A stretch of 64,000 nucleotides of DNA from an uncultured Gammaproteobacteria bacterium (GCA_963797555.1 CAWCPV010000016.1:96001-160000), one strand, 5' to 3'. Counted from the stretch's first letter, positions 1 through 64,000 are shown. Translations and numbers: made by a program. Notes: a model not told the origin generated them from the letters alone.

Positions 1-801
1 ATGGACATCGGGGGGCTAGACATTTCACCGAAGGCGACGCCCTTCGGGTTCTCTGTGCGCCGCTCCGGCGGGCACATGTCGCGCTCGATGATGCTGCCCG
101 AACTCCGGTTACTCTTACCAGCGGTTTCTGCGCATGCCGGCCGCGCCGAATACCGTACCGCAATCATGGAAGACAACGTTCTCGGCAAGCCCACCTTTTC
201 GAGCCGCCGCAAGGCGGAGGAGCATCTGTACGAGCTTTACGGCCTCGATCCGTCTTTGGCCCTGTTCCGAGTACTGAGGCGCTTCGCTGCCGAAGACGCG
301 GATAGCCTGCCGTTGCTTGCTCTGATCTGCGCCTTCTGCCGCGACGCGCAGCTTCGGGCGAGCTTCCCGCTGATCGAAGACCTGAAGCTCGGTGAATTAC
401 TGCCGCGGGAACGGATGGAATCGCACCTGGAGGCTGCCTTTCCCGGGCAGTACAGCGCTAACATGAGGGCCGGACTGGCAAAGAACGTCAACACCACTTG
501 GACCGCGGCGGGACACCTGATCGGCAGGGCCGTCAAGAGAAAGGCAAGACCACAGCCCCGAGTCGCCGCTTCGGCCTATGCCATGTTCGCCGGCTACCTG
601 CTCGGCCTGCGAGGAGAGATTCTGGTCTCCTCCGTCTTCGCCCGACTGGTCGGCGCGGACCCGTCCGTGATCGTTGCCCACCTGTCGACCGCGGCGCGCA
701 ACGGCTGGCTCCGCTTCCGGCACGCTGGCGGGGTGATGGAGATCGACTTCTCGGGCCTGCTGCTCCCCAAAGAAGAGGCGTTACTGCATGGCGCGCATTG
801 A
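1..801 (+). CDS. BrxA-like BREX accessory protein
   Basis: 266-aa ORF overlapping the brxB start, in the brxA position of a brxB-brxC-pglX-pglZ-brxL operon. The call is positional and the true start may lie upstream of the window. Confidence 0.55.
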   Translation: MDIGGLDISPKATPFGFSVRRSGGHMSRSMMLPELRLLLPAVSAHAGRAEYRTAIMEDNVLGKPTFSSRRKAEEHLYELYGLDPSLALFRVLRRFAAEDADSLPLLALICAFCRDAQLRASFPLIEDLKLGELLPRERMESHLEAAFPGQYSANMRAGLAKNVNTTWTAAGHLIGRAVKRKARPQPRVAASAYAMFAGYLLGLRGEILVSSVFARLVGADPSVIVAHLSTAARNGWLRFRHAGGVMEIDFSGLLLPKEEALLHGAH

Positions 802-1348
802 CCAACTCCTGGAGAGCTACCGCCGCCACGTCTCGCTGGCCCCGCGCGGCCACCTCCCGCTCAGCCAACGGGTCTGGTTCGTCGTCTATCCTCCCGAGGA
901 GGAGCGGCGCATGGTGAACCGCATCCCGGAGTTCGAGATCGCAACGCGCGACAAGGGCTGGGGTTGGCGACGCATCGATCTGAAAGGAGCGTTCGCCGAT
1001 TGGATGGACACCTTCGATCCGGAGGAACGCAAGAAGTGCCTCGCCGACCCCGACATCGTCGAGACCTATGCCGATCCCGGCTTTGCCGAGTACCTCGGAG
1101 ATCGGCTGCGGCGCGAGCTGGATTCCGTACCCGAGGCCGACGCCGTGAATACCGTCTTCGCGATATCCGGGCTGATGGACCTGTACGACTTCGCCCACGT
1201 CTCTGCCGTGATCGAGACCCTGGATAGCCACCTGCCAGGCGTCGTTGTCCTGTTCTTCCCAGGGGAGCGCGAGGGCAACACCTATCGCTTTCTCGGCGCC
1301 CGCACGGGCTGGAACTACCTCGCCACCCCGATCCTCGCGGAAGGCTGA
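788..1348 (+). CDS. brxB: BREX protein BrxB (DUF1788)
   Basis: 186 aa with RVWFVVYPPEEER and FFPGEREGNTYRFLGARTGWNYLA motifs, directly upstream of brxC. Confidence 0.85.
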   Translation: MARIDQLLESYRRHVSLAPRGHLPLSQRVWFVVYPPEEERRMVNRIPEFEIATRDKGWGWRRIDLKGAFADWMDTFDPEERKKCLADPDIVETYADPGFAEYLGDRLRRELDSVPEADAVNTVFAISGLMDLYDFAHVSAVIETLDSHLPGVVVLFFPGEREGNTYRFLGARTGWNYLATPILAEG

Positions 1349-1350
1349 AC

Positions 1351-4300
1351 ATGAAGACCCGAGAGCTGTTCCTGAAAGACCCGCTGACCTGGCAGATCGC
1401 CAACGAAGGCGTTTCCAGCAACAACGTGGAAGACCTCGACACGCTGCGCTACGAGCTGGAAACCTTCGTCTGCCAGGGCGAATACCGCTCAGGTCTTGCC
1501 AAGATCCTCCAGGGCTATCTGGACAATCTCGGGAAAGAGCAGAAGGCGGCCTGGGTCAGCGGCTTCTACGGCAGCGGCAAATCGCACCTGGTCAAGGTCC
1601 TGCGCTACCTCTGGACCGATTTTCCCCTCGCCCGGCGGTATCACCGCGCGCACCCTGGCAACCCTGCCCGAAGACATCACGGATCTGCTGAAAGAGCTGA
1701 GCACCCGCGGAAAACAAGGAGTCGGTCTGCACAGCGCGGGCGGCACCATGAAGGCGGGCGTCGGCAGTGTGCGCCTGCGCCTCCTCGGCATCGTCCTGCT
1801 TTCCGTGCGGCTGCCCGAGAACCTGTCTCTGGCCCGTCTGCAGATGGACCTGCGCGACGACGGCAAGCTGGACGACCTGCGCGACCGCATCGGCCAGGCG
1901 GGCAAGGACCCGGCCACCGAGCTGGGTAGGTTCTATACCTCGCAGGCGCTGCAAGAAGCCTATCTGGCAAGCTATCCCCACCTGGGCGACATCGCGAACG
2001 TCAGTCAGGCGCTGCGCGCCCAGTATCCCCCCAAGGTCGACGACATCAGCATCGACCAAATGCTCGCCATCGTCCGCCGCGCCCTCGCCAGGGAACGGCC
2101 AGCTTCCGTGCACCGTGGTGGTGTTGGACGAGGTCCAGAGTTTCATCAACAACAACCCCGACATCGCCCACGACGTGCAGGAGGTGGTGGAGGCCCTCTC
2201 CAAGGAGCTGGACGGCCGCGTGCTGGTGGTCGGCACCGGCCAGAGCGCACTGACAGACACTCCCACCTTGCAGCGCCTCATGGGACGGTTCACCACCAAG
2301 GTCCACTTGAAGGACAACGATGTCGAGAAGGTCGTGCGTACCGTCGTCCTGCAGAAGAAGGAGCAGGCCAAGGGGGCGATCGAGGATCTGTTCTCCAAGC
2401 GCTCGGGCGAGATTGCCCGGCAGCTCAAGGCCACGCGCATCGCCACGCGGGCGGAGGACGACGCGAGCTATGTTCCGGACTACCCGCTGCTGCCCGTGCG
2501 GCGCCGTTTCTGGGAGGAGGTCCTGCACAGTTGCGATCCGAGCGGCACCGCGGCGCAAATGCGTACCCAACTGCGCGTCACCCACGAGGCGTGCCGCTCG
2601 GTGGCGGACAGCCCCTTGGGCGCCATCATCCCCGCGGACTTCATCTACGACCAGCAGGCCAACGAGCTGGTCATTTCGGGCGAGCTTCAGAAGCGCTTCC
2701 AGGAGATCATCGAGGAGCAGAAGAGCCGTCGGGACGACGGCGCGCTGCGCAGCCGCATCTGCGCCCTGGTCTTCCTCGTCAACAAGCTGCCCCGCGACGG
2801 GGCCGACATCGGTGTGCGTGCCACCCCGGAGCACTTGGCCGACCTGCTCACCGACGACCTCGGCGACTCGGCCACCGACCTGCGCGCCAAGGTGCCCGGA
2901 CTGGTGCAGGATCTGGTCAACGACGGCGTCCTGATGGAGATCGAGGGCGAATACCACCTCCAGACCACGGAGGGCGCCGCCTGGGAGTCGGAGTTCCGGC
3001 GCCGGCGCGCTTCGCTCCTGAACAACGAGCCGCAGATTGCCGCCGAGCGCGGTCGGCTGCTCTCCAAGGCCATCCAGACCGAGCTGGCCGGCGTCAACGT
3101 GCTGCACGGCGCGGCCAAGGTGAAGCGCAAGGTTGCCCTGCACCACGGCATGGCCCCCCCGCCGGCCACGGACGACCTGGCCGTCTGGGTGCGCGACGGC
3201 TTCCAGGAGTCCGAGAGCGCCGTCATCCAGGATATTCGGAGCCGCAGCGTCGAGGACGCCACCATCCACGTCCTGGTCCCCAAGACCAAGGCCGACCTCC
3301 TGAAGAACGCCCTGGCCTCTGCGATCGCCGCCGAAGAGACCCTGAACTTCAAGGGCCAGCCCAGTGGCGACGAAGGCAAGGAAGCACGCAAGGGCATGGT
3401 CAGCCGGCAGGCGCGCGAGGAAGGCAAAGTCCAATCGCTGATCGCGGACATCGTCGGCGGCGCCCGGCTGTTCCTCTCCGGCGGGCAGGAGCTGCCGCCA
3501 AGCACCCTCGCGGAAGCCGTCGAGGATGCCGCGAAGGACGTGCTCGCCCGGCTGTATCCTCAGTTCCACGTCGCCGACTCGGCCAACTGGCCCACCGTCT
3601 GGAAGAAGGCCAAGGAAGGCAACCCCGGCGCACTGGAGGCCGTCAATCATCCTGGCGACCCCCACAAGCACCCCGTCACCGCGGCCATCATCGGCTACGT
3701 CGGCGCCGGCAAGAAGGGCTCGGAGATCGTCTCCCACTTCACCGGCGGCAGCTTCGGCTGGCCCAAGGACGCGGTCGATGCATGCATCGCCGTGCTCATG
3801 GTCAGCGGCCACCTCGGCGCCCGTATCCAGGGCCAGCCGGTCAAGCTCGCCGATCTGGACCAACGGAGGATCGGCCAGGCGGACTTCCGGGTCGAGCATC
3901 CGGTCCTCACGGCCGCCCAGAAGCTCAAGATCAAGAAGCTGTTCCAGGCCGCCGGCTACAAGTTCCAGCCCGGTGACGAGGCGGGTGCCGCACCCGGGTT
4001 CGTAGCTCGCTGAAGCAACTGGCACAGGCGGCCGGGGGTGACCCGCCGGCACCCGCCGCACCCCATTCCCCGGCGATCACGGCCCTGGAGGGTCTTACCG
4101 GCAACGACCTGCTGTTCGGGCTCCACGAGAACGCCGACGACCTCACCCAGGCCATCGCCGACTGGAAGGCCACGGCCGGCAAAATCGCGCAGCGCTTGCC
4201 CGCATTCGCCCTGGCCGAGCAGTTGGTCGAACAGGCGGCCGGCATCGACGGCATGGACGCCCAGGCGCCCACCCTGGCGGCCATCCGCATCAACCGCTCC

Positions 4301-4766
4301 GTGTTGGACGAGCCGGACCCGAGCGCGAGCGTCCTCAAGGCCGTCGGCACGGCGCTGCGCGCCGCGTTATCGGGCGTCCACGGGCACTACAGCGCCACCC
4401 TGGCTGCCGAGCAGTCCAAGCTCGATGCCCATCCCGCCTGGCAGGCCCTGCCGGCACCCAAGCGGACCGAGCTGCTCCAATCCGCGGGCATCACTGCCCT
4501 GCCCTCGCCGGCCACGCACTCCGACGACGAGCTGCTGACGCCCTGAAGGGCCGAGACCTGTCGGCCTGGCGGACCCTCGCCGACGCCTTGCCGACCCGCT
4601 TCGCCTATGCTTTGGCGACGGCCATCAGGGAGGCCGAGCCCAAGGCCCGGCGCATCAGCCTGCCGGGCGCGACCATCCATAGCACCAGGCGGAGCTGGAG
4701 GAATGGCTGGACCAGGCGCGGGCGGAGATAGAGGCGGCGCTGGCCGGGGGGCCGGTGATCTTATGA
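1351..4766 (+). CDS. brxC: BREX P-loop ATPase BrxC (frameshifted)
   Basis: Walker A WVSGFYGSGKSH, Walker B VVVLDEVQ, YPLLP and GWPKDAVDA. Split over about 6 frames (shifts near 1630, 2090, 4005, 4540, 4685). Ends GPVIL-TGA at 4766. Confidence 0.9.
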
Positions 4767-4825
4767 GAGGTTTGTGCTAGGTCTGTGCTCTCGATTCATC
4801 CTACTAACTGCGGTTTTTAGGTTTT

Positions 4826-5008
4826 GCTATACCCGTCAGCAGGGCGGTGACATGCTGATCGTCGAGGACGTGCCCTGCATCCAGTGCGACTACTGCGGCG
4901 AGGAGTACTCGAGATCGATACCCTGAAGAGGATCGAGGCCGATCACGCTGCGCTGCTCGCGCGCCAGAAGCGCCCGAGCCGCACCCTTCATGTGCGGTGG
5001 AAGACTAG
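4826..5008 (+). pseudogene. YgiT-type zinc-finger (MqsA-like antitoxin) fragment
   Basis: Translates LIVEDVPCIQCDYCGEEY then IDTLKRIE across a frameshift. N-terminus missing. Confidence 0.6.
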
Positions 5009-5084
5009 GGTGTTGTAGGGCGTGACGTCGCACGCGGGGGAGGGGGGCATGAAAGACCAGGCGAATTGGGCTTCGCCAATTACC

Positions 5085-5387
5085 TCATGCCTCGCGCGGT
5101 CTGACCTCGCTCGCAATGGCCGCGCCGAGATCCCGCTCGGCCACCTTCAAGTCATAGCTGGCCTGGAGGTTCAGCCAGGACTGGGCATCGCCGCCGAAAT
5201 AGCGCGCCAGCCGCAAGGCCGTGTCCGGAGTCACGGCCCGCCGCTCCTTGACGATCTCATGCAGCCGTGTAGCTGGCACACGCAGGGCCTGGGCCAGCGC
5301 GTTTACACTTAGGTTCAACGGCGCCAGGAAATCCTCCCGCAGGATCTCACCCGGGTGCACCGGGCGCATGCGATTGATGGGTGTCAT
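5085..5387 (-). CDS. higA: HigA family addiction-module antitoxin
   Basis: HPGEILREDFL, HTH region, ALRLARYFG and WLNLQASYDL. Confidence 0.9.
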   Translation of the reverse strand: MTPINRMRPVHPGEILREDFLAPLNLSVNALAQALRVPATRLHEIVKERRAVTPDTALRLARYFGGDAQSWLNLQASYDLKVAERDLGAAIASEVRPREA

Positions 5388-5400
5388 GGGGGTAACCTCT

Positions 5401-5445
5401 TCAGTGGTAATCGACGATCTCCACCTCATACGCATCGGTGGACAT
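5401..5445 (-). pseudogene. higB: HigB toxin C-terminal remnant
   Basis: Reverse strand reads DAYEVEIVDYH-stop immediately upstream of higA, the typical HigB C-terminus. The rest of the gene is absent. Confidence 0.7.
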
Positions 5446-5653
5446 GATAACCCGCGACGTAATACGCCAAGCGTTAGATTTGCTCATGCGCTTGAAACCG
5501 GGCAATCCGGTCGAATGACCATCGGGTCCGATGGAACCAATCAGGCCGGGCGCCCCTCGCGGCGTGGCCCCTCAGATTCTAGTCGGACTGGAAGCTGTGC
5601 GTCCCTTGTACTAACATTCTTGGCTGTCTTTCGATCACACCCAAAGGTGCGCC

Positions 5654-5956
5654 ATGACATCCACTTCGACCACATCTCCGCCTCGCGCGCCGCGCTCTGC
5701 CCGCCTGGGTCTCCGCGCCACGCCGGAGCAAGAGCGTGTGCTGCGCCGCGCCGCGGACGTCGCCCACAAGTCCCTGACCGACTTCATTCTGGAGAGCGCC
5801 TGCCAGGCGGCGGAGCAAACGCTGATCGACCAGCGGCTGTTCGTCGTCTCCGGCGATCAAGCCCAATCCCTCCTGGACCTGCTGGAGCGGCCCGCCGAGG
5901 ACAACGCGGGCCTGCGCGACCTGTTTTCCCGTCCGGAGCCCTGGGAGACGCGATGA
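5654..5956 (+). CDS. DUF1778 (TacA-like RHH) antitoxin
   Basis: RSARLGLRATPEQERVLRRAA and SLTDFILESACQAAE. ATGA overlap with the GNAT gene. Confidence 0.88.
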   Translation: MTSTSTTSPPRAPRSARLGLRATPEQERVLRRAADVAHKSLTDFILESACQAAEQTLIDQRLFVVSGDQAQSLLDLLERPAEDNAGLRDLFSRPEPWETR

Positions 5957-6456
5957 GCCTCCGCCCGCCGGAGCCGTTGCATGCGGACCACCGCATCGAC
6001 GCCTTCGACTGCGGCAAGCCGGCCCTCGATATCTGGCTAACCCGCTACGCGCGCCAAGCCCAGGCCAGCGGGTCGGCCAAGACCTTCATCGTCAGCGATG
6101 GCGACCAAGTGGCCGGCTACTACAGCCTGACGGTGGGGCAGGTGGATACCGCCGATGCCTCGCCGCGGTTGAGCAAGGGCATGGGCCGCCACCCGATTCC
6201 GGTCGTCATCCTGGCCCGGCTGGCGGTATCCACCCGCTACCAGGGCCGGGGTATCGGCACCGCGATGCTGCGCGACGCCATCCGCCGCACCCTCGCCATC
6301 GCCGAGCAGGCCGGCATCCGCGCCCTTCTGACACACCCCATCGACGACGCCGCGGCGCGTTTCTACCAGCGTTTCGGATTCAGGTCGTCGCCGCTCCGCG
6401 AGCAGCAATGGCTGCTGCTGCTCAAGGACGCCCGCCGCGTGCTCAAGGGCGAATAG
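5953..6456 (+). CDS. GNAT acetyltransferase toxin (TacT/AtaT-like)
   Basis: FDCGKPALD, GYYSL, PVVILARLAVS, QGRGIG acetyl-CoA motif and FYQRFGF. Confidence 0.9.
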   Translation: MSLRPPEPLHADHRIDAFDCGKPALDIWLTRYARQAQASGSAKTFIVSDGDQVAGYYSLTVGQVDTADASPRLSKGMGRHPIPVVILARLAVSTRYQGRGIGTAMLRDAIRRTLAIAEQAGIRALLTHPIDDAAARFYQRFGFRSSPLREQQWLLLLKDARRVLKGE

Positions 6457-6486
6457 ACCAATCACCGTACCGGCAAGGACCCCGCT

Positions 6487-9400
6487 ATGTCCGCCTCCCT
6501 GACCAAGGGCCAGCGGAACCTCCTCGCCCGCGTCACCCTGGAGGCGCGCGAGGTTGCCGAGACCGCCGCCCGCGCCGCACTGGAGAACCTCGCCGTCCAC
6601 GAGCAGGAGTACCGCGGCCACATGACGGTGGACCAACGCCTGCTGCGCAACCGGCTGAGGGCCCGCGGGCGCGCCCTGGGCGACCGGCTGGACCCGCGCA
6701 CCGGCACCCAGGCCATCGACCACCTCGCGGAGTCCGCGGCCTACGAGCACTGGCACCGGCTCCTCTTCACCCGTTTCCTGGCCGAGAACCACCTGCTGCA
6801 CACCGACGAGGCCCTCGGAACCGTGCCGGTCACCCTGGAGGAGTGCGACGAGCTGGCCGCGGAACTGGGCGCCCGCGACGGCTTCGAGCTGGCCTGCCGC
6901 TTCGCCTCCCAGACCCTGCCCGGCGTCTTCCGCCGCGACGACCCCGTGCTGGAGCTGCGCCTGGCGCCCAATCACGAGGTGCAGCTTCGCCGGCTGCTGG
7001 ACCAGCTCCCACCCGAAGTGTTCCGCGCCGACGACGCCCTGGGCTGGACCTACCAGTTCTGGCAGGCCAAGCGCAAGGAGCAGATCAACAGGTCCGGGGT
7101 CAAGATCGGCGCCGACGAGCTGCCCGCCGTCACCCAGCTCTTCACCGAGGACTACATGGTGGAGTTCCTGCTCCACAACAGCCTCGGCGCCTGGTGGGCG
7201 GGCCGCCGGGCGGCAGTGGACAGTGGCCAGTTGTCAGTGGCCAGTTGCCCCACCGAGGCCGATGCACGGCGGGCGGTTTCACTTCCCACGAAAGATGGGC
7301 TCCCGGGAATCGACTGGACCTACCTTCGCTTCGCCCGCTCCGACGCCGATGCGGAAAACGCAGCCCCGGACTCTCTGACCACCGATCACCGATCACCGGT
7401 CACTGCTCATTGGCGCCCCGCCGCCGGCACCTTCGACGGCTGGCCCAGGCATGCCGCCGAGATCCGCTTCCTGGACCCCTGCATGGGCAGCGGCCATTTC
7501 CTGGTCTTCGCCCTGCCGATCCTGGCGCGGCTGCGGGTGGAAGAGGAAGGGCTCGCGGCGGCCGAGGCCGTCGCCGCCGTGCTGCGGGACAACCTGCACG
7601 GGTTGGAGATCGACGAGCGGTGCACGCAGATCGCGGCGTTCAATGTGGCGCTGACAGCGTGGCGGCTCGGTGGGTACCAGGCCGTTGCCGCCGCTGCACC
7701 TGGCCTGCTCCGGACTCGCGCCCACACCACGCGCGGACGCGCGGCGAGTCTACCGGTGCCGCCTGAGCGCGATCTGCCGGCTCCGAAGAGACCGTCTTTA
7801 CGGCCCCAAGGCCGGCATGGAGCGACTCTACGACCTGTTCAAAAGGCGCGCCGGTTCTGGGCAGCCTCATCAATCCCCGGGACCTGGGCAGCGACCTGTT
7901 CGACTGCCGAGTTTCACCATCTGCAGCCGCTGCTTGGAGAAGGCGCTGGCGCGAGAGGCCAGCGACATGACCCGCACGAGCTGGCCGTCACAGCACAGGG
8001 GGTGGCCAAGGCGGCGGAGATCCTGGCCGGCGCGGTTCCACCTCGTGGTCACCAACGTGCCCTATCTGGCCCGCGGGAAACAGTCGGACAACCTCAAGCA
8101 ACACTGTGAAGTCCGCTACCCGAGCGCCGAGAACGACCTCGCGAACTTGCTTCCTGGAGCGCTGTCTCGCATTCGCTGAGGAGTGCCGGCGTCCCGCCTG
8201 CGTTTCGCGGACCGGGACGGCCCGGCCCCACTGGTCGGTACCGTGCAGGTCGTCATGCCGCAGAACTGGCTGTTCCTGACCAGCTACCGCAAGCAGCGCA
8301 AGCGGCTGTTGCGGGAGGCGAGTTGGAATCTGTTGGGGCGGTTGGGCGAAGGCGTTCGAGACCACAAGCGGCGAGGTGGTCAACGATTCTGTTGACCCTG
8401 AGGAACCATCTCGCGCCCGAGGACTTCATGTGGCGGCCTGGATGTCAGCGCCCCGCGTGCGGTCGAGGAGAAGGCCGAAGGTCTGCGAGCGCGGGAGTGG
8501 TGTGAAGTGAGTCAGTGGGGGCAGTTGGGGAATCCAGACGGTGGGATAAGCATTCGATACCACAGTCCGGAAGAGACTACTCAGCGAATACTGCTGATGT
8601 CTGTTCAGGGCATCGCGACAGGCGACGATCCGCATTTACGATCCATATTTTTGGGAGTTAGCCGATCTAGCCAGCATGGGAGTCTGGCATGGTCGGTTGA
8701 AGAAACGCACACTATGGCAGGATTCTCAACGATTGGTGCTCGACGCAGAACGGATTGGCGGCGATACTAGAACAGCTCTCCGCCGGTCCAAGGCCGCAGC
8801 CGTATGGACGCGATCGGACAAGGCGGCAGAGGCTTGGGGAAGAGACGGCGTCGCCGTCGGCCTAATGCGGGACCTTGCCCGCAGCCTGTATGCTGGTGCG
8901 AAGTTCGACACAAACTGTCTGCGCGCTCGTACCGCGCAACCATCGATGACCTCGCCGCCATCTGGTGCTTCTGCTCCTCCCCAGCCTTCAACGAAAGCGT
9001 GCGCCGCATCGATCAAAAGCTCAACGTGACTAATGCCACCCTAGTCAAGGTCCCCTTCGACCTCGCCCACTGGCAAAAGGTCGCCGCCGAGAAATACCCC
9101 CACGGCCTCCCCAAGCCCCACTCCGACGACCCCACCCAATGGCTCTTCAACGGCCACCCCAAGGGCTCGGATCAACCCCTCCAAGTCGCCGTCGCCCGCC
9201 TGCTCGGCTACCGCTGGCCGCGCCAGACCGGCTCCGAGTTCCCCGACTGCCCGGCCCTCGGCCCCGACGGGCTGGAGGACTACGCCGATGCGGACGGTAT
9301 CGTCTGCCTGCCGCCGATCAACAGGGAGCAGCCCGCCGCCGCCCGGCTGCGCAACCTGCTCGCCGCCGCCTTCGGTGCCGACTGGAGCCCCTCCCGCGAG

Positions 9401-10104
9401 CGCGACCTGCTGGCCGCTACGGGCGCCAAGCAGACCAACCTGGAGGACTGGCTGCGGGACGCCTTCTTCGAGCAGCACTGCCGGCTCTTCCACAACCGCC
9501 CCTTCATCTGGCACCTCTGGGACGGCCGCAAGGACGGCTTCCACGCCCTGGTCAATTACCACCGACTCGACCACGCCATGCTCCAGAAGCTCACCTACAG
9601 CTACCTCGGCGACTGGATACGCCAGCAGGAGGCCGACACCAAGGCCGACAAACCCGGCGCCGCCGAGCGCCTCGGCGCCGCGCGCGTCCTCGAGGCCGAA
9701 CTGGTTAAGCATCCTGCAGGGGGAGCCCCCCTACGACATATTCATCCGCTGGAAGCCGCTCAAGGAGCAACCCCTCGGCTGGCAACCCGACCTGAACGAC
9801 GGCGTCCGCCTCAACATCCGCCCTTTCATGTTCGCAAAAGACGTGGGCAAGAAAGGCGCCGGCATTCTCCGCGCCAAGCCCAACATCAAATGGGACAAGG
9901 ACCGCGGCAAAGAGCCCCACCGGGACAGGGCCGACTACCCCTGGTTCTGGCACGACGACCGAGCCGCCCACCGACTGCCCCGGCGGCCCCGAGTTCACTG
10001 GCCACCGCTGGAACAACGTCCACCTCACCCTCGCCCGCAAGCGCGGCGCGCGACAGGGCGCGGGGCGTCCCGCACCGGATCGAGGTCAAGACTCCCGCAA
10101 CTGA
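6487..10104 (+). CDS. pglX: BREX adenine DNA methyltransferase PglX (multiply frameshifted)
   Basis: TQLFTEDYMV, motif I LDPCMGSGHF, motif IV VVTNVPY, RPFIWHLWD and PDLNDGVRLNIRPF. Many frame breaks from about 7.7 to 10 kb, so the end is approximate. Confidence 0.88.
7214..7412. repeat. Complementary heptamer tandem-repeat arms inside pglX
   Basis: CAGTGGA CAGTGGC CAGTTGT CAGTGGC CAGTTGC at 7214-7248. CTCTCTG ACCACCG ATCACCG ATCACCG GTCACTG CTCATTG at 7371-7412 is roughly the reverse-complement unit. Confidence 0.75.
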
Positions 10105-10188
10105 CCATGCGGTTCTGGGATGGCCTGCTGATACCACTTCCTAATATTCAGTGGTATAAGAATGCCGAGACATACATGGAGACCGGAG

Positions 10189-10428
10189 ATGAAGAACACC
10201 AGCGTGACGCTCGGCGCGCACTTCGAGCAATTCATTGCCGAGCAGATTGCCCAAGGGCGCTACGGTTCCGCCAGTGAGGCGGTCCGCGCGGGATTGCGGC
10301 TTCTGGAGGAATACGAGACGAGACTGGCCGCCTTGCGTCAGGCGCTCAAGAACGGCGAAGAAAGCGGTCGGGCCGACTACTCCTTGCAAGGGCTGATCGA
10401 CGAGCTCGACAACGAAAGCACGCACTGA
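10189..10428 (+). CDS. parD: ParD family antitoxin (RHH)
   Basis: MKNTSVTLGAHFEQFI and GRYGSASEAVRAGLRLLEE. Confidence 0.9.
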   Translation: MKNTSVTLGAHFEQFIAEQIAQGRYGSASEAVRAGLRLLEEYETRLAALRQALKNGEESGRADYSLQGLIDELDNESTH

Positions 10429-10760
10429 TGCCGCGGTTCGTGCTGACCAACGCCGCCAAGGCGGACCTCGAGTCCATCGGCCGCTATACGCAAGACAAGT
10501 GGGGCAGGGAGCAGCGCAACCGCTACCTGGCGCTCCTGGACGCGAGCTTTCACGACTTGGCAGGCAATCCGCTCCTAGGACGGGACTGTAGCGACATCCG
10601 CGCCGGCTATCGCCGCTATGGGTTCGGCAAGCACCTTGTCTTCTATCGCCAGAACGACAGCGATCACATCGAGATCGTCCGCATTCTGCATGAACGCATG
10701 GACGCGGAAGGTTCGCCTGTCCGCTTCCTGAACCAGCCCAGACGACCAGCTTGTGCTTAA
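10428..10760 (+). CDS. parE: ParE/RelE family toxin
   Basis: AAKADLESIGRYT, WGREQ, KHLVFY and IEIVRILHERMD. Coupled to parD. Confidence 0.9.
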   Translation: MPRFVLTNAAKADLESIGRYTQDKWGREQRNRYLALLDASFHDLAGNPLLGRDCSDIRAGYRRYGFGKHLVFYRQNDSDHIEIVRILHERMDAEGSPVRFLNQPRRPACA

Positions 10761-10816
10761 GCAAGGGAGGCGCGCTAGACTTCACGCAAGGTCAGACACA
10801 TTCAAAGGTGCATAGA

Positions 10817-11047
10817 ATGCGAGCCAACATCGTGCTGGACGAAGCGCTGGTCACGGAGGCCATGCGCTACGCCAATGTGAAGACCAAGCGGGAGCTGGTG
10901 GATCGGGCGCTGCGGGAGTTCGTCGCCGCGCGGCGCCGCCGCGATGTCTCGGATCTGTTCGGCAGGGTGCAGATCGATCCGGATTACGACTACAGGGCGG
11001 ACCGCGCAGCACTGAGGCCGTTAGACGAAGTTGGCGGCAGGCGATAG
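10817..11047 (+). CDS. VapB-type antitoxin (no partner toxin)
   Basis: MRANIVLDEALVTEAM, TKRELVDRALREFV and DPDYDY. Confidence 0.75.
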   Translation: MRANIVLDEALVTEAMRYANVKTKRELVDRALREFVAARRRRDVSDLFGRVQIDPDYDYRADRAALRPLDEVGGRR

Positions 11048-11199
11048 AGCTTGCGACGCGGCTCTGAGTGAAGCCGTCCTCGACCGTCCGACCGACAGGC
11101 TGCGCAAAGCGGCCATGTACAACCGTCTCGGCCTCGCGGCCCGGTCCGTGGTTTAAGATCGCCACCACTCGCTCACGCAACGATTGGGAGCCACCCCCC

Positions 11200-11463
11200 A
11201 TGAACGCCGCACCTGGCTCGATCACTCCCCTCGAATACCTGGAAGGCCGCATCACCGTCCATCCGGACATCTGTAACGGGCATCCGACCATCCGCGGCAT
11301 GCGGATCACGGTCGAGACAGTTCTCGGTTTCCTGAGCGCCGGCGATTCCCAGGCGGACATCCTGCGCCAGTACCCGTCGCTGGAGCCGGCGGACATCGAC
11401 GCCTGCCTGCGCTTCGCCGCCGACTTGATGGCCCATCGTTACACCCTGCAAAGCGTGGGCTGA
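11200..11463 (+). CDS. DUF433 antitoxin-like protein
   Basis: RITVHPDICNGHPTIRGMRITVETVL and YPSLEPADIDACLRFAA. Confidence 0.88.
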   Translation: MNAAPGSITPLEYLEGRITVHPDICNGHPTIRGMRITVETVLGFLSAGDSQADILRQYPSLEPADIDACLRFAADLMAHRYTLQSVG

Positions 11464-11794
11464 TGCCCCGCTTCGTGGTCTGCCGTAACGGTTCTCCATC
11501 CGGTCCGGCGAGGACTTTGTTCACATGCGGGACATCGGTGAGACCTGGACCGACTCCCAGATCTGGAAGTACGCCGAGGATCGAGACATGGTCATTGTCT
11601 CGAAAGATGCGGATTTCTCGGATCGGGCGATGATCAGCGTCCCGCCGCCGCGTATGGTCCACATCCGCTTCGGCAAGATGCGCATCCGGGACTTCCGTGA
11701 TCTGCTCTCCAGCATGTAGCCGCGCATCGTCGGCCTGAGCGCCAAGAACCGAATGGTGCAGTTCTATCAGGACCGAATCGAGACCATCGAGTGA
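11463..11794 (+). pseudogene. DUF5615 PIN-like toxin, disrupted
   Basis: DSQIWKYA and IVSKDADFSD motifs. N-terminal break and in-frame TAG at 11717. The same frame ends in a TGA overlapping the pglZ GTG. Confidence 0.75.
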
Positions 11795-14098
11795 CCGGCC
11801 CGACCATTCTGGAACACCTGATCCAGCGGATTCGGCAAGCGGCCGTTTACAACCGCCACGACCTCGCAGCGCCGTCCGTGGTGTTGTGGACCGACGGAGA
11901 GCGCCTGTGGTCGAAGGTCATCCCTCTGCTGCGCGATGCCATGCCCGAGCTGCTGATTCTGGCCCCGAGATCGCCGACGAGCGCACCGGGCCGTCGACTT
12001 GGCTTCGTTATCGGCTCGCCCGCATCAATTGGCAAGAGACACCGGTCGTCTACCTGCCCGGGATACCGCGCCACGCATTTCGCGGTGCGGCCGGGTTCCC
12101 CGAGGCCGCGCGGCACCTATTCGCGCTTCAGTACCAGGGCCAGTTCTGGGGCCAATTGAACGGCAAGGACTGGACGCCGTCGGCCTTCCTGTCGTCACAG
12201 GAGGGCGGGCTCGGCCTCGATCTCGCCCGAGACCGCGCGACCCTGGAGGCGGTGAGCGCCCAACTGGTCCACGTGTTGCGCGCAACCCCCGAAAGCCTCG
12301 CGGGCCGGCGCCTCGAGGCGGCGGACTTCCATGGATTGGCGGCGGGCGATCCGGTCGGCCTGCTGTTGGAGTGGATGGCCGCCGAGGACGGCAAGCACGA
12401 CGACTGGCCCCTGAGCGCTGGACCGGATTCAAGGCCCTGTGCAAGCCGACCTTCGGTCTGGACCCAGACAAGGACGGCATCATCATCGCGGTAGACAAGC
12501 TGGTCGCGGGAGGAGGAATCTGGGATCAAGTGTGGACGCGTTACCGCCAGGCGCACAAGGCTTTCGCCGGGGTGCGCAAGGCACTGGATCTGGCGCGGCC
12601 GAAGGACCTGCTCGATGACGCCAACGACCGGATGCCGGCCGCGAACCGCAAGCAGGAGGCCGAACTGCGCTCGGGCCTCATGGGGCTCGCGGCGCTCCCG
12701 AAGGCCCGAGCACTGGAGAAGCTGAAGCAGCTCTGCGGGCAGCATGTAACTCGTGCGGATTCGCTCTGGGCGGACCTCGGCGAGGCGCCGCTGGCGCGGA
12801 CGGCCGTGCACTTGAAGACGCTAGTGGACGGCGCCGCCGCGGGGGGCTTGGGCAATGACTGGGAAGCGCTGGCCGCCGGCTACCTCGCCCGCGGCTGGCT
12901 CGTCGATGCTTCCGCTTGGCGCGCTTACGCTGCCGTGCGTGACGCACCGGATGTGGAGGCCGTGACGGCGGCACTGCGGGCCGTCTACCTGCCCTGGCTG
13001 GAGAACCTCGCGGAGCAGGTGCAGGGCTGGGCCGCCAGCTATCCCACCGCCGACCCGGCCAAGTGTCCCGTGTTCGGGCCTGCCCCCGGGACCGTGCTGG
13101 TGTTCGTGGACGGCCTTCGCTGCGACCTGGGCCTGGAGCTGGCTCGTTTGCTCCAAGAACACGGCCTTGCGGTGGAAATTGCAAGGCACTGGTCCGCCTT
13201 GCCCACGGTGACGGCGACGGCCAAGCCCGCGTGGCGACCGTTGGCGGACGGATTGGTCGGGAGCACTTTGTCAGAGGGGTTCGAGCCGCAGATCGCCGAG
13301 ACTGGAAAAAACCTCAAGACCCAAGCCTTCCGCAACCTGGTCGCCGACCTCGGCTGGCCCTGGCTGGAGCCGACGAGTACCGGCGACCCGACCGGCGCCG
13401 CATGGACCGAGACCGGTACCTTCGACCACGATGGCCATACGCAGGGGGCGCGCCTCGCCTGGCGGATGGAGGAGGACCTTCGGGCTGTCGGCCTGCGCGT
13501 ACGGGACCTGCTCCACGCCGGCTGGCAACGCGCGGTGCTGATCACGGATCACGGCTGGCTGCTCCTCCCCGGCGGACTGCCCAAGGTCGACCTACCGGCC
13601 CACCTGACCCAATCCCGCTGGCCCCGTTGCGCCGTGCCCCAGCCCGGTGCCCATCACGGGTTCGAGGAGTTGCCGTGGTTCTGGGGCGGGGGCCACTCCG
13701 TGGTCTGCGCACCGGGTGTCTCGGCCTTCAAGTCGGGCATCGAGTATGCCCACGGGGGCTTGACCCTGCAGGAAGCGCTGACGCCGATGCTGACGGTCAC
13801 AGCGGGCCAGCGGGCGGCGCAACCCATCGAGATCGCGAGCATCGAGTGGAAAGGCATGCGCCTGCGCGTGCAATTGAAGGGCGGGTTCTCCGGCACGGTC
13901 CTGGACATTCGCACGAAGCCGGCGGACGCGGGCTCTTCCGTGCTCGACTCCGAGCGGCGACTGCAGCCGCCCGGCGACGACGGGGCGGCCGCGCTGCTGG
14001 TGACGGACGACGAGTTCGAAGGTGCCGCCGCAGTGCTCGTGGTGATTCGGGACGGCGCGGTCGTGGCCAAGCAGCCGGTGACCATCGGTGGGGACTGA
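11791..14098 (+). CDS. pglZ: BREX phosphatase PglZ (type B-like), frameshifted
   Basis: VFVDGLRCD, LPTVTATAK, LITDHGW and YAHGGLTLQE alkaline-phosphatase-superfamily motifs. Frame breaks near 11960 and 12410. Confidence 0.88.
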
Positions 14099-14102
14099 AT
14101 CC

Positions 14103-16181
14103 ATGCAGCTCGACGCGCTCGACCAGATTGCGGCCAGGGCATTCGACGGCTTCATCGTCCGCAAGGACCTGGTGCGCCGCTTCAAGGGCCAGTATCCGGT
14201 GCCTACCTATGTGGGCGAGTTCCTGCTCGGACGCTATTGCTCCAGCACCGACGAGCGCGAGATCCAGGAGGGCCTGGAGATCGTGCAGCGCCAGCTCGAA
14301 AGCCGCACCGTGCGCGCCGGGGAGGAGGAGCTGTTCAAGGCGCGCGCCAAGGAGCAGGGCCGGGTGAAGCTGATCGACCTGATTACCGCCCGCTTGGACG
14401 CCAAGAACGATTGCTTCGTCGCCGAGCTGCCGAGCCTGCGGATTAGAGATGTCCGGATCGGCGACGAGCTGGTCCACACTCACGAGCGGATGCTGACCGG
14501 CGGTTTCTACGCCGAGGTGGATCTCAGCTACGACCCGAGCATCGCCGAGGAGAAGCATGGTCGGCCCTTCGGCATCGAGTCCCTGCGGGAGATCCAGCTC
14601 TCCAAGCGCGACGCTCTGGACACCATGGCCCGCGGGAGGATGCTCTTCACCTTCGAAGAATGGCGCAATTTCCTGTTGCGCAGCATCGGCCTGGAGCCCG
14701 AGAGCCTGACCGCGCGCACTCGCGACGTGATGCTCCTGCGTATGGTCCCCTTCGTCGAGAACAACTACAACGCCATCGAGCTGGGACCCCGCGGGACCGG
14801 CAAGAGCCATCTCTTCCAGCAGGTCTCGCCGTATGCGCACCTGGTCTCCGGCGGCAAGGCGTCGGTTGCGAGGATGTTCGTCAACAACAGCACCGGGCAG
14901 CGTGGGCTGGTGTGCCAATACGACGTGGTCTGCTTCGACGAGGTCTCGGGCATCACCTTCGATCAGAAGGATGGCGTCAACATCATGAAGGGCTACATGG
15001 AGTCCGGAGAGTTCAGCCGGGGCAAAGAGAGCATCCGGGGCTTCGGCAGCATCTACATGGTCGGCAACTTCGACGTGGATGTCGCGCACCAGCAGCGCAT
15101 CGGCCATCTGTTCGGTCCCCTGCCCCCGGAGATGCGCGACGATACCGCCTTCATGGACCGCATCCACGCCTATCTGCCGGGGTGGGATATCCCCAAGGTC
15201 AGCCGCGAGCAGCTCACGGATCACTTCGGCCTGGTGAGCGATTTCCTGTCCTCCTGCTGGAATCACCTGCGCGCTTCCTCGCGGCTGCAGAAGCTCCAGG
15301 GGCGCATCCACTTCGGCGGGGCGCTGAGCGGGCGTGATACGAACGCCGTCCACAAGACCATGAACGGCCTGCTGAAGCTCATGTACCCATACTCGACCGT
15401 CGAGGGAGGGGAAGGCGCCGAATACGCGGACCGAGAGATCCCGGACGAGGCCATCGAGTGGGCCGCCCGGCTCGCGCTGGAATGCCGCCGCCGCGTCAAG
15501 GAGCAGCAGAAGCGCATCGGCTCCGCGGAGTTCCGCAATACCCACTTCAGCTTTCAACTGGGCGTCGACGGCATCGAGCAGTTCGTCGCCACACCGGAGC
15601 TACAGAGCGAGGACAGCATCGGCGACGATCCCTTGCCGCCCGGGCAGGTCTGGGTCCTGTCACCCGGCGGCCCGGATGAGCATCCCGGGCTGTTCAGGCT
15701 GGATGCCACCGAGGGACCCGGCTCGGGAGTGAAGATCCTCAACCAGCCGCCGCCCGCCCCTTTCAAGGAGAGCGTGCGCTGCGCCGAGCAGAACCTTTAC
15801 GCCAGGGCGAGGGAACTGGTGGGCGACCGGGACCCGAGGTCGCATGAGTTCTCGGTCCAGATGCGCGCCTTCGATGCCAGCAAGACCGGCACAGCGACGG
15901 GTGTCGCCGCGTTGCTCGCCCTGTGCTCGGCGCTGCTGGAGAGAAGCCTCAAGGGCGGCCTGATCGTTGTCGGCGGGCTCAATCTCGGCGGGTCCATCGA
16001 ACCCATCTACAACGCCGTCAGCGTCGTCGAGGCCGCCGCCGACAAGGGGGCGAAGATGGTTCTTCTGCCGGTGACCACCAGAAAGCAGCTCATCGAACTG
16101 GACGACGCCATCGCGACACGCGTCACCCTGGTCTTCTACTCGGACGCTCGGGACGCGCTGCTCAAGGCGCTCATCGAGTAG
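14103..16181 (+). CDS. brxL: BREX Lon-like protein BrxL
   Basis: VPTYVGEFLLGRYC, ELGPRGTGKSH, VVCFDEV, AFMDRIHAYLPGW and a C-terminal Lon-like domain. Intact ORF. Confidence 0.93.
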   Translation: MQLDALDQIAARAFDGFIVRKDLVRRFKGQYPVPTYVGEFLLGRYCSSTDEREIQEGLEIVQRQLESRTVRAGEEELFKARAKEQGRVKLIDLITARLDAKNDCFVAELPSLRIRDVRIGDELVHTHERMLTGGFYAEVDLSYDPSIAEEKHGRPFGIESLREIQLSKRDALDTMARGRMLFTFEEWRNFLLRSIGLEPESLTARTRDVMLLRMVPFVENNYNAIELGPRGTGKSHLFQQVSPYAHLVSGGKASVARMFVNNSTGQRGLVCQYDVVCFDEVSGITFDQKDGVNIMKGYMESGEFSRGKESIRGFGSIYMVGNFDVDVAHQQRIGHLFGPLPPEMRDDTAFMDRIHAYLPGWDIPKVSREQLTDHFGLVSDFLSSCWNHLRASSRLQKLQGRIHFGGALSGRDTNAVHKTMNGLLKLMYPYSTVEGGEGAEYADREIPDEAIEWAARLALECRRRVKEQQKRIGSAEFRNTHFSFQLGVDGIEQFVATPELQSEDSIGDDPLPPGQVWVLSPGGPDEHPGLFRLDATEGPGSGVKILNQPPPAPFKESVRCAEQNLYARARELVGDRDPRSHEFSVQMRAFDASKTGTATGVAALLALCSALLERSLKGGLIVVGGLNLGGSIEPIYNAVSVVEAAADKGAKMVLLPVTTRKQLIELDDAIATRVTLVFYSDARDALLKALIE

Positions 16182-16249
16182 GCGGCGGTTTTGCGTTGGA
16201 CGGGGGGCTCCGCCTATCCTTCGTGACCCGGCGCCGGAACGACGCCTCT

Positions 16250-16332
16250 AACCGGTCCTGGCGGACTTTCACCGCCCCGGAACATAAAAACGGTGGCGCC
16301 ATGACCGGTTTCCCTCCCGCAAAACGGGGGAG
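16250..16332. repeat. Hairpin repeat element, copy 1
   Basis: AACCGGTCCTGGCG...CGCCATGACCGGTT stem plus CTCCC-GCAAAACGG-GGGAG hairpin. Homologous to 45710-45808. Confidence 0.65.
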
Positions 16333-16356
16333 ATCGGTTCTCCCTCCACGAGCCGT

Positions 16357-16431
16357 GTAGGTCGGGTTAGCGTAGCGTAACCCGACATCTCCCAACGTCG
16401 GGTTACGGCCTTGGGGCCTAACCCGACCTAC
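16357..16431. repeat. GTAG-family REP doublet (REPIN-like)
   Basis: GTAGGTCGGGTTAG...TAACCCGAC and an inverted partner ending CTAACCCGACCTAC. Confidence 0.8.
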
Positions 16432-16585
16432 CCGTCTTATTCTTCGTTACCCCTCGCTTGAATTCGCACGACGCCTGGTAGGCAAGGGTTTGGCGGTTTC
16501 ATAGAAGATCGGAAAGGCCCTCGTGCTTCGGGAACAGATTTCAGTTCTCGCCATAGGAAGGTGTTCACCCGCTCCCTCTCCGCGG

Positions 16586-18686
16586 TCACAGCGACGCCGT
16601 GAACCCGATGGCCCGGCTGGTATGCGCGCCTTTCAGGCGGCTCTCGGTGTCGAGGCGCTCCAGCAGCGTCTCGGCGACCAGGTCCTCATCGCTCAGGCGA
16701 GTCTGACGCAGCACGGTGGCGAAGTCACCCGGCGTGAGGTTGTCGAGCCGCGCCAGCCGGAACAGGATCTGCTCACCCAGCCTTTCCGCGCCTGGAGCGG
16801 ACTCCCGGAGCGTCGCGAGGAACAGCCGCTCCGCCTGTTCGCGGGTCAGGAAGCGGTACTCCACCTTGAAGTCGAAGCGCCGCAGCACCGCCTCGTCGAG
16901 CTGCTCCATGAGGTTGGTGGCGCAGACGAAGATGCCCTCGAACTCCTCCAGTTGCTTGAGGAGCTCGTTCACCTGAGTGACCTCCCAAGAGCGAACGGCG
17001 CCCTGGCGGCTCCGGAGGAAGCTGTCCGCCTCGTCCAGCAGCAGAATGGCGCCTTCTGAGGCTGCTTGCCGGAACATGGCGGCGATGTTCTTCTCCGTCC
17101 GCCCGAGGTACATGTCGAGAAGATCCGAGGCGCGCCGCTCGATGAGCGGGCAGTCCAGATGCTCGGCAAGATGCTGGCCGAAGGCGGTCTTGCCGGTACC
17201 CGGTGGACCGTAGAGGCAGACCCGACCCTGCCGCGTGCGTCCGAGCCCCTCGGCCAGGGACCGCAGGTCGGTGCTGGCATGGCAGTAGTCGAGGTCGTAT
17301 GGGAGCGTCGGGAGCCCCCGAGGCTTCAGCGAAAAGGGAATTCCCCGCACCTCGAAGTGCCCGCGCAAGGTCCGTTCGAGGACCGCCTCCATCTCGCCGG
17401 GGGTGTCCGCGCCGAGGCGGGCCACCACTTTGCGGGCGCGTTCGATGTCGGCCGGGGTGAGGTGCTCGTTGCCGGCCAGGCGGTCGAGGGTCTCCTCGCT
17501 CACCGGCAAGTCCCCGAGGGCGCTCTGGAGCATGCCTCTTCGGACCTGCCGGGGCGGCACCGGAAGCTCCTGCACATAGTCGAAGCGGCGCAGGTAGGCG
17601 GGGTCGAACTGGTCCACGTGGTTGCTGAGCCAGAAGGTGGGTACCGGATTCTCTTCCAGGAGCTGGTTCACCCAGCCCTTGGTGCGGCCCTCGGAGGAGG
17701 ATCGACCGAGCCAGAAAGCGCTCGGCCGCGGGAAAACGTCCTCCACCTCGTCGAACAGGATGAGGTGGCGGGGATGCCGGGAGAGCATGCGCTGGCACAG
17801 GCGGTAGGCCCGGAAGCGGTCGGCGCCCTCGATGCCGTCGCCGTCCTCGTCTCCCGAGGCCACCTCGTAGAGGGTCGCCCCGAGCGCTTCGGAGAGCGCC
17901 CGCGCAAGCTCGGTCTTGCCGGTCCCCGACCGGCCGTGGAGGAGGATGTTGACGCCCCGAGCGCGGGTCTCCAGGACACGCTGGATATATCGGAGCAGAA
18001 GCTCCACCGGCTCCTTCAGGTGGGGATACTGGTCGAGGCGTACCCTCGCCCGGGGGCTCGGGCGGAACTGGGCGACGAACAGGGCGTGGAGATCGCGCTG
18101 CTCGGTCAGCAACGCACTGCCCGCGCCCTTGAGGAGCTCCAGCTTGCCCGCTAGTGCATAGGACCCGCGGTGGTCCACCTCGACCAGGCCCGCAGCACGC
18201 AAGGTGCCCTCCCGATGCAGGGCGCACTCGATGTCCGGGCGCGCCAGCTCGAGCACCGCGGAGAGCAAGCGGACGAGATCGCCACTATTCAGATCCCCAG
18301 CGCGTTCCCCGCACTCCCGCAGCAGGTTGTCGCTATGGAGCACCACCGTGAACAGCAGCAGTTCGGTCTCCGCCGCGCTGAGATCGAGCAGCTTCGCCAG
18401 ACGGCGGACGTTGCGCATCAGCGGACCGGAGCGCCGCGGCGGCCCGCTCGGCGTCTCGCGCAGTCGGCTCCGCACCGCCTGCCGGACCTGGGCGGAACTC
18501 AGGTCCTCCAGGGTTTCCGCATCGAGCCCGAGCAGGGGGCACAGGAGGTCCTGGTCCACTATCGGCGGAACAATGCGCGGCCGCCTCATGCCGTAAGCCA
18601 AAAGCCGCAGGGACCAGAGTCGAGACTGGGCCTCGAAGCCTTCCACGCTGCCCGCACCGAACGAACCGCGACGACGACGTCTCGAT
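16586..18686 (-). CDS. Tandem AAA+ ATPase
   Basis: Two Walker A motifs (GRSGTGKT, GPPGTGKT), two Walker B motifs (ILFDEVE, LLLDEAD), two RRFD arginine fingers and a C-terminal IGF. Start uncertain (about 18590-18690). Confidence 0.88.
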
Positions 18687-18720
18687 GGGGTGATCCTCTC
18701 TGCCAGGAATGGTAGGGACC

Positions 18721-18795
18721 ATTCTGGCCCAGGATCGCGACAAATCATGTCACCTGCTGTCGTGATTTGTCGCAACGGGTGCTTACGCTTAAACT
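18721..18795. promoter_or_regulatory. Divergent promoter with inverted-repeat operator (putative WYL site)
   Basis: Perfect 11-bp inverted repeat GCGACAAATCA (18737-47) / TGATTTGTCGC (18763-73). TGTCGC-N10-TACGCT points to the WYL gene and TGTCGC-N10-CAGAAT to the AAA gene. Confidence 0.7.
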
Positions 18796-18824
18796 GAACG
18801 ACTGCGGAGACGCAGAGGCGAGCC

Positions 18825-19850
18825 ATGAAGACTAAGACCGACACCTTGCTACGGCAGTGGGCGATGCTGCAGCACATCCCTCGCTACCCGAGGACCATCA
18901 CCACCCAGACCCTCAAAGACCGCCTGGCCGACGAGGGGCACGAGGTCTCCAAACGCACCGTGGAGCGGGACCTGGTGAAGCTGTCGCGAGTCTTCCGCCT
19001 GGGCTCGGAGACCCGGAACCGGGTGCAGCACTGGTTCTGGCCGGAGAACCTGGGCGTGTTCGACATTCCGGGCATGGGTCCGGCGGCGGCCCTCGCCTTC
19101 CGGCTGGCGGAGGCTCATCTCCGGCCGCTTCTTCCTCCGGCGACCCTGCAGTTGCTCGGCCCCTACTTCGAGCGCGCCAAGGAGATCCTGGACGCCGGCA
19201 ATTCAGGCCCCAAGGGTTGGCAGGACAAGGTCCGGGTGATTCCGCGCGGCCCCGAGCTTCGGGCGCCACAGGTCAAGCCCGAGGTCCAGCAGGCGGTCTA
19301 CCAGGCGCTGCTGGAGGAGCGACGGCTCCGGGTGGACTACCATCCGAAGGGCGCCGATCAGTTCCAGACTTACGAGGTGGGTCCCCTCGGGCTGGTGGTG
19401 CGGGAGGGCGTGCTCTATCTGGTCTCGACCCTGTGGGACTACACGGACATTAAGCAGCTCGCTTGTCATCGGATGACGACGGCGAACGTGCTGGAGAAGC
19501 GGGTGCGGCGGCCGCAGGGGTTCGATCTGGACCGCTACATCCGGGGCCAAGGGGAGTTCGCGTATCCCACCGGAAAGGGGAAGGTCCGACTGCGCGCTCT
19601 GTTCGACGAAGCGGCCGCGGAGCACCTGTACGAGCGACCGCTCGCAGACGACCAAGAGCTGAAGACGCGGCGCGACGGCCGAGTGCTCCTGACCGCCACG
19701 GTGCTCGACACCTACGAGCTGCGCTGGTGGCTGCTGGGGTTCGGGGAGCAGGTGGAGGTGGTGGGGCCGAAGGGGCTCAGGCGGGAGTTCGCCCGTATCA
19801 GTCAGGCGATGGCGGGGCGCTATTCAGGATCCGGAACGGAAGCAGCGTAG
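18825..19850 (+). CDS. WYL-domain transcriptional regulator (wHTH-WYL-WCX)
   Basis: N-terminal HTH (VSKRTVERDL), PLGLV..GVLYLV, HRM and WWLLGFGEQVEVVGP. Confidence 0.92.
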   Translation: MKTKTDTLLRQWAMLQHIPRYPRTITTQTLKDRLADEGHEVSKRTVERDLVKLSRVFRLGSETRNRVQHWFWPENLGVFDIPGMGPAAALAFRLAEAHLRPLLPPATLQLLGPYFERAKEILDAGNSGPKGWQDKVRVIPRGPELRAPQVKPEVQQAVYQALLEERRLRVDYHPKGADQFQTYEVGPLGLVVREGVLYLVSTLWDYTDIKQLACHRMTTANVLEKRVRRPQGFDLDRYIRGQGEFAYPTGKGKVRLRALFDEAAAEHLYERPLADDQELKTRRDGRVLLTATVLDTYELRWWLLGFGEQVEVVGPKGLRREFARISQAMAGRYSGSGTEAA

Positions 19851-20082
19851 TTGGTTGCCCGAGGGACCCTTGGGCCGGCGACCCAGGGCCGCGAGGCGCG
19901 CCATCCGCGGCCGCGCGGGAGCCTTGGAAATCAAACAGAAGCGGAACACCAGGTGCCATTTGACCATGGGCCAGTCCGAACAGGCGGCTTGCCGAACTGG
20001 GAGCCACGCCTGCCAGGGGACCGGTCCGGTCCCAACATAGAAGACGCGGTTGCGGTGTTCGCCGCGTGGTAGACTGCGTACG

Positions 20083-20367
20083 ATGGCTACAGTGACTTTC
20101 GACACCCTCAAGTACGTCAAGCGGCTCAAGGAATCCGGGCTTCCCGAAGGTCAGGCGGAGGCACAGGCCGAAGCGCTGGCCGACGTGCTGCAGACCAACC
20201 TCACCGACCTCGCCACACAGCGAGACCTGCGGGCTCTAGAGGACCGTTTGATTGCCCGGATAGATAAGCTGGATGCCCGGCTGAGCGGTGAGATCGCCCT
20301 CCTCAAGTGGATGCTCGGCCTGCTGCTGGGCGGCGTCGCGGCACTAATTCTGAAGGCATTCTTCTGA
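20083..20367 (+). CDS. DUF1640/CCDC90-like coiled-coil membrane-anchored protein
   Basis: FDTLKYVKRLKESG, QAEA, LATQRDL and LLKWMLG followed by a C-terminal TM segment. Confidence 0.8.
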   Translation: MATVTFDTLKYVKRLKESGLPEGQAEAQAEALADVLQTNLTDLATQRDLRALEDRLIARIDKLDARLSGEIALLKWMLGLLLGGVAALILKAFF

Positions 20368-20540
20368 CGGGGCTGACTCTGGACATTGCCCGAGCTCCGC
20401 CGTGTCGCGCCTTCGATGCACGAGCTGCATCCCGTTGGACGCGCCTTAGTGCACCTGCGGCAGTTCGGCTGCAACCCATCCGCCCCACAGCAGGGCACGC
20501 CGGCCAACGGCATACCTTCCACCCACGAGCCACATGTCAT

Positions 20541-20640
20541 CGTCATTCCGGCATGGATTGCCGGAATCCAGAGACCAGGGACGGTCATCCGGATCACATC
20601 CCTGTGCCTAGATTTCCGCCACTCCATGGCGGAAGGAGAT
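20541..20640. repeat. CGTC-family REP doublet (degenerate)
   Basis: CGTCATTCCGGCATGGATTGCCGGAATCCAG plus a degenerate inverted partner at about 20607-20640. Confidence 0.7.
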
Positions 20641-20776
20641 TTGTGCAGGGACATGGCTCAAGGGTTTGCGCTGGCACCCGTCGAAGCTGCCCAGCCCCGA
20701 GACCGTCCGATTGACGGACACCCCGTAGCTTCCTATGCTGGAGGCTGTCAACCATAGCGTCCGGCCTACATTGGCC

Positions 20777-21430
20777 ATGTCCCTCGCGCTGAAGGTCACC
20801 ACTGCCGACGGAAAGGAATTCGCCGGCCCCTACTTGCTGCGGGTGGGTGGGTGGACCGAGGAGCGCTATTTCGCCGAGGCGCCTGAATCACAAATCGTCG
20901 AATTCGATGACGGGGACCTCATCGTGCCGTCTCCTCTCAACATCCACCACCAAGACTTGGTCGGCTTTCTGTCGTTCCTGCTGCGCGGATACGTAAGCTC
21001 GAAGGGCTTGGGGCGGGTCTTCAATGGTCCAGCCGTCGTCCGGCTTCGCCCCGGCCTCGACTACGAGCCCGACATCTTCGTCGTGCTGGCCGAACAGTTG
21101 GCTCAGATCGGCAAGCAGTACATCTCGGGTGGGCCAGCGTTTCTCGTCGAGGTCATCTCGCCCGGCGGACGCAGTTACGACTTGCATTCCAAGGCGGACA
21201 ATTATCGCCGATACGGCGTCCGCGAGTACTGGGCTATCGACCCGGAAACACGCACGCTCCATCAGCACAACCTTTCCGATCACGATGAAGGCCGTTACCT
21301 CGTCAGAGAATACGTCAGTGGCCGGGTGGAAAGCACCGTGCTGCCCGGGTTCTGGATCGACGCCTCGTGGCTCTGGCAGGAGCCCTTACCGGAGGGGTTC
21401 TCGCTCCTGGAAGAGTTGCTTCGGTCCTGA
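20777..21430 (+). CDS. Uma2 family endonuclease
   Basis: HQDLV, EPDIFV, LVEVISP and YRRYGVREYWAIDP. Confidence 0.9.
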   Translation: MSLALKVTTADGKEFAGPYLLRVGGWTEERYFAEAPESQIVEFDDGDLIVPSPLNIHHQDLVGFLSFLLRGYVSSKGLGRVFNGPAVVRLRPGLDYEPDIFVVLAEQLAQIGKQYISGGPAFLVEVISPGGRSYDLHSKADNYRRYGVREYWAIDPETRTLHQHNLSDHDEGRYLVREYVSGRVESTVLPGFWIDASWLWQEPLPEGFSLLEELLRS

Positions 21431-21586
21431 GAGCGCGCTGTTCCTGGCACAGGACATGCCTTGCCAGTCAGTGGCCGTGAGGCGGAGCTTGGGACGGCGG
21501 TGCGCTGCGGATACCGGCCTCGGTCGTGTCGTGGGAAATAAAACAACGACCCCAATCACGTTGAAATGTGCGCGCGAGCTTGGTAC

Positions 21587-21717
21587 TTACACACAATTCG
21601 TCATTCCGTACAGGGAGTGTACGGAATCCAGGGGCAAGGATGCCGAGCCATGCCGTCCGTGGCCTCTGGATTCCGGCTTCCCAGCCGGAATGACAGTTGA
21701 GACCAAGAGTTGTGTAA
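21587..21717. repeat. CGTC-family REP doublet within a MITE-like unit
   Basis: CGTCATTCCG..CGGAATCCAG / CTGGATTCCGGC..GCCGGAATGAC (21599-21694), bracketed by TTACACA and TGTGTAA. Confidence 0.7.
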
Positions 21718-21736
21718 CGGCAAGGGCCTACGGGGT

Positions 21737-22129
21737 TTACAGATGGCTCAGGGTCACCGGCCGAACCAGCTCGGAATAGCGTGCCAGGAAGGCATCCGAG
21801 GTCACCAGGTAGGCGGGCAGCGTTTGTGCTTGAGCGACCAACAGGCGGTCGAACCGGTCGTGGTGGTGCCAAGGTAAGCGTGCGACAGCAAACGCGTGGG
21901 CTGCGGCGATAGGCAGCTCGGTGAATCCGGTATCGATTGCCACTCGGTGCACCTCGTCGGGCGGAACGGAAAAGTCGCCCCGTCCCAGTGAGGTCTTGAT
22001 GGCGATCTCCCAAATACGGGCAGCGCTGAACAGGATCTCACACTCGGGATCCCGAAGCTGCGCATGTACACCGCCGGGCAGCCGCTCTGGATCGATGACG
22101 GCTGCCAGCAGAACGTTCGTATGGATCAA
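21737..22129 (-). CDS. vapC: VapC PIN toxin (N-terminus possibly damaged)
   Basis: SAARIWEIAIK and HHDRFDRLLVAQAQ. The conserved first Asp reads as His (IHTNVLL). Confidence 0.8.
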   Translation of the reverse strand: MIHTNVLLAAVIDPERLPGGVHAQLRDPECEILFSAARIWEIAIKTSLGRGDFSVPPDEVHRVAIDTGFTELPIAAAHAFAVARLPWHHHDRFDRLLVAQAQTLPAYLVTSDAFLARYSELVRPVTLSHL

Positions 22130-22147
22130 GAGCTGTTACCCGGACAC

Positions 22148-22387
22148 CTAATCCTCCCCTTCGAACATGCGCCGAATCTCATTGGCATGCAGGGTGTCGA
22201 AATCTTCGGGAACTTCGAAGTGGCCCCTGCCGAGACCGAGCTGCCGCGGTTGCTTGCGCGGCTGCAGCGGCACCAGGCGCGCGATCGGCTTGCCGGCCTT
22301 GGCGATGATGATCTCCTCGCCCGCGGCCGCCTCCTCAACGTAGCAGGACAGGTGGGTCTTGGCCTCGTGGATGTTGATGGTCCTCAC
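22148..22387 (-). CDS. Phd/YefM family antitoxin
   Basis: INIHEAKTHLS and GEEIIIAKAGKPIARLVP. Confidence 0.9.
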   Translation of the reverse strand: MRTINIHEAKTHLSCYVEEAAAGEEIIIAKAGKPIARLVPLQPRKQPRQLGLGRGHFEVPEDFDTLHANEIRRMFEGED

Positions 22388-22592
22388 GGCGGAAACCCCG
22401 ACGGAGCAACTGACCGGACCAAACCTTAGTTCATGCCTGGATCGGTGTCGATGGTGCCCGACGCCCGAAAAGAATTGCGTCCCCGTTTACATCCCAAAGG
22501 CAAGACGAAAGACGCGACCCCAACCCGATCCCGCGCGGGGTATGCCGGCTGGTGCGGGGGCTACCGGCCAACCCCGAGCACCGCCTGGATTG

Positions 22593-23314
22593 TCAGCCGA
22601 ACAGGTCCCCTGACGGCAGGGTTTCACGGCGGGGCTTGGGTGGCCGGCCGGCCTTGCCGGGGCTCGCCTTGCGTCCGAGTGCCGCTTCCACCTGCAGCCG
22701 GAAGCGTTCGCCGCCGAGCGCGAAGTTTCCGTTGGTGGCCAAGCGGATCTCATCAACCGTCTCCGGATCGAGCTCGCTGCGGAACAGCAGCCGATACGCT
22801 TCCCGCGTGCGGTCTCCGAACGGCCAAGCGCGAGGTACTGGGCATGCGGTACCACGTGCTTGGAAGTCTTGCCTTCAGCGTTCGTCCGGTAGCTGGACCA
22901 GCGGTAATAGCGCGGATGACTGACCATCTGCGCCCGCACGGGATTCAGCTCGATGTAGCGGTAACAGGCCAGCACATAGTTCTCTTCCTGCGCCACCCAG
23001 GATCGAAAGCGTCCCTCCCACAGCGTCCCGCTGCGCCGATAGGTACGATTGACGTACTGCACATAGCGCTGGCCCAGGTGCTTCATCAACAGCGAAGCGC
23101 TGTCGGCTTTCTGCGGCGTGAGCAACAAGTGCACATGGTTGGTCATCAGCACGTAGGCGTGGACCGCGCAGCCGAACTTCGTTGCATTCTCGGCCAAACG
23201 CTCCAGGTAAAGTACGTAGTCTTCGTCGGCGAAGAAGCAGGCGTCGCGGTTGTGACCGCGCTGGATCAGGTGCAGCGGAACACCGGCAAGCGCAATGCGA
23301 GGGCGGCGGGGCAT
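22593..23314 (-). CDS. REP-associated tyrosine transposase (RAYT, Y1 HUH), one frameshift
   Basis: MPRRPR, HLIQRG, YVLMTNHVHLL (HUH), LWEGRF and YIELNPVRA. Frame break near 22800, ending ..GRP..GDLFG-stop. Confidence 0.85.
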
Positions 23315-23322
23315 ACGCGCGC

Positions 23323-23556
23323 TTAGTGGTTCTCGGCCTCCGCCGCAAAAACCTCGGCCGTCAGCCCGGCCGCCCGAATCAGGCTGCGCAGCGTTCCCCT
23401 GGCGACTTCCTTGTGATCCGGCACCGACAGCGTCGCGATACGGTCGGGCTTGACGAGGATAATGTGGCTGCCGCGCCGTCGCACCACTGAACCGCCCAGC
23501 CTCTCGAACACATGAACGACCTCGCGCCCGCTGAGGACCGGCAGGACCGGCGTCAC
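23323..23556 (-). CDS. hicA: HicA toxin
   Basis: SGREVV, RRRGSHIIL and SVPDHKEVARGTLRSLIRAAGL. Confidence 0.88.
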   Translation of the reverse strand: MTPVLPVLSGREVVHVFERLGGSVVRRRGSHIILVKPDRIATLSVPDHKEVARGTLRSLIRAAGLTAEVFAAEAENH

Positions 23557-23759
23557 GCGGAAACCTCGATCTGACGCGTCTCGATGGTCCGGGGAAGCCC
23601 CCGCTCGGCCCGTACTTCCAGGCACAGCTTGATGACCTCGGCGATATTGGCGAGCGCCTCATCTTTCGTGGCTCCCTGGCTAACGCAACCGGGAATCGCC
23701 GGGCACTCCACGATCCAGATGCCATCTTCGTCCCTGTCGATCGTCACGTTGAACTTCAT
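23553..23759 (-). CDS. hicB: HicB antitoxin
   Basis: IDRDEDG and ECPAIPGCVSQGATKDEALANIAE. Confidence 0.88.
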   Translation of the reverse strand: MKFNVTIDRDEDGIWIVECPAIPGCVSQGATKDEALANIAEVIKLCLEVRAERGLPRTIETRQIEVSA

Positions 23760-23969
23760 CGCATCGCACTCCGCGGGGTGGGGTGTGTCATCATGCCAAA
23801 TCAAGAGGCGCCGCCAAGACAATGGTGGTCTGTCCCCGATCGCCCATGGTTGCGGGCACGGTCCACAGAAATCGTTCAGGGTCCGCCTGCGATTCGAAGT
23901 AGCCACGTTGGCAAACCATTTCCCTCGCTGCCACACTAACGAGGTGACACCGACAGAGGAGTCCAAGCC

Positions 23970-24332
23970 GTGAGCGCCACACCGACGCCACTTGCCCTCG
24001 AGCGAGAAGCTCCCCCCCTGCGCCAAGACGCGAACGGAGTGATCCGCGTCGCGCAAACCCGCGTGACGCTCGAGAGCATCATCTCCCTCTTCGAGCAAGG
24101 GGCGAGTCCCGAAGAGATTGCGCTGCGCTACGATGTCCTGGATCTGCATGACATCTACGCGACCCTGAGCTACTACCTCGGTCATCGGCAACAGACGCAG
24201 GAGTACCTGGACCGCGCACGTCAAGTATCGCTCGGGGCACGGCGTGACGCGGAGCGCCGCTCAGGCGCTGCGGAGATACGCGAGCGTCTGATGCGCTACC
24301 GGAACCGCCCCGATGCTCAGTCTGCTGGCTGA
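23970..24332 (+). CDS. DUF433 antitoxin-like protein
   Basis: GVIRVAQTRVTLESII, GASPEEI and DIYATLSYYL. Confidence 0.85.
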   Translation: MSATPTPLALEREAPPLRQDANGVIRVAQTRVTLESIISLFEQGASPEEIALRYDVLDLHDIYATLSYYLGHRQQTQEYLDRARQVSLGARRDAERRSGAAEIRERLMRYRNRPDAQSAG

Positions 24333-24663
24333 CGAAAACCTCGACGCGAACATTATGCGCGGGGTCCTGCGACGCGTCCGCGACATCGACGTCGTCCGAG
24401 TGCAGGACGTAGGCCTTACCGGGACCGACGATTCGAAGGTTCTTGCATGGGCCGCCGAGCACGGCCGCGTGCTGGTCACACACGATGTCGAGACGGTGAC
24501 GCGGTTTGCCCTCGAGCGCGTCCATGCGGGTCTGCCGATGCCCGGCGTGATTGAGATCATCGCATCGGCCTCGATCGGCAAAGCTGTGGACGACCTGGCA
24601 TTGGTGCTCGAATGCTTGGCGGAAGGCGAGCTGTACGACCAGGTTCTCTACCTACCGCTGTAG
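24313..24663 (+). CDS. DUF5615 PIN-like toxin
   Basis: LLADENL, GTDDSKVLAWAAEHGRVLVTHD. Confidence 0.88.
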   Translation: MLSLLADENLDANIMRGVLRRVRDIDVVRVQDVGLTGTDDSKVLAWAAEHGRVLVTHDVETVTRFALERVHAGLPMPGVIEIIASASIGKAVDDLALVLECLAEGELYDQVLYLPL

Positions 24664-24836
24664 TCGGGCAATGGAGGCCGATACGTGATCACCGTGCCGC
24701 CGGGGTAACGCGATAGGAACTCTCCTAGCTTCGCACCCGAACCCGACCCGTACGAGAAGACAATCGGGGTCTGTCGCCGATTATCGCGAAACGGTCTCGC
24801 ATGGCCCGCACGATACGACGTCCTCGCCGGAGGTTA

Positions 24837-24888
24837 CAAGGCGAGAACTGACCCTGGATCCCCAAGGCGAGAACTGACCCTGGATCCC
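24837..24888 (+). repeat. Perfect 26-bp tandem duplication
   Basis: CAAGGCGAGAACTGACCCTGGATCCC twice, followed by a partial TGGATCCC copy. Confidence 0.85.
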
Positions 24889-25167
24889 GCTGGATCCCGC
24901 CCTCGGAGCCGGGCTGAAGGGACTCCGCGTCATCCTGGGCGCCGGCCCAGGCACCGGCGTTCGGGAGCGTACCAGGCGGGTCATGCGGCCTGCCATTGGA
25001 GAGCAACGGGTTCCCCACAATGCCTGCGGGGGTGACCAGCGTTTGTGTACCCGCCAGAAGAAAACGACGACGATCCATCTGAGACCTCCGTGCCGAAGGC
25101 CGTGGGGCGTAGCTCCTTGCGCCAGCACCGCCAAGTGCACAGCGCAGCGTGCTCCCCACTTGGATAC

Positions 25168-25878
25168 CTATGGTGTCACTGCGTGCGCCCCGGCGCCGCC
25201 CAGTCCCCCTCCCTGCAGGCCCCAGTATGTCGCCTGATAATCAAGGTCGCTTCTAAGATTGGCGCCATCCATTAGGCGTAGCGCCGCGATCCCCTTGTCC
25301 AGGAGTGGACCCAGGTTATCGCTTGTCTGGATTGCCACCAAGGGCCACGGCACAACAGCCAGTTCGTCCAAGTCGTCGCTCCCGCCTGCCCCAAGTAATT
25401 CCTCCGGCCACGGTTCTTCAGGAAACTTGCGGAACATGGAAGCGGCGGACGGATTGGCGACCGATGAATAGATGGCGAGCGCAATTTTGCTGCACGTCTG
25501 CGAAGGCCAAACACCCCCCACGGCCTTGCATCGCGCTCGAGCAAAATATCCGAATGGTGTCCAAAATAGGCCATCAGGATTGAACTTCATAAAACAAATA
25601 GCCCATACGAAATGGTCATTTGTCTGCGAAAACTCTTCTCTCCCCTCGATGAATTGACCCCAGTAAATACGAGGCAAGATGAAACCCTCATCGCCCACCC
25701 AGCTCCAGGTTTCGCAAGTAAATTTCTTCGTGTAGCCAATCACCTTACACGTAAGTCCTTTCTCTTCGAGCACTTGCCTGATAGTCTCCGCTAACCAGTA
25801 CATGCTGCGAAAGTACTTGTTGGCTTGGTAGTAGGCCTTGGCGCATTCCAGCCCCCTGTCCGTCATTGCATTGTTCAC
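25168..25878 (-). CDS. Hypothetical protein (lower GC)
   Basis: About 236-aa ORF with a GGAGGA RBS before GTG 25878, about 30 bp after the reconstructed nuclease stop. No family recognised. Confidence 0.65.
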   Translation of the reverse strand: MNNAMTDRGLECAKAYYQANKYFRSMYWLAETIRQVLEEKGLTCKVIGYTKKFTCETWSWVGDEGFILPRIYWGQFIEGREEFSQTNDHFVWAICFMKFNPDGLFWTPFGYFARARCKAVGGVWPSQTCSKIALAIYSSVANPSAASMFRKFPEEPWPEELLGAGGSDDLDELAVVPWPLVAIQTSDNLGPLLDKGIAALRLMDGANLRSDLDYQATYWGLQGGGLGGAGAHAVTP

Positions 25879-26230
25879 CCTTAGTCCTCCGTGTTTTGTT
25901 GGAAAATTATCAAACACTCTGACCGTGAAACGGCGCAGGAAACGTTTCCAACTCGCCACCGAAGCGCGCCAAGTACTTCTGTGAACATTGCGTCGCCATC
26001 GGAGCGTAATTGACGAGCGGGCCACAACACGTCCAAGTCAGAGTCTCAGCGGCCGCGGCAAATGCCGTGGGGCGCCAAATGGGAAATTGGTGGGCACCGC
26101 TAAATCGCCCGAACCCTTTATGCTCGCACAGATCCCGGGTAACCGTTCAGACCCTCCCACCAGTTGATCGATGCGTTAAGAGCGCGTCCAGCGCAGCAGA
26201 GCCGCTCGGCTTGTCGTACACTCCCGGCTC

Positions 26231-26949
26231 ATGGATCAAGAGCCCTCTATTCCGCAGGCGATCACGGCGAGCGGCCGGAGCTTTACCGAAGAGGAGATCT
26301 CCGCCATCGTCCGAATGGTGTCGATGTGCGTGGGCCTGAGTCGTTTTGAGCTGGCGCAGACCATCTGTGAGCTGCTGGGGTGGAGACGGGACAACGGAGC
26401 CCTGAAGTCCCGCGAGGGTCGGGATCTACTGGAGCGGTTGGAAGCTCGGGGGGATCTGGGGCTTCCCGCCAAGCGCACGGGCAGGCCCAAGGGGCGGCGC
26501 ACCTGCACTGCGCAGACCGATCGGGGCGAACGCCGCGGCGAGATTGCCGGTGCGCTGCAGGAGGTGGCCCCGGTGGAGCTTCAGTTAGTGCGCCAGGCCG
26601 AGGGACGGGCATTGTGGCGCGAGCTTCTCGCGCGCTATCACTACTTGGGCTATGCCACACCCTTTGGGGCCCAGTTGGTCTATCTCATCCGCTCCCAGCG
26701 CCGGGAGGGGGAGGTGTTGGGCGGGCTCACCTACACCAGCCCGGCCTGGCGCATGCAGGCCCGCGATGCGTGGATCGGCTGCGCTTTGCCGGGACCTGCT
26801 ACCGGGCGGCCAACTGGTGCGAGGTGGGCGAGACCAGCGGACGCGGGCGCATGGACCGTGCGCACCAACGCCATGGCAGAGCGATAAAGCGGGTCTTCCT
26901 CTACGCTCTGCACCCGCAGGCCAGAGAGCGCCTGCGCGGTGAGCGCTGA
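26231..26949 (+). pseudogene. DUF4338-like passenger gene with frame break
   Basis: SRFELAQTICELLGW, YHYLGY and RDAWIG, then an out-of-frame jump straight to RFAGTCYRAANW. Confidence 0.7.
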
Positions 26950-26951
26950 AC

Positions 26952-28521
26952 TCAAGCGGGCGCAGGAAGCGGCGGTGCCTCAAAGCCGCGGCGTCGGTGG
27001 GCGAGGACATCTCTGAGATAGCACAGCGGGGAGCTCAATCGCAGCCGAGAAGTCTCGATCACACTGGCGAGCAGCGCCAGCGCCCGGCTGCCTTGTTCGC
27101 TGCGGGTCCCCTGGCTGATGCGACGCAGAATCACCCAGTGACGCAGCGCCCGCTCCGCCACGTTGTTGGTCAGCGGCAGCTGAGGCTCATCCAACACCCG
27201 GAAGATCGCCCCCCAGTCGTTGAGCAGCTCCTTGCCCAGCGCCTGGGCCTTGTCATAAGGGCAGCAGCTCATGCGTTCACACAGGGCCGTGAGCTCGTTG
27301 AGCTCCGCCCGGGTGGGCTTGCCGCAGGGAGCCGCCCGGTCCCTCGCGGGCGTGATAGACGGCCTGCATCAGCGCATCGAGCAGGTCATAGACCGCCTGG
27401 CCGTAGCCCTGGAGGGTGGGCGAGAGGCAATCCCTCAGGCCCCGGGCCTTGCGAATGAGATGCGCCCAGCAACGCAGGCGCTTGGCATAGTCCCGATAGA
27501 CCTGGTACCCATCGCTCATCAGATAGCCGCAGAAGAGATCCTCGATGAGGTTCTGAAACATCTCTTTGGCGCGAGAGCCGACCAAGAACAGCGCCGTCGA
27601 GGCCGAGATGAACACCCATAACCACAAGGGCTCTCCCCATTGCTTGTGCGGTGTCTCATCGGCATGCATGAGGGCCGCTTCCAGCAACTGGGTCACCAGC
27701 TCATCCTCGACCGGCTCGCAGGCACGGGCGGTCTCCATCACGCATTGGTGGAGGGTGCCGATGCCGAGCGCCAGCCCAAACACCTCGTGCAGGAACTCCC
27801 GGACCAGGCGGATGGACAGGCGCATCCGAAACCGCAGCCAGACGATGAAGGCGCACAATCCCGGCCCCACCAGGCGCCACTCGCCAAGCTCCACCCCTCG
27901 CCAGCATCCCAAGTGCTCGGGCGCGCGGTGCGGCGCCTGCCGGGTCTCATGACCACAGTCGCAACGGCTCTGGTAGTATACCTGCCGCGTGCAGGTCAGG
28001 CGCAGCCCCGGCGCCTGCTCATCGCCAAAGACCAAGTCCAGCCTATCAAAGGCGGTGTAGGGCTTCGCCTGCTCAGGATTGAGCGCCCCACCACACAGCG
28101 CACAACTTCCCGGCCGATGATGGTCCCAATCGGTGACTGTCAGCTTCTGGGCGCGCCCGAATCCCTGGGAGCCAGGCTGCCGGCCCGCTCGGCGCTGCGT
28201 CCCTGAGGTCTTGCCACTCGTGTCCTTTGCGCCCTTCTGGCCGCCAGCCCCGGGGAGGCCATCCTCCTCAGAACGGCTCTTGGCCTCCTCGTCCTCAGGA
28301 CCGGCGTCGGCCTCTTCGTCCTCCCGCGCACGCAGCCAGGGGTCTTGACTGCTCGGCGGACGAGAGCTATTGGAGGGACTCTGATTGAGCCGCTCCCACG
28401 CTTCCTTGAGATCCTGCAGCAGGCGGATGCTCAGCGCTGCCAGCGCATCGGGATCCTTCTGCCTCAGCTCCAGAATGCGCTCCTCGCTGAGCTGACGAAG
28501 GTCGTGCTCCTTGAGCACCAT
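26952..28521 (-). CDS. IS66 transposase (frameshift near 27300)
   Basis: NSSRPPSS, HADET, LMSDGY, CWAHLIR and TNNVAERALR. Confidence 0.88.
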
Positions 28522-29597
28522 GATTGTGTGTGACAGTGAGGTCGAGGAACATCCTGCCAAGGGCACCCAACTGTCTCACGCTGGAACCGTTTTGTCCAGC
28601 CCTCCGGGTCAAAATATTCCAGGGGGGTGAACGGTTACGATCCCGGAGGTCCTTTACGATTCGGACAGGGCCGAACTGCGCGAGCTCAGACGTTTTGCAC
28701 AATGCATCTAATGCCTCTGGAAGATCGTTCCAGCTTAGCCAGTAAAGCTCCACGTGCCGGAGTCCTTCCCGATCTGCCTTCTCCCGCGAGGCATCCATGA
28801 TATCGGTCGGATAGGCGTGGTCTCGGGTCAAGAAGATCTCCACCTTGCGACAGGCGGGCCAGCGCTGCGAGGCCCCACGCATTTGTCGCACCAACTGGTT
28901 CATCGATCGCCTGCGCGCCTCTTCCACATCCGCTGCTGCTAAACTACTGGTGCCCGCATCTTGTGATGCAGGTGAAGGGTCGTCGCTGCTCAGACCACTG
29001 CGGTACTTGACTTCGATGAGCACAACAGTCTGTCGGCGTCCGGTTTCGGAGATTTCCACCTGGAGGTCAGGCTGAACGGTGGAATCGCCGTCCGGCAGAG
29101 TGGGCCAGAACGCCACGGCTTGCACTGTCGGTTGCTCGAATCTCAATCGATCGTGCTCCGCGTTCGGTCCTCCGCGGCGATAAGCTTTTTCCAGAAAGGG
29201 TAACAGTAACTGCTCGGGCGGAAAGTAACGCATCGGCCCGAACACGTCACCGGTAAGTTGGTCCTCTGCACCCGCACAAGCCGGCTTTCCGTAGATTTCC
29301 GCAATCATTGATGTAAGCCCCTGAAGACCATCAGACAACATGCAAGCTGGCACTGTACCGAAAGCAAAATCCGCCGTCCATCACCCCAGTTCACGCGCGT
29401 CTTGTCGGCCCGCTCGTTCGGCCGTACCCGGCCCGACGCCGTTTCATAAACTTCCTATCGGGGCAGGTCCGCAAGACAGCGTGCCGCAGCCAGGGGGACC
29501 TTACCCTGTGGGACGGAAGGGGAGACGGCCCTTGACCAGCCTGGGCGCTGATCCGCCAGCGCAACGCCAGCTTCGGCTGGCGCCGCCGGAAGGTCCC

Positions 29598-29831
29598 TCA
29601 CCTTCCCACCTCCGCCTCCGTGAAGTTCACCAGGTACCACTTGCCCCCGAACTGACAGGCCCTGCCGACGGCCCTCACGAGGTTGTTGCCGCCGCGCAGC
29701 GACACGGCCGTCTCGTATTCCTTGCAGATGAGGCTGCGCGCGTGCCCGGAATTCCACCTGAGCGCAAGCAGCAGGCATAAGGGTATCAGCAGGAGCGGCA
29801 GGTATTGGGTCAGTCGACGGGCATGAGGCAT
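29598..29831 (-). CDS. Small hypothetical protein with N-terminal hydrophobic helix
   Basis: 77-aa ORF co-oriented between the DUF2779 and nuclease genes. Confidence 0.35.
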   Translation of the reverse strand: MPHARRLTQYLPLLLIPLCLLLALRWNSGHARSLICKEYETAVSLRGGNNLVRAVGRACQFGGKWYLVNFTEAEVGR

Positions 29832-29958
29832 ATCTGTTCTCCTCGGGGGTGTGGAACGGGTTTAGCCTCAGGGAATCGACTCAGCCCGCGCTGCCTCTTC
29901 AATCACCTGTCCAGAAGCGGCCGGGCAATGCCCTCAGTCGGGCCTCGCTCTCCACCCC

Positions 29959-31302
29959 TCACCCCGCGTCCTCGAACAGCCGCACCAGACGAACGAGCGC
30001 CAGGGTATCCCGCTCGCAGTAACGCAGCAGGTGCTCTCGGAGGGCGTCCCGGCGCTCCGGGGAGGTGGCGGGCTCGACGGCCTCCAGATAGGCGAGCTGG
30101 GCCTCGACGCCGTCGCGCACCTCGGGGAGGTTCCCGTAATCGAGCTCCGGGGCGATGGTGGAGAGCACGGCCTTCAGCGAGTAACCGCCGTTCAGCGCCG
30201 GGTGGCGGTAGGCGCGCCGCGTCAGAGGCAGGAGGTCGACCAAGCGGGGTACGAGCCCGAGCAGTCCGTCCGACAGATCGGGAAACAGCTCCGCGAGCTG
30301 GCGGATGACGGTGCGCTCGAAGTGGCTGTAGATGAGGATTGGTCCATCGCGGCCGAGCGTCTCGAGGAGCGCCTCGGCGAAGCGGCGCATGGGCGGCGCA
30401 CCGCTCGTGTCCAGGAATTCGTGGTGGGTGAGGCGCCCCCGGCCATCGTCGCGGTGGCAGGACCACTGGAAGGGGAGCTGCTGATACGGCCGCGTGCCCG
30501 CCCAGAGCGGCACGGCGAACTGGATGGTCTCGAAGTCGAGATAGCGGCGGGGAAAGCCCAGAGAGCGCAACCGCTCCGCGGGCTCGGAGCCGATCCAGGG
30601 GGAATCCTGGGGCGGACCCCGGGGACTCTCCTCGGCGGTCACCGGACCCGAGCAGTGCTCCAAGAAGGGGCACGGATAAGGGTCGTCGCACTGGTCTCCG
30701 ACCGGGACGTTGGGAAGGCTCCCGTCGAGCACCGCCCGAAACCGCTCCACCCAGGTTCCGACCTCCGGCTGCAGCGCACGCGCCTCGGCGGTGAGGTCGT
30801 GGTGGGCGAAGAGCCCACGGTAGTCGCCCCCGCCGGGGTAGACGAAACCGGTGTCGATGCAGGCGAGCTCGATGCGAGACAGGGGTATCCCCGCCCTTTC
30901 CAGCACCCAGGCTTGCACGGCGCAGTCCGGCAGATAATGCTCCTTGACCGAGGCGGCGGCCTTGACCTCCCGCAGGCAGTAGCCGGGTCCGTGCGGAAGG
31001 AGGATGTCGGTGCGCACCAGGACGCGGTCGTGGCGGAACGCGCCCTCGAACACCGGACGGCGCTCGGCCAGGGCCGCCTGAGTCTCTTCCAGGGCCTGGG
31101 CGAGGTCCTCGAAGTGCTCGATGAGCCGGCCGCCAGGATGGAGCCCGCGCGCGACCGCCCCCACGTCCTCTCCTGCGGAGAGCCAGCGTGCGCGGTCATC
31201 GCCCGCCTCCGCAAGCTCGGGATGGTGGACTTCGAGGTAGAGCCGCTTGGGGCACTGCAGCCCCGCCATGATCTTCGACTTGGACAGCCAGGCGCCACTC
31301 AC
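29959..31302 (-). CDS. DUF2779 domain nuclease-like protein
   Basis: LSKSK, QCPKRLYL, RTDIL..EVKA, YLDFET, QLPFQWS, YSLKAVL and YCERDT (PD-(D/E)XK plus RNase H-like parts). Confidence 0.85.
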   Translation of the reverse strand: MSGAWLSKSKIMAGLQCPKRLYLEVHHPELAEAGDDRARWLSAGEDVGAVARGLHPGGRLIEHFEDLAQALEETQAALAERRPVFEGAFRHDRVLVRTDILLPHGPGYCLREVKAAASVKEHYLPDCAVQAWVLERAGIPLSRIELACIDTGFVYPGGGDYRGLFAHHDLTAEARALQPEVGTWVERFRAVLDGSLPNVPVGDQCDDPYPCPFLEHCSGPVTAEESPRGPPQDSPWIGSEPAERLRSLGFPRRYLDFETIQFAVPLWAGTRPYQQLPFQWSCHRDDGRGRLTHHEFLDTSGAPPMRRFAEALLETLGRDGPILIYSHFERTVIRQLAELFPDLSDGLLGLVPRLVDLLPLTRRAYRHPALNGGYSLKAVLSTIAPELDYGNLPEVRDGVEAQLAYLEAVEPATSPERRDALREHLLRYCERDTLALVRLVRLFEDAG

Positions 31303-31340
31303 TTCGTTTTCCCCTCAAAGGGCATATCGGGAATGGATGT

Positions 31341-31371
31341 ACTCTACCTGCCCGATGCGACAAACTGCGTC
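31341..31371 (-). promoter_or_regulatory. Putative WYL-dependent promoter of the DUF2779 gene
   Basis: Minus strand GACGCAGTTTGTCGC-ATCGGGCAGG-TAGAGT, the same TGTCGC-N10-TANNNT layout as at 18768-89. Confidence 0.6.
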
Positions 31372-31813
31372 TTTACGATGGGAGGGTACGGCGTGGGAGA
31401 CCATGCCGCGGTGAGTTGAGTTCACTCGGGGGCCCGGTAATCACCGGGGACGTTCCTTCCGTAGCTCCGCGGTGAACACGATGCTGTGGGAGTCCTCGCC
31501 CCAGTCCGGGCGGCCGAGCCTGACGCGCTAACAAACTTGTCAACTTCTGTCCCCTCCCCTGCTCGGCACGCACTTGAGGTTCGGCTCGACCACCGGCGAG
31601 GTCATTCGAAGTCCCGGTCGCCGTGCACCGACCGTGCTCGATCGCGATGGGTGCGACGAGGCAGTCCAATGTCGAGCGCACTGCGAGTCCGCGCGCGGCG
31701 GCGCCGATAGAACTCCGCTGCCCGCCAGGTCCCGACGGGTTCGAGCGGATGCCTGAAGGTCAGCGAACCGAGGCAGGTCCCCAGTGGTCGAAATCCTCCT
31801 GCCCGCGCGCGGG

Positions 31814-33088
31814 TTACCCGGACGGTGCGGACCCGCCTATGCCTTGGTTATCCGAAACCTCCGCCATGGCGCGGTCCGCCTCATCACTGAAATCGCGTTC
31901 CACGGATTGGTGCAGCAATTCGAGCTCCCGCTGAAGCCGTCCTCTCCGCGCGTCCGGCAGGACCCGGTCCAGGTGTTCCAGCATGGCGCGCAGCCGACGG
32001 GCCACCTGAATACTGCCCTTGCCATAGTGGCGAATCTCGGTCACGGCGAGCAGGACATAATCCGGCCAGTCCGGCGTGTCGTAGATCAGCCGAAGCTTGC
32101 CGTCCGCATCGCCTTCCCCGGAGTCGAGATTCCGCTTCCCCACATAGAGCAGCAAACGATGGATCTGATCCAGCGCCAGCACGGCGGTCGTCGGATCATT
32201 GATCGCCGGGGACAACGCCTTGTTGGCGATATCGACCATGATGCGAAAGGCAAACCGCGGATCCTGCTCCATCGTCCGCTCGGGACCGATGGCTACGCAT
32301 TGGCGCAACGCATCTTCGTCGACAGGGTGCTGTTCCGAGACCACGCGAAAGAGCGGGTCTCCCTTGGCGATAAAATCGCCGACCTGGGGAACCAACTGGA
32401 TGATCGCATCGGCGCGACGCGCGATCGCGACCAGGTCCGTCGGACTGAACGCCAGGACCGTGCCGGACGCGCCCGTGTGGTCGATGATGCGGGTCGGGGA
32501 AGGCCGTCGCGGGCCGGACGGCGCATTCGATTCGTGCGCGGGGTCGAAGAGATGGGGGTAGACGCTTTCAACGACCCGTCGGCCTTCCAGGCCCACGTCC
32601 TCCAAGATGGCGATCGGGCGCAGCCCGACACCGAGTTGGTAGACGAACCGAACGAACACGATGATGGAAAGCAGGTTCCAGACGACGGCCAGCGCAACCG
32701 GCAATTGCGGAACGGTTTGGTCGACCCGGCTCAGCGCGGCCAGGGTGTAGATGAAGGAAAAGGTAAAGATGCCCAGGACCGTCTCGACCGACCCCCAGGA
32801 AAAGGCCAGGCTGATGATTCGGGGCGTCAACTGCGCGCTGGCCAACTGCACAACGATGATCATCGCGGACAGGACGAAGACGAGAAAGGTCAACATCGAC
32901 CCGGCGAACGCTCCCAGGATGGCTCACGCGCCTTCCGAGTTGAAGTTGAACAAGCTCCAATGGGTGAGCCCGTCCAACCACCGGATCACCGGCGCGGTCA
33001 GCGAGACGGCCAGCAACCCGGCTACCGGCTACAGCCATAAAGAGGACTTGACGAGCGATCGCCAGTGGTAGCGTTGTAACCAGGTCAT
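31814..33088 (-). pseudogene. DUF2254 membrane protein with two nonsense codons
   Basis: QLASAQLTPR, ERTMEQDPRF and ALSPAINDPTTA. In-frame TAG (33029-31) and TGA (32924-26). Confidence 0.8.
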
Positions 33089-33174
33089 TCGCATAACTCC
33101 CACACAGACCTCTTGGCTCGACAAATCGGCATTGCAATTCCATGGCCATGAGCCGTCCGATGAGGATCGCCGGA

Positions 33175-33295
33175 TCGGCTGGCCGACCAGCGCCTCGAGG
33201 ATGCCCAACGAACGGACCATCGGGTGCGCGGGGGTGATGTTGCCATAACCGAGGGTCGTTAGCCTGACAAAGCTGAGCTAGACGAGGTGGGTCAC
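33175..33295 (-). pseudogene. Potassium-channel pore (Ion_trans_2) fragment
   Basis: Reads LV*LSFVRLTTLGYGNITP..EALVGQ. Confidence 0.65.
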
Positions 33296-33569
33296 GGCAA
33301 GACCTTTAGCCCCGAACCGACCTGCACGAGCATCGGCGTGTCCACATCGCGCACGCCTTCGAGATGACCACACCGTAACGCGCAGGTTCGGGCTCCAGGC
33401 CCGTCGCACTCTGACGAGCATGTTCGTGGTCCGGATCCGTCTCCTGGCCGCGCCAGTCGGCGTTCTGGTGGGCGCTATCTTCGTCGCCGGCTGAGCGGGT
33501 TGAGACGCGGGGTGACGCTCTACCGCGACCAGCTCGACGTGACGGGCGGTAGCCATTTCCTGGTAGCAG

Positions 33570-35016
33570 CAGGTGCTGCTGGGCACGTCGAGATAGAGAC
33601 CCCGAGACGCCAGCTCGCTTCCATCGCGTTCGTAGCTGGCGGGACCCATCAGGTCCTTGAGGCGCACCGCGCGGCCGGTGAGATCGGGAAACGGCAGCCG
33701 GACATAGCACTGGCCCTGGTTTGCGGCATAGTTCACGACGACCAGCCGCCGCTGTCCGTCCGGAGCTTCCCAGGACCAAGCGATGAAGCCATCCCACGTC
33801 CCGTTGCCATCCCACGCCGGCACACATTCGAGCAGGCGCCACTGGCCGTCGCGCACGCTCGGCTGCCGTAGGACCGCCAGGAGGCCGTCGTAGAACCGTT
33901 GCACCGCTTCATCGAGGGGCTCCGACGGCGCCCGGACGAGGTGCGGGGAGATGCGCTTCCTGCGGCCTTCGAACTGCCCCTGGTGGAAGAAGCGCAGGCC
34001 GGGCGATAGATAGGTGATGACGGCCGCCGCCTCGTGCACGCCGGGCACGAAGGTCGCGGCCGCTCGGGGCTCGTCGTGGTTTTCCAGGAAGCGGGCAAGC
34101 TTGCTCTGGTAGTCGAGCCCGGCGTAGAGGTGCTCGCGCACCGGCCGCGCGCGGCCCTCGCACAAGCGGTCGTAGAGACGCTTGTCGTACGCGTAGTCGA
34201 AGCCCTGCTGCTGCATCGTCCATTCGAGGTCCCAATACACCTCGGCCATGAAGCAGAAGCCCGGCGCCCGCACGCGACGCGTCGCGTCTGGCCAGAACAG
34301 CGACGCCCGCCGGCCCCAGGTCCGCTCGAAACGTCGGGCAGCACCAGCATGGCCATGTCGCACCGCACCCCGTCGCACTGTCCGGCGATCCTCAGCAGCT
34401 CGCCGATCATCGCCTGCTGTGTAGCCGGACTGCTGTAGTCGAGCTGCAGCGTGTCCGGCCAGCCGGGGAAGTACGGGTCCCGGCCATGGGCCAACAGCAG
34501 GTCTCCCCGCTCGCGCTTGACCCAGGTATAGTTCTGCGGCGCGCGCGCCAGGTCGGCCTCGGTCCCGGGGACGTAGTACTCGGGGTGGTCCTCCACCCAG
34601 GGGTGATCGAGCGCGGTGTGATTCGGGACGAAGTCGAGCATCAGCCGCAGCCCGCGCGCCCGCAAGCACTCCCGCAGCCGCGCCAGCGCCGCATCGCCGC
34701 CCAGGTCCGGATGCACGGTGTAGCCGGTGATCGCGAACCCGGAGCCGGCGATGTCCTCCTCGCGGAGGTCCGGCAGCGTCTCCTGAAAATCCCGGCGCCA
34801 TTCCGGATTGGCGCGGGCGACAGCCTGCCCGGCCGGCCCTGTCCGCCAGACGCTCAGGAGCCAGACCCACTCGAGCCCCATCCCGGCCAGCCGATCGATC
34901 TCGGCGTCCGGAATGTCGTCGAGGGTCGCCGCCCGACCGAGAGACCCGGACAGCTCGGTCAGCCATACGCGCGTGTTGATCTGATAGAGCGAGGGCTGAG
35001 CGGGTGAGGCCTTCAT
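33570..35016 (-). CDS. GH13 alpha-amylase family protein (frameshifted, C-terminus altered)
   Basis: LYQINTRVW, LMLDFVPNH, DGVRCDMAML, AEVYW and RFLENHDEPR. Frame break near 34330. Confidence 0.85.
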
Positions 35017-35018
35017 GT

Positions 35019-37762
35019 CTATACCGCAACTTTTTCCTTTCCACGGACGAAGGCCGCAGCCTTGCCAGCCTCAAGCAACTTCTTCGCATCGAGCAATCCG
35101 AAAAGCTGGATCAGCTTCGCCACCAATCCCGTCCATCCCGTCTGGTGACTCGCACCCAGCCCTGCGCCGTTGTCCCCGTGGAAGTACTCATAGAACAGGA
35201 TGTGGTCCCGCCAGTGCGGATCGGTCTGGAATTTCTCCGTGCCCGCGTACACCGGCCGCCGGCCCCGCGCGTCCCGCAGGAAGGTTCCGGCGAGCCGGTC
35301 TGAGATCTCCTTGGCCACCTCGAAGAGGTTCATCAGCTTGCCTGAGCCCGTCGGGCATTCGATCTTGAAGTTGTCGCCGTAGTACAGGTAGAAACTCAGG
35401 AGCGACCTGATCAGTAGGGCATTGACCGGCATCCAGACCGGACCCCGCCAGTTCGAGTTGCCGCCGAACATGCCGGTGTTGGACTCGCCCGGAAGGTAGT
35501 CCACCCGGTACTCCTGGCCTTGCACGTGAAAAACGAACGGGTTCTGCTCGTGGAACTTGGAAAGCGAGCGGATGCCGTGGGGGCCCAGAAACTCGTTCTC
35601 GTCGAGCATCTTCGTCAGGATCCGGCGCAGCCGCTCCGGGGTGACCATAGCCATGATGCCCCGCTCGTCCACACCGAAATGCCCGGGACCCGTGGGGTGC
35701 ATAGCGGCATAAAGTTCGGGCATCCGGCTCAGGCGTTTGCCGATGAGAGCCATCGCCCGCGGGCAGCGCTCCCGCTGCCATTTCTCGACCACCGTGGTGG
35801 CGCACAGGGGGAGGAGCCCCACCATGGAGCGCACCTTGAGCCTCTGGGCGCTGCCGTCGGGGAGGCGCAGCACGTCGTAGTAGAAGCCGTCCTCCTCGTC
35901 CCACATGCCCTCCTCACCGGTCCGGTTCATGCCCGAGGCGATATAGTAGAAGTGCTCGGCGAATTTGACGACCATGTCCTCGTAGTTGGGGTCGTGGACG
36001 GCAAGCTCGACCGCGAGTTCTCCCATGTTCTGGCTGAAGAGGGCCATCCAGGCCGTGCCGTCCGCCTGCTCCAGGTGGCCGCCGGTGGGGAGCGGGGCGC
36101 TGCGGTCGAAGACGCCGATGTTGTCGAGGCCGAGGAAGCCGCCCTCGAAGACGTTCTTGCCGAAGCGGTCCTTGCGGTTCACCCACCAGGTGAAGTTCAA
36201 CAGCAGCTTGTTGAACGTCTGCCTGAGGAAATCGAGGTCCGTTTCGCCGCGCAGGGCCTGCTCGGTGCGGTGCAGGAAGAGCGTCGCCCAGGCGTGGACC
36301 GGGGGGTTCACGTCGCTGAAGTTCCACTCGTAGGCGGGCATCTGGCCGCTCGGGTGCAGGTAGACGTTCTGGAGCATCAGTTTCATCTGCTCCTCGGCGA
36401 AGTCGGGGTCCACGATCGCGAGCGGGAGCGTGTGGAAGGCCAAGTCCCAGGCCGCGTACCAGGGGTACTCCCACTTGTCGGGCATCGGAGATGATGTCCT
36501 CGTTCAGCATGTGGAACCACTCCGAGTTCCGGGCGTTACGATATCCGGTATGCAGGGGGTTGGAGTGGTGCTCGTCCAGCCAGTTGTCGCCGTCGAAGAA
36601 GAAGAACTGCTTGCTCCAGAGCATGCCGGCGATGCCCTGGCGCATGACGTTGGCCGCGTCCGGGGAGACCGAGGGCGGCGTCACGGAGCGGTAGAACTCG
36701 TCCGCCTCCCGCAGCCGGGCGGCCAGGGTCTTGTCAAAGCCCTGCCCGAAGGGGGCCTTACTGCCCTTACCGCCGGGGGCCCGGTCGGTGAGACGCAGGC
36801 GCACCGTCACGGAGCTGCCCGGGCCGACGGTGAGCCGGTAGTGCGCCGCCGCCTTGGTGCCGCGCCGCTCGGGGTTCACCGCCTCCCGGCGACCCTGGAC
36901 CACGTAGTCGTTGATGCCGTCCTTGAGGTACGGGCCCGCGTCGGGATAGTCGAGGTGGAGCTTGCGCGTGGTTGGTCGAGTTCTCGGTAAATAGGAGCGG
37001 GGGGTTGCCTTCACAGTACAGATAGTAAGGACCCAGTGCAGCATGCGTCGCGGCGATGGCACTCGTGCCCGCGGCTGCCTCGATCTGCTCGAGGTTTGGT
37101 TTCTCGGCCGCTCTGTTGGATTTGGCGATCCACGGCGCCCAGTCGTTGCGGAACCACAGGGTCGGCAACAGGTGCAGGTCGGCCTCCTGCGGCCCCCGGT
37201 TGGCCACGGTGATCTGGATCAGGATATCCTCGGGGCCGTCTTTGGCATACTCCACGAACACGTCGAAGTAGCGGTCCTCATTGAAGACGCCGGTGTCCAG
37301 CAACTCGTATTCGGACTCGTTGCGAGAGCGCCGCCGGTTTGTCTCCACCAGGTCGCTATACGGATAGGCCGCCTGCGGGTACTTGTAGAGATACTTCATG
37401 TACGAGTGGGTCGGCGTGCTGTCGAGATAGAAGTAGTACTCCTTGACGTCCTCGCCGTGGTTGCCCTCGCTGTTGGTGAGCCCGAAGAGGCGCTCCTTGA
37501 GAATGGGGTCCTTGCCGTTCCACAACCCAAGCGCAAAACAGAGCCGTTGCTTGTCGTCGGAGATCCCTCCCAAGCCGTCCTCACCCCAACGATAGGCCCG
37601 GGAACGGGCGTGATCATGAGTGAAGAAGTTCCAGGCATCTCCGTTCTCGCTGTAATCCTCGCGCACGGTTCCCCACTGCCGCTCCGAGAGATACGGCCCC
37701 CATTTCTTCCAGGGAATGTTCTGAATCCGAGCTTCTTCAAGCCGGCTCTGTTCTGCGGTCAT
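35019..37762 (-). CDS. GH63/MGH1-like glucosidase (frameshifted)
   Basis: [36 protein letters not shown] and [20 protein letters not shown]. Breaks near 36970 and 36490. Confidence 0.88.
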
Positions 37763-37885
37763 CGGTTTGCTCCTTCTCTTGCAGTGACATTCTGACGCTC
37801 AAACGCCCCATGGTAGCCCCGTGGACCTGTGGATACCTGTGGACCACTGCTCCATAGTCTTGCCGATCGTTACGGGCGGACGCGG

Positions 37886-38281
37886 CTACGCCGATGGATT
37901 GCTTTCGCTGCGGGCGAAGCGAAGGTACGCCCCAACGGCCAGAAAATTGATCACCACGCCGACCATGTTCCACACAATCACCGGTCGCGACAAAATCAAG
38001 ATGCCGTAATAGACCCACACGGTTTGAAAGACGCCCATAATGGCCGCCATCGTCGGGTTCATGCCCTTGCTTGACCGCCGCCTGAGCATCCCTATCAAGT
38101 CGGGCACGGCGGCAAAGGTCGTTCCGAAACCCGCCACCAAGCCAACGACCTCAGAGCGTTTAAAGCTGGGGACGAGCAGGCTCGACACGTCGTGTACGCC
38201 CAGGTCCGCACAGCCACCGAGCATGATCGCACTCAGCAGGAGAACGCCACGGGTCATCCAGTTGAAGGAATCCCTATTCAT
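37886..38281 (-). CDS. SemiSWEET/PQ-loop family transporter
   Basis: AGFGTTFAAVPDL, WVYYG and PVIVWN in a three-helix pattern. Confidence 0.75.
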   Translation of the reverse strand: MNRDSFNWMTRGVLLLSAIMLGGCADLGVHDVSSLLVPSFKRSEVVGLVAGFGTTFAAVPDLIGMLRRRSSKGMNPTMAAIMGVFQTVWVYYGILILSRPVIVWNMVGVVINFLAVGAYLRFARSESNPSA

Positions 38282-38287
38282 TGCAGC

Positions 38288-38962
38288 CTACTTCTCGGCT
38301 GCGAGCTGGGACGGCCGACGCAGATTGTCCGCCAAGATGTAGACGCTGATGAGAAACACCCAGACCGGAAACACCCCAAAACCCCAGTCCAAGGCCCGGC
38401 TGGCGAACAGCAGGGGCAGCGACAAAGCATAGCCCAGGAACGCCATCCAGCGCGGCGCGAAGCCCGTGCGGATGCCGAGCGTGGAGGTCACGATCATGAA
38501 TACCGCCGCCATCTTGATGGCATAGATGTTCACGATGTTGGACATCAAGGCGCGGGCGAGGGCGAATGCGGGCGAGCCGATCAGGCCTCGCGGTTCGGCA
38601 CCGTAGGCCAGGATGATGGCCCCGAGTGCCGCCGATCCGACGAACAACATGGCCAGGAACAAGAGGCCGCTGCCGAGAAAAACGGTGGCGAAAAAACGGT
38701 CTTCCAAAGCGCCCAGCCGATCACGCAGCACGCCGGTGAACCACAGGAAGGCGATGCCGGCGAAGGGGACCAGGTTCAACGCCAATATGACCCTGCCCTG
38801 GCTCATTTTGAGCCATGCCTCGGGTTTTAGCGGATCGACCGGCATGGAAAGCCGGAGCAGCAAGAGAGCGGTGACCAGCAAGACCGAGAAAACGATGCCG
38901 GCGACGGCAGCGGCCCGGGGGGTTCTCATGTCTTTGCGGGTCAGGGTTTCCTCTTGCGTCAT
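38288..38962 (-). CDS. Hypothetical integral membrane protein
   Basis: About 6 hydrophobic helices; TPRAAAVAG and PFAGIAFLWF motifs; GGGG-type RBS. Confidence 0.75.
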   Translation of the reverse strand: MTQEETLTRKDMRTPRAAAVAGIVFSVLLVTALLLLRLSMPVDPLKPEAWLKMSQGRVILALNLVPFAGIAFLWFTGVLRDRLGALEDRFFATVFLGSGLLFLAMLFVGSAALGAIILAYGAEPRGLIGSPAFALARALMSNIVNIYAIKMAAVFMIVTSTLGIRTGFAPRWMAFLGYALSLPLLFASRALDWGFGVFPVWVFLISVYILADNLRRPSQLAAEK

Positions 38963-39135
38963 GGCTACCCCCTTCAAAACTCCTCAATGCGCGGGAAACA
39001 CAGAGACCGGCGCCCGACCCGGCACACGGGTTGGCCAGGCCATGAGACCCACGATCCTCCGTACCGCCGACGGACTGCGTTCCGCTCCGGCCCGGGTCTC
39101 GCGCGCCTGTCTCGTATCTGGCATGCACTCCCGGT

Positions 39136-40227
39136 CTAACTCGCGGGCACGGTAATCACCGGAGCTTGCGGCACCACGCCGGTCTGGGCGAGCGAGGTGA
39201 GCAACAGCAAAAAGGTGAAAACGCCCTTGGACCGGAAGTCGCGGTTATCGATCCAGAACCAGTGACCGTTGTAACGCACCGCGACAAACGGATTCGCCGG
39301 CGGCTCGGCACCGGAGTGGATCTTTACCAGCGGCTGATCGCGTGGCCCACTGCCAGGGCCGGTAGGCGGGGCCGGGAATGTGCTCCCCTCCCGGACGTCG
39401 GCCGCCGGAACCTCTACCCGGCCGGCCAGCTCGAGCAGAATCTCGAGCATGGAACGGCTGAACAAGGCCAATTCCCGATCGCTGCGCGGCAGCGCTCCGA
39501 AGGTGAGCGTCAGTTCCTGCGCGTCCGGCTTGATGCCGAGCAAGCTGCGGACAAACTGCCTATCCCGCTCGAGCGCCGGGGTGACCTTGCGGTGGAAGCC
39601 GATGAAAGATGTCTCCTCCGGACCGCGTTTTTCGAGCCGGAAGTCGAACCCCTCCGACAACTGCATCCGGCGCAGGGCGTCGAGGAGCGGATAGAACTGC
39701 GGGTCGGCGGCCCGGGCGAACATCGGGCGGCTGGAGCGATTGTAGACCCCGTTGATGGCGCGCAGCGCCAACTGGAAGATCAGGTCTACCGGGTAGCCGG
39801 CCTGAACCAACTGGAACAGGGCAGCCGGCGCAATGGGCCGCAGCAGTTCGCGGGTGAATCTATCGCCTTGCATTGGGGTGTAGGTGATGGTGGGCTTATC
39901 GGTGTAGATGCCGGTTGCCCCCAAGGTGACGCCCCGCCCCAGGGTGTCGGGAAGATTGGGTGTCAGGTTGGACGAGACGGTACCCAGAAGACTCAACTGG
40001 CTCTGGAGCTGATACGAGCTGATGACCGACGATACCTCCAGGAACACCGGCGCGTCGGCGTAGCGCAGCTTCACGATATTGAGCAGGGTCTGCTCCTTCC
40101 AGGAGGTCGTGAGCGCCTCGGCGTAATTCAGGCGATCCCGGTTCACAGAGCCGGCCCCGATGCTCGCACAGGCGGACAACAGCGCTGACACGGGGAGCAG
40201 CAGGGCGAATCGTCGCAGCCTGTTCAC
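39136..40227 (-). CDS. Hypothetical lipoprotein
   Basis: Lipobox LSAC; EQTLLNIVKLRY and DKPTITYTP. Confidence 0.75.
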   Translation of the reverse strand: MNRLRRFALLLPVSALLSACASIGAGSVNRDRLNYAEALTTSWKEQTLLNIVKLRYADAPVFLEVSSVISSYQLQSQLSLLGTVSSNLTPNLPDTLGRGVTLGATGIYTDKPTITYTPMQGDRFTRELLRPIAPAALFQLVQAGYPVDLIFQLALRAINGVYNRSSRPMFARAADPQFYPLLDALRRMQLSEGFDFRLEKRGPEETSFIGFHRKVTPALERDRQFVRSLLGIKPDAQELTLTFGALPRSDRELALFSRSMLEILLELAGRVEVPAADVREGSTFPAPPTGPGSGPRDQPLVKIHSGAEPPANPFVAVRYNGHWFWIDNRDFRSKGVFTFLLLLTSLAQTGVVPQAPVITVPAS

Positions 40228-40300
40228 AAAGCACTGGGCTCCTGTCGGCTCGTCTCGTTGCGGCTGCCCATGATCCCGACGCACCACCCCGCGGCGCAGG

Positions 40301-41611
40301 TCACGGACCAGAGGGGATGCGCCAGAACGGCCGCTGGATCTCTTCGAGCGGCCGGCCCGGCTGGCCTGGCTTGAGCCCGTAGCGGATCAGCGCGACCAGG
40401 TCCGAGCTCACCTTCGGGTCAGAGGTGAAGTAGCTGTGCCCCAGGAAGCCGGGCGTAGCCTTTACCTCGATGAAGTCGAGGAGATAGGCGAGACGGGCGG
40501 CCTTCGCGGCCTGCTCTTTGGTGAGCAGCTCCGGGTTGAGCCGTCCGAGCCGTATGATGCTCCCGAAGAGGTATTGGGAGAGCGTGAGCGCCTTGTCGCT
40601 TGGGGACACGTAGGACGTGATGTGCACGCCGGGACCGGAAAAGACCTTGCGCGGCTGCGGAGCGGCCCCGTAGGGCAGATCGGGATCGGAGACGACGCCG
40701 AAGATCTTCGCCGCCGCGACGTCGGCGTCGATGTCCGGCGCGAGCAGCACGATGTTCTTCAGCTTGAAGCGGTCGGCGACGGAGCTCCCGGCGAGGTAGG
40801 CCTCGATGTTGAGCTCGCGCAGCGCCGAGGCCAGCACGTCCGTGCCGCGGCTGTGTGCCATCAGGTGGATGCGCTCGACGCCGGGAGTCTGCGCGATCAG
40901 GCGGATCGCCTGCTTCAGATGCTGCACGGCGAACTCGCCGGATTCGCGGTCGACGTTGTAGCCCGCCATCATCCCGCGCGATCCGCCGGCCGGCCAGGAG
41001 AAGATCCCGCAGACGAACTGGCGGCCGAAGAAGTGGCAGAGATCGGCCATGCTGAAGGCGGCATCCTGGAAGGTGTTGGCGTAGCCGTGCACGAAGAGGA
41101 CGACTTCCTTGCGGGGCGAGGCTGCGATGCGCCGCGCCACTTCGGCCTGAAGGGCCGCAGCGGCTTGCTCGTGGGCGTCGACCACCGCAGGAGATCGCGT
41201 GATGCCGCCCGGCACGGCTTCGACGTCGTAGGGGATCGGCGGGAAGCGCCCGAGCTCCGTTACCGCACCGAGGTGCAGCTCGAGCGGCAGCGCGCGCGGG
41301 CTCTCCGTGCTCTGCTCGGCCAGGACCGGCCACGAGATCTTCTCGCCGATCTCGACCGTGACCGATCCGAACGCCATCGAGCGCGAGCGATCGGAGCTGT
41401 AGGCGAGCGAGCCGTCCGGCTTGGTCACGGGTGCGCGGTCCGTGACGTAGAGCAAATCGATGGACGTCGTCGCAGGTGCAGGCCCCTTGAAGAGCGGGGG
41501 CGCGGCGGCGCCGGTGTAAATCATCGGAGTCGGCATCAAGACGGGTGCACCTGCGCACCCCACCAGCAGTACGACGGCTCCGAGGACACTAATGGCGCAA
41601 GCTCGTTTCAT
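40301..41611 (-). CDS. DUF900 alpha/beta hydrolase lipoprotein
   Basis: Lipobox LVGC, LYVTDR, FVHGY, FSWP, AHSRG and LAPDID. Confidence 0.85.
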   Translation of the reverse strand: MKRACAISVLGAVVLLVGCAGAPVLMPTPMIYTGAAAPPLFKGPAPATTSIDLLYVTDRAPVTKPDGSLAYSSDRSRSMAFGSVTVEIGEKISWPVLAEQSTESPRALPLELHLGAVTELGRFPPIPYDVEAVPGGITRSPAVVDAHEQAAAALQAEVARRIAASPRKEVVLFVHGYANTFQDAAFSMADLCHFFGRQFVCGIFSWPAGGSRGMMAGYNVDRESGEFAVQHLKQAIRLIAQTPGVERIHLMAHSRGTDVLASALRELNIEAYLAGSSVADRFKLKNIVLLAPDIDADVAAAKIFGVVSDPDLPYGAAPQPRKVFSGPGVHITSYVSPSDKALTLSQYLFGSIIRLGRLNPELLTKEQAAKAARLAYLLDFIEVKATPGFLGHSYFTSDPKVSSDLVALIRYGLKPGQPGRPLEEIQRPFWRIPSGP

Positions 41612-41649
41612 GGTGCGACTGCTGCGTTGTCAGAAGCCCGCCGCGGGCA

Positions 41650-42207
41650 TCAGCCGCCCAGCATCGCCTTCTTGAGGTTCGCCTGGACCGGTTTGTCACC
41701 CAGCCAGACCTTCATCAGAGCCCGATTGAATGCCTCGCCGGCGATGGAGCCCTTCGCCTCACCGTTCCATGTGATCTTCGTGGCGGCGTCCACGAAGTCG
41801 AGCGTGATCACGTCCTTCTCCTTCACGTTCTTGAAGGCCTTCATGCTCGACACGAGCTGGTCGACCTCCGGCTTGATTGCGGCACGCTCCTGCGGCGTCG
41901 TATTGGCGTCAATGCCTTCGACGAGCGCATCGACGACTTGGTCGGCCGACAGGTTGCGCAGCAGGTTCATCTGCACGCGGCGCGGGGATTGGGCCAGCAC
42001 CTCCTCTAAAGTGGTTGCTTTATGCGGCAGGTAGAGGCTGCCGACGTAGACCTTGAACATCGCCTTGATGCGCACACCCGCACCGTTCAGCACGAGCGCT
42101 TGGCCGCCGACACTGACCTTGTCGGCGAGATCGATGCCACCGACCTCGGCGGCTAGGGTGCTGCCCGAAAGCAGCAGTGCGAGCATCGTTGCGAACAGCT
42201 TTTCCAT
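41650..42207 (-). CDS. Chalcone isomerase-like secreted protein, copy 1
   Basis: LVLNGAGVR, KVYVGSLYL and VWLGDKP..LKKAMLG. Confidence 0.85.
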   Translation of the reverse strand: MEKLFATMLALLLSGSTLAAEVGGIDLADKVSVGGQALVLNGAGVRIKAMFKVYVGSLYLPHKATTLEEVLAQSPRRVQMNLLRNLSADQVVDALVEGIDANTTPQERAAIKPEVDQLVSSMKAFKNVKEKDVITLDFVDAATKITWNGEAKGSIAGEAFNRALMKVWLGDKPVQANLKKAMLGG

Positions 42208-42409
42208 CGTCACTACCTCTTGGTCGTGTCTGCGAACCGGCAAGCCCTGCGGTCAAAGCCGCGGGCATAGCATCGAGGCACCCCGCTCCCTAGCCGCCCT
42301 TGGCTTGCGCGGAAGAATACGCCACTACGCGAGCGGGCGCTAGGTAACGAGGTCCGCCCGCTGGTCGCCGAAAGGTGGCCTTAGCCCCGACCGTAGCCGA
42401 AGGCACCGC

Positions 42410-42432
42410 GGCGTTTTTCAACAGCCTGCTAA
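42410..42432. mobile_element. IS5/IS1182-like terminal repeat remnant
   Basis: TTTTTCAACAGCCTGCTA sits where the HD gene is truncated. No transposase nearby. Confidence 0.45.
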
Positions 42433-42840
42433 GCTCCAGTGGGTCGGCGGGGCATGCGTTACGTCCCGGACGTTGGCAATCTTGTCGGCCAGTTTGATGA
42501 GCGCCGCGTCCGCGGACAGATCTTGGGCATGCGCCGCCTGGAGGCGCTTGCGCTCGGCCTTGGGCAAGCGTTTGTCGCCGGTCACCTCCTCCACCAGCGA
42601 CCTCACGAGCGCTCCGAAGGCGGCTTCGATCTCCTCGGGAGTCGTGGCCGTGTCTTCCAGGTATCGTGCAGGAGAGCCGCCACCAGCACCTCAGCGTCGC
42701 TGACTCCCCCGACCTTGGCGAGCAGCAGGGCGACGGCCACGGGGTGATTGACGTAAGGCGAGGCCCGGTGGTCCTTACGCCGCTGGTCCCGGTGCCTGTG
42801 GGCGGCAAAATCGATTGCCTGCAGCAGAAGCAAGGCGGGG
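42432..42840 (-). pseudogene. Mesh1/SpoT-like HD hydrolase, truncated and frameshifted
   Basis: HRDQRRK, PYVNHP, AALLHDT, LVEEVT.DK and IKLADKIAN. Confidence 0.8.
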
Positions 42841-43090
42841 CGATGGCGCAGCCGGAGTCTGAGTACGTCTTCGACCAGCAGGTGCACTGGTAGCCCCTCC
42901 CGCTGCAGGCTCTCCGGGCGGCTCACTGCCTGCTGCACGCGCACTCGCGACCCGCGATTCAACACCCACCGCACTCCCATCGATGGTCAGGACGGCGGTT
43001 CTCTCCCCGCCCCGCCGCCGTGTGCGCTTGCCAAGTCCCTTGCTCGAATGCTCCTTCGATGGTAGCCTTCCGTCCACTCCAACCCTGAAT
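42840..43090 (+). repeat. About 250-bp non-coding module with sigma70-like promoter, copy 1
   Basis: Homologous to the reverse complement of 56830-57070. Contains TTGCTC-N17-TAGCCT. Confidence 0.75.
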
Positions 43091-43165
43091 GCGATTGGAT
43101 TTCCTATCCCTCGCATGCACCCATGTCCCCACCATCAGATCACTAATGCACTGAGGAGATGCATC

Positions 43166-43414
43166 ATGAGCTATCGCGCAACAGTCCTTTTGCTACTGGC
43201 AGCAACCGCGATTCCGGTCTTTGCCCAGCAACCGAATGCGAAACAGGAACTCGAGATGCTCCGCAGCCACTGCCAGGCTGATATTCAGCGCCTGTGCCCC
43301 GGTGTGAAGCCGGGCGGTGGTGCGATCAAGCAGTGCCTGATGCAGCAGAAGGACCAGGTGTCCGTGGGCTGTGCCAAGGCATTGCAGCAGATAAAAGAGA
43401 TGCACAAAGGTTAG
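43166..43414 (+). CDS. Small secreted cysteine-rich-repeat protein
   Basis: GAGGAG RBS, signal peptide, CQADIQRLC, GGGAIKQCL and VSVGC. Confidence 0.8.
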   Translation: MSYRATVLLLLAATAIPVFAQQPNAKQELEMLRSHCQADIQRLCPGVKPGGGAIKQCLMQQKDQVSVGCAKALQQIKEMHKG

Positions 43415-43989
43415 TCAGCGTTTCCTGGCGGCCCGCTGCACCGCAACCCCGCGGTGGCGAGTTCTGCCGTTCAGGCACACGACACAACGGTCGGGGATTG
43501 GCCGGAAGCGGTCATCGGGGGCTCTGCGTCGCGCCGCAGACGAGTGTAACACCCGGCGGGACGGCACGTGATCCACCCTCAGGGCAACATCACGTCGACC
43601 CGGTCGTATAGCGGCCCGATGGCTCCACGGCGGTGATCTGGTAGCGCCGCGGGGACCTGGAACGTGAGCCGCAGGGGCTCGGTCGGCCCGGCGCCGCCCA
43701 ACGAAGTGCGGAGGGCGAAGCCACCATCGGTGCGGTCGGCGGAAATCTGCTGGCCGCTCGGGACCGAGCCCCGCCGCCTGGACGGTCCCCTGTGCCACGA
43801 TCGGCGAACCGCATGGGTACCGAACGGCCGGTGCCGCCGACGCTGCCCGACCAGGCCCTCCGGGGCACCGAAGGGTCACTGACCCGCGTCTGGTCGATCA
43901 CCGGCCGGCAGGTACCTCCCGGCTGCGGCCCGGGAGCCGGCGGCGCCCGCCGCCGTCGCGGGACGCCGCAGTGTGGACCCAACTCCGGC

Positions 43990-44199
43990 GCGCGAAGCAT
44001 CCGCATCCGAAGCTCCAAGCAGCGCTCCGGGCAATCGCTGATCGCAGTCAAGCGTCACGGATGGTGGTATTCCATCGACGCCACGGATACGGTGAACAAG
44101 CTGGCGTTCCGCCTCCTCGAGACCCTCATATCGGTGCCGATGGCCGAAGCCGTGGAGCGGAAGGCGACACCCGTCCTGACCGTCCCGCTGTCGCGGTAG
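43990..44199 (+). pseudogene. C-terminal fragment paralogous to the 39136-40227 lipoprotein
   Basis: IAVKRHGWWYSID..PVLTVP resembles VAVRYNGHWFWID..PVITVP. Confidence 0.55.
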
Positions 44200-44532
44200 T
44201 GCGATTGACCGGTTTCGCAGGCGCCTGGCAGACGTCAGCGGCTGGCACTTCCCAGGCCCGCGTCAGCCGGGTCTGAGCGGTGAGATGGACGTGTTCGATC
44301 GGAACACCAGCGGCACCGCCCACTTCTTTCCGCTGTCGGCCTTCCAGTTGACCGTCGATTGGCGCTCAGCGTCTTCCACGCCTTGTCGCACGATCGGGGC
44401 GGGGTCGGCACCTGTACATCGACCATCTGCACGGCGGCGAACTTCTCCGGCACGCTGCGCGTGGTCAATCCGGGCGCCAGCGCGTGCAAACCTCGGCCGA
44501 GTCGGCGTGTATGCATGCGCGAGCGACTACAA

Positions 44533-45477
44533 ATGCTGATCGTGGGTGGGCGCCCTGAATCGGCGTTTGCGCGCGCCCGCCGAGTGCTCATCGGCTTGGG
44601 CTTGGCAGTGGGTGCAGCGAGCGCTGCCGCGCAGGATCTCGAGCCAAGGCAATACTCGAACACACCGATCGGCCTCAACTTCCTGCTCGGGGGTTACACC
44701 TACACGGAAGGCGGCGTGGCCGTCGATCCGACGGTGCCCCTGACGAACGCTCACGTCGAGGTGAACGGCGCGACGCTCGCCTACGCGCGCTCGCTGGACA
44801 TATTGGGCAAGTCCGCCAAATTCGACGTCGTGCTGCCCTATGCCTGGCTCTCGGGCAGCGCGGAGTTTGCCGGTCAACCTCACCAACGCGAGATTTCGGG
44901 GCTGGCTGACCCGAGATTTCACTTTTCCGTCAATTTCTATGGCGCCCCGGCACTTTCGCTGAAAGACTACGCGGAATATCGACAGGACCTCATCCTCGGC
45001 GCGAGCGTGTACGTGTGGGCTCCGTGGGGCCAATATGACCCCAGCAAGCTCGTCAACCTCGGCACCAACCGCTGGGCGTTCAAGTCAGATCTCGGGCTGT
45101 CCAAGGCGTTAGGCGCATGGAGGCTGGAGCTTGTCCCGGCCGCCACCTTTTTCTCCGACAACACGAATTTTCTCGATGGCCACACCCGCACGCAGGATCC
45201 GATCTACTCGGTGCAGGGCCACGTCATTTACGGCTTCCGATCCGGCGTGTGGGTCGCGCTCGACGGCACCTACTTTATGGGCGGACGCACGAGCGTCGAT
45301 GGCGTACTCGATGACGACCGGGAGTCGAATTCGCGAGCTGGCCTGACTGTCACCCTGCCGGTAGACCGTAGCAACTCGATCAAGCTTTACGCCAGCCGTG
45401 GTGTATCGACGCGCATCGGAAGCAACTTCAATACCTTCGGCATCGCCTGGCAGTACCGTTGGGGCGGCGGGTATTGA
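44533..45477 (+). CDS. Outer-membrane beta-barrel transporter (Phenol_MetA_deg-like)
   Basis: AQDLEPRQYSNTPIG, GQYDPSKLVNLGTNRW and a terminal WQYRWG. Confidence 0.78.
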   Translation: MLIVGGRPESAFARARRVLIGLGLAVGAASAAAQDLEPRQYSNTPIGLNFLLGGYTYTEGGVAVDPTVPLTNAHVEVNGATLAYARSLDILGKSAKFDVVLPYAWLSGSAEFAGQPHQREISGLADPRFHFSVNFYGAPALSLKDYAEYRQDLILGASVYVWAPWGQYDPSKLVNLGTNRWAFKSDLGLSKALGAWRLELVPAATFFSDNTNFLDGHTRTQDPIYSVQGHVIYGFRSGVWVALDGTYFMGGRTSVDGVLDDDRESNSRAGLTVTLPVDRSNSIKLYASRGVSTRIGSNFNTFGIAWQYRWGGGY

Positions 45478-45709
45478 CTCCGGGACTCCATGACCAAGTT
45501 TGGGTCTAAAAGACCCGCGGTGGACGCGGATTCGATGACGAGAGAAAATTTGAGATGAAACGCGCGGCAATGGATTCGGGTCCCTGTGACTGTCTCCTGC
45601 CATGTCGATCATTCGACGTGCGCCGCCGCGCGAGGACCATGAGAACCACGCGGGGCGCTCGCCTGAATCTTGCTGAAGCCCGGAGAATTGTGAAGGTTGC
45701 CCCCACCCC

Positions 45710-45808
45710 AACCCGTCATGGCGCGATTCGCCGCCCCGAAGCATGAAAACGGTTGCCGCGCCAAGACGGGTTCCCTCACCCTGCCTCTCCCGCAAGCGGG
45801 AGAGGGGA
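45710..45808. repeat. Hairpin repeat element, copy 2
   Basis: AACCCGTCATGGCGCG...CGCGCCAAGACGGGTT stem plus CCTCTCCCGCAAGCGGGAGAGG hairpin. Confidence 0.65.
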
Positions 45809-46049
45809 TTTCGCGGCGCCATCGGCGCATTTTCATGTTAAAAATAGCCCCACCGAAGCGGGGCCAGCACATGAGCCTGCGGCGAAGCCCGTCACGACCG
45901 CCACGGGACCGCCCCGCGTGTCTCGATGTCGACCCGAGGCGGCCCTGTACTGGCTCGCCTGACCGTCAAGCCCGGCTGGACACCTTGCTTGCCGCGGTGC
46001 AAGGACGCCCATAAGATCAGTGAATCACGGAAACTGTGAGACTGTTGTC

Positions 46050-46313
46050 ATGAAAAACATCACCGTATCGGTAGACGATGAGACCTATCGCGGTCCCCGG
46101 ATCAAGGCCGCCGAGGCCGGTACCTCGGTGTCCGCGCTGGTGAAATCGTTCCTGATGCAGCTGGCCCAGGGGCAGGCGCTGGAAACGGAATTCGACCGCC
46201 TCAAACGGTTACAGATGCAGACACTGAACCGCATCCGCGCGCGGGCCGCCGGGTTGCGCACCGCTGACAACCTCTCGCGCGACGCACTGCACGACCGCGA
46301 TGCGCTTCGTTGA
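46050..46313 (+). CDS. RHH-type antitoxin
   Basis: MKNITVSVDDETY, TSVSALVK and LSRDALHDR. Overlaps the PIN gene. Confidence 0.78.
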   Translation: MKNITVSVDDETYRGPRIKAAEAGTSVSALVKSFLMQLAQGQALETEFDRLKRLQMQTLNRIRARAAGLRTADNLSRDALHDRDALR

Positions 46314-46707
46314 CACCAACGTCCTCATCTACGCCGTCAGCACTGCCGCCGAAGAGGCCGACAAGACCCGCCGCGCCCTGGCGCTACTGGACCAACGCGA
46401 CCTCGCCCTATCCGTGCAGGTCTTGCAGGAGTTCTACGTACAGGCGACCCGTGCCGCTCGGCCCGGCGCGCTCACCCACCGAGTGGCGGTCGACTTCGTC
46501 ACCGCCCTGCAGCGCTTCCGCGTGCAGGACACCACGCTGGCCGTGGTGCAGTCGGCGTTTGCCGTCCGAGAGCGGTTCGGCCTGTCTACAGGGACAGCGC
46601 CATTTTCGCCGCCGCCCGGGCCTGTGGCTGCGAAATCCTCTACTCCGAAGACCTGAATGCCGCGCAGGATTACGACGGGTCTGCGCGTCGTCAACCCGTT
46701 CGCCTGA
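46300..46707 (+). CDS. PIN domain (VapC) toxin, frameshifted
   Basis: FVDTNVLIYA, SVQVLQEF, then LYSEDL and VVNPF in other frames. Confidence 0.8.
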
Positions 46708-46790
46708 CCCCAGGGGCGACCGCGACCCCCTGCTCGCACAAACGAAGGGTTTCAGGATGGTGCGCAAGTAGCGCATAAGCTACTTGCGCC

Positions 46791-46982
46791 ATGGTAGAAC
46801 TTCTTCGCTATCAGCGCGAAGACGGACACGAACCCTTTACGGAATGGCTGGGCGCGGTGCCCGACAAAGCGGCCCTGGCGCGCATCCAGCGTCGCTTGTG
46901 CCAAGTCGCAGGCAGGGAACTTAGGCGATTGTGCCCCGGTCGGTGAAGGCGTGATCGAACTGCGTGAGCCATCCCATGAGTG
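46791..46982 (+). pseudogene. RelE/HigB-like addiction-module killer fragment
   Basis: DGHEPFTEWL, ARIQRRL and GNLGDCAPVGEGVIELR, then truncated. Confidence 0.65.
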
Positions 46983-47012
46983 ATCGAACACTCAGTGAAG
47001 GTAATCACCAGC

Positions 47013-48038
47013 TCACATGGCCCGCAAGAACGTAACGGCTTGGCGTTCGCCTTCCTCCATCAACCGATGCAGGAAGGACGGCGACCGATCGAGTTTCGAG
47101 GCGTAATCCAGGGTCGCAGACAATTCTGGACTCATATCGATCCAGCGAACCCTAATCTTCTTGAATTTTTCCGCACCCTTTTCCGCGAAGTAACCCTCCT
47201 CTATCCATCGATTCACGACCTCGATGAAATGAAGTTCCTGGTTCATAGATAGATTGCCTGACAATTCATTCCGTCGATCCAGTATACCTTCTGTTGTTTT
47301 CGGAATCGTCCTGCGCGTTTGGGGATTGATCCGCACGATCCAGATTTCGTCAGGACGCTCCTCGACCTTGTCCACCATGAAGTCGGCGACAGGCGGGTTT
47401 TCGGAAAACAGTCCATCCCAATAAGCGGCAGGCCCAATTGCCACTGCCTTGAAGAGCGTCGGAATTGCCGCAGTCGCCAACAACATATTGGCGGAAATGT
47501 TTTCTAGGTCCGAGTCGAATGCCTTGAACGTCCCCGACAGGACATCGACCGCTCCCAAGAGTAACCGCGGACTCGTTGGCTTCTTCAATGACGGGATTTC
47601 TGGGAACGAAATGTGTTTCTCCAACAGGGCCTTGAGATCGACATATTCTTTTCGGGGAGCCAACGCTTTTGTGAGCTCGACTATCCAGTCCGCACCATAG
47701 GGGCTCGTCTCAAACGTGGGAACAATTCCCGCGTCCTGTTGGCGAACGAGATCCAGAGCCCAATTGTTCAGATAGCGTTCCCACAGCAACATCGCGGAAT
47801 TATCCTCCCAGAAATCCACGAGCCACTTCCAGGCAGGTTCTTTGCAGCCCGAGGCCACCTTCAAAAGTCCATACCACACTGCGGCTGCGCAAATACCTCC
47901 GCCGGATGTGCCGCTCAATGCGACCAGGCGATACGGGTTGGGGATGCCGCCCTCCAGTAGTCGCTTAAGGACGCCAGCCGTGAAGGCGGTATGGCTACCG
48001 CCTCCCTGGCAGGCAATGGCCAATTTTAGTTCGTTCAT
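47013..48038 (-). CDS. Patatin-like phospholipase
   Basis: CQGGGSHTAF, GTSGG (catalytic Ser) and WDG. Confidence 0.88.
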   Translation of the reverse strand: MNELKLAIACQGGGSHTAFTAGVLKRLLEGGIPNPYRLVALSGTSGGGICAAAVWYGLLKVASGCKEPAWKWLVDFWEDNSAMLLWERYLNNWALDLVRQQDAGIVPTFETSPYGADWIVELTKALAPRKEYVDLKALLEKHISFPEIPSLKKPTSPRLLLGAVDVLSGTFKAFDSDLENISANMLLATAAIPTLFKAVAIGPAAYWDGLFSENPPVADFMVDKVEERPDEIWIVRINPQTRRTIPKTTEGILDRRNELSGNLSMNQELHFIEVVNRWIEEGYFAEKGAEKFKKIRVRWIDMSPELSATLDYASKLDRSPSFLHRLMEEGERQAVTFLRAM

Positions 48039-48229
48039 GACCCATGTCTCCTTAGAGAATTGTTCCCTGAGCATCTAACGAATAGCAGTTTATCCGTTGT
48101 TCCTGAAGTTGACCCCACTGCGGGTGACCTTGGCACCGAGGGGGGAGCTGCGGCCGGACGTTACGACGTTGTTCATCACGATTTACCCTTACGGCTCAAG
48201 AGCGGCGCCCTGTACCGCGCGCCCCGAGG

Positions 48230-48470
48230 TCACCCGTTTTTCCTTGTCGGGGCCACGACGAAAAGCGGCATCCTTACCCTGCTGCAGGAGTGTCGAGAGA
48301 TCCAAGAAACGCCGTAGAGCTGGATCAGCTTGGCGACCAGCCCGGTCCAGCCGGTATGGTGGCTTGCACCCAGCCCCGCTGCGTTGTCGCCATGAAATAC
48401 TCGTAGATAGAGAATGTGGTCACGCCACTGGGGATCGAACTGAAACGTCTCTGTCCCGTCGTGCACAGGC
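48230..48470 (-). pseudogene. Decayed copy of the GH63 C-terminus
   Basis: [38 protein letters not shown] matches the end of the 35019 gene. Confidence 0.75.
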
Positions 48471-49034
48471 CGCCGGAGGGATTTCCGACACCGGGTGGTG
48501 AGCGACGGACAGGATACTCCCAGCCGTACCATGTGGCTACGGTCACGCGGCGGGCGGTGCCGGCAGTGCACCGAAAATCGGTAGACACACAAACCAAGGC
48601 TTGCACTGTACGGTCGCTGCCAAGGCGATCCGGACCCGAGGGCTTTGCTGCAGGCTCTGGGCGCGGGCGTTGCTGGCACTTTGCCGACACTGCGTGTGGT
48701 TGGCGCTGCCGGCATCGGCTGGATCAAATCCACGTTCCACTCTCACTATCCTTCTCGGCGGGTCTCCGAAGGAGTCGTCGCTTCCTTTCCCGTGCGCATC
48801 TCGGGCGAGGTCGAGTCCTCGATCTCGCCGATCGCCCGAAATTCCAGCGCAGGCGGCTCGGCCGCCTTCTCCATCAGCGCGGCCAGGCGGGTGGAGTGCG
48901 CCGAGTGCGGAAGCGGAGCCGTGGAGGAGATTCATGGGCTCGGTTGCCTCTGGACTTTCGATCTGCGCTCATGACATCCTTCGTCAGGCAAAAAGGACCC
49001 TTCTCGGGAGATGTCGCGGAGGCAGGAGCACAAG

Positions 49035-49397
49035 ATGGCCTATGAGGTGCTTCGAGCAGACGGTGACTTGGTGGAAGTCAAGCTGACGGGAACCATGCTG
49101 CGGCGGGACCTGGATGAACTTCAGGCGCGAATCAAGCCTTTGATCGAACAAGGCATGCGCATCCGCCTCCTGGCAGTGCTCGAAGACTTCCTTGGCTGGG
49201 AAAAGGGTGCGGACTGGGGCGATACCACCTTCCTGTCCGAACACGGGGACGACCTGGAGAGGATGGCTATCGTGGGGGAAGCGCGTTGGCGCGACGACGC
49301 CTACGCCTTCGTCGGCAAGGGACTGAGGCGGACCGCCATCGAGTATTTTCCCCCGTCCGCCCTCGACGCGGCGCGCCAATGGCTGACCCGGCCTTAG
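49035..49397 (+). CDS. SpoIIAA-like (STAS/SEC14) protein
   Basis: IRLL, DFLGW, ERMAIVG, YF and AARQWL. Confidence 0.82.
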   Translation: MAYEVLRADGDLVEVKLTGTMLRRDLDELQARIKPLIEQGMRIRLLAVLEDFLGWEKGADWGDTTFLSEHGDDLERMAIVGEARWRDDAYAFVGKGLRRTAIEYFPPSALDAARQWLTRP

Positions 49398-49586
49398 ACC
49401 GCCGCTTCCGCGGGTGGCCTGTGTATAACCGGGGAGAGCTTCCGGCAACGGGACGCACCCTAAATTGGCCTGGCCTGTCAATTCTTACGAGAGAAGCGAA
49501 ATGCGCGCGAAGTCAGCCGCTGCTTCACGTGCGCAAGCCCCGAGACCGCGTGTCCTGCATGCGGAACTCATCGCGGAGGAAGCTTG

Positions 49587-49961
49587 ATGAACACGGCACG
49601 GATATTCGCGATCTGCGCGCTTTGGGCTGTGGTGACCGCGCCGGCCCTGGGATCCAACCTGCTCTTCCTGCAAGACGCGCCGGTCGCCTACTTCACCGAG
49701 GAAGACGACCGGATGTTTCAGGCCGCCCTGAAGGGTGCGCTGGACACAGCGAAGGACGGGGAAGCCAAATCGTGGTCCAACCCGGCCAGCGGAGCCTCGG
49801 GGACCCTGACCGTGCTGAAGACCCACAACCAGCACGCGATGACCTGCCGCACGTTGAAGATTTTCAGCACAGCAAAGAGCAGGACCGGCGAGAGCGTCTG
49901 GGACTTCTGCAAGCAGCCGGACGGCGCCTGGAAAATCGCCGGTGTCCCGCGGGCGCCGTGA
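49587..49961 (+). CDS. 17-kDa surface antigen-like secreted protein
   Basis: Signal peptide; WSNPASGASG, CR and CKQPDGAWK. Confidence 0.75.
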   Translation: MNTARIFAICALWAVVTAPALGSNLLFLQDAPVAYFTEEDDRMFQAALKGALDTAKDGEAKSWSNPASGASGTLTVLKTHNQHAMTCRTLKIFSTAKSRTGESVWDFCKQPDGAWKIAGVPRAP

Positions 49962-50333
49962 AGCACGCTCCCGCGCCGGGGACTCTGCGCTTGCACCCAA
50001 GCATCGGCCCGCTGGAGCCGGGCCCGTAACCGGAGCAGTTTTCCGCGGCATTGCGCTCGAGCACGAGTCGTTGAACCCAACCGAGCACGCGTGCTATAAG
50101 GCCCGGCAGGCGCGCGGCCCTGGAACGTGCCCGAGCGGGGTTTCGCCGGTGCGGGGGCTGCCCGGTTCCGTGCTCCGAAGCAGGCGTGCCAACTTGGCCT
50201 CGCTAGGACGGCCTCGCTGCCAGAGCCCGCGGGTCACGCGGCGATTAGCAAGGCTGGCAGATCGACGCCGGACTCCGCCCAAGTTCGCGAGGCCAATTTC
50301 ATCATGGGAACCCATAGTAAGGAGAAACTAGAG

Positions 50334-50786
50334 ATGAGACGAAAGGTACTGGGGGTCGGTTTGTCGCTCTTCATCACGGGCGCCTCCATCTTGCCCGTCG
50401 CACTGGCCGGCGAGACGAGCAGCGCCACGGAACAAGGGGTCCAGCAGAGACTGGAGCGCTCCATCGGGATGAAGGTCCTGACCGGAGCGGTGTGGGAGAA
50501 AATGAGTCAGGACGAGAAGATTTCTTTTCTTTGGGGTGCCGCTCACGTCATCGCCATCGAGCGGCAGCTCATGGCCGAGTACCCCAAGCTGCAGCGCGAC
50601 AACTTTTCCCGGAAGGTGAGCGAAGGCCTGCCCCAGGGAATCACCCTCAACGCAATCGCCGAAGACGTGGACAGTTTCTACAAGAGTCACCCCGATGAGA
50701 TTCAAGTGCCTGTGGTCGCCGTAATCTGGCGAACCCTGGTGAAGCCGAACCTCAAGACCGGCATTGCCGGAAAGCCGCTCGGGTGA
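50334..50786 (+). CDS. Hypothetical secreted protein
   Basis: AGGAG RBS, signal peptide and protein-like composition. Confidence 0.7.
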   Translation: MRRKVLGVGLSLFITGASILPVALAGETSSATEQGVQQRLERSIGMKVLTGAVWEKMSQDEKISFLWGAAHVIAIERQLMAEYPKLQRDNFSRKVSEGLPQGITLNAIAEDVDSFYKSHPDEIQVPVVAVIWRTLVKPNLKTGIAGKPLG

Positions 50787-50895
50787 ACACCTGTGCGGGC
50801 TCGGCCCAGCGCCACCGACCTCCCGCAGGGAGTCGGGCGGCCGGGAGCCGGAACAGACGCGAAGGGGAAGGACATTCAGTCACGAGGGTAATGTT

Positions 50896-51129
50896 ATGAA
50901 GCTGAGATTCCCAGTTCTCATCCTTGCGGCAAGTCTTGGCCTGCTCGGCTGCAGCGGCATGACGACCACTCAGCAGAGCACGCTGAGCGGATCCGCCATC
51001 GGCGCGGCTGCCGGGGCCGGAATTGCGGCGATCGCCGGCGGAAACGCCGCCACCGGAGCCCTGGTCGGCGCTGCAGGGGGTGCGTTGACCGGCTACCTGG
51101 TCGGTGAGAAGAAGTCAAAGAGTCAGTGA
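50896..51129 (+). CDS. Glycine-zipper lipoprotein
   Basis: Lipobox LLGC; GSAIGAAAGA and GALVGAAGGALTG. Confidence 0.8.
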   Translation: MKLRFPVLILAASLGLLGCSGMTTTQQSTLSGSAIGAAAGAGIAAIAGGNAATGALVGAAGGALTGYLVGEKKSKSQ

Positions 51130-51248
51130 TGGTCTGCGAGTATTGCGCGACGGCCCCGCTTTAACGCAAAGGCAAATCAACCGGGACGGGCCGGGCGGTG
51201 GAGCAAATCGCCCGGCCTTCTCAGTAGCGTTCGCCGACGCCGATACGC

Positions 51249-53474
51249 GTGCTGCGCTCGTTTCTTTTCCTAACCGCCCTGTCGATGGCACTCTTGGGGT
51301 CGCTGACCGTTGCGGCCCAAGCCTCGACCAGCGATCCGCCAGTAGAGCGCCCCAGAATCAGCCTCGTGCTGAGTGGAGGCGGCGCCCGCGGCGCCGCGCA
51401 CATCGGCGTCATCAAGGTCCTGCAGCAGCTCCACGTCCCCATCGACTGCATCACCGGCACCAGCATGGGGTCGATCGTGGGCGGCCTGTACGCAGCCGGA
51501 CTGACGCCGCAGGAGATGGACAAGGCCCTGACCAGCATCGACTGGGCAGACGTTTTCAATGACAGCCCGGCCCGGGAGCTCCGCTCCTTCCGGCGCAAGC
51601 GCGATGACGACACCTTCCTGATCAAGGCCAAGCCCGGCCTGAAGGACGGCAAGATCACGCTACCGAAGGGTGCCATCCAGGGCCAGAAGCTCACCATCAT
51701 CCTGAGGCAGCTCGCCTTGCCCGCCGCCAACATCCACGACTTCGACAAGCTCAAGGTCCCGTTTCGCGCGGTGGCGACCGACATCGGCACCGGAGAGCCG
51801 GTGGTGCTCTCCCACGGGGACCTGGCCCTGGCGATGCGCGCCAGCATGTCCATCCCGACCGCGTTTGCCCCCGTCGAGCTGGACGGCAAAGTGCTGGTGG
51901 ACGGCTTCGTGTCCGACAACCTGCCCATCGATGTCGCGCGCAAGCTCTGCGGCGACCACATCATCGCCGTGGACATCGCGACCCCCCTGGAGCCTGGCGA
52001 GAAGCTCGGGTCATTCCTCTCCATCCTGGGCCAGCTCACCGGCATCATGACCCAGCAGAACACGGCCCGGCAAAAGGCCACCCTGCGTCCCACCGACGTG
52101 CTCCTGGAGCCCGATCTGGGGGACTTCAGCACTACGGACTTCGACCAGGCGGCGAAGGCCATCGCCATCGGCGAAAAGACCGCCTGGGCCAAACGAGCAG
52201 AGCTCCAGAAGCTCGCCCTGCCCCCCCAGGCGTACCAGCAGCAGCTCGCCTCCGAGCCTGTGCCGAGCGGCTCCGAGCATCCGATCATCGACTTCATCCG
52301 CATCGAGAACAATTCCCGGCTGTCCAACCAAGTGCTTCGGTCGCGGCTCAGCATCCACACCGGGCAGCCCTTGAACCTCGACGAGCTGTACGAGAATCTG
52401 TCGGTCATCTACGGCCTGGGCAACTTCGAACGGGTGGACTACCGACTGGTCCAGGAGAACGGCAAGACCGGGGTCGTCATCACAGCCGTGGCGAAGAGCT
52501 GGGGTCCCGACTACCTGCAGTTCGGCCTCAATCTCCAGGCCAGCGGCCAGAACAACACCGCGTTCAGCGTCGCCGCCGGATACATCGCGTCGGAGGTCAA
52601 CTCCGCAGGCGGCGAATGGCGCGCCTTCTTGCAGCTTGGCAACGTGCTGGGGCTTTACACCGACTTCTATCAGCCCTTCGGCGCCGACTACCGATACTTC
52701 TTGGTGCCGTCCGCGTCTTACCAGAGGTACAACGCGGGGTTTGTGGAGTCCGAGCTGGGGACTAACGCGCCCTTTCGAATCAACACTACGGACCTGGGGC
52801 TAGCAGGCGGGGTCAACCTGAGGCGCTGGGGTGAATTCCGCTTGGGTCTCCGCGGTGCATGGGGCAACACGGAGACCACGAACGGCGAGCCCTCGTCGCT
52901 GACGGGTACCTTCAACAACGTCGGGTACTATACGAGGCTGTCGGCGGACACCCTGGACAACATCAACTTTCCCCGCCACGGCTGGTTCAGCCGGCTGGAA
53001 TACGACCAGTTCCTGCAGGCCCTGGGCTCCGACCAGGACTTCAGCTATGCGACCTTTGTCGCCGGCAAGCCGTGGAGTTGGGGGAAACACACAATCCTGC
53101 CCATTCTCAGCCTGAACAGCAGGCTCAGCGGTGATCTGCGGCTCCAGGACCAGTTCCTCCTCGGCGGCTTCCTCAACCTGTCCGGCTACCAGAGCCGGGC
53201 CTTGGTCGGGCCATACTCCGCCCTCGCGAGGCTCCTCTATTTCTACCGCCTCGACAACGCCTCCACAGCGTTCAGCCTCCCCATCTATGCGGGCGGCTCG
53301 CTGGAGGCCGGCAACGTCTGGGACAGCCGCAGCGCGATATCCTTCTCTTCGCTACAGAAAGCCGGGAGCCTGTTCTTCGGCGCCGACACGCCGATCGGCC
53401 CGGTCTATCTCGGCGGCGGCTACGCCCAGGGCGGCAACAAGGCATTCTATCTATTCCTCGGCAGGACCTTCTGA
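51249..53474 (+). CDS. PlpD-like patatin-POTRA-beta-barrel protein (type Vd)
   Basis: LSGGGARGAAHIG, GTSMG, VDG, a POTRA-like middle and C-terminal TPIGPVYLG..YLFLGRTF. Confidence 0.88.
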   Translation: MLRSFLFLTALSMALLGSLTVAAQASTSDPPVERPRISLVLSGGGARGAAHIGVIKVLQQLHVPIDCITGTSMGSIVGGLYAAGLTPQEMDKALTSIDWADVFNDSPARELRSFRRKRDDDTFLIKAKPGLKDGKITLPKGAIQGQKLTIILRQLALPAANIHDFDKLKVPFRAVATDIGTGEPVVLSHGDLALAMRASMSIPTAFAPVELDGKVLVDGFVSDNLPIDVARKLCGDHIIAVDIATPLEPGEKLGSFLSILGQLTGIMTQQNTARQKATLRPTDVLLEPDLGDFSTTDFDQAAKAIAIGEKTAWAKRAELQKLALPPQAYQQQLASEPVPSGSEHPIIDFIRIENNSRLSNQVLRSRLSIHTGQPLNLDELYENLSVIYGLGNFERVDYRLVQENGKTGVVITAVAKSWGPDYLQFGLNLQASGQNNTAFSVAAGYIASEVNSAGGEWRAFLQLGNVLGLYTDFYQPFGADYRYFLVPSASYQRYNAGFVESELGTNAPFRINTTDLGLAGGVNLRRWGEFRLGLRGAWGNTETTNGEPSSLTGTFNNVGYYTRLSADTLDNINFPRHGWFSRLEYDQFLQALGSDQDFSYATFVAGKPWSWGKHTILPILSLNSRLSGDLRLQDQFLLGGFLNLSGYQSRALVGPYSALARLLYFYRLDNASTAFSLPIYAGGSLEAGNVWDSRSAISFSSLQKAGSLFFGADTPIGPVYLGGGYAQGGNKAFYLFLGRTF

Positions 53475-53661
53475 GGGGCGGGCCGGTGGCGCGGAGCCCC
53501 GTCGGCCCGCGTGTCTGTGGCCCATTCAACCCGGGCCGGGTGACCAAAGTCGCTCCGATTGGCCCAGGCTGACCATTTCATTACAAGCGTCCGATGTGCC
53601 ATCCCTGCAAGTTTGCCCGCAGGGCTTGCCGGTTCACAGACACGACAGGAGGTGGTTGACG

Positions 53662-54219
53662 ATGGAAAAGCTGTTCGCAACGATGCTCGCACTGCTGCTT
53701 CCGGGCAGCACCCTAGCCGCCGAGGTCGGTGGCATCGATCTCGCCGACAAGGTCAGTGTCGGCGGCCAAGCGCTCGTGCTGAACGGTGCGGGTGTGCGCA
53801 CCAAGGCGATGTTCAAGGTCTACGTCGGCAGCCTCTACCTGCCGCATAAAGCAACCACTTTAGAGGAGGTGCTGGCCCAATCCCCGCGCCGCGTGCAGAT
53901 GAACCTGCTGCGGAACCTGTCGGCTGACCAGGTCGTCGATGCGCTCGTCGAAGGAATCGACGCCAATACGACGCCGCAAGAGCGTGCCGCAATCAAGCCG
54001 GAGGTCGACCAGCTCGTGTCGAGCATGAAGGCCTTCAAGAACGTGAAGGAGAAGGACGTGATCGCGCTCGACTTCGTGGACGCCGCCACGAAGATCACAT
54101 GGAACGGTGAGGCGAAGGGCTCCGTCGCCGGCGAGGCATTCAATCGGGCTCTGATGAAGGTCTGGCTGGGTGACAAGGCGGTCCAGGCGAACCTCAAGCG
54201 GGCAATGCTGGGGGGATAA
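53662..54219 (+). CDS. Chalcone isomerase-like secreted protein, copy 2
   Basis: Differs from copy 1 at 6 of 185 aa, in inverted orientation. Confidence 0.85.
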   Translation: MEKLFATMLALLLPGSTLAAEVGGIDLADKVSVGGQALVLNGAGVRTKAMFKVYVGSLYLPHKATTLEEVLAQSPRRVQMNLLRNLSADQVVDALVEGIDANTTPQERAAIKPEVDQLVSSMKAFKNVKEKDVIALDFVDAATKITWNGEAKGSVAGEAFNRALMKVWLGDKAVQANLKRAMLGG

Positions 54220-54600
54220 CGCCCATCGAGCCCCGGGTGCGCCTGCTTTCGGATTGCCGGTCTCCGGCCCGGATGATGGCATCCGGAGCGGATCGAGCGC
54301 CGGAAAGGCTTCTACGGCGCCTTCGCCGACTCGAACTTTCCCAAGTCCATTCCCTTCTTCGGCTCGAACTGGCGCTTCTCCTGCGGCGGCTACAGGGCAT
54401 GGTGCGTGATTCCGTCGTTACCCCCGCGCGACCGAGTCTCTGACGCGGCAGGTGGGCGCCGGTAACCTGTCCGGCGCCCGATTCCTCATCGCCCCTTTGT
54501 CAGAGAAGTGCATCTCCAGGCAACCGCCGTCCGCCAGCCGGCGTCTCCCGCGCGCGCCCTGCGCCCGAGCGCGAACCGGTCCGGGCCGCGCTGTATCCGC

Positions 54601-55230
54601 TCAGTATCCGGGCGGCGCCCCCACCACCACGTAGGTGACGTTCCCACCTTGGTATGCTTGGTTGTACCAGTTAGCACCGCAGCCGTAGTAGCTGGTGCCG
54701 CCCGCGACAACGACGTTCGGCGAGCAGGGTAGCGTCGTCACATAGTTGGCCGCGCTCGCGGCGCCCGCGGCGTAGCCGACGGCCCCGCCGACGAGGGCGC
54801 CCGCCGCGGCATAGCCCCATGCCTCGCCGGAGCCGCAGCAGCCGTGGTAGTGGTCGTCGTAAGCATCCGCGCGGGTCTGCGTGCGCTCGCTAGCACCCTG
54901 CTGGCGCGACTCGGTGCGCTCACTGCTGCCCTGCTGGCGTTGGCCCTGCCGCTCGGTCCTCTCCTGCTGGCCCGATGTGCGGGTGTCGGCCCGTGCCTGG
55001 GTGCGCCCGGTGGCCCCAGCTTGGCGCGAGGCGGCGGAACCGCCGGAGGAGAAGCCGCCGCCGGCCGCGGGGCCGGAGCGGGAGAAGCCGCCGCCGCCAC
55101 CGCCGCCTCGGGCAGCTCCACCTCCACCGCCGCGACCACCTCCCCGCGCGGCAGCATCGTCCACCATGCCGACCACCATGAACAGTGTGGCGGCGATCAC
55201 TACTGCGGTGAATATGGATCGCGTCTTCAT
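54601..55230 (-). CDS. Gly-rich secreted hypothetical protein
   Basis: Signal peptide, Gly/Arg/Gln-rich linker and C-terminal YYGCGANWY..YVVV. ATGA overlap with the DUF2092 gene. Confidence 0.7.
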   Translation of the reverse strand: MKTRSIFTAVVIAATLFMVVGMVDDAAARGGGRGGGGGAARGGGGGGGFSRSGPAAGGGFSSGGSAASRQAGATGRTQARADTRTSGQQERTERQGQRQQGSSERTESRQQGASERTQTRADAYDDHYHGCCGSGEAWGYAAAGALVGGAVGYAAGAASAANYVTTLPCSPNVVVAGGTSYYGCGANWYNQAYQGGNVTYVVVGAPPGY

Positions 55231-56138
55231 TTCGGCTCTCCTGTGCTGCCAGCCGCCTGGGGCGTCTCCTGAGAGGTCGGGGAAGCCCGGCCGCCCCGCG
55301 AGGGCTGCTGCCCCGGTCCCTGCCGCACTCTGACCAGGAACGGGATGCGCTGGACACCTTGCGGCGGGGTGAACGCGAACAGGGATTTCGACACGTCGGG
55401 GCTCAGGTTCCAGTCCGAGAAGTCGGCCCAGAACTGAGGCTCGCCCTCGGCCGTCTTGTAGGTGATGACCACGCGCTGGGGCAGCGGCTGGTCGCCCTCC
55501 GCCACCCACATCTGGAAATCGACGTCCGCGGTGCGTGCCACGACGTGGTCAGTCGGCACCGCGGTCACCACGCTGCGCTCGACGTAGTCGGCGGACTCGA
55601 CCCGGCGCTCGAGCACGGCCGGGAGCCGAGACACCAGCATCAGGGCGAGGGGCATGCGGATGTCGAGATCGCGGATGATGTACTGGACGGCGGTATCGAT
55701 GTCACCCGGCTTCGGGGTCACGGCGTACACATGCTTGGCCTCTTTGTAGGCCGTGATGTCCTTGCCGTCGAACACCAGCAGCGACTTGCTGCCGTCGCTC
55801 TGATCGAGATCCACGCGCAGCTCGTCGGGCCGGCGCAGGGTCACCTTGCGACGCTCGCTGAACTCGACCTTCTCGCCGGATGCCTGTACCACGTCGTAGC
55901 CGATACGCAGGTCGACGCTGAACTGCTTGGCGTGGGCGAGAAACTCTGCCATGCGCTTGAGCACGGCCATCGCCCGGGCCTGCGATTCGCTCGCTGCGGG
56001 CTCCGCTGCGGCAGCCTGCCCCGGGGCGGCCTGCGCTTCGGTGGCCGGGGCACCGGGCTCCTCAGCGATCGCTGCTTCCATGAGCAGAAAGCCTGCGCAC
56101 AACATGGGTAAAGCTGACCATCTGCTCCTTGTCCTCAT
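55227..56138 (-). CDS. DUF2092 domain periplasmic protein
   Basis: LKRMAEFL, RRPDELR, FDGK, VDFQMW, PLPQRVVITY and FSDWN. Confidence 0.85.
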   Translation of the reverse strand: MRTRSRWSALPMLCAGFLLMEAAIAEEPGAPATEAQAAPGQAAAAEPAASESQARAMAVLKRMAEFLAHAKQFSVDLRIGYDVVQASGEKVEFSERRKVTLRRPDELRVDLDQSDGSKSLLVFDGKDITAYKEAKHVYAVTPKPGDIDTAVQYIIRDLDIRMPLALMLVSRLPAVLERRVESADYVERSVVTAVPTDHVVARTADVDFQMWVAEGDQPLPQRVVITYKTAEGEPQFWADFSDWNLSPDVSKSLFAFTPPQGVQRIPFLVRVRQGPGQQPSRGGRASPTSQETPQAAGSTGEPK

Positions 56139-56204
56139 CAGTCACCTCCTGTCATGTGTCCTGTGCTTGAAGCCTTTCACCGCGGCCTATCGGTCAGCGG
56201 GCGC

Positions 56205-56290
56205 GGCTCGGATGCTAGCCGTCCGAATCCAGCAACTCACGGCAGAGGGACTTGCACCCTCCAAGATTCGCGGCCTTGCTGGCCGCGCCT
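56205..56290 (-). other. Possible group II intron 5'-end-like remnant
   Basis: Minus strand GCGCGGCCAGCAAGGCCGCGAATCTTGGAGGGTGCAAGTCCCTC has a GNRA-capped hairpin resembling domain I starts. No RT ORF. Confidence 0.3.
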
Positions 56291-56313
56291 AGGATATCCA
56301 ACCGCATTCAGGG

Positions 56314-56802
56314 CTACTTGACGCCGTAGCCGCGCCCCTCCAGACAGGTGGCATAGGCGCGATTGAAACTGTTGGTCTGTTCCGCGTAGCCCGCCTGTTG
56401 CTGTTGCTGCGACTGCTCCTGGGCCTGGGCCTGTTCGCGCCGCTGCTCGCGCCTGCGCACTCCGCCAACGACAGCGCCCGTCGCAGCGCCGATGGCGGCC
56501 CCCTTGCCGGCGTTCCCTCCGATGGCACCCCCGATGGCACCGACCGCAGCGCCTCCGGCGGCCCCGCGCAACGGGCGGGCGGTCGGGGCTTGCTGCGATG
56601 GCGGAGGGGCAGCCGCCGGCGGGTGAGCGGGGTCAAAGCCGGTCTCGCTCCTCGCCGAGGCGTAACACTGTTCCTGGTCGGCCTGTTGCTGGGCGGAACT
56701 CTGCCCCTTGCCGGGGTAGACCGTCAGCTCTTGGGCCGAGACTGTGCCGCCGAACAGGACGCCGGCAAGCAGGCACTTCGAAAGCGTCCAGGGCAATCTC
56801 AT
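56314..56802 (-). CDS. Glycine-zipper (YMGG-like) secreted protein
   Basis: YPGKGQS, QQQADQEQC, GAAGGAAVGAIGG and CLEGRGY. Confidence 0.82.
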   Translation of the reverse strand: MRLPWTLSKCLLAGVLFGGTVSAQELTVYPGKGQSSAQQQADQEQCYASARSETGFDPAHPPAAAPPPSQQAPTARPLRGAAGGAAVGAIGGAIGGNAGKGAAIGAATGAVVGGVRRREQRREQAQAQEQSQQQQQAGYAEQTNSFNRAYATCLEGRGYGVK

Positions 56803-56829
56803 GCTCGCGATCCTCCAACGAAATAGGAA

Positions 56830-57070
56830 TTCAGGGCGTGTGGTATACCACCGAAGGAGCGTCCAAGCAATGGACTGGCAAGCGCACAACGGCGGCGGAG
56901 TGGGGAGAAGACCATCCTGACAGTTGATAGGAGCGAGGTGGATGCTGAATTGCCGCTCGTGAGCGGTGCGCGCGCAGTAGGTAGTGAGCCGCCCGGAGAG
57001 CCTGCGGCGGGAGGGGCCACCAGTGCGCCTGCCGGTCGAGAACGTACTCAGACTCCGGCTGTGCCATCGC
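56830..57070 (-). repeat. About 250-bp non-coding module with sigma70-like promoter, copy 2
   Basis: Reverse-complement homologue of 42840-43090. Contains TTGCTT-N17-TATACC. Confidence 0.75.
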
Positions 57071-57378
57071 CTCCCAGCTCGGATGTGGAAACGCTCGCGC
57101 GCATCTCTAGCGTCGCAGATGCGGGGCCGATCTGAAAGGAGAAGGCCGGAAACGTGTTCATCGGAGAACATGAGCTTGCGCTCGGCATGGCGCATCACCT
57201 ACTCAATCGACTCTCATGCGAAACCGATGATGGCCGAGAAACCAGGAGCGAAGGTGCCGGCCGAACGCTGGCCCGAGGGCGAGGCCATGCCGTGAGCGCC
57301 TGCCAGGCCCTCTCACCCCGGCGGCGCGGGCTGCGGTTTCCCCGGGTTCTTTCGGGGTCCCGGGCAGGCGAGACCCAC

Positions 57379-57747
57379 CTAGCCTTTACCCTTGGGCTGC
57401 CACATTGCGAGCACCGCCCCGGTGGGATCGACGATGACGCTCATCCAGCCGTGCTCGCCGATCTCCATGACATCGCGCGCGACCGTGGCGCCCAAATCCC
57501 TGGCCTTCTGGGTCATGACTCGGATATCGTCGACGCCAACGTAAGCGAGCCACTGCGGCGGCACCTTGGGGTCGGGATTCATGAACATCCCGCCGCCCGT
57601 TCCTTCCCCGACATTGATCATGGTGTAGGTCTCGCCTCCTGCCATGGAAATGTCATCCAGCTTCCAGCCGAACAGTCGGCCATAGAATGCCTTGGCCGCG
57701 GCGAGGTCCTTGGTCTGCAATTCGACGTGCACGAATGGATTTGCCAT
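57379..57747 (-). CDS. VOC (glyoxalase/bleomycin resistance) family protein
   Basis: FVHVEL, AKAFYGRLFGW, WLAYVGVDDI and DPTGAVLAMWQ. Confidence 0.9.
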   Translation of the reverse strand: MANPFVHVELQTKDLAAAKAFYGRLFGWKLDDISMAGGETYTMINVGEGTGGGMFMNPDPKVPPQWLAYVGVDDIRVMTQKARDLGATVARDVMEIGEHGWMSVIVDPTGAVLAMWQPKGKG

Positions 57748-58351
57748 TGGTCTGCCTCCTCTGGCATCGACGCCCGCGCTTCCGCGGCGGCGCGATGACA
57801 TCAGCACTGGGCTCACCGGTCGCAACGCTAGAGCCGACGGACAGGAAGTCCAAAGCGCCCCGAGGTCGGGGAAGTGTAGTCACCGAGGCACGGAGTAGTC
57901 AAGGCTCGGGGCGGTGCAAGACGGACGGGCGCCCTGACGACCGTAGACGGTCCTGACTTTGGAGTCAGGCGCAATCCACTTCTGGGTTTGCAGCGCCATC
58001 CCGCGACCTCCCGGCACCCAAGAGCCAGTTGCACAGCGCGTTGTACTCCGCGCAACAGGGTTTCCAGGTCGCAGATGTGGCGCTCCCTGATCTCTTTCAA
58101 ATAGCCCCCTGCGGCGGTTTCATCGGGAATGTGCCCCTCGGCGGCGTTGTGTTATTTTGCTTCATGGAAAGGGTCACTCCTCAGGCCGATCCACTCAGCG
58201 TGTAACGCACCGAGAAATCTACCCTTTCCAACCTCTTGGTACACCCCGTTTGCAGGATTTAGGTTCCACCCGGAACAAAGCGCTGCGTCGGCATGCTCCG
58301 TCCCCCAGGGGCGGGCCTGGAAGGCCGCGCTAGCCTGCGTTGTCGAGCCGA

Positions 58352-59809
58352 ATGATGCTGCGTTTCCACTACCCTCGGTCCTTTCTGTCCTTATTGCTCG
58401 TCGGCTTCGGCCTGGTTGCGCTGCCGCTGGTCGGGGGCATGCTGAACACGGCGAACATGCTGGACAGGATGGTTCAAGAGGGACGCCGCTCCGTCGAAGT
58501 GACCGTGGCGGTGACCCGCGAGACGGGCCAGTTGGCGGAGGCCGCCTTGGCCCTCGAGCGAGCCGCGGGCCAGTATTACGTCCTGGAAGATCCAGGCCTC
58601 AAGGCGGCGCTCGCGGCCGCTCATGGGCGGTTCCAGGCGGCGGTGGCGGCCCTCAGGGAGGCGCCGATGGACCACGTCCAGAAAGGCCACTTGGACGACC
58701 TCGCGGCTCAGGAGTCGGGTCTTTTCGGCCGCCTGGCGGGGGCAAAGCGCGCCCGGGCGGAGAAGTTCGAGACGTTCAAGCCGCAGTTCGACGACCTCTA
58801 CGCGGGCACCGCCGCCATGGCAGAGGAGGGCCGCCACCTCATCGACCGGCAGGTGGCCGCTATGGGTAAGACCGCGGACACCGTGCAGCGGGCACTGCTC
58901 TGGCAGGCGCTGGCCATGATCCCCTTGTCCCTCTTCCTGGCGGCCCTGTTCTCCTGGCTGATTAGCCGGCCCGTACGACAGTTGGCGCACGCGATACGGC
59001 GGCTCGGGGAGAACAATCTGGAGCCGGACAACCCCATCAACGGCCCCCGCGACCTCGCCAATTTGGGCGAGCAACTGGACTGGCTGCGCCGGCGGCTGCT
59101 CGACTTGGAGGAGCAGAAGCTGCGCTTTCTGCGCCATGTCTCCCATGAGATCAAGACACCCCTCACCGCTCTGAGAGAAGGAGTGGAGTTGCTGGCCGAT
59201 CGGGTGGCCGGGGAACTCACCCCAAAGCAAGAGGAGATTGCGCGCATCATGCGCAATAACTCCCGCGAGCTGCAGCAGCGGATTGAGGATCTGTTGCGCT
59301 ACAACCGGGCGATAGGGCAGCCCGAAACCCTGGCCGCCATGGCCCTGGACCTCGACAAAGTGCTGGCCAGCGTGCTGCTACGGCATCAATTGTCCTTGCG
59401 GGCCAAGCGGCTTCGGCTCGTCACTGCGGTCGGGGGTATGGGGCTGTGGGGCGACAGGGGGAAGCTGCAGACCGTATTCGACAATCTGCTGGCCAACGCG
59501 ATACGCTTCAGCCCCGAGCGGGGCGTTATCGGGATAGCGGCGAAGGTGGTCGACGGCTGGGCGCACATCACCATCTGCGATCAGGGTCCGGGAGTTCCAC
59601 CCGAAGACCGTCCGCACATCTTCCAGCCCTTCTACCAGGGAACCATCCAGCCCAGCGGCCCAGTCAGGGGCAGCGGGCTTGGTTTGGCCATTGTCAAGGA
59701 GTATGTTGAGGCTCACGGAGGACACGTAGCCCTGGTGGAAGCGCAGGGCCGGGGCACCTGCTTCGAGATCGTGCTTCCCCTTCGGGAAGGCGCGCGAGAT
59801 GCGAGCTAG
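58352..59809 (+). CDS. glrK: Sensor histidine kinase, GlrK/QseE-like
   Basis: Two TM helices, HAMP domain, H-box FLRHVSHEIKTPL, NLLANAIRFSP, DQGPG and GSGLGL. Confidence 0.85.
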   Translation: MMLRFHYPRSFLSLLLVGFGLVALPLVGGMLNTANMLDRMVQEGRRSVEVTVAVTRETGQLAEAALALERAAGQYYVLEDPGLKAALAAAHGRFQAAVAALREAPMDHVQKGHLDDLAAQESGLFGRLAGAKRARAEKFETFKPQFDDLYAGTAAMAEEGRHLIDRQVAAMGKTADTVQRALLWQALAMIPLSLFLAALFSWLISRPVRQLAHAIRRLGENNLEPDNPINGPRDLANLGEQLDWLRRRLLDLEEQKLRFLRHVSHEIKTPLTALREGVELLADRVAGELTPKQEEIARIMRNNSRELQQRIEDLLRYNRAIGQPETLAAMALDLDKVLASVLLRHQLSLRAKRLRLVTAVGGMGLWGDRGKLQTVFDNLLANAIRFSPERGVIGIAAKVVDGWAHITICDQGPGVPPEDRPHIFQPFYQGTIQPSGPVRGSGLGLAIVKEYVEAHGGHVALVEAQGRGTCFEIVLPLREGARDAS

Positions 59810-60332
59810 CCACGGTGTTTGGGTGGGTTTCAGCCTGCTGCTGACGGGCTGTGCCGGCTTGCCTTTTTGGCCGGCGACTCAGCACCCGGGCATGGTGCAG
59901 AAAGGGGCACCGATTCTGGAGAAACCCGGCCTCGCCGATACCTCCCTCACGCCTTCCCAGGTGGCCACGTACATGGCGGAAGTTTCCAAGCTGAGCGCCG
60001 TGGCCCTGAACGCGGAGATCAGGCGTCTGCAGGCGGGGGTCCAAGGTAATGCGGGCAATCGTCTCAAGCTCGCTTACCTGCTCGGCCGCCAGGGCGCCGC
60101 GCCCAAGGACCTGGCTCGGGCGCGCGGGCTGCTTGCGGGGCTGCCTAACACCTTCGAGGACCCGGGAACCCGCGCGATCGCTCGGTTGCTGGAGCGGACG
60201 GTCAAGCTGGAGCAGGATCTCTCGCAGGAGCGCAGGAAAGCCCTGGATCTGCAGGCCAAGATCGAGCAGCTTATGAGCCTGGAGCGGGATCTCCAGCAAC
60301 ACAGCCCGGGCAAGCCCCAGGCGGGCCGATGA
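59799..60332 (+). CDS. QseG/YfhG-like lipoprotein
   Basis: Lipobox LTGC and C-terminal coiled coil [12 protein letters not shown], lying between kinase and regulator. Confidence 0.65.
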
Positions 60333-61690
60333 GCACCCGCGGCCCGAGCGTGCTCGTGGTGGACGACGACGCGGATCTGCTGCAGCTTCTGTCCATGCGA
60401 CTCCAGTCCGCCGGCTACAAAGTGCAAACGGCGAACAGCGGCGAGGAGGCTCTGAATAAGATTGCCGTTTCCCGACCCGGCGCCGTGATCACCGATCTGC
60501 GCATGGAAGGCATGGACGGGCTGGCCCTGTTCCAGCGCATTCGCGTCCATGATCCCGCCTTGCCCGTGATCGTGCTCACCGCTCACGGCACCATTCCCGA
60601 TGCCGTAGAGGCCACCCAGCGGGGAGTGTTCGGCTACCTGACCAAACCGTTCGAGGCCAGGGAGCTGATCGCGCTGCTCGGACGGGCCACGGCCCTGCAC
60701 CCCCAGGAGCCCAAGGACCAGGCCGGCCAGGACGAGGCTTGGCGCGCCGCTATCCTCACGGTCAGCCCGCGCATGGACGCCCTGCTCGCGGAGGCAAGGC
60801 TGGTGGCCCAGAGCGACGCGACCGTGCTGATCCAAGGGGAATCCGGCAGCGGCAAGGAAATGGTGGCCCGCGCGATCCACCTGGCCAGCTCCCGCTGCAA
60901 GAATCCCTTCGTGGCGGTGAACTGCGCCGCTATCCCGGAGCAGCTCTTGGAATCGGAGCTGTTCGGTCACACCAAGGGCGCCTTTACGGGGGCGGTGACC
61001 GCCCGCAAGGGATTGTTCCAGACCGCGGAAGGGGGGACCGTCTTTCTCGACGAGATCGGCGATCTGCCCCTGCCGCTCCAAGTCAAGCTGCTCAGAGTGC
61101 TGCAAGACCGGGAGGTCCGCCCGGTGGGATCGAGCCAGGCTGCGCCGGTGGACGTGCGGATCATGTCCGCCAGCCACCGGGACTTGGAGGCGGCCGTCGC
61201 CGAGGGGACCTACCGCGAAGACCTGTACTATCGGCTCAACGTGGTGAACTTGGTCATTCCGCCGTTGCGCGAGCACCGCGAGGACATCCCGCTGCTCGCC
61301 CACCATTTTCTGAAAACCCTCGCCGAGAAGCACCGGCACCAGGTTAACGGCTTCACCCCCGAAGCCATGGAGATGCTCACCTCCCACGAGTGGCCCGGCA
61401 ACGTGCGCCAGCTCATGAACGCGGTAGAGCAGTGCTGCGCCCTGTGCACAACCCCCCTGATTCCAGCCAGCCTAGTGGCCCGCGCCCTGCGCGACAAGCA
61501 GGTCGAGATCTTGTCCTATGCCGACGCCAAAAACCGCTTCGAGCGGGACTACCTGATCCAACTGCTGAAGATTACAAACGGCCAGGTGGCGGAGGCGGCT
61601 CGGCTCGCTGGCCGCAACCGCACCGAGTTCTATCGGCTGCTGCAAAAGCACGACCTCTCCCCGGCTCTGTTCAAGCAGAACACCGAGTAG
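60329..61690 (+). CDS. glrR: Sigma54-dependent response regulator, GlrR/QseF-like
   Basis: REC domain, [22 protein letters not shown] and a C-terminal [13 protein letters not shown]. Confidence 0.9.
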
Positions 61691-61766
61691 CCTCCCGCCC
61701 ACTCTGGAACGGAGCTTGCGTGTCAATTGGCAAGGCACCGAATGGCCGAGGGGGAGGAGATAAGGC

Positions 61767-61916
61767 ATGTTCGGATGGGCAGTCAGCGTTCTCGTCGCCG
61801 GCATCGTCGCAGCCCTGCTGGGCTTTGGGGGAATGGCCGGGACAGCGGCCTCGACGGCCGAGGTTCTGTTCGTGGTGGGGCTCGTCCTGTTCCTGGTCCT
61901 GTTGGTCATCGGATGA
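61767..61916 (+). CDS. DUF1328 (UPF0391) small membrane protein
   Basis: 49 aa, MFGWAV..AALLGFGGMAGTAA..LF..LVLF, after a GGAGGAG RBS. Too short for the ORF track. Confidence 0.8.
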   Translation: MFGWAVSVLVAGIVAALLGFGGMAGTAASTAEVLFVVGLVLFLVLLVIG

Positions 61917-61995
61917 CAGCCTCCTTGCCGTGAATGCGCGTCCAATCGCCAGGCGGATGGCCTGTGGTGTTGCTTTGTCGCATGGGCCACGCGTT

Positions 61996-62351
61996 TGTCG
62001 CCGCTCGACGACGGAACCGTATTCTCAAGATAAGAGGCTGCGATAGGAGCCGCGCAGCCATCACGATGCAGGAACCGCTTGGCCGTCCGGCTCCCCCGCT
62101 CCAGGGGGCGGCCCGCTAAAAAGCTACCCTGTCTCCACCGCGCGAAGCCCGCGCCAGTGTGAGCCGGAAAGCGGCTCCGCTCCCCTGACTCTTTCGCACT
62201 CCCCGCCCCGCAGCAGCGTTCTTAAATAGCTCTGCCCCGAAACCGGGGGGCGCTTGTTCTCATCCACTGCTGTCGCCGGCCGGCGACGCAGCACCCTTTG
62301 TGCCACGATGCGCTGCCCGCAGACGCCGAAAGGTGTCGGGAAGTGGAGACG
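61996..62351. promoter_or_regulatory. Three GlrR-like boxes (TGTC-N10-GACG)
   Basis: Sites at 61996-62013, 62271-62288 and 62334-62351. The E. coli GlrR consensus is TGTC-N10-GACA. Confidence 0.55.
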
Positions 62352-62648
62352 GGGAGCCACGCGATGCCCGCAGCGGTCGAACGCCGCGGCGCCTGTGCAT
62401 CATCCCACTCGAGTGGGCGTCACGGCCGCAGTGTCCAGAAGATTTCGCGGCCAACGGGCATGGAGTGCTGCCGCGGTGTCCCTCGCTTTCAATGCCTGCA
62501 ATCGCAGAAGGTGGGTCGGCGAATAACCCCGTTCAGTTCGCGCGGGCGCTGGCCCGGGGTTGCAGATCGCCTTTCGCGGCCGGGAAGCCGCACCGTCTGC
62601 GACTGCAGACAGGAGGAAGCCATGAAAGGATGGACTCTACGTAAGAAA

Positions 62649-64000
62649 GGCTCTTTCGGAAATTGTGTGGGTCGCGGTGGTGAAGTAGCATCTGCCCTGA
62701 CTGGTCGCTTATCACAACATCTTGTGGTTGGGCTTGTGGGCTTGTGGGGTTGTGGGCGAGAGGCCCGCGAGTGTGGGCAACCGGGAGGTTGTCCACACGG
62801 TCCTTGGGACGCGGGCCGCTCCGCAGGACTCGTCCACAAATCCACAGGCCGTCATCCAAGGGGGGAGCACCGTGCGGCCCACGCATCTGTTTACCACGGC
62901 ACTGGGCCTGACAGCGCCTTGGGAGGTCACCGACGTGCGGTTCGACCCCGAGGCTGGGCGCATCGACCTCGAGGTGGCGTTTGCCAAGGGCAGCCGCTTT
63001 GCCTGCCCGGCCTGCGGAGTGCAAGGCCAGCCGGTGCACGACACCTGGGAGCGCAGTTGGCAGCACCTGAGCTTCTTTAAGTCACGGGCGTACCTGCACG
63101 CGCATCTGCCGCGGGTGCGCTGCGAGGCCTGCGGCAAGACGACCCAGGTCGAAGCGCCGTGGGCGCGCGCCCACAGTGGCTTCACGGCGCTGATGGAGGC
63201 GCTGGTGGTCACGCTGTGCCAGGCCATGCCGGTGGCGACCGTGGCTCGGCACCTGGGTGTGGGCGATGAGCGCCTGTGGGGGGTGCTCGATCACTACGTA
63301 GGCAGGGCCCATGCTCAGGAGGACCACTCGCAGGTGAGCGCTGTGGGCCTGGACGAGACCGCTGCCCGGCGTGAACAGCACTACATCAGCCTGTTCCATG
63401 ACCTCACGGGAAAACGCCTGCTGTTCGCCTGCGAGGGCCGCGACCAGAGCACCGTGGCGGCCTTCGCCGCCGACCTCAAGGCGCACGGCGGCGACCCGCA
63501 GGCCATCGAGCAGGTGTGCATCGACCTGTCCGGCGCCTACCGCGCCGGGGTGGCCAGGCACCTGCCCCAGGCCACGGTGAGCTTCGATGCCTTCCATGTG
63601 ATCAAGCTCGCCAACGAGGCGGTCGATGCGGTGCGCCGCCAGGAGATCAAGACCGAGCCCGCCCTCAGAGGCACCCGTTGGACCTGGCTCAAAGACGCCC
63701 ACGACTGGACCTGGGACCAGCTCACCGACTTCCACTGGCTCTCCCGCGCCGCCTCCAGACCGCCCGTGCCTGGCGCCTCAAGGAGGCGCTGCGCGATATC
63801 TACGCCACGGCCAGCACCCTCGAGCAGGCCGAGAGCGCCCTCGGGCGCTGGTATAGCTGGGCACGGCGTAGCCGCCTGCAGCCCATGAAACGCCTCGCCA
63901 CTACCCTGAAAGAGCACTGGAACGGCATCCTCGCCGCATTCCACTCGGGCCTCACCAACGGCCGCGCCGAGGGCATCAACTCCCTCATCCAGGCCGCCAA
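62649..64000 (+). mobile_element. ISL3-family element (runs off window)
   Basis: Left end GGCTCTTTCGGAAATT followed by a transposase ORF. Confidence 0.88.
62872..64000 (+). CDS. ISL3 transposase (frameshift near 63750, truncated by window)
   Basis: CPAC, RVRC..C, VGLDE, CIDLS..Y, DAFHV and TNGRAEGINS. Confidence 0.88.

Follow-up and report, generated by a model that had tools for sequence, protein, structure and literature searches.

The locus described here lies in a 64,000-nt stretch of DNA from an uncultured gammaproteobacterium (hereafter the window) and encodes a WYL-domain regulator, a divergently transcribed tandem AAA ATPase, and a DUF2779 nuclease (Table 1). These identities, together with that of a neighboring BREX system, had been proposed in an initial annotation and are borne out by Pfam and related domain searches. 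The BREX-1 genes occupy positions 1 to 16181 and are damaged, as brxC and pglX are in pieces and pglZ lacks its N-terminal part. The WYL gene follows brxL and is oriented away from BREX. The gap of about 10 kb between the regulator and nuclease genes holds toxin-antitoxin genes, a DruA fragment, and a broken IS66 element whose transposase is split or frameshifted.

Table 1. Genes and candidate promoter elements of the locus, in window coordinates
Feature	Position	Strand	Remarks
Tandem (type II) AAA+ ATPase gene	16586..18649	-	687 aa from GTG at 18649; Pfam PF00004, two stretches
AAA -10-like hexamer CAGAAT	18721..18726	-	From sequence
Box 1, GCGACAaatcaTGTCAC	18737..18753	.	17-bp palindrome, 1 mismatch
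Box 2, CTGTCGtgattTGTCGC	18757..18773	+	Only promoter-proximal half good
WYL -10-like hexamer TACGCT	18784..18789	+	From sequence
WYL regulator gene	18825..19850	+	341 aa; weak N-terminal HTH, then WYL and WCX domains
Small ORF	20050-20364		Outside supported regulon, box absent
Uma2 (PD-(D/E)XK) nuclease	20735-21427		Outside supported regulon, box absent
Unknown ORF	22433-23323		Outside supported regulon, box absent
DUF2779 double-nuclease gene	29959..31302	-	447 aa; PF11074 1.7e-36, 125.7 bits (cut-off 23.3)
DUF2779 -10 hexamer TAGAGT	31341..31346	-	From sequence
DUF2779 box, AAGACGcagttTGTCGC	31357..31373	-	Proximal half perfect; distal core 3/5 matches

The regulator matches the WYL family PF13280 (5e-14, 52.4 bits; cut-off, 21.8) and the WCX family PF25583 (5e-18, 65.7 bits; cut-off, 23.9). 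Pfam matches to its HTH, at residues 20 to 54, all fall below cut-off, and the family profile gives a match to the ArgR wHTH (E 0.0055); R44 and R48 are invariant in an alignment of 38 regulator sequences. Homologues number 1026 at E <= 1e-20. In a profile search of the PDB, DriD is the best match (5e-17) and PafBC the next (9e-12), and neither BrxR nor CapW is matched at E <= 0.01. Compared pairwise, the regulator is distant from DriD (phmmer E 5e-6), and the similarity covers WYL-WCX only. Among the ssDNA-contact residues of DriD given in the accessible text of PMC9186387, Tyr168 and Tyr192 align to Tyr, and Lys202 and Trp206 to unlike residues. The genome contains a single other WYL match, 26% identical and on a different contig.

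In the AAA protein, a helical N-domain (about 200 aa) precedes two AAA modules. The Walker A and B motifs of both modules are intact, and G239-K245 paired with D300-E301, like G481-K487 paired with D539-E540, does not vary in the alignment. Its homologues align from residues 2 to 12 counted from the GTG start, and the database gene call (720 aa) begins inside the operator. The structural model (pLDDT 85.6) has its best Foldseek matches in Rix7/NVL (Rix7, 3e-21), Cdc48/p97 (Cdc48, 6e-20), and DRG1. The whole model superposes on the Rix7/Cdc48/p97 double rings, and the protein is predicted to be a Cdc48-like double-ring unfoldase. The second module alone resembles IetAS (Gao_Iet), matching IetA models at 1e-40, and the PADLOC match is limited to that module. 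We rejected identity with IetAS, as the NCBIfam IteA model scores 121 bits against a cut-off of 510 and no IetS protease was found among the 19 proteins scanned; the protein here also differs from IetA in having two AAA modules and its own N-domain.

The DUF2779 protein joins an N-terminal Cas4-like PD-(D/E)XK domain with four Cys to a C-terminal DEDD 3'-5' exonuclease domain. Residues D99, E112, K114, C17, C205, C211, C217, D256, E258, and D432 are present in it and invariant across a 31-sequence alignment. Foldseek searches with its model (pLDDT 91.7) return Cas4, RecE, and MGME1, as well as PolB exonuclease, TREX1/2, and Pol III epsilon. A conserved stretch of linker, about 45 aa long and kept in all 30 aligned homologues, is missing from the protein, and this copy of the gene may therefore have undergone partial decay. 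The same fusion of a Cas4-like PD-(D/E)XK domain with a DEDD exonuclease is found in solo Cas4 (PF11074) proteins such as MMSYN1_0389 of JCVI-syn3.0 (PMC13621843, PMC3985635), for which the accessible parts of these two papers give neither a regulator nor a partner. The window's protein keeps 4/4 of the Fe-S site Cys, whereas the mycoplasma protein has only two (PMC13621843).

Promoter sites in the window and in the genome

The initial annotation had described three sites, before the WYL, AAA, and DUF2779 genes, at which TGTCGC is followed after exactly 10 nt by a -10-like hexamer. All three were recovered at the same positions and with the same spacing, and, in agreement with that description, the AAA and DUF2779 sites have the GAC-N7-GTCGC arrangement and the WYL site lacks it. 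The 8-mer that they share, TTTGTCGC, belongs to a 17-bp palindrome, GCGACA-N5-TGTCGC, of which it forms the promoter-proximal half. In box 1 the TGTCGC half is on the minus strand (18742-18737), 10 nt upstream of the AAA -10 hexamer; box 2 lies 3 bp away, with its TGTCGC at 18768-18773, and the AAA and WYL sites together form an inverted repeat, GCGACAAATCA-N15-TGATTTGTCGC (18737-18773). At the DUF2779 site, 12.6 kb from the AAA-WYL pair, TGTCGC occupies 31362-31357 on the minus strand, again 10 nt before the hexamer. Two of the three boxes in the window are half-sites with one good half each.

The AAA hexamer, CAGAAT, lacks the usual first T. AAA promoters elsewhere also carry CAnnAT at N10 (CAGAAT at locus L059, CACAAT at L060 and L077, CATAAT at L076), and at L043 and L045 the AAA promoter has TACGCT in that position. 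Judged from the hexamers, transcription would start near 18714 for the AAA gene, 18796 for the WYL gene, and 31334 for the DUF2779 gene. The WYL gene has GAGG 8 nt before its ATG at 18825, and GAGGGG precedes the GTG of the DUF2779 gene at 31302. A sigma-70 scan of the AAA-WYL intergenic region returned no -35/-10 pair, and the expected -35 positions there fall within the box. Because the half-box ends 10 (or 9) nt from the -10 hexamer, the box covers approximately -39 to -23 and would replace the -35 element.

Twelve copies of TTTGTCGC occur in the window, compared to 1.90 +/- 1.49 in shuffles (n = 100, none of which reaches 12), and 109 occur in the 5.35-Mb genome (1.3 per 64 kb). Nine further copies in the window lie in coding DNA and have no -10 element; of those that had been noted earlier, the copy at 61974 was recovered, the one placed near 42511 is in fact at 42571, and there is another at 61994. 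When the -10 element is included, TTTGTCGC-N10-NANNNT occurs five times in the genome, four of them inside the window, and TTGTCGC-N10-TANNNT occurs twice, both in the window. The looser pattern TGTCGC-N11-A-N3-T is weak alone (5 matches versus 1.64 expected; 4/100 shuffles reach 5), and the full palindrome with up to one mismatch is not enriched genome-wide (21, versus 22 to 33 in three shuffles). Thirty-six promoters, all from other genomes, were used to build a matrix, which was scored on 10,690,038 positions of this genome. It ranks the DUF2779 promoter first (26.4 bits) and the AAA promoter second (22.8 bits), both within the score range of the training set (minimum, 22.0 bits), and the WYL promoter 28th (9.5 bits); the site ranked third has a poor -10 and is apparently within coding DNA. 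First and second place among 10.69 million positions cannot be chance.

Conservation of the box and of gene linkage

For comparison, we assembled 83 loci with homologues of the WYL protein (1.21 Mb), which are homologous, so that counts among them are not independent events. The box precedes WYL, AAA, and DUF2779 genes in related loci, and the motif of the window is therefore conserved upstream of homologues. Perfect CGACA-N5-TGTCG boxes number 43, against 1 to 3 in shuffles (n = 5), and boxes with at most one mismatch number 156, against 35 to 43. We counted 36 box-gene pairs for WYL genes (33 loci), 40 for AAA genes (36 loci), and 5 for DUF2779 genes. The sequence NANNNT is found at N9 to N11 in 36 of the 40 AAA pairs (N10 in 27, N9 in 8, N11 in 1; background, 12.5%), and a -10-like hexamer is in register in 4/5 DUF2779 pairs and in 8/8 pairs of a PcfJ-like family. 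WYL-gene promoters are heterogeneous, with a hexamer at N9 to N11 in only 14/36. In several loci of Nitrospira, the WYL gene has a -10, TATAGT, that directly adjoins the box (TGTCGTATAGT), an arrangement that suggests self-repression.

Within 5 kb of the WYL gene, 41 of the 83 loci have the AAA gene, 19 the DUF2779 gene, 8 both, and 31 neither, many of the contigs being short. Where at least 5 kb is available on both sides (n = 39), the same distance takes in AAA at 25 loci, DUF2779 at 13, at least one of them at 33, and neither at 6. In one genome (G012, locus L011) the AAA, WYL, and DUF2779 genes lie next to one another; the last two share a strand, AAA is divergent from them, and the 166-bp intergenic region holds two perfect boxes. 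The loci carry the taxon labels Nitrospira, Zetaproteobacteria, Gamma- and Betaproteobacteria, and, in one case, a Chloroflexi-labelled MAG. WYL, AAA, and DUF2779 genes form a conserved mobile module. This set recurs in many unrelated bacteria, and to our knowledge nobody has described its role.

For the WYL-controlled regulon envisaged by the initial annotation, comparison of genomes supports a candidate core of three genes, for which linkage, the conserved promoter, and the matrix ranks all argue, and does not support the additional ORFs or the link to BREX. The small ORF, the Uma2 nuclease, and the unknown ORF have no box. Homologues of the small and unknown ORFs are near the WYL gene in 0 of 90 related loci, and Uma2, which has its own sigma-70-like promoter, has 3 weak matches in those loci, all kilobases from the WYL gene. 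BrxL is found in 0/83 related loci.

A predicted activator and its alternatives

We infer that the WYL-WCX protein is probably an activator of the DriD/DdaA/PafBC type that drives the AAA unfoldase and the DUF2779 nuclease as a conserved module. The regulator would bind the 17-bp box, probably as a homodimer, with the proximal half-box ending exactly 10 nt (sometimes 9) before the -10 hexamer. By analogy with characterized WYL proteins, the signal may be ssDNA arising from DNA damage or from phage or plasmid replication and bound by the WYL domain, and the signal-bound regulator would recruit the housekeeping RNA polymerase to otherwise weak promoters. Two strong promoters would serve the divergent Cdc48-like double-ring AAA+ unfoldase and the distant DUF2779 double nuclease (Cas4-like 5'-3' plus DEDD 3'-5'), and a weaker half-box promoter would serve the regulator itself. 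Because each gene keeps its own promoter, co-induction could survive gene separation. A DNA-damage role for the module and a defence role are equally possible. Going further, we tentatively picture a self-contained, horizontally moving "mini-SOS" cassette in which a local ssDNA alarm, acting through PafBC-style promoter reprogramming outside the Actinobacteria, fires an undescribed effector pair directed against phages or plasmids. The unfoldase would strip or unfold proteins at DNA ends, the nuclease would degrade both strands, and the box in relatives would drive decoy-like copies of FtsZ and DnaB that halt division and replication. We regard this fuller scenario as plausible, if somewhat short of probable.

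The same regulon could in principle operate with the opposite sign, with a CapW/BrxR-like repressor on the box blocking RNA polymerase until ssDNA releases it and the ATPase and nuclease are de-repressed. A box at approximately -39 to -23 overlaps the core promoter and suits repression too, the Nitrospira arrangement is the classic layout of autorepression, and the module lies in a defence-type island, a setting in which the WYL regulators characterized to date, CapW and BrxR, are repressors (PMC11662680, PMC12392091). We nevertheless consider repression unlikely. The promoters have no -35 or extended -10 element with which to fire unaided, and the strict N10/N9 register (35/40 AAA pairs) matches the need of an activator (PMC8635444, PMC13004042), whereas a repressor would tolerate variable spacing. 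In sequence, moreover, the closest matches of the regulator family are the activators DriD and PafBC, and BrxR and CapW are unmatched.

The regulon may also have worked once and survive in this genome only as a decaying remnant, a reading that overlaps the others and does not exclude them. It would account for the segment missing from the DUF2779 protein and present in 30/30 aligned homologues, for the single good half in 2/3 boxes, and for the scattered gene order in an island with a broken BREX, a DruA fragment, and a frameshifted IS66. We think such decay quite improbable, as each of the three ORFs is intact, neither nuclease domain has lost its catalytic residues, both Walker A/B pairs are retained, the AAA and DUF2779 models fold with high confidence, and the effector promoters (22.8 and 26.4 bits) score above the training minimum. 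It is very improbable that the box is bound by some factor other than the neighboring WYL protein, or that the three matches in the window arose by chance: although binding of the WYL protein is a prediction, TTTGTCGC is over-represented elsewhere in the window, and the palindrome is unenriched genome-wide, the box accompanies the WYL gene at its own promoter region in 33 loci from several phyla, shares its core with the boxes bound by DriD and DdaA (PMC12392091), and yields matrix ranks beyond chance.

Comparison with known WYL regulators

The likeness to PafBC and DriD that had been noted initially is exact in spacing and in the core letters of the boxes. BrxR and CapW, repressors of BREX and CBASS, have the wHTH-WYL-WCX order and a defence-island setting in common with the regulator, which here adjoins BREX, and CapW senses ssDNA (PMC11662680). 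Membership in their type was rejected on the lack of a PDB match at E <= 0.01, the absence of BrxL from all 83 loci, and a promoter grammar that is that of the activators.

The promoter motif of PafBC is tGTCgg(N10)tA(N3)T, and such promoters have a "-26 element" and no -35 (PMC8635444). The grammar of the sites described here is identical: TGTCGC-N10-TACGCT and TGTCGC-N10-TAGAGT fit, with C for the last g, and CAGAAT stands at the AAA site. Two paralogues, as a heterodimer or a fusion, make up PafBC, whereas the regulator here is encoded by a single 341-aa gene. PafBC is linked to the Pup-proteasome genes of Actinobacteria and uses a single half-site, in contrast to a two-halved palindrome in hosts labelled Proteobacteria and Nitrospira.

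DdaA of Moraxellaceae is a global regulator that replaced SOS. Its box, CGWCA-N5-TGWCG, includes the CGACA-N5-TGTCG found here, and homologues from distant phyla bind that box (PMC12392091). DdaA activates DNA-damage genes and also drives CRISPR-Cas and some RM genes, and its box precedes the start site by about 50 bp, unlike the PafBC-like register of our sites (PMC12392091).

Among solved structures, the regulator is best matched in sequence by DriD of Caulobacter crescentus, an ssDNA-triggered wHTH-WYL-WCX activator that acts as a homodimer. The DriD regulon is a chromosomal DNA-damage regulon comprising didA, bapE, recJ, dnaG, and others (PMC9186387, PMC13004042), whereas the only strong sites in the genome studied here are the two local ones; a genome-wide DNA-damage regulon was not found, as palindromes are unenriched and the top two matrix sites are local. 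The DriD targets reported in the accessible text of PMC9186387 and PMC13004042 include neither a tandem AAA ATPase nor DUF2779. The DriD box, CGAC-N7-GTCG, is the palindromic core of the box described here (PMC12392091). The site bound by DriD keeps a constant spacing to the -10, overlaps with the -35 position, and lies in a bidirectional promoter flanked by driD and its target operon, a layout that the regulator gene and the AAA gene share (PMC13004042).

Partners of the regulator

We conclude that the most constant cargo encoded with the regulator, a 341-aa WYL-WCX protein, is a predicted pair of proteins, a double-ring AAA+ unfoldase and a Cas4-like/DEDD nuclease (the DUF2779 protein). Related loci were drawn from public genomes with a 38-sequence regulator profile (80 loci) and, with three more, number 83; seven metagenome loci later brought the set to 90. 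These loci are homologues, and counts across them are not independent: an AAA gene lies within 5 kb of the regulator gene in 41 of the 83, a DUF2779 gene in 19, both in 8 and neither in 31, the corresponding figures for the 39 loci with at least 5 kb on each side being 25, 13, 5, and 6. The order of the genes varies. In 17 loci the AAA gene lies upstream of the WYL gene and divergent from it, and in another 17 it is upstream but shares its strand; DUF2779 genes that share the strand of the WYL gene are upstream in 10 loci and downstream in 8. In G012, a genome with a related locus, a regulator homologue of 46% identity is immediately followed by a DUF2779 homologue, and an AAA homologue is oriented divergently from it. 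The closest WYL homologues known have 74-94% identity to the regulator; such relatives were not among the matches of the metagenome scan, which gave seven other loci at 41-48% identity.

The initial annotation placed this regulon beside BREX and counted the small ORF, the Uma2 nuclease, and an unknown ORF (orf22433) as perhaps belonging to it. The link to BREX is not borne out, as BrxL occurs in 0 of the 83 related loci. The small ORF and orf22433 are likewise found in none of the 83, and a tblastn search of all 90 loci gave three weak Uma2 matches, all far from the WYL gene, so membership of these three genes finds no backing. In the same search, orf25171, orf28370, orf29340, the DruA fragment, orf33281, and the DUF2254 gene had no matches and were rejected as conserved members.

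The genome studied is a draft of 5.35 Mb (65% G+C, 20 contigs, 84.6% complete) whose sampled relatives share only the class with it, and the window has the Gram-negative features Omp85 and a sigma-54 activator. Judged from its gene models, the BREX-1 locus looks decayed, with an error in assembly of the metagenome-derived genome possible. The brxC model is matched in pieces only (1767-4010, profile positions 254-894; 4196-4543, positions 960-1070), pglX has lost its middle, which leaves the parts 6487-8106 and 8804-10141, pglZ lacks about 200 N-terminal profile positions, and TacA/GNAT, ParE, and DUF433 genes stand between the BREX genes. The DruA (Druantia) fragment, of 218 aa, covers profile positions 34-117 only and adjoins an IS66-family transposase split in two ORFs, fragment and transposase together taking up 26231-28566. 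Farther along, at 40304-54216, is a lipid-related or envelope gene cluster that encodes a DUF900 hydrolase, two chalcone-isomerase-like proteins, two patatin-like phospholipases, one of them fused to POTRA/Omp85, and a SpoIIAA-like protein.

The promoter box and its spacing

When the sequence was reread at the WYL, AAA, and DUF2779 genes, the three promoter sites of the initial annotation were found exactly as it gave them. Their common 8-mer, TTTGTCGC, is the promoter-proximal half of a 17-bp palindromic box, GCGACA-N5-TGTCGC. It occurs 12 times in the window versus 1.9 expected from shuffles and 1.3 per 64 kb genome-wide. The combination TTTGTCGC-N10-NANNNT, with 10 nt between TGTCGC and a -10-like hexamer, occurs five times in the whole genome, four of these in the window, and TTTGTCGC-N10-TANNNT twice, both in the window. 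A sigma-70 scan of the region between the AAA and WYL genes found no -35/-10 pair; if the -10 element is set at -12 to -7, the box extends from about -39 to -23, and no space is left for a -35 element. The public call for the ATPase gene (720 aa, P0244) begins at an ATG within box 1 (region 18649-18748). Based on homologues and the predicted transcription start, we favour a GTG at 18649, which gives a protein of 687 aa with which homologues align from that start. Among the read sets listed for 17800-19800, none was of RNA, and the DNA sets contained at most 0.15 of its sequence words.

Features of the window and box-driven genes of related loci
Feature	Position	Strand	Remarks
BREX-1 locus	1-16181	+	brxA, brxB, brxC in pieces, pglX in two pieces, pglZ, brxL; inserted TacA/GNAT, ParE, DUF433 genes
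Tandem AAA ATPase	16586-18649	-	
Inverted repeat	18737-18773		arms are the AAA and WYL sites
Box 1	18737-18753		GCGACAaatcaTGTCAC, 1 mismatch; AAA-gene side
Box 2	18757-18773		CTGTCGtgattTGTCGC; good proximal half only; WYL-gene side; 3 bp from box 1
WYL-WCX regulator	18825-19850	+	
Small ORF	20050-20364	+	
Uma2 nuclease	20735-21427	+	
PIN, HicAB, DUF433/DUF5615	21740-24660	both	
DruA fragment	26231-26884	+	
Split IS66 transposase	26955-28566	-	
DUF2779 gene	29959-31302	-	
DUF2779 box	31373-31357	-	AAGACGcagttTGTCGC; proximal half perfect
Other TTTGTCGC copies	28882, 37987, 38419, 39281, 42571, 50360, 53055, 61974, 61994		
Genes with box in loci of WYL homologues	L015 15937-16797; L039 5405-6442, 9074-9895; L062 3715-4986; L092 8874-9860		FtsZ/tubulin-like or DnaB C-terminal-only

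The box proves to be conserved upstream of WYL, AAA, and DUF2779 homologues, where the initial annotation had proposed a motif search. Perfect CGACA-N5-TGTCG occurs 43 times in 1.21 Mb of related loci versus 1-3 times in five shuffles, and with at most one mismatch 156 times versus 35-43. In G012, a pair of perfect palindromes (GCGACA-N5-TGTCGC and CGACA-N5-TGTCG) is present in the 166-bp intergenic region, of which one lies 10 nt before CAAACT, facing the AAA gene, and the other 10 nt before AAGAAT, facing the WYL gene. Each box was assigned, on either side, the longest ORF (80 aa or more) whose start was no more than 300 nt downstream, a rule that can yield wrong frames in G+C-rich loci. In all, 254 pairs were obtained, and these fall into 134 sequence clusters. 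AAA (40 pairs, 36 loci) and WYL (36 pairs, 33 loci) are the most numerous, and the next are PcfJ-like (8 pairs) and DUF2779 (5 pairs).

Spacing is also preserved in the AAA family, where NANNNT lies 9-11 nt past TGTCGC in 36 of 40 pairs (27 at 10 nt, 8 at 9 nt, and 1 at 11 nt; background, 12.5%); in three of the four remaining pairs, the box is an additional one farther from the gene, and the locus has a good box besides. The hexamers at AAA promoters are TAnnnT or CAnnAT, and the CAGAAT of the window is seen again in one related locus, L059. All 8 PcfJ-like pairs and 4 of the 5 DUF2779 pairs have the hexamer as well. WYL-gene promoters are mixed, with the 9- to 11-nt layout in 14 of 36, and in a related group of gammaproteobacterial metagenome-assembled genomes TAGAAT stands 15 nt from the box, just before the WYL ATG.

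A matrix was trained on 36 distinct promoters of other genomes (AAA, PcfJ-like, and DUF2779 families, 10-nt spacing; lowest training-set score, 22.0 bits), with the window left out, and was scanned across all 10,690,038 positions of the genome studied. The DUF2779 promoter of the window ranks first (26.4 bits) and the AAA promoter second (22.8 bits), followed by a site with a poor -10 element in apparently coding DNA (C4:555626; 20.3 bits); the WYL promoter ranks 28th (9.5 bits). From these ranks, the DUF2779 gene, 12.6 kb away from the regulator gene, therefore has a promoter of the family. Since no sites but the DUF2779 and AAA promoters, both local, reach the scores of the training set, the scan gives no hint that the regulon extends further in this genome. 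A global regulon is rejected also by the palindromes with at most one mismatch, which number 21 versus 22-33 in shuffles.

The initial annotation had cautioned that the 8-mer also occurs without a -10 element. The further copies in the window indeed have neither a distal half-box nor a -10 element and mostly lie within ORFs, and they were rejected as operators. The site at 39288-39265 was rejected too; it has two mismatches and AACGGT at the 10-nt spacing, is located within an ORF, toward its 3' end, and is outside the top 25 matrix matches. Eight of the further copies are in 32001-62001, in one 64-kb genome bin versus a genome mean of 1.3, mostly in coding DNA and in mixed reading frames; this excess may reflect local oligonucleotide usage of an acquired island. 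Two copies 20 bp apart make up an intergenic direct repeat (61974-62001) upstream of an ISL3 transposase gene (62722-63885) and may be part of an IS end.

Proteins probably driven by the box

The ATPase has two complete AAA modules, and its predicted model superposes on Rix7/NVL, Cdc48/p97, and DRG1. Its identification as IetA was rejected, since the score is 121 bits versus a cutoff of 510, IetS is absent from the 19 proteins scanned, and the PADLOC match is partial. The DUF2779 protein is predicted to consist of a Cas4-like PD-(D/E)XK domain with four cysteines fused to a DEDD exonuclease, an architecture that agrees with what PMC3985635 and PMC13621843 describe in the portions available. 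The protein in the window is without a linker of about 45 residues between the nuclease domains (alignment columns about 270-320) that is present in 30 of 30 aligned homologues, and its catalytic residues are kept despite this loss. At the thresholds used, with 8000 scored candidates each, the families comprise at least 2105 (ATPase) and at least 4588 (DUF2779) proteins. PADLOC returned nothing among known defence systems for the DUF2779 protein and generic WYL models only for the regulator; NCBIfam returned nothing for either.

Domains were also sought in 39 of 40 selected box-driven proteins, the one omitted (L055:485-1516) being a WYL homologue. Matches in relatives include PcfJ-like proteins, PD-(D/E)XK nucleases, FtsZ/tubulin-like proteins (one with a ClpX zinc finger), a DnaB C-terminal-domain-only protein, 5'-nucleotidase, metallophosphoesterase, PP2C, and DUF6557. 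The FtsZ-like and DnaB-like proteins may be blockers or decoys of division or replication. This mixture, rich in nucleases and with division and replication look-alikes, would suit a damage checkpoint as well as a conflict system.

Relation to known WYL activators

The regulator family comes closest in sequence to DriD (profile E value, 5e-17) and then to PafBC (9e-12), whereas neither BrxR nor CapW was matched in the profile search at E values up to 0.01. PMC8635444 gives the PafBC promoter as tGTCgg(N10)tA(N3)T, which lacks a -35 but has a "-26 element", and describes PafBC as wedging in between sigma and DNA. For DriD, PMC13004042 describes sites that overlap with the -35 position and keep a single distance to the -10 element, and activation of the operon that diverges from driD, with no autoregulation. 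According to PMC12392091, the core is CGAC-N7-GTCG at DriD sites and CGWCA-N5-TGWCG at DdaA sites, the latter bound by DdaA homologues of distant phyla. The box described here fits both the DriD and the DdaA cores, and its register to the -10 element fits PafBC and DriD. From box core, register, and sequence kinship together, we read the regulator as a putative DriD-like activator, although it may instead be a repressor.

In Nitrospira records (L025, L026, L033, L041, and L043), a single box between divergent AAA and WYL genes lies 10 nt from the AAA-side -10 element and, toward the WYL gene, directly adjoins TATAGT or TATCGT. Such a layout suggests activation of the AAA gene and self-repression of the WYL gene from one site.

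Neither the type of regulator nor its promoter grammar is new. The cassette itself, a mobile regulon of local reach whose most constant cargo is a Cdc48-like ATPase plus a DUF2779 nuclease, was not found in literature searches, although the DriD and DdaA supplements may list further targets. These searches found no link of DUF2779 to WYL or AAA and nothing relevant for WYL with an AAA+ ATPase in a defence island, with PcfJ, or with an exonuclease regulon. The conserved box offers a handle for tracing the full regulon in a given genome, for reporters, and for asking whether the cassette serves defence, repair, or both, and it offers a natural test of sigma adaptation outside Actinobacteria. WYL activators that sense single-stranded DNA are master switches of DNA damage responses in three lineages, those of PafBC, DriD, and DdaA. 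The locus studied here suggests that the same switch and promoter grammar exist across many other phyla as a small mobile cassette, in which the switch would govern only its own cargo.

Follow-up and report, generated by a model that had tools for sequence, protein, structure and literature searches.

Probable TIRtrons with repeats enclosing toxin-antitoxin modules in a variable island of an uncultured Gammaproteobacteria bacterium

Gene content of the island

The window, by which the whole 64-kb stretch of DNA analysed here is meant, is part of contig C16 of an uncultured Gammaproteobacteria bacterium. The region under study is a variable island adjoining a BREX locus, and the following genes and MITE-like elements were located in it by Pfam and blastn. 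L146 is an orthologous locus of another genome.

20050-20367, plus strand, DUF1640-like ORF (PF07798, 31.1 bits, under the cut-off of 33.5)
20517-20668, unstranded, MITE-like element E1, between the DUF1640-like ORF and Uma2 (blastn core 20531-20655; outer limits set by eye from the alignment)
20735-21430, plus strand, Uma2 (Pfam)
21583-21735, unstranded, MITE-like element E2, a full inverted doublet abutting the vapC stop (blastn 21583-21730; right end by eye)
21737-22129, minus strand, vapC/PIN, toxin of a phd-vapC pair at 21737-22387 (Pfam PIN, 1.1e-6)
22148-22387, minus strand, phd (Pfam PhdYeFM_antitox, 2.3e-11)
22593-23314, minus strand, Y1/HUH transposase gene of TIRYT type (TnpA_Y1 subclass 2.1), frameshifted near 22803 (Y1_Tnp domain within ORF 22487-23725, Pfam 2.1e-10)
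23323-23625, minus strand, hicA as listed ORF, with a likely start at about 23556 from comparison with L146 (Pfam HicA_toxin, 8.9e-18)
23553-23762, minus strand, hicB (Pfam HicB_lk_antitox, 7.1e-9)
23970-24332, plus strand, DUF433 (Pfam, 2.9e-11)
24313-24663, plus strand, DUF5615, PIN-like protein (Pfam, 3.5e-11)

The genes had been called in these places by an earlier reading of the DNA alone (the sequence-only reading), and Pfam confirmed them, DUF1640 only by a match below the cut-off. Both strands are used, with DUF1640, Uma2 and DUF433-DUF5615 on the plus and vapC-phd, Y1 and hicAB on the minus strand. The absence of an integrase, also claimed earlier, was borne out in the 18 ORFs of 16.6-28.6 kb searched with Pfam, none of which matched Phage_integrase or IntI. 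A general Rfam scan gave zero matches in the window at the gathering score. The window also carries IS66 fragments, a DruA fragment and two MITEs.

The Y1 gene

A TIRtron consists of a TIR-associated tyrosine (Y1/HUH) transposase gene of TnpA_Y1 subclass 2.1 and TIRs of the GGGGWSAS type. The translation of the window gene contains ...LMTNHVHLLL..., ...TLWEGRF... and ...YRYIELNPVRA..., that is, the motifs NHVH, WE and YIELNP. These agree with NHVH, W[EQ] and YIELNP of subclass 2.1 in Table 1 of Quentin et al. 2018 (PMC6006769). The parts of that paper cited here equate subclass 2.1, Bertels group 1, with the TIRYTs of Di Nocera, De Gregorio and Rocco 2013 (PMC3733652), described in the cited parts of the latter as flanked by TIRs sharing GGGGWSAS. 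Identification as a RAYT was rejected, the NCBIfam model REP_Tyr_transpos (NF047646) scoring 67 bits against a cut-off of 80. Flanking by GTAG REPs was likewise rejected, as none occurs in the window and hicA lies 8 nt from the gene start; the genome holds 15 copies of its GTAG REP, and its own REPtrons are at C3:823468-824102, C7:203956-204581 and C14:55035-55601. The gene earlier named a RAYT HUH transposase is thus a real Y1/HUH gene, but a frameshifted TIRYT and not a RAYT.

The frameshift was recognised by tblastn with an intact paralogue, of which residues 1-173 aligned in one frame and 176-230 in another. The C-terminal tail is present in this second frame, and Pfam found no HTH family in that 49-aa piece. 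The sole other close copy of the gene in the genome, a degraded one of 91% identity at C2:221280-221941, has one extra base at the frameshift point. With its gene frameshifted, the locus could at present be active only through another copy supplied in trans.

Junction words and TIR copies in the window

The sequence-only reading had proposed that nearly all junctions between the genes carry a related plus-strand motif, A-rich followed by G[AT]CCC, and had listed 11 such words, all of which were found again at the coordinates given. Its prediction of enrichment and strand bias at the junctions was not borne out when six intergenic segments (1821 nt in total) were compared with shuffled sequence. 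The core G[AT]CCC occurred 10 times on the plus and 9 times on the minus strand (shuffle mean 8.4; 30% of 500 shuffles equal to or above the observed), and G[AT]CCCC 4 times on the plus versus twice on the minus strand. Distinct cores with AA 4-14 nt upstream numbered 6 and 4 on the plus and minus strands (shuffle mean 2.75, P = 0.053), or 5 versus 4 when the second tandem copy was subtracted (P = 0.13), and such sites were present in four of the six segments (P = 0.14). As the motif had been defined after inspecting the sequence, these P values are no evidence of enrichment or strand bias.

The words were also scored against a TIR matrix made from 68 orthologous loci of other genomes, with the window excluded. 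Seven of the 11 scored -7.8 bits or less and look like chance; among them are the words at 5592 and 10708, assigned earlier to BREX TA junctions, and at 31541, assigned to the island edge. The other four fall in real repeats, a 25-nt direct repeat (words 23821 and 24762) and a 26-nt tandem (24838 and 24864). These four words belong to TIRs of Y1 elements, all in one orientation, and the proposed plus-strand motif approximates the reverse complement of the GGGGWSAS consensus. The repeats and the flank of the Y1 gene are as follows.

22496-22592, minus strand, 3' flank of the Y1 gene, conserved with L146 by alignment; contains the word at 22508
23816-23843, minus strand, D3a, upstream TIR of the hicBA-Y1 unit; holds the word at 23821 (matrix 24.5 bits at 23843-23818)
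24757-24784, minus strand, D3b, second TIR, direct to D3a; holds the word at 24762 (matrix 26.9 bits at 24784-24759, the best in the window)
24793-24888, minus strand, remnant of a second TIRYT, with tandem TIR, leader, start codon (24800-24802) and about 3 codons; holds the words at 24838 and 24864

The next-best matrix score in the 64-kb window was 8.3 bits, and the maximum in 40 shuffles averaged 4.2 with a peak of 21.4 bits. The direct repeat (23816-23840 and 24757-24781) matches at 22 of 25 positions, a value reached in none of 60 shuffles, the best of which gave 21. D3a lies about 520 nt upstream of the Y1 gene; its minus strand contains GGGGACAGACCAC, and its GGGGWSAS match, GGGGACAG, is at 23835-23828 on the minus strand, in the orientation of the gene. 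D3a and D3b are TIRs of the lineage of the surviving Y1 gene. Together they enclose DUF433-DUF5615 (23970-24663), a putative TA pair, of which sequence searches found no second cassette with TIRs. The DUF1640, Uma2 and phd-vapC genes have no bordering repeats of TIR type by the matrix; at phd-vapC a TIR is absent from both borders and no matrix match lies nearby.

The tandem in the remnant is a perfect repeat of 26 nt (24837-24862 and 24863-24888) with GGGTCAGTTC on the minus strand. By blastn, 24793-24854 matches C3:79414-79478, C7:296669-296728 and C7:297105-297164 at 83-85%, and a repeat of the GGGTCAGTTC type precedes a Y1 gene start at both C7 sites and at C17:141886. The arrangement along the minus strand is the truncated TIRYT 5' end with tandem TIR, D3b, DUF5615 and DUF433 (antisense), D3a, hicB, hicA and Y1. 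In metagenome contigs of near relatives, position 24775 is joined to 21535 (one contig in each of two runs, X1 and X2; shorter side 38 nt). The earlier expectation that breakpoints map to the motif was partly upheld by this joint, one end of which (24775) falls inside the D3b word, while 21535 is 1 nt before another of the words; the observation consists of that single contig per run.

The TIR-hicBA-Y1 unit and orthologous loci

The window lineage of the Y1 gene, with its TIR containing GGGGACAGACCAC, is widespread. At 79 orthologous loci (62-92% identity) a TIR in the same orientation was found within 200 nt upstream in 65, an inverted TIR within 200 nt downstream in 64, and both in 57. Genome-wide counts of the TIR in five genomes were 12, 12, 32, 52 and 11, with 0 for the reversed pattern, and in two of these genomes the copies are clustered at the Y1 locus (8/12 and 10/12). 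The latter array, in G042, extends over 13.5 kb and contains cold-shock, dehydrogenase and IS21 fragments and one TA pair.

In the window hicBA sits inside the element, between D3a and the Y1 start. The same order, TIR-hicB-hicA-Y1, recurs at three loci in two other genomes (L146, L147 and L148). Over 1350 nt, positions 33-1379 of L146 share 87.9% identity with window 23840-22496, and L147 and L148 are 75% identical to 23838-22639; at all three the homology begins at the TIR (23840 or 23838) and takes in hicB and hicA. Blastn of the window stretch searched found no further sequence shared with these loci beyond the unit. The alignments show TIR-hicBA-Y1 to be a unit conserved in other genomes. 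Downstream of the Y1 gene, neither the window nor L146, L147 or L148 showed an inverted TIR when up to 2 mismatches to the 13-nt core were allowed, so the hicBA variant lacks one of the features by which TIRtrons are defined.

TA modules between TIR copies at other loci

Loci were termed expanded when the farthest TIR in the same orientation lay 300-2500 nt upstream (n = 19). Pfam matches of TA type were found between the TIRs in seven of the 19: HicB/HicA at L146 and L147, HicB at L148 (where hicA was detected by tblastn only), BrnT at L161, RHH and PIN at L167, and Gp49 at L175 and L186. At L226, RHH and PIN genes occupy 3095-3738, with TIRs immediately outside at 3094 and 3745, within 1 and 7 nt of the pair. 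TA modules of different families are therefore present between TIR copies beside orthologous Y1 genes. In equal-length control stretches beyond the outermost TIR, a TA-like match occurred at 1/14 loci versus 6 of the same 14 inside, a weak excess (one-sided Fisher P = 0.038) in which L147 and L148 represent one lineage. The other 12 expanded loci contained non-TA genes or nothing recognisable (SDR, DUF488, RHS protein, dehydrogenase, PEP-CTERM protein, Fic, integrase fragment), and at L015 an IS3 element fills the space between TIR and gene. TA genes are common in variable islands.

Comparison with known systems

The window element resembles TIRtrons, as described in the cited parts of PMC3733652 and PMC6006769, in its HUH/Y1 core with NHVH, WE and YIELNP, in a GGGGWSAS-type repeat upstream in the orientation of the gene with REP hairpins absent, and in repeats that also occur single, paired or clustered, with several copies per genome. 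TIRYTs of subclass 2.1 are about 238 aa long and have an HTH-like C-terminal tail; the window gene would specify about 230 aa, with a C-terminal tail in the other frame. It differs in the distance of the upstream TIR, which is about 520 nt with hicBA intervening instead of at most 200 nt as in 65 of the 79 orthologous loci, in having no recognisable inverted downstream TIR, in the frameshift of its gene, and in a second direct TIR enclosing another TA pair. The cited parts of both papers contain no mention of passenger genes of TIRtrons.

REPtrons, that is, RAYT/TnpA-REP genes with REP/BIME (Ton-Hoang et al. 2012, PMC3333891; Bertels et al. 2017, PMC5581495), are similar, by the cited parts of these papers, in the related Y1 enzyme, in repeats amplified beside the gene, and in a unit that seemingly does not transpose while its repeats spread. 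Unlike theirs, the window repeats are not GTAG-tagged hairpins, and REP_Tyr_transpos stays below its cut-off. The same sources report hicA-hicB at the REPtron site of 24 E. coli strains, an earlier link of this TA family to a Y1 locus; there hicAB replaces the REPtron, whereas in the window hicBA is inside the element.

With integrons (IntI, attI, attC cassettes) the locus shares small, often promoterless modules, frequently TA pairs, parted by an oriented repeat near a recombinase gene. However, the recombinase is HUH/Y1 and not an IntI tyrosine recombinase, no IntI being found among the ORFs tested, the repeats are not attC-like imperfect palindromes, the genes lie on both strands and only two modules are bracketed. 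IS200/IS605 elements also have a Y1 HUH enzyme, and since their ends are recognised on one strand, same-strand signals are plausible. They differ in a Y...Q motif, as given in the cited part of PMC6006769, where the window gene has Y...NP (YIELNP); no tnpB and no subterminal hairpins were identified in the window, and in place of high-identity copies there is only the degraded C2 copy.

Interpretation of the locus

We consider it probable, with some reserve, that the locus is a TIRtron, and not an integron-like RAYT array, whose repeat array encloses TA modules, at least two TIRtrons having settled in the island beside BREX. The enzyme may generate extra copies of its own TIR nearby, in the manner proposed for TnpA-REP and BIMEs, and the direct repeats so produced would bracket nearby small operons. 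Modules bracketed in this way could then be duplicated, excised or moved via TIR-TIR recombination, either enzyme-mediated or homologous. Being co-operonic with the transposase gene, hicBA might stabilise the unit or tie its expression to antitoxin autoregulation. The TIR arrangement does not extend to the remaining junction words or to the DUF1640, Uma2 and phd-vapC genes. Of the HUH-linked cassette system envisaged earlier there remain same-strand, Y1-tied repeats delimiting hicBA and DUF433-DUF5615, and TIRs bracketing other TA modules elsewhere; DUF1640, Uma2 and phd-vapC are unbracketed. TIRYT elements are a little-studied Y1 class, and their repeats bracket small TA pairs in this genome and in several unrelated ones; the cited parts of PMC6006769 and PMC3733652 mention no biochemical work on TIRYTs.

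Alternatively, TAs, MITEs and decaying Y1 elements could have gathered passively and independently in the island, the TIRs being relics of nested or repeated TIRtron insertions with no functional tie to the TAs they flank. The IS66 and DruA fragments and two MITEs in the same window are consistent with this, as are the state of the two TIRYTs (one cut off after about 4 codons, the other frameshifted), the IS3 element in the same TIR-to-gene space at L015 and the non-TA genes of many expanded loci. In addition, the second TIRYT is cut off about 10 nt away from D3b, which is what insertion of one element into another would produce. Nevertheless, the TIR-hicBA-Y1 order and the 8-nt gap between hicA and Y1 are kept at 75-88% nucleotide identity at three loci of two other genomes with nothing else in common outside by blastn of the window stretch searched, five different TA families occupy the same position relative to the TIRs, and the L226 TIRs closely abut a TA pair. 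On balance, purely passive accumulation is an unlikely account, if one to be taken seriously.

Less likely again, and improbable in our view, is that TIRYTs and TIR arrays form an HUH-based gene-capture platform, which would take in small operons, above all TA pairs, as single-strand cassettes bounded by TIRs and would excise and reshuffle them beside the transposase gene, with hicBA as an addiction or regulatory module. If true, such a platform would parallel the integron in mechanism while relying on a different recombinase. Local multiplication of repeats around genes already in place explains the same anatomy as gene capture by the enzyme.

The general model of the sequence-only reading, an integron-like array in which a RAYT/HUH enzyme cuts and rejoins single-stranded DNA at an oriented site at the cassette junctions and stockpiles DUF1640, Uma2, phd-vapC, hicBA, DUF433-DUF5615 and the BREX TA pairs, has very little probability left: the four true Y1-associated repeats in single orientation, the 24775-21535 joint and TIR arrays with intervening genes such as that of G042 speak for it, but the enrichment tests already go most of the way to refuting it, seven of the 11 words reach at most -7.8 bits against the TIR matrix, three of its cassettes have borders without TIR and only two are bracketed, gene orientation is mixed, the gene for the enzyme carries a frameshift, and the G042 array mixes unrelated fragments with one TA pair.

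MITE-like elements beside Uma2

Uma2 is flanked by the two MITE-like elements. E1, which has no match to the TIR matrix, gave about 20 genomic matches at 74-89% identity (blastn of the region against the genome), of which 13 copies were aligned, and a pattern search found its half-site 35 times genome-wide, mostly as inverted doublets. E2 has more than 20 genomic copies with identities of up to 95% (blastn), and 23 copies were aligned.

Identity and state of the Y1 gene

The Y1 gene (window 22593-23314, minus strand) reached 67 bits on the NCBIfam model of REP-associated tyrosine transposases, for which the cut-off is 80. Its translation contains NHVH, WE and YIELNP, which Quentin et al. (2018, PMC6006769) list as key motifs for TnpA_Y1 subclass 2.1. 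The passages of that study on subclass 2.1 show it as a large class, present in 14.9% of strains, describe its genes as having no REPs nearby, and equate it with the TIRYTs (TIR-associated Y1/HUH transposases) of Di Nocera et al. (2013, PMC3733652). In the portions of PMC3733652 concerned with TIRYTs, the genes are flanked by terminal inverted repeats (TIRs) with a common GGGGWSAS, their function is left unassigned and in-vitro assays are proposed only.

The window's gene is broken. Residues 1-173 of an intact paralogue were matched in one frame and residues 176-230 in another (tblastn), with the frameshift near 22803. An extra base was found at this point in some relatives' contigs and in a second copy of the same genome (C2:221280-221941), which covers most of the gene at 91% and has in-frame stops. 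The genome holds 30 Y1_Tnp matches in total. True REPtrons, that is, RAYT-like genes with inverted GTAG-tagged REPs, were found at C3:823468-824102, C7:203956-204581 and C14:55035-55601, and none of the 15 GTAG REP copies of the genome lies in the window. A TIR-like sequence with GGGGACAGACC occurs at C7:203934, 3 nt off a REP. Other subclass 2.1 paralogues of this genome carry a GGGGTCAGACACG repeat 57-67 nt upstream, accompanied in two of them by an inverted copy about 18 nt downstream (one with a mismatch); this repeat family accounts for most of the 36 GGGG[AT]CAGAC sites in the genome. Another subclass 2.1-like Y1 gene, with about 69% nucleotide identity to that of the window, is present in five copies, all interrupted near one common point; three of them have the common ending ...TLWDSLG. 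These look like a repeated, cut-down element.

Broken copies of this other Y1 gene in the window's genome
C4:649997-650305
C4:651459-651767
C18:47996-48303
C2:122393-122709
C4:563553-563840

Terminal repeats and organization of the element

Orthologues of the Y1 gene were collected by a scan of species-representative genomes, which gave 79 loci at 62-92% identity. None of the conclusions drawn depends on G039 or G145, two genomes marked as unpublished. A same-orientation TIR with GGGGACAGACCAC was found within 200 nt upstream in 65 of the 79 and an inverted TIR within 200 nt downstream in 64, both being present in 57. The proximal TIRs of 68 orthologous loci, the window left out, were used for a TIR matrix, with which the 64 kb were scanned on both strands. 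Two hits stood out, on either side of the 941-bp DUF433-DUF5615 interval.

Hits of the TIR matrix
24784..24759, minus strand, 26.9 bits (copy D3b)
23843..23818, minus strand, 24.5 bits (copy D3a)

The third hit, at 8.3 bits, was the complement of the first, and the maximum over 40 shuffles had a mean of 4.2 and a peak of 21.4 bits. Repeat finders delimited the same two copies as a 25-nt direct repeat (23816-23840 and 24757-24781) with 22/25 matching, a level reached in 0 of 60 shuffles (shuffle maximum 21). D3a and D3b are the TIR of the window's TIRYT lineage. The plus-strand start of D3b, GGGGTCTG, resembles the Tn3-family inverted repeat; this reading was rejected, as the copies are direct and not inverted and a Tn3-family transposase is absent nearby.

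A second TIR family is represented next to D3b by two identical 26-nt units in tandem (24837-24888). Matches to 24793-24854, at 83-85%, were found at C3:79414-79478, C7:296669-296728 and C7:297105-297164. At both C7 sites, and likewise at C17:141886, this repeat with its leader stands ahead of another Y1 gene's start; of this second TIRYT the window retains only the start codon (24800-24802) and about three more codons. The order on the minus strand is the tandem TIR with the truncated second TIRYT start, D3b, DUF5615 and DUF433 in antisense, D3a, a leader of about 50-70 nt, hicB, hicA, an 8-nt gap, the Y1 gene and its 3' flank.

The element is best filed with the TIRtrons (a TIRYT gene with its TIRs). 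In contrast to these, hicBA here separates the TIR from the gene, another TA pair is enclosed by a second TIR in direct orientation, and no inverted TIR is recognizable downstream of the Y1 gene. By the class features examined, the element is neither a REPtron nor an IS200/IS605 element, and it is not an integron as judged from cassettes on both strands and from 18 ORFs of 16.6-28.6 kb without a Phage_integrase match. A promoter scan gave no sigma-70-like site in 21400-25000, a result that is uninformative on transcription of a hicBA-Y1 operon, and the window gave no matches in Rfam and tRNA scans.

Test of the proposed junction motif

The sequence-only reading had proposed that an integron-like array was assembled by a RAYT at a plus-strand junction motif, A-rich and then G(A/T)CCC(C), and had listed 11 such words. 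All 11 occur at the positions given. Its gene calls were borne out by Pfam for Uma2, PIN (vapC), Phd, Y1_Tnp, HicA, HicB, DUF433 and DUF5615; the ORF called DUF1640 remained under the family cut-off. The motif was examined in the six intergenic segments between the cassette genes (1821 nt in total). The core G[AT]CCC occurred 10 times on the plus and 9 times on the minus strand, against a shuffle mean of 8.4, and 30% of 500 dinucleotide shuffles reached the observed count. Distinct cores with AA 4-14 nt upstream numbered 6 versus 4 (shuffle mean 2.75, P = 0.053), and 5 versus 4 (P = 0.13) when one copy of the perfect tandem was dropped. Since the motif had been defined post hoc, on sequence already inspected, it is neither enriched nor strand-biased as written, and the general capture model built on it was not supported.

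Four of the 11 words are nevertheless TIRs of two TIRYT families, those at 24838 and 24864 belonging to the second. The other seven, each at -7.8 bits or lower on the TIR matrix, are without support as Y1-linked sites. STSWCCCC, the reverse complement of GGGGWSAS, resembles the proposed G(A/T)CCC(C). The motif spotted by eye was therefore largely noise, yet there was a real signal inside. What holds of the original idea is a narrower model, in which oriented repeats linked to the Y1 gene bracket TA modules; it is supported as a description of the anatomy.

The hicBA-Y1 unit in other genomes

The arrangement of hicBA ahead of the Y1 gene recurs at three loci. The closest, L146, is on a contig of an Ectothiorhodospiraceae MAG; its Y1 protein is 92% identical to that of the window, and its sequence matches window 23840-22496 at 87.9% over 1350 nt, with nothing further in common by blastn; a second TIR copy lies at the contig end. 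The other two, L147 and L148, are from one betaproteobacterial MAG and match window 23838-22639 at 75%. In all three, HicB and HicA were identified, the alignment begins at the TIR, and a search for an inverted TIR downstream was negative; the distance from TIR to Y1 start is 520-525 nt in these loci and in the window. An earlier link of this TA family to a Y1 locus is the exchange seen in E. coli, where, in the account of REPtron sites in PMC3333891, hicA-hicB occupies the REPtron site of other strains in 24 strains. At a further orthologous locus (L015, 2063-3252, genome G025) an IS3-family element, with orfA/orfB read by eye, lies between the upstream TIR and the Y1 gene, in the slot taken by hicBA in the window.

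TA modules between TIR copies

Expanded loci, defined by a farthest same-orientation TIR 300-2500 nt upstream, made up 19 of the 79. When all 148 ORFs of at least 55 aa from the expanded stretches were searched against Pfam, TA-type matches were found between the TIR copies in 7 of the 19.

TA modules between TIR copies (Pfam)
L146, L147: HicB/HicA
L148: HicB
L161: BrnT
L167: RHH + PIN
L175, L186: Gp49

The stretch of L191 contains a Fic protein, and the other expanded loci an SDR, DUF488, an RHS protein, a dehydrogenase, a PEP-CTERM protein, an integrase fragment, or nothing recognizable. Equal-length stretches past the outermost TIR served as control (14 loci, 86 ORFs). They gave a TA-like family in one locus, L148 (DUF2442), and housekeeping genes elsewhere, so that TA modules were inside in 6/14 against 1/14 in the control (one-sided Fisher P = 0.038, for lineages that are not all independent). 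At L226, RHH and PIN genes (3095-3738) fit between TIRs at 3094 and 3745. The number of TIR copies was 12, 12, 32, 52 and 11 in five genomes, against 0 for a reversed control, and in two genomes 8/12 and 10/12 copies lay around the Y1 gene. Since the copies are few per genome, and in those two clustered at the Y1 gene, the bracketing does not simply follow from repeats being ubiquitous. The larger TIR array of genome G042 encloses non-TA genes too. A protein search with DUF5615 had matches in 2 of 400 genomes of the class at 1e-10, one being the window's own, and was not informative.

No description of TA cargo in TIRtrons was found in the literature listings and main-text passages covered. 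If TIR arrays regularly enclose TA modules, and one lineage has a hicBA-transposase operon, this would give a handle on the role of TIRYTs, suggesting local repeat amplification and cassette bracketing. If true, it would be a possible route for the spread of TA modules through defense islands.

Relatives and structural joints

No syntenic 7.3-kb region was found in 40 relatives of the genome collection, all related at the level of "same class" only. Metagenome loci retrieved with the AAGACAATNNNGGTCTGTC pattern (at least 120) had no blastn match to window 18000-27000; most were low-GC gut or other unrelated contigs, the pattern being insufficiently specific for so large a collection. Logan contigs from four runs (marsh or soil) were also compared with 18000-27000. 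All were short, and the best run covered 0.21 of the sampled words; uncovered stretches were not counted as evidence.

Two runs each yielded a single contig with a joint of 24775 to 21535. Of its two positions, 24775 falls within D3b and, on the minus strand, immediately 5' of GACAGACC; 21535 precedes the proposed word at 21536 by 1 nt. Over the 422 nt of 21589-22010, one of these contigs shows 5 differences from the window. The joint may reflect a cassette order unlike that of the window, a tandem duplication or a circle. It may also reflect an intact TIR copy in the relative, where the window has a weak TIR-like 9-mer at about 21515-21534, which gave no signal in the TIR matrix scan. It is the only direct hint of a breakpoint using a TIR; on this reading the enzyme would cut immediately 5' of GACAGACC.

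A joint of 23162 to 24833 (side 26) was rejected as a deletion and is best read as the TIRYT gene of another organism, similar to the window in the conserved HUH stretch and in the second TIR family. A joint of 19095 to 25628 (side 20) is too weak for interpretation. One metagenome contig joins 22148 to 23328 with 8 letters between, skipping 1179 nt, exactly phd and the Y1 gene, which would put vapC directly after hicA; its shorter side is only 41 nt, again too weak for interpretation.

MITE-like elements and neighboring genes

Two MITE-like elements flank Uma2.

MITE-like elements
~20517-20668, ~150 nt, E1, one side of Uma2
~21583-21735, ~150 nt, E2, other side of Uma2

Each has at least 20 genomic blastn matches, and their half-site pattern occurs as 35 half-sites genome-wide, mainly in inverted doublets. 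The halves form an inverted GTCATTCCG...CGGAATCCAG hairpin, with ends near CATG..TTACACACA. E1 and E2 were rejected as REPs of the Y1 gene: among the 30 genomic Y1_Tnp matches, only the window's gene is near a MITE copy, and neither element matches the TIR matrix.

The BREX locus also contains TA modules, namely ParD/ParE (10162-10760), VapB (10751-11047), DUF433 (11068-11463) and a short DUF5615 piece (11525-11719).

BREX gene
14088-16181, BrxL

A split or rearranged PglX is suggested in the BREX region by a GNAT gene (5221-6456) together with a weak match to an MmeI methylase (6487-8109). A 285-aa ORF (25168-26025, minus strand) without Pfam or NCBIfam match lies in the kilobase whose GC (0.556) is the lowest in this part of the window. 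It is followed by a DruA (Druantia) fragment at 26231-26887 and by IS66-family transposase pieces at 26952-27272 and 27277-28566, which are decayed defense and IS genes.
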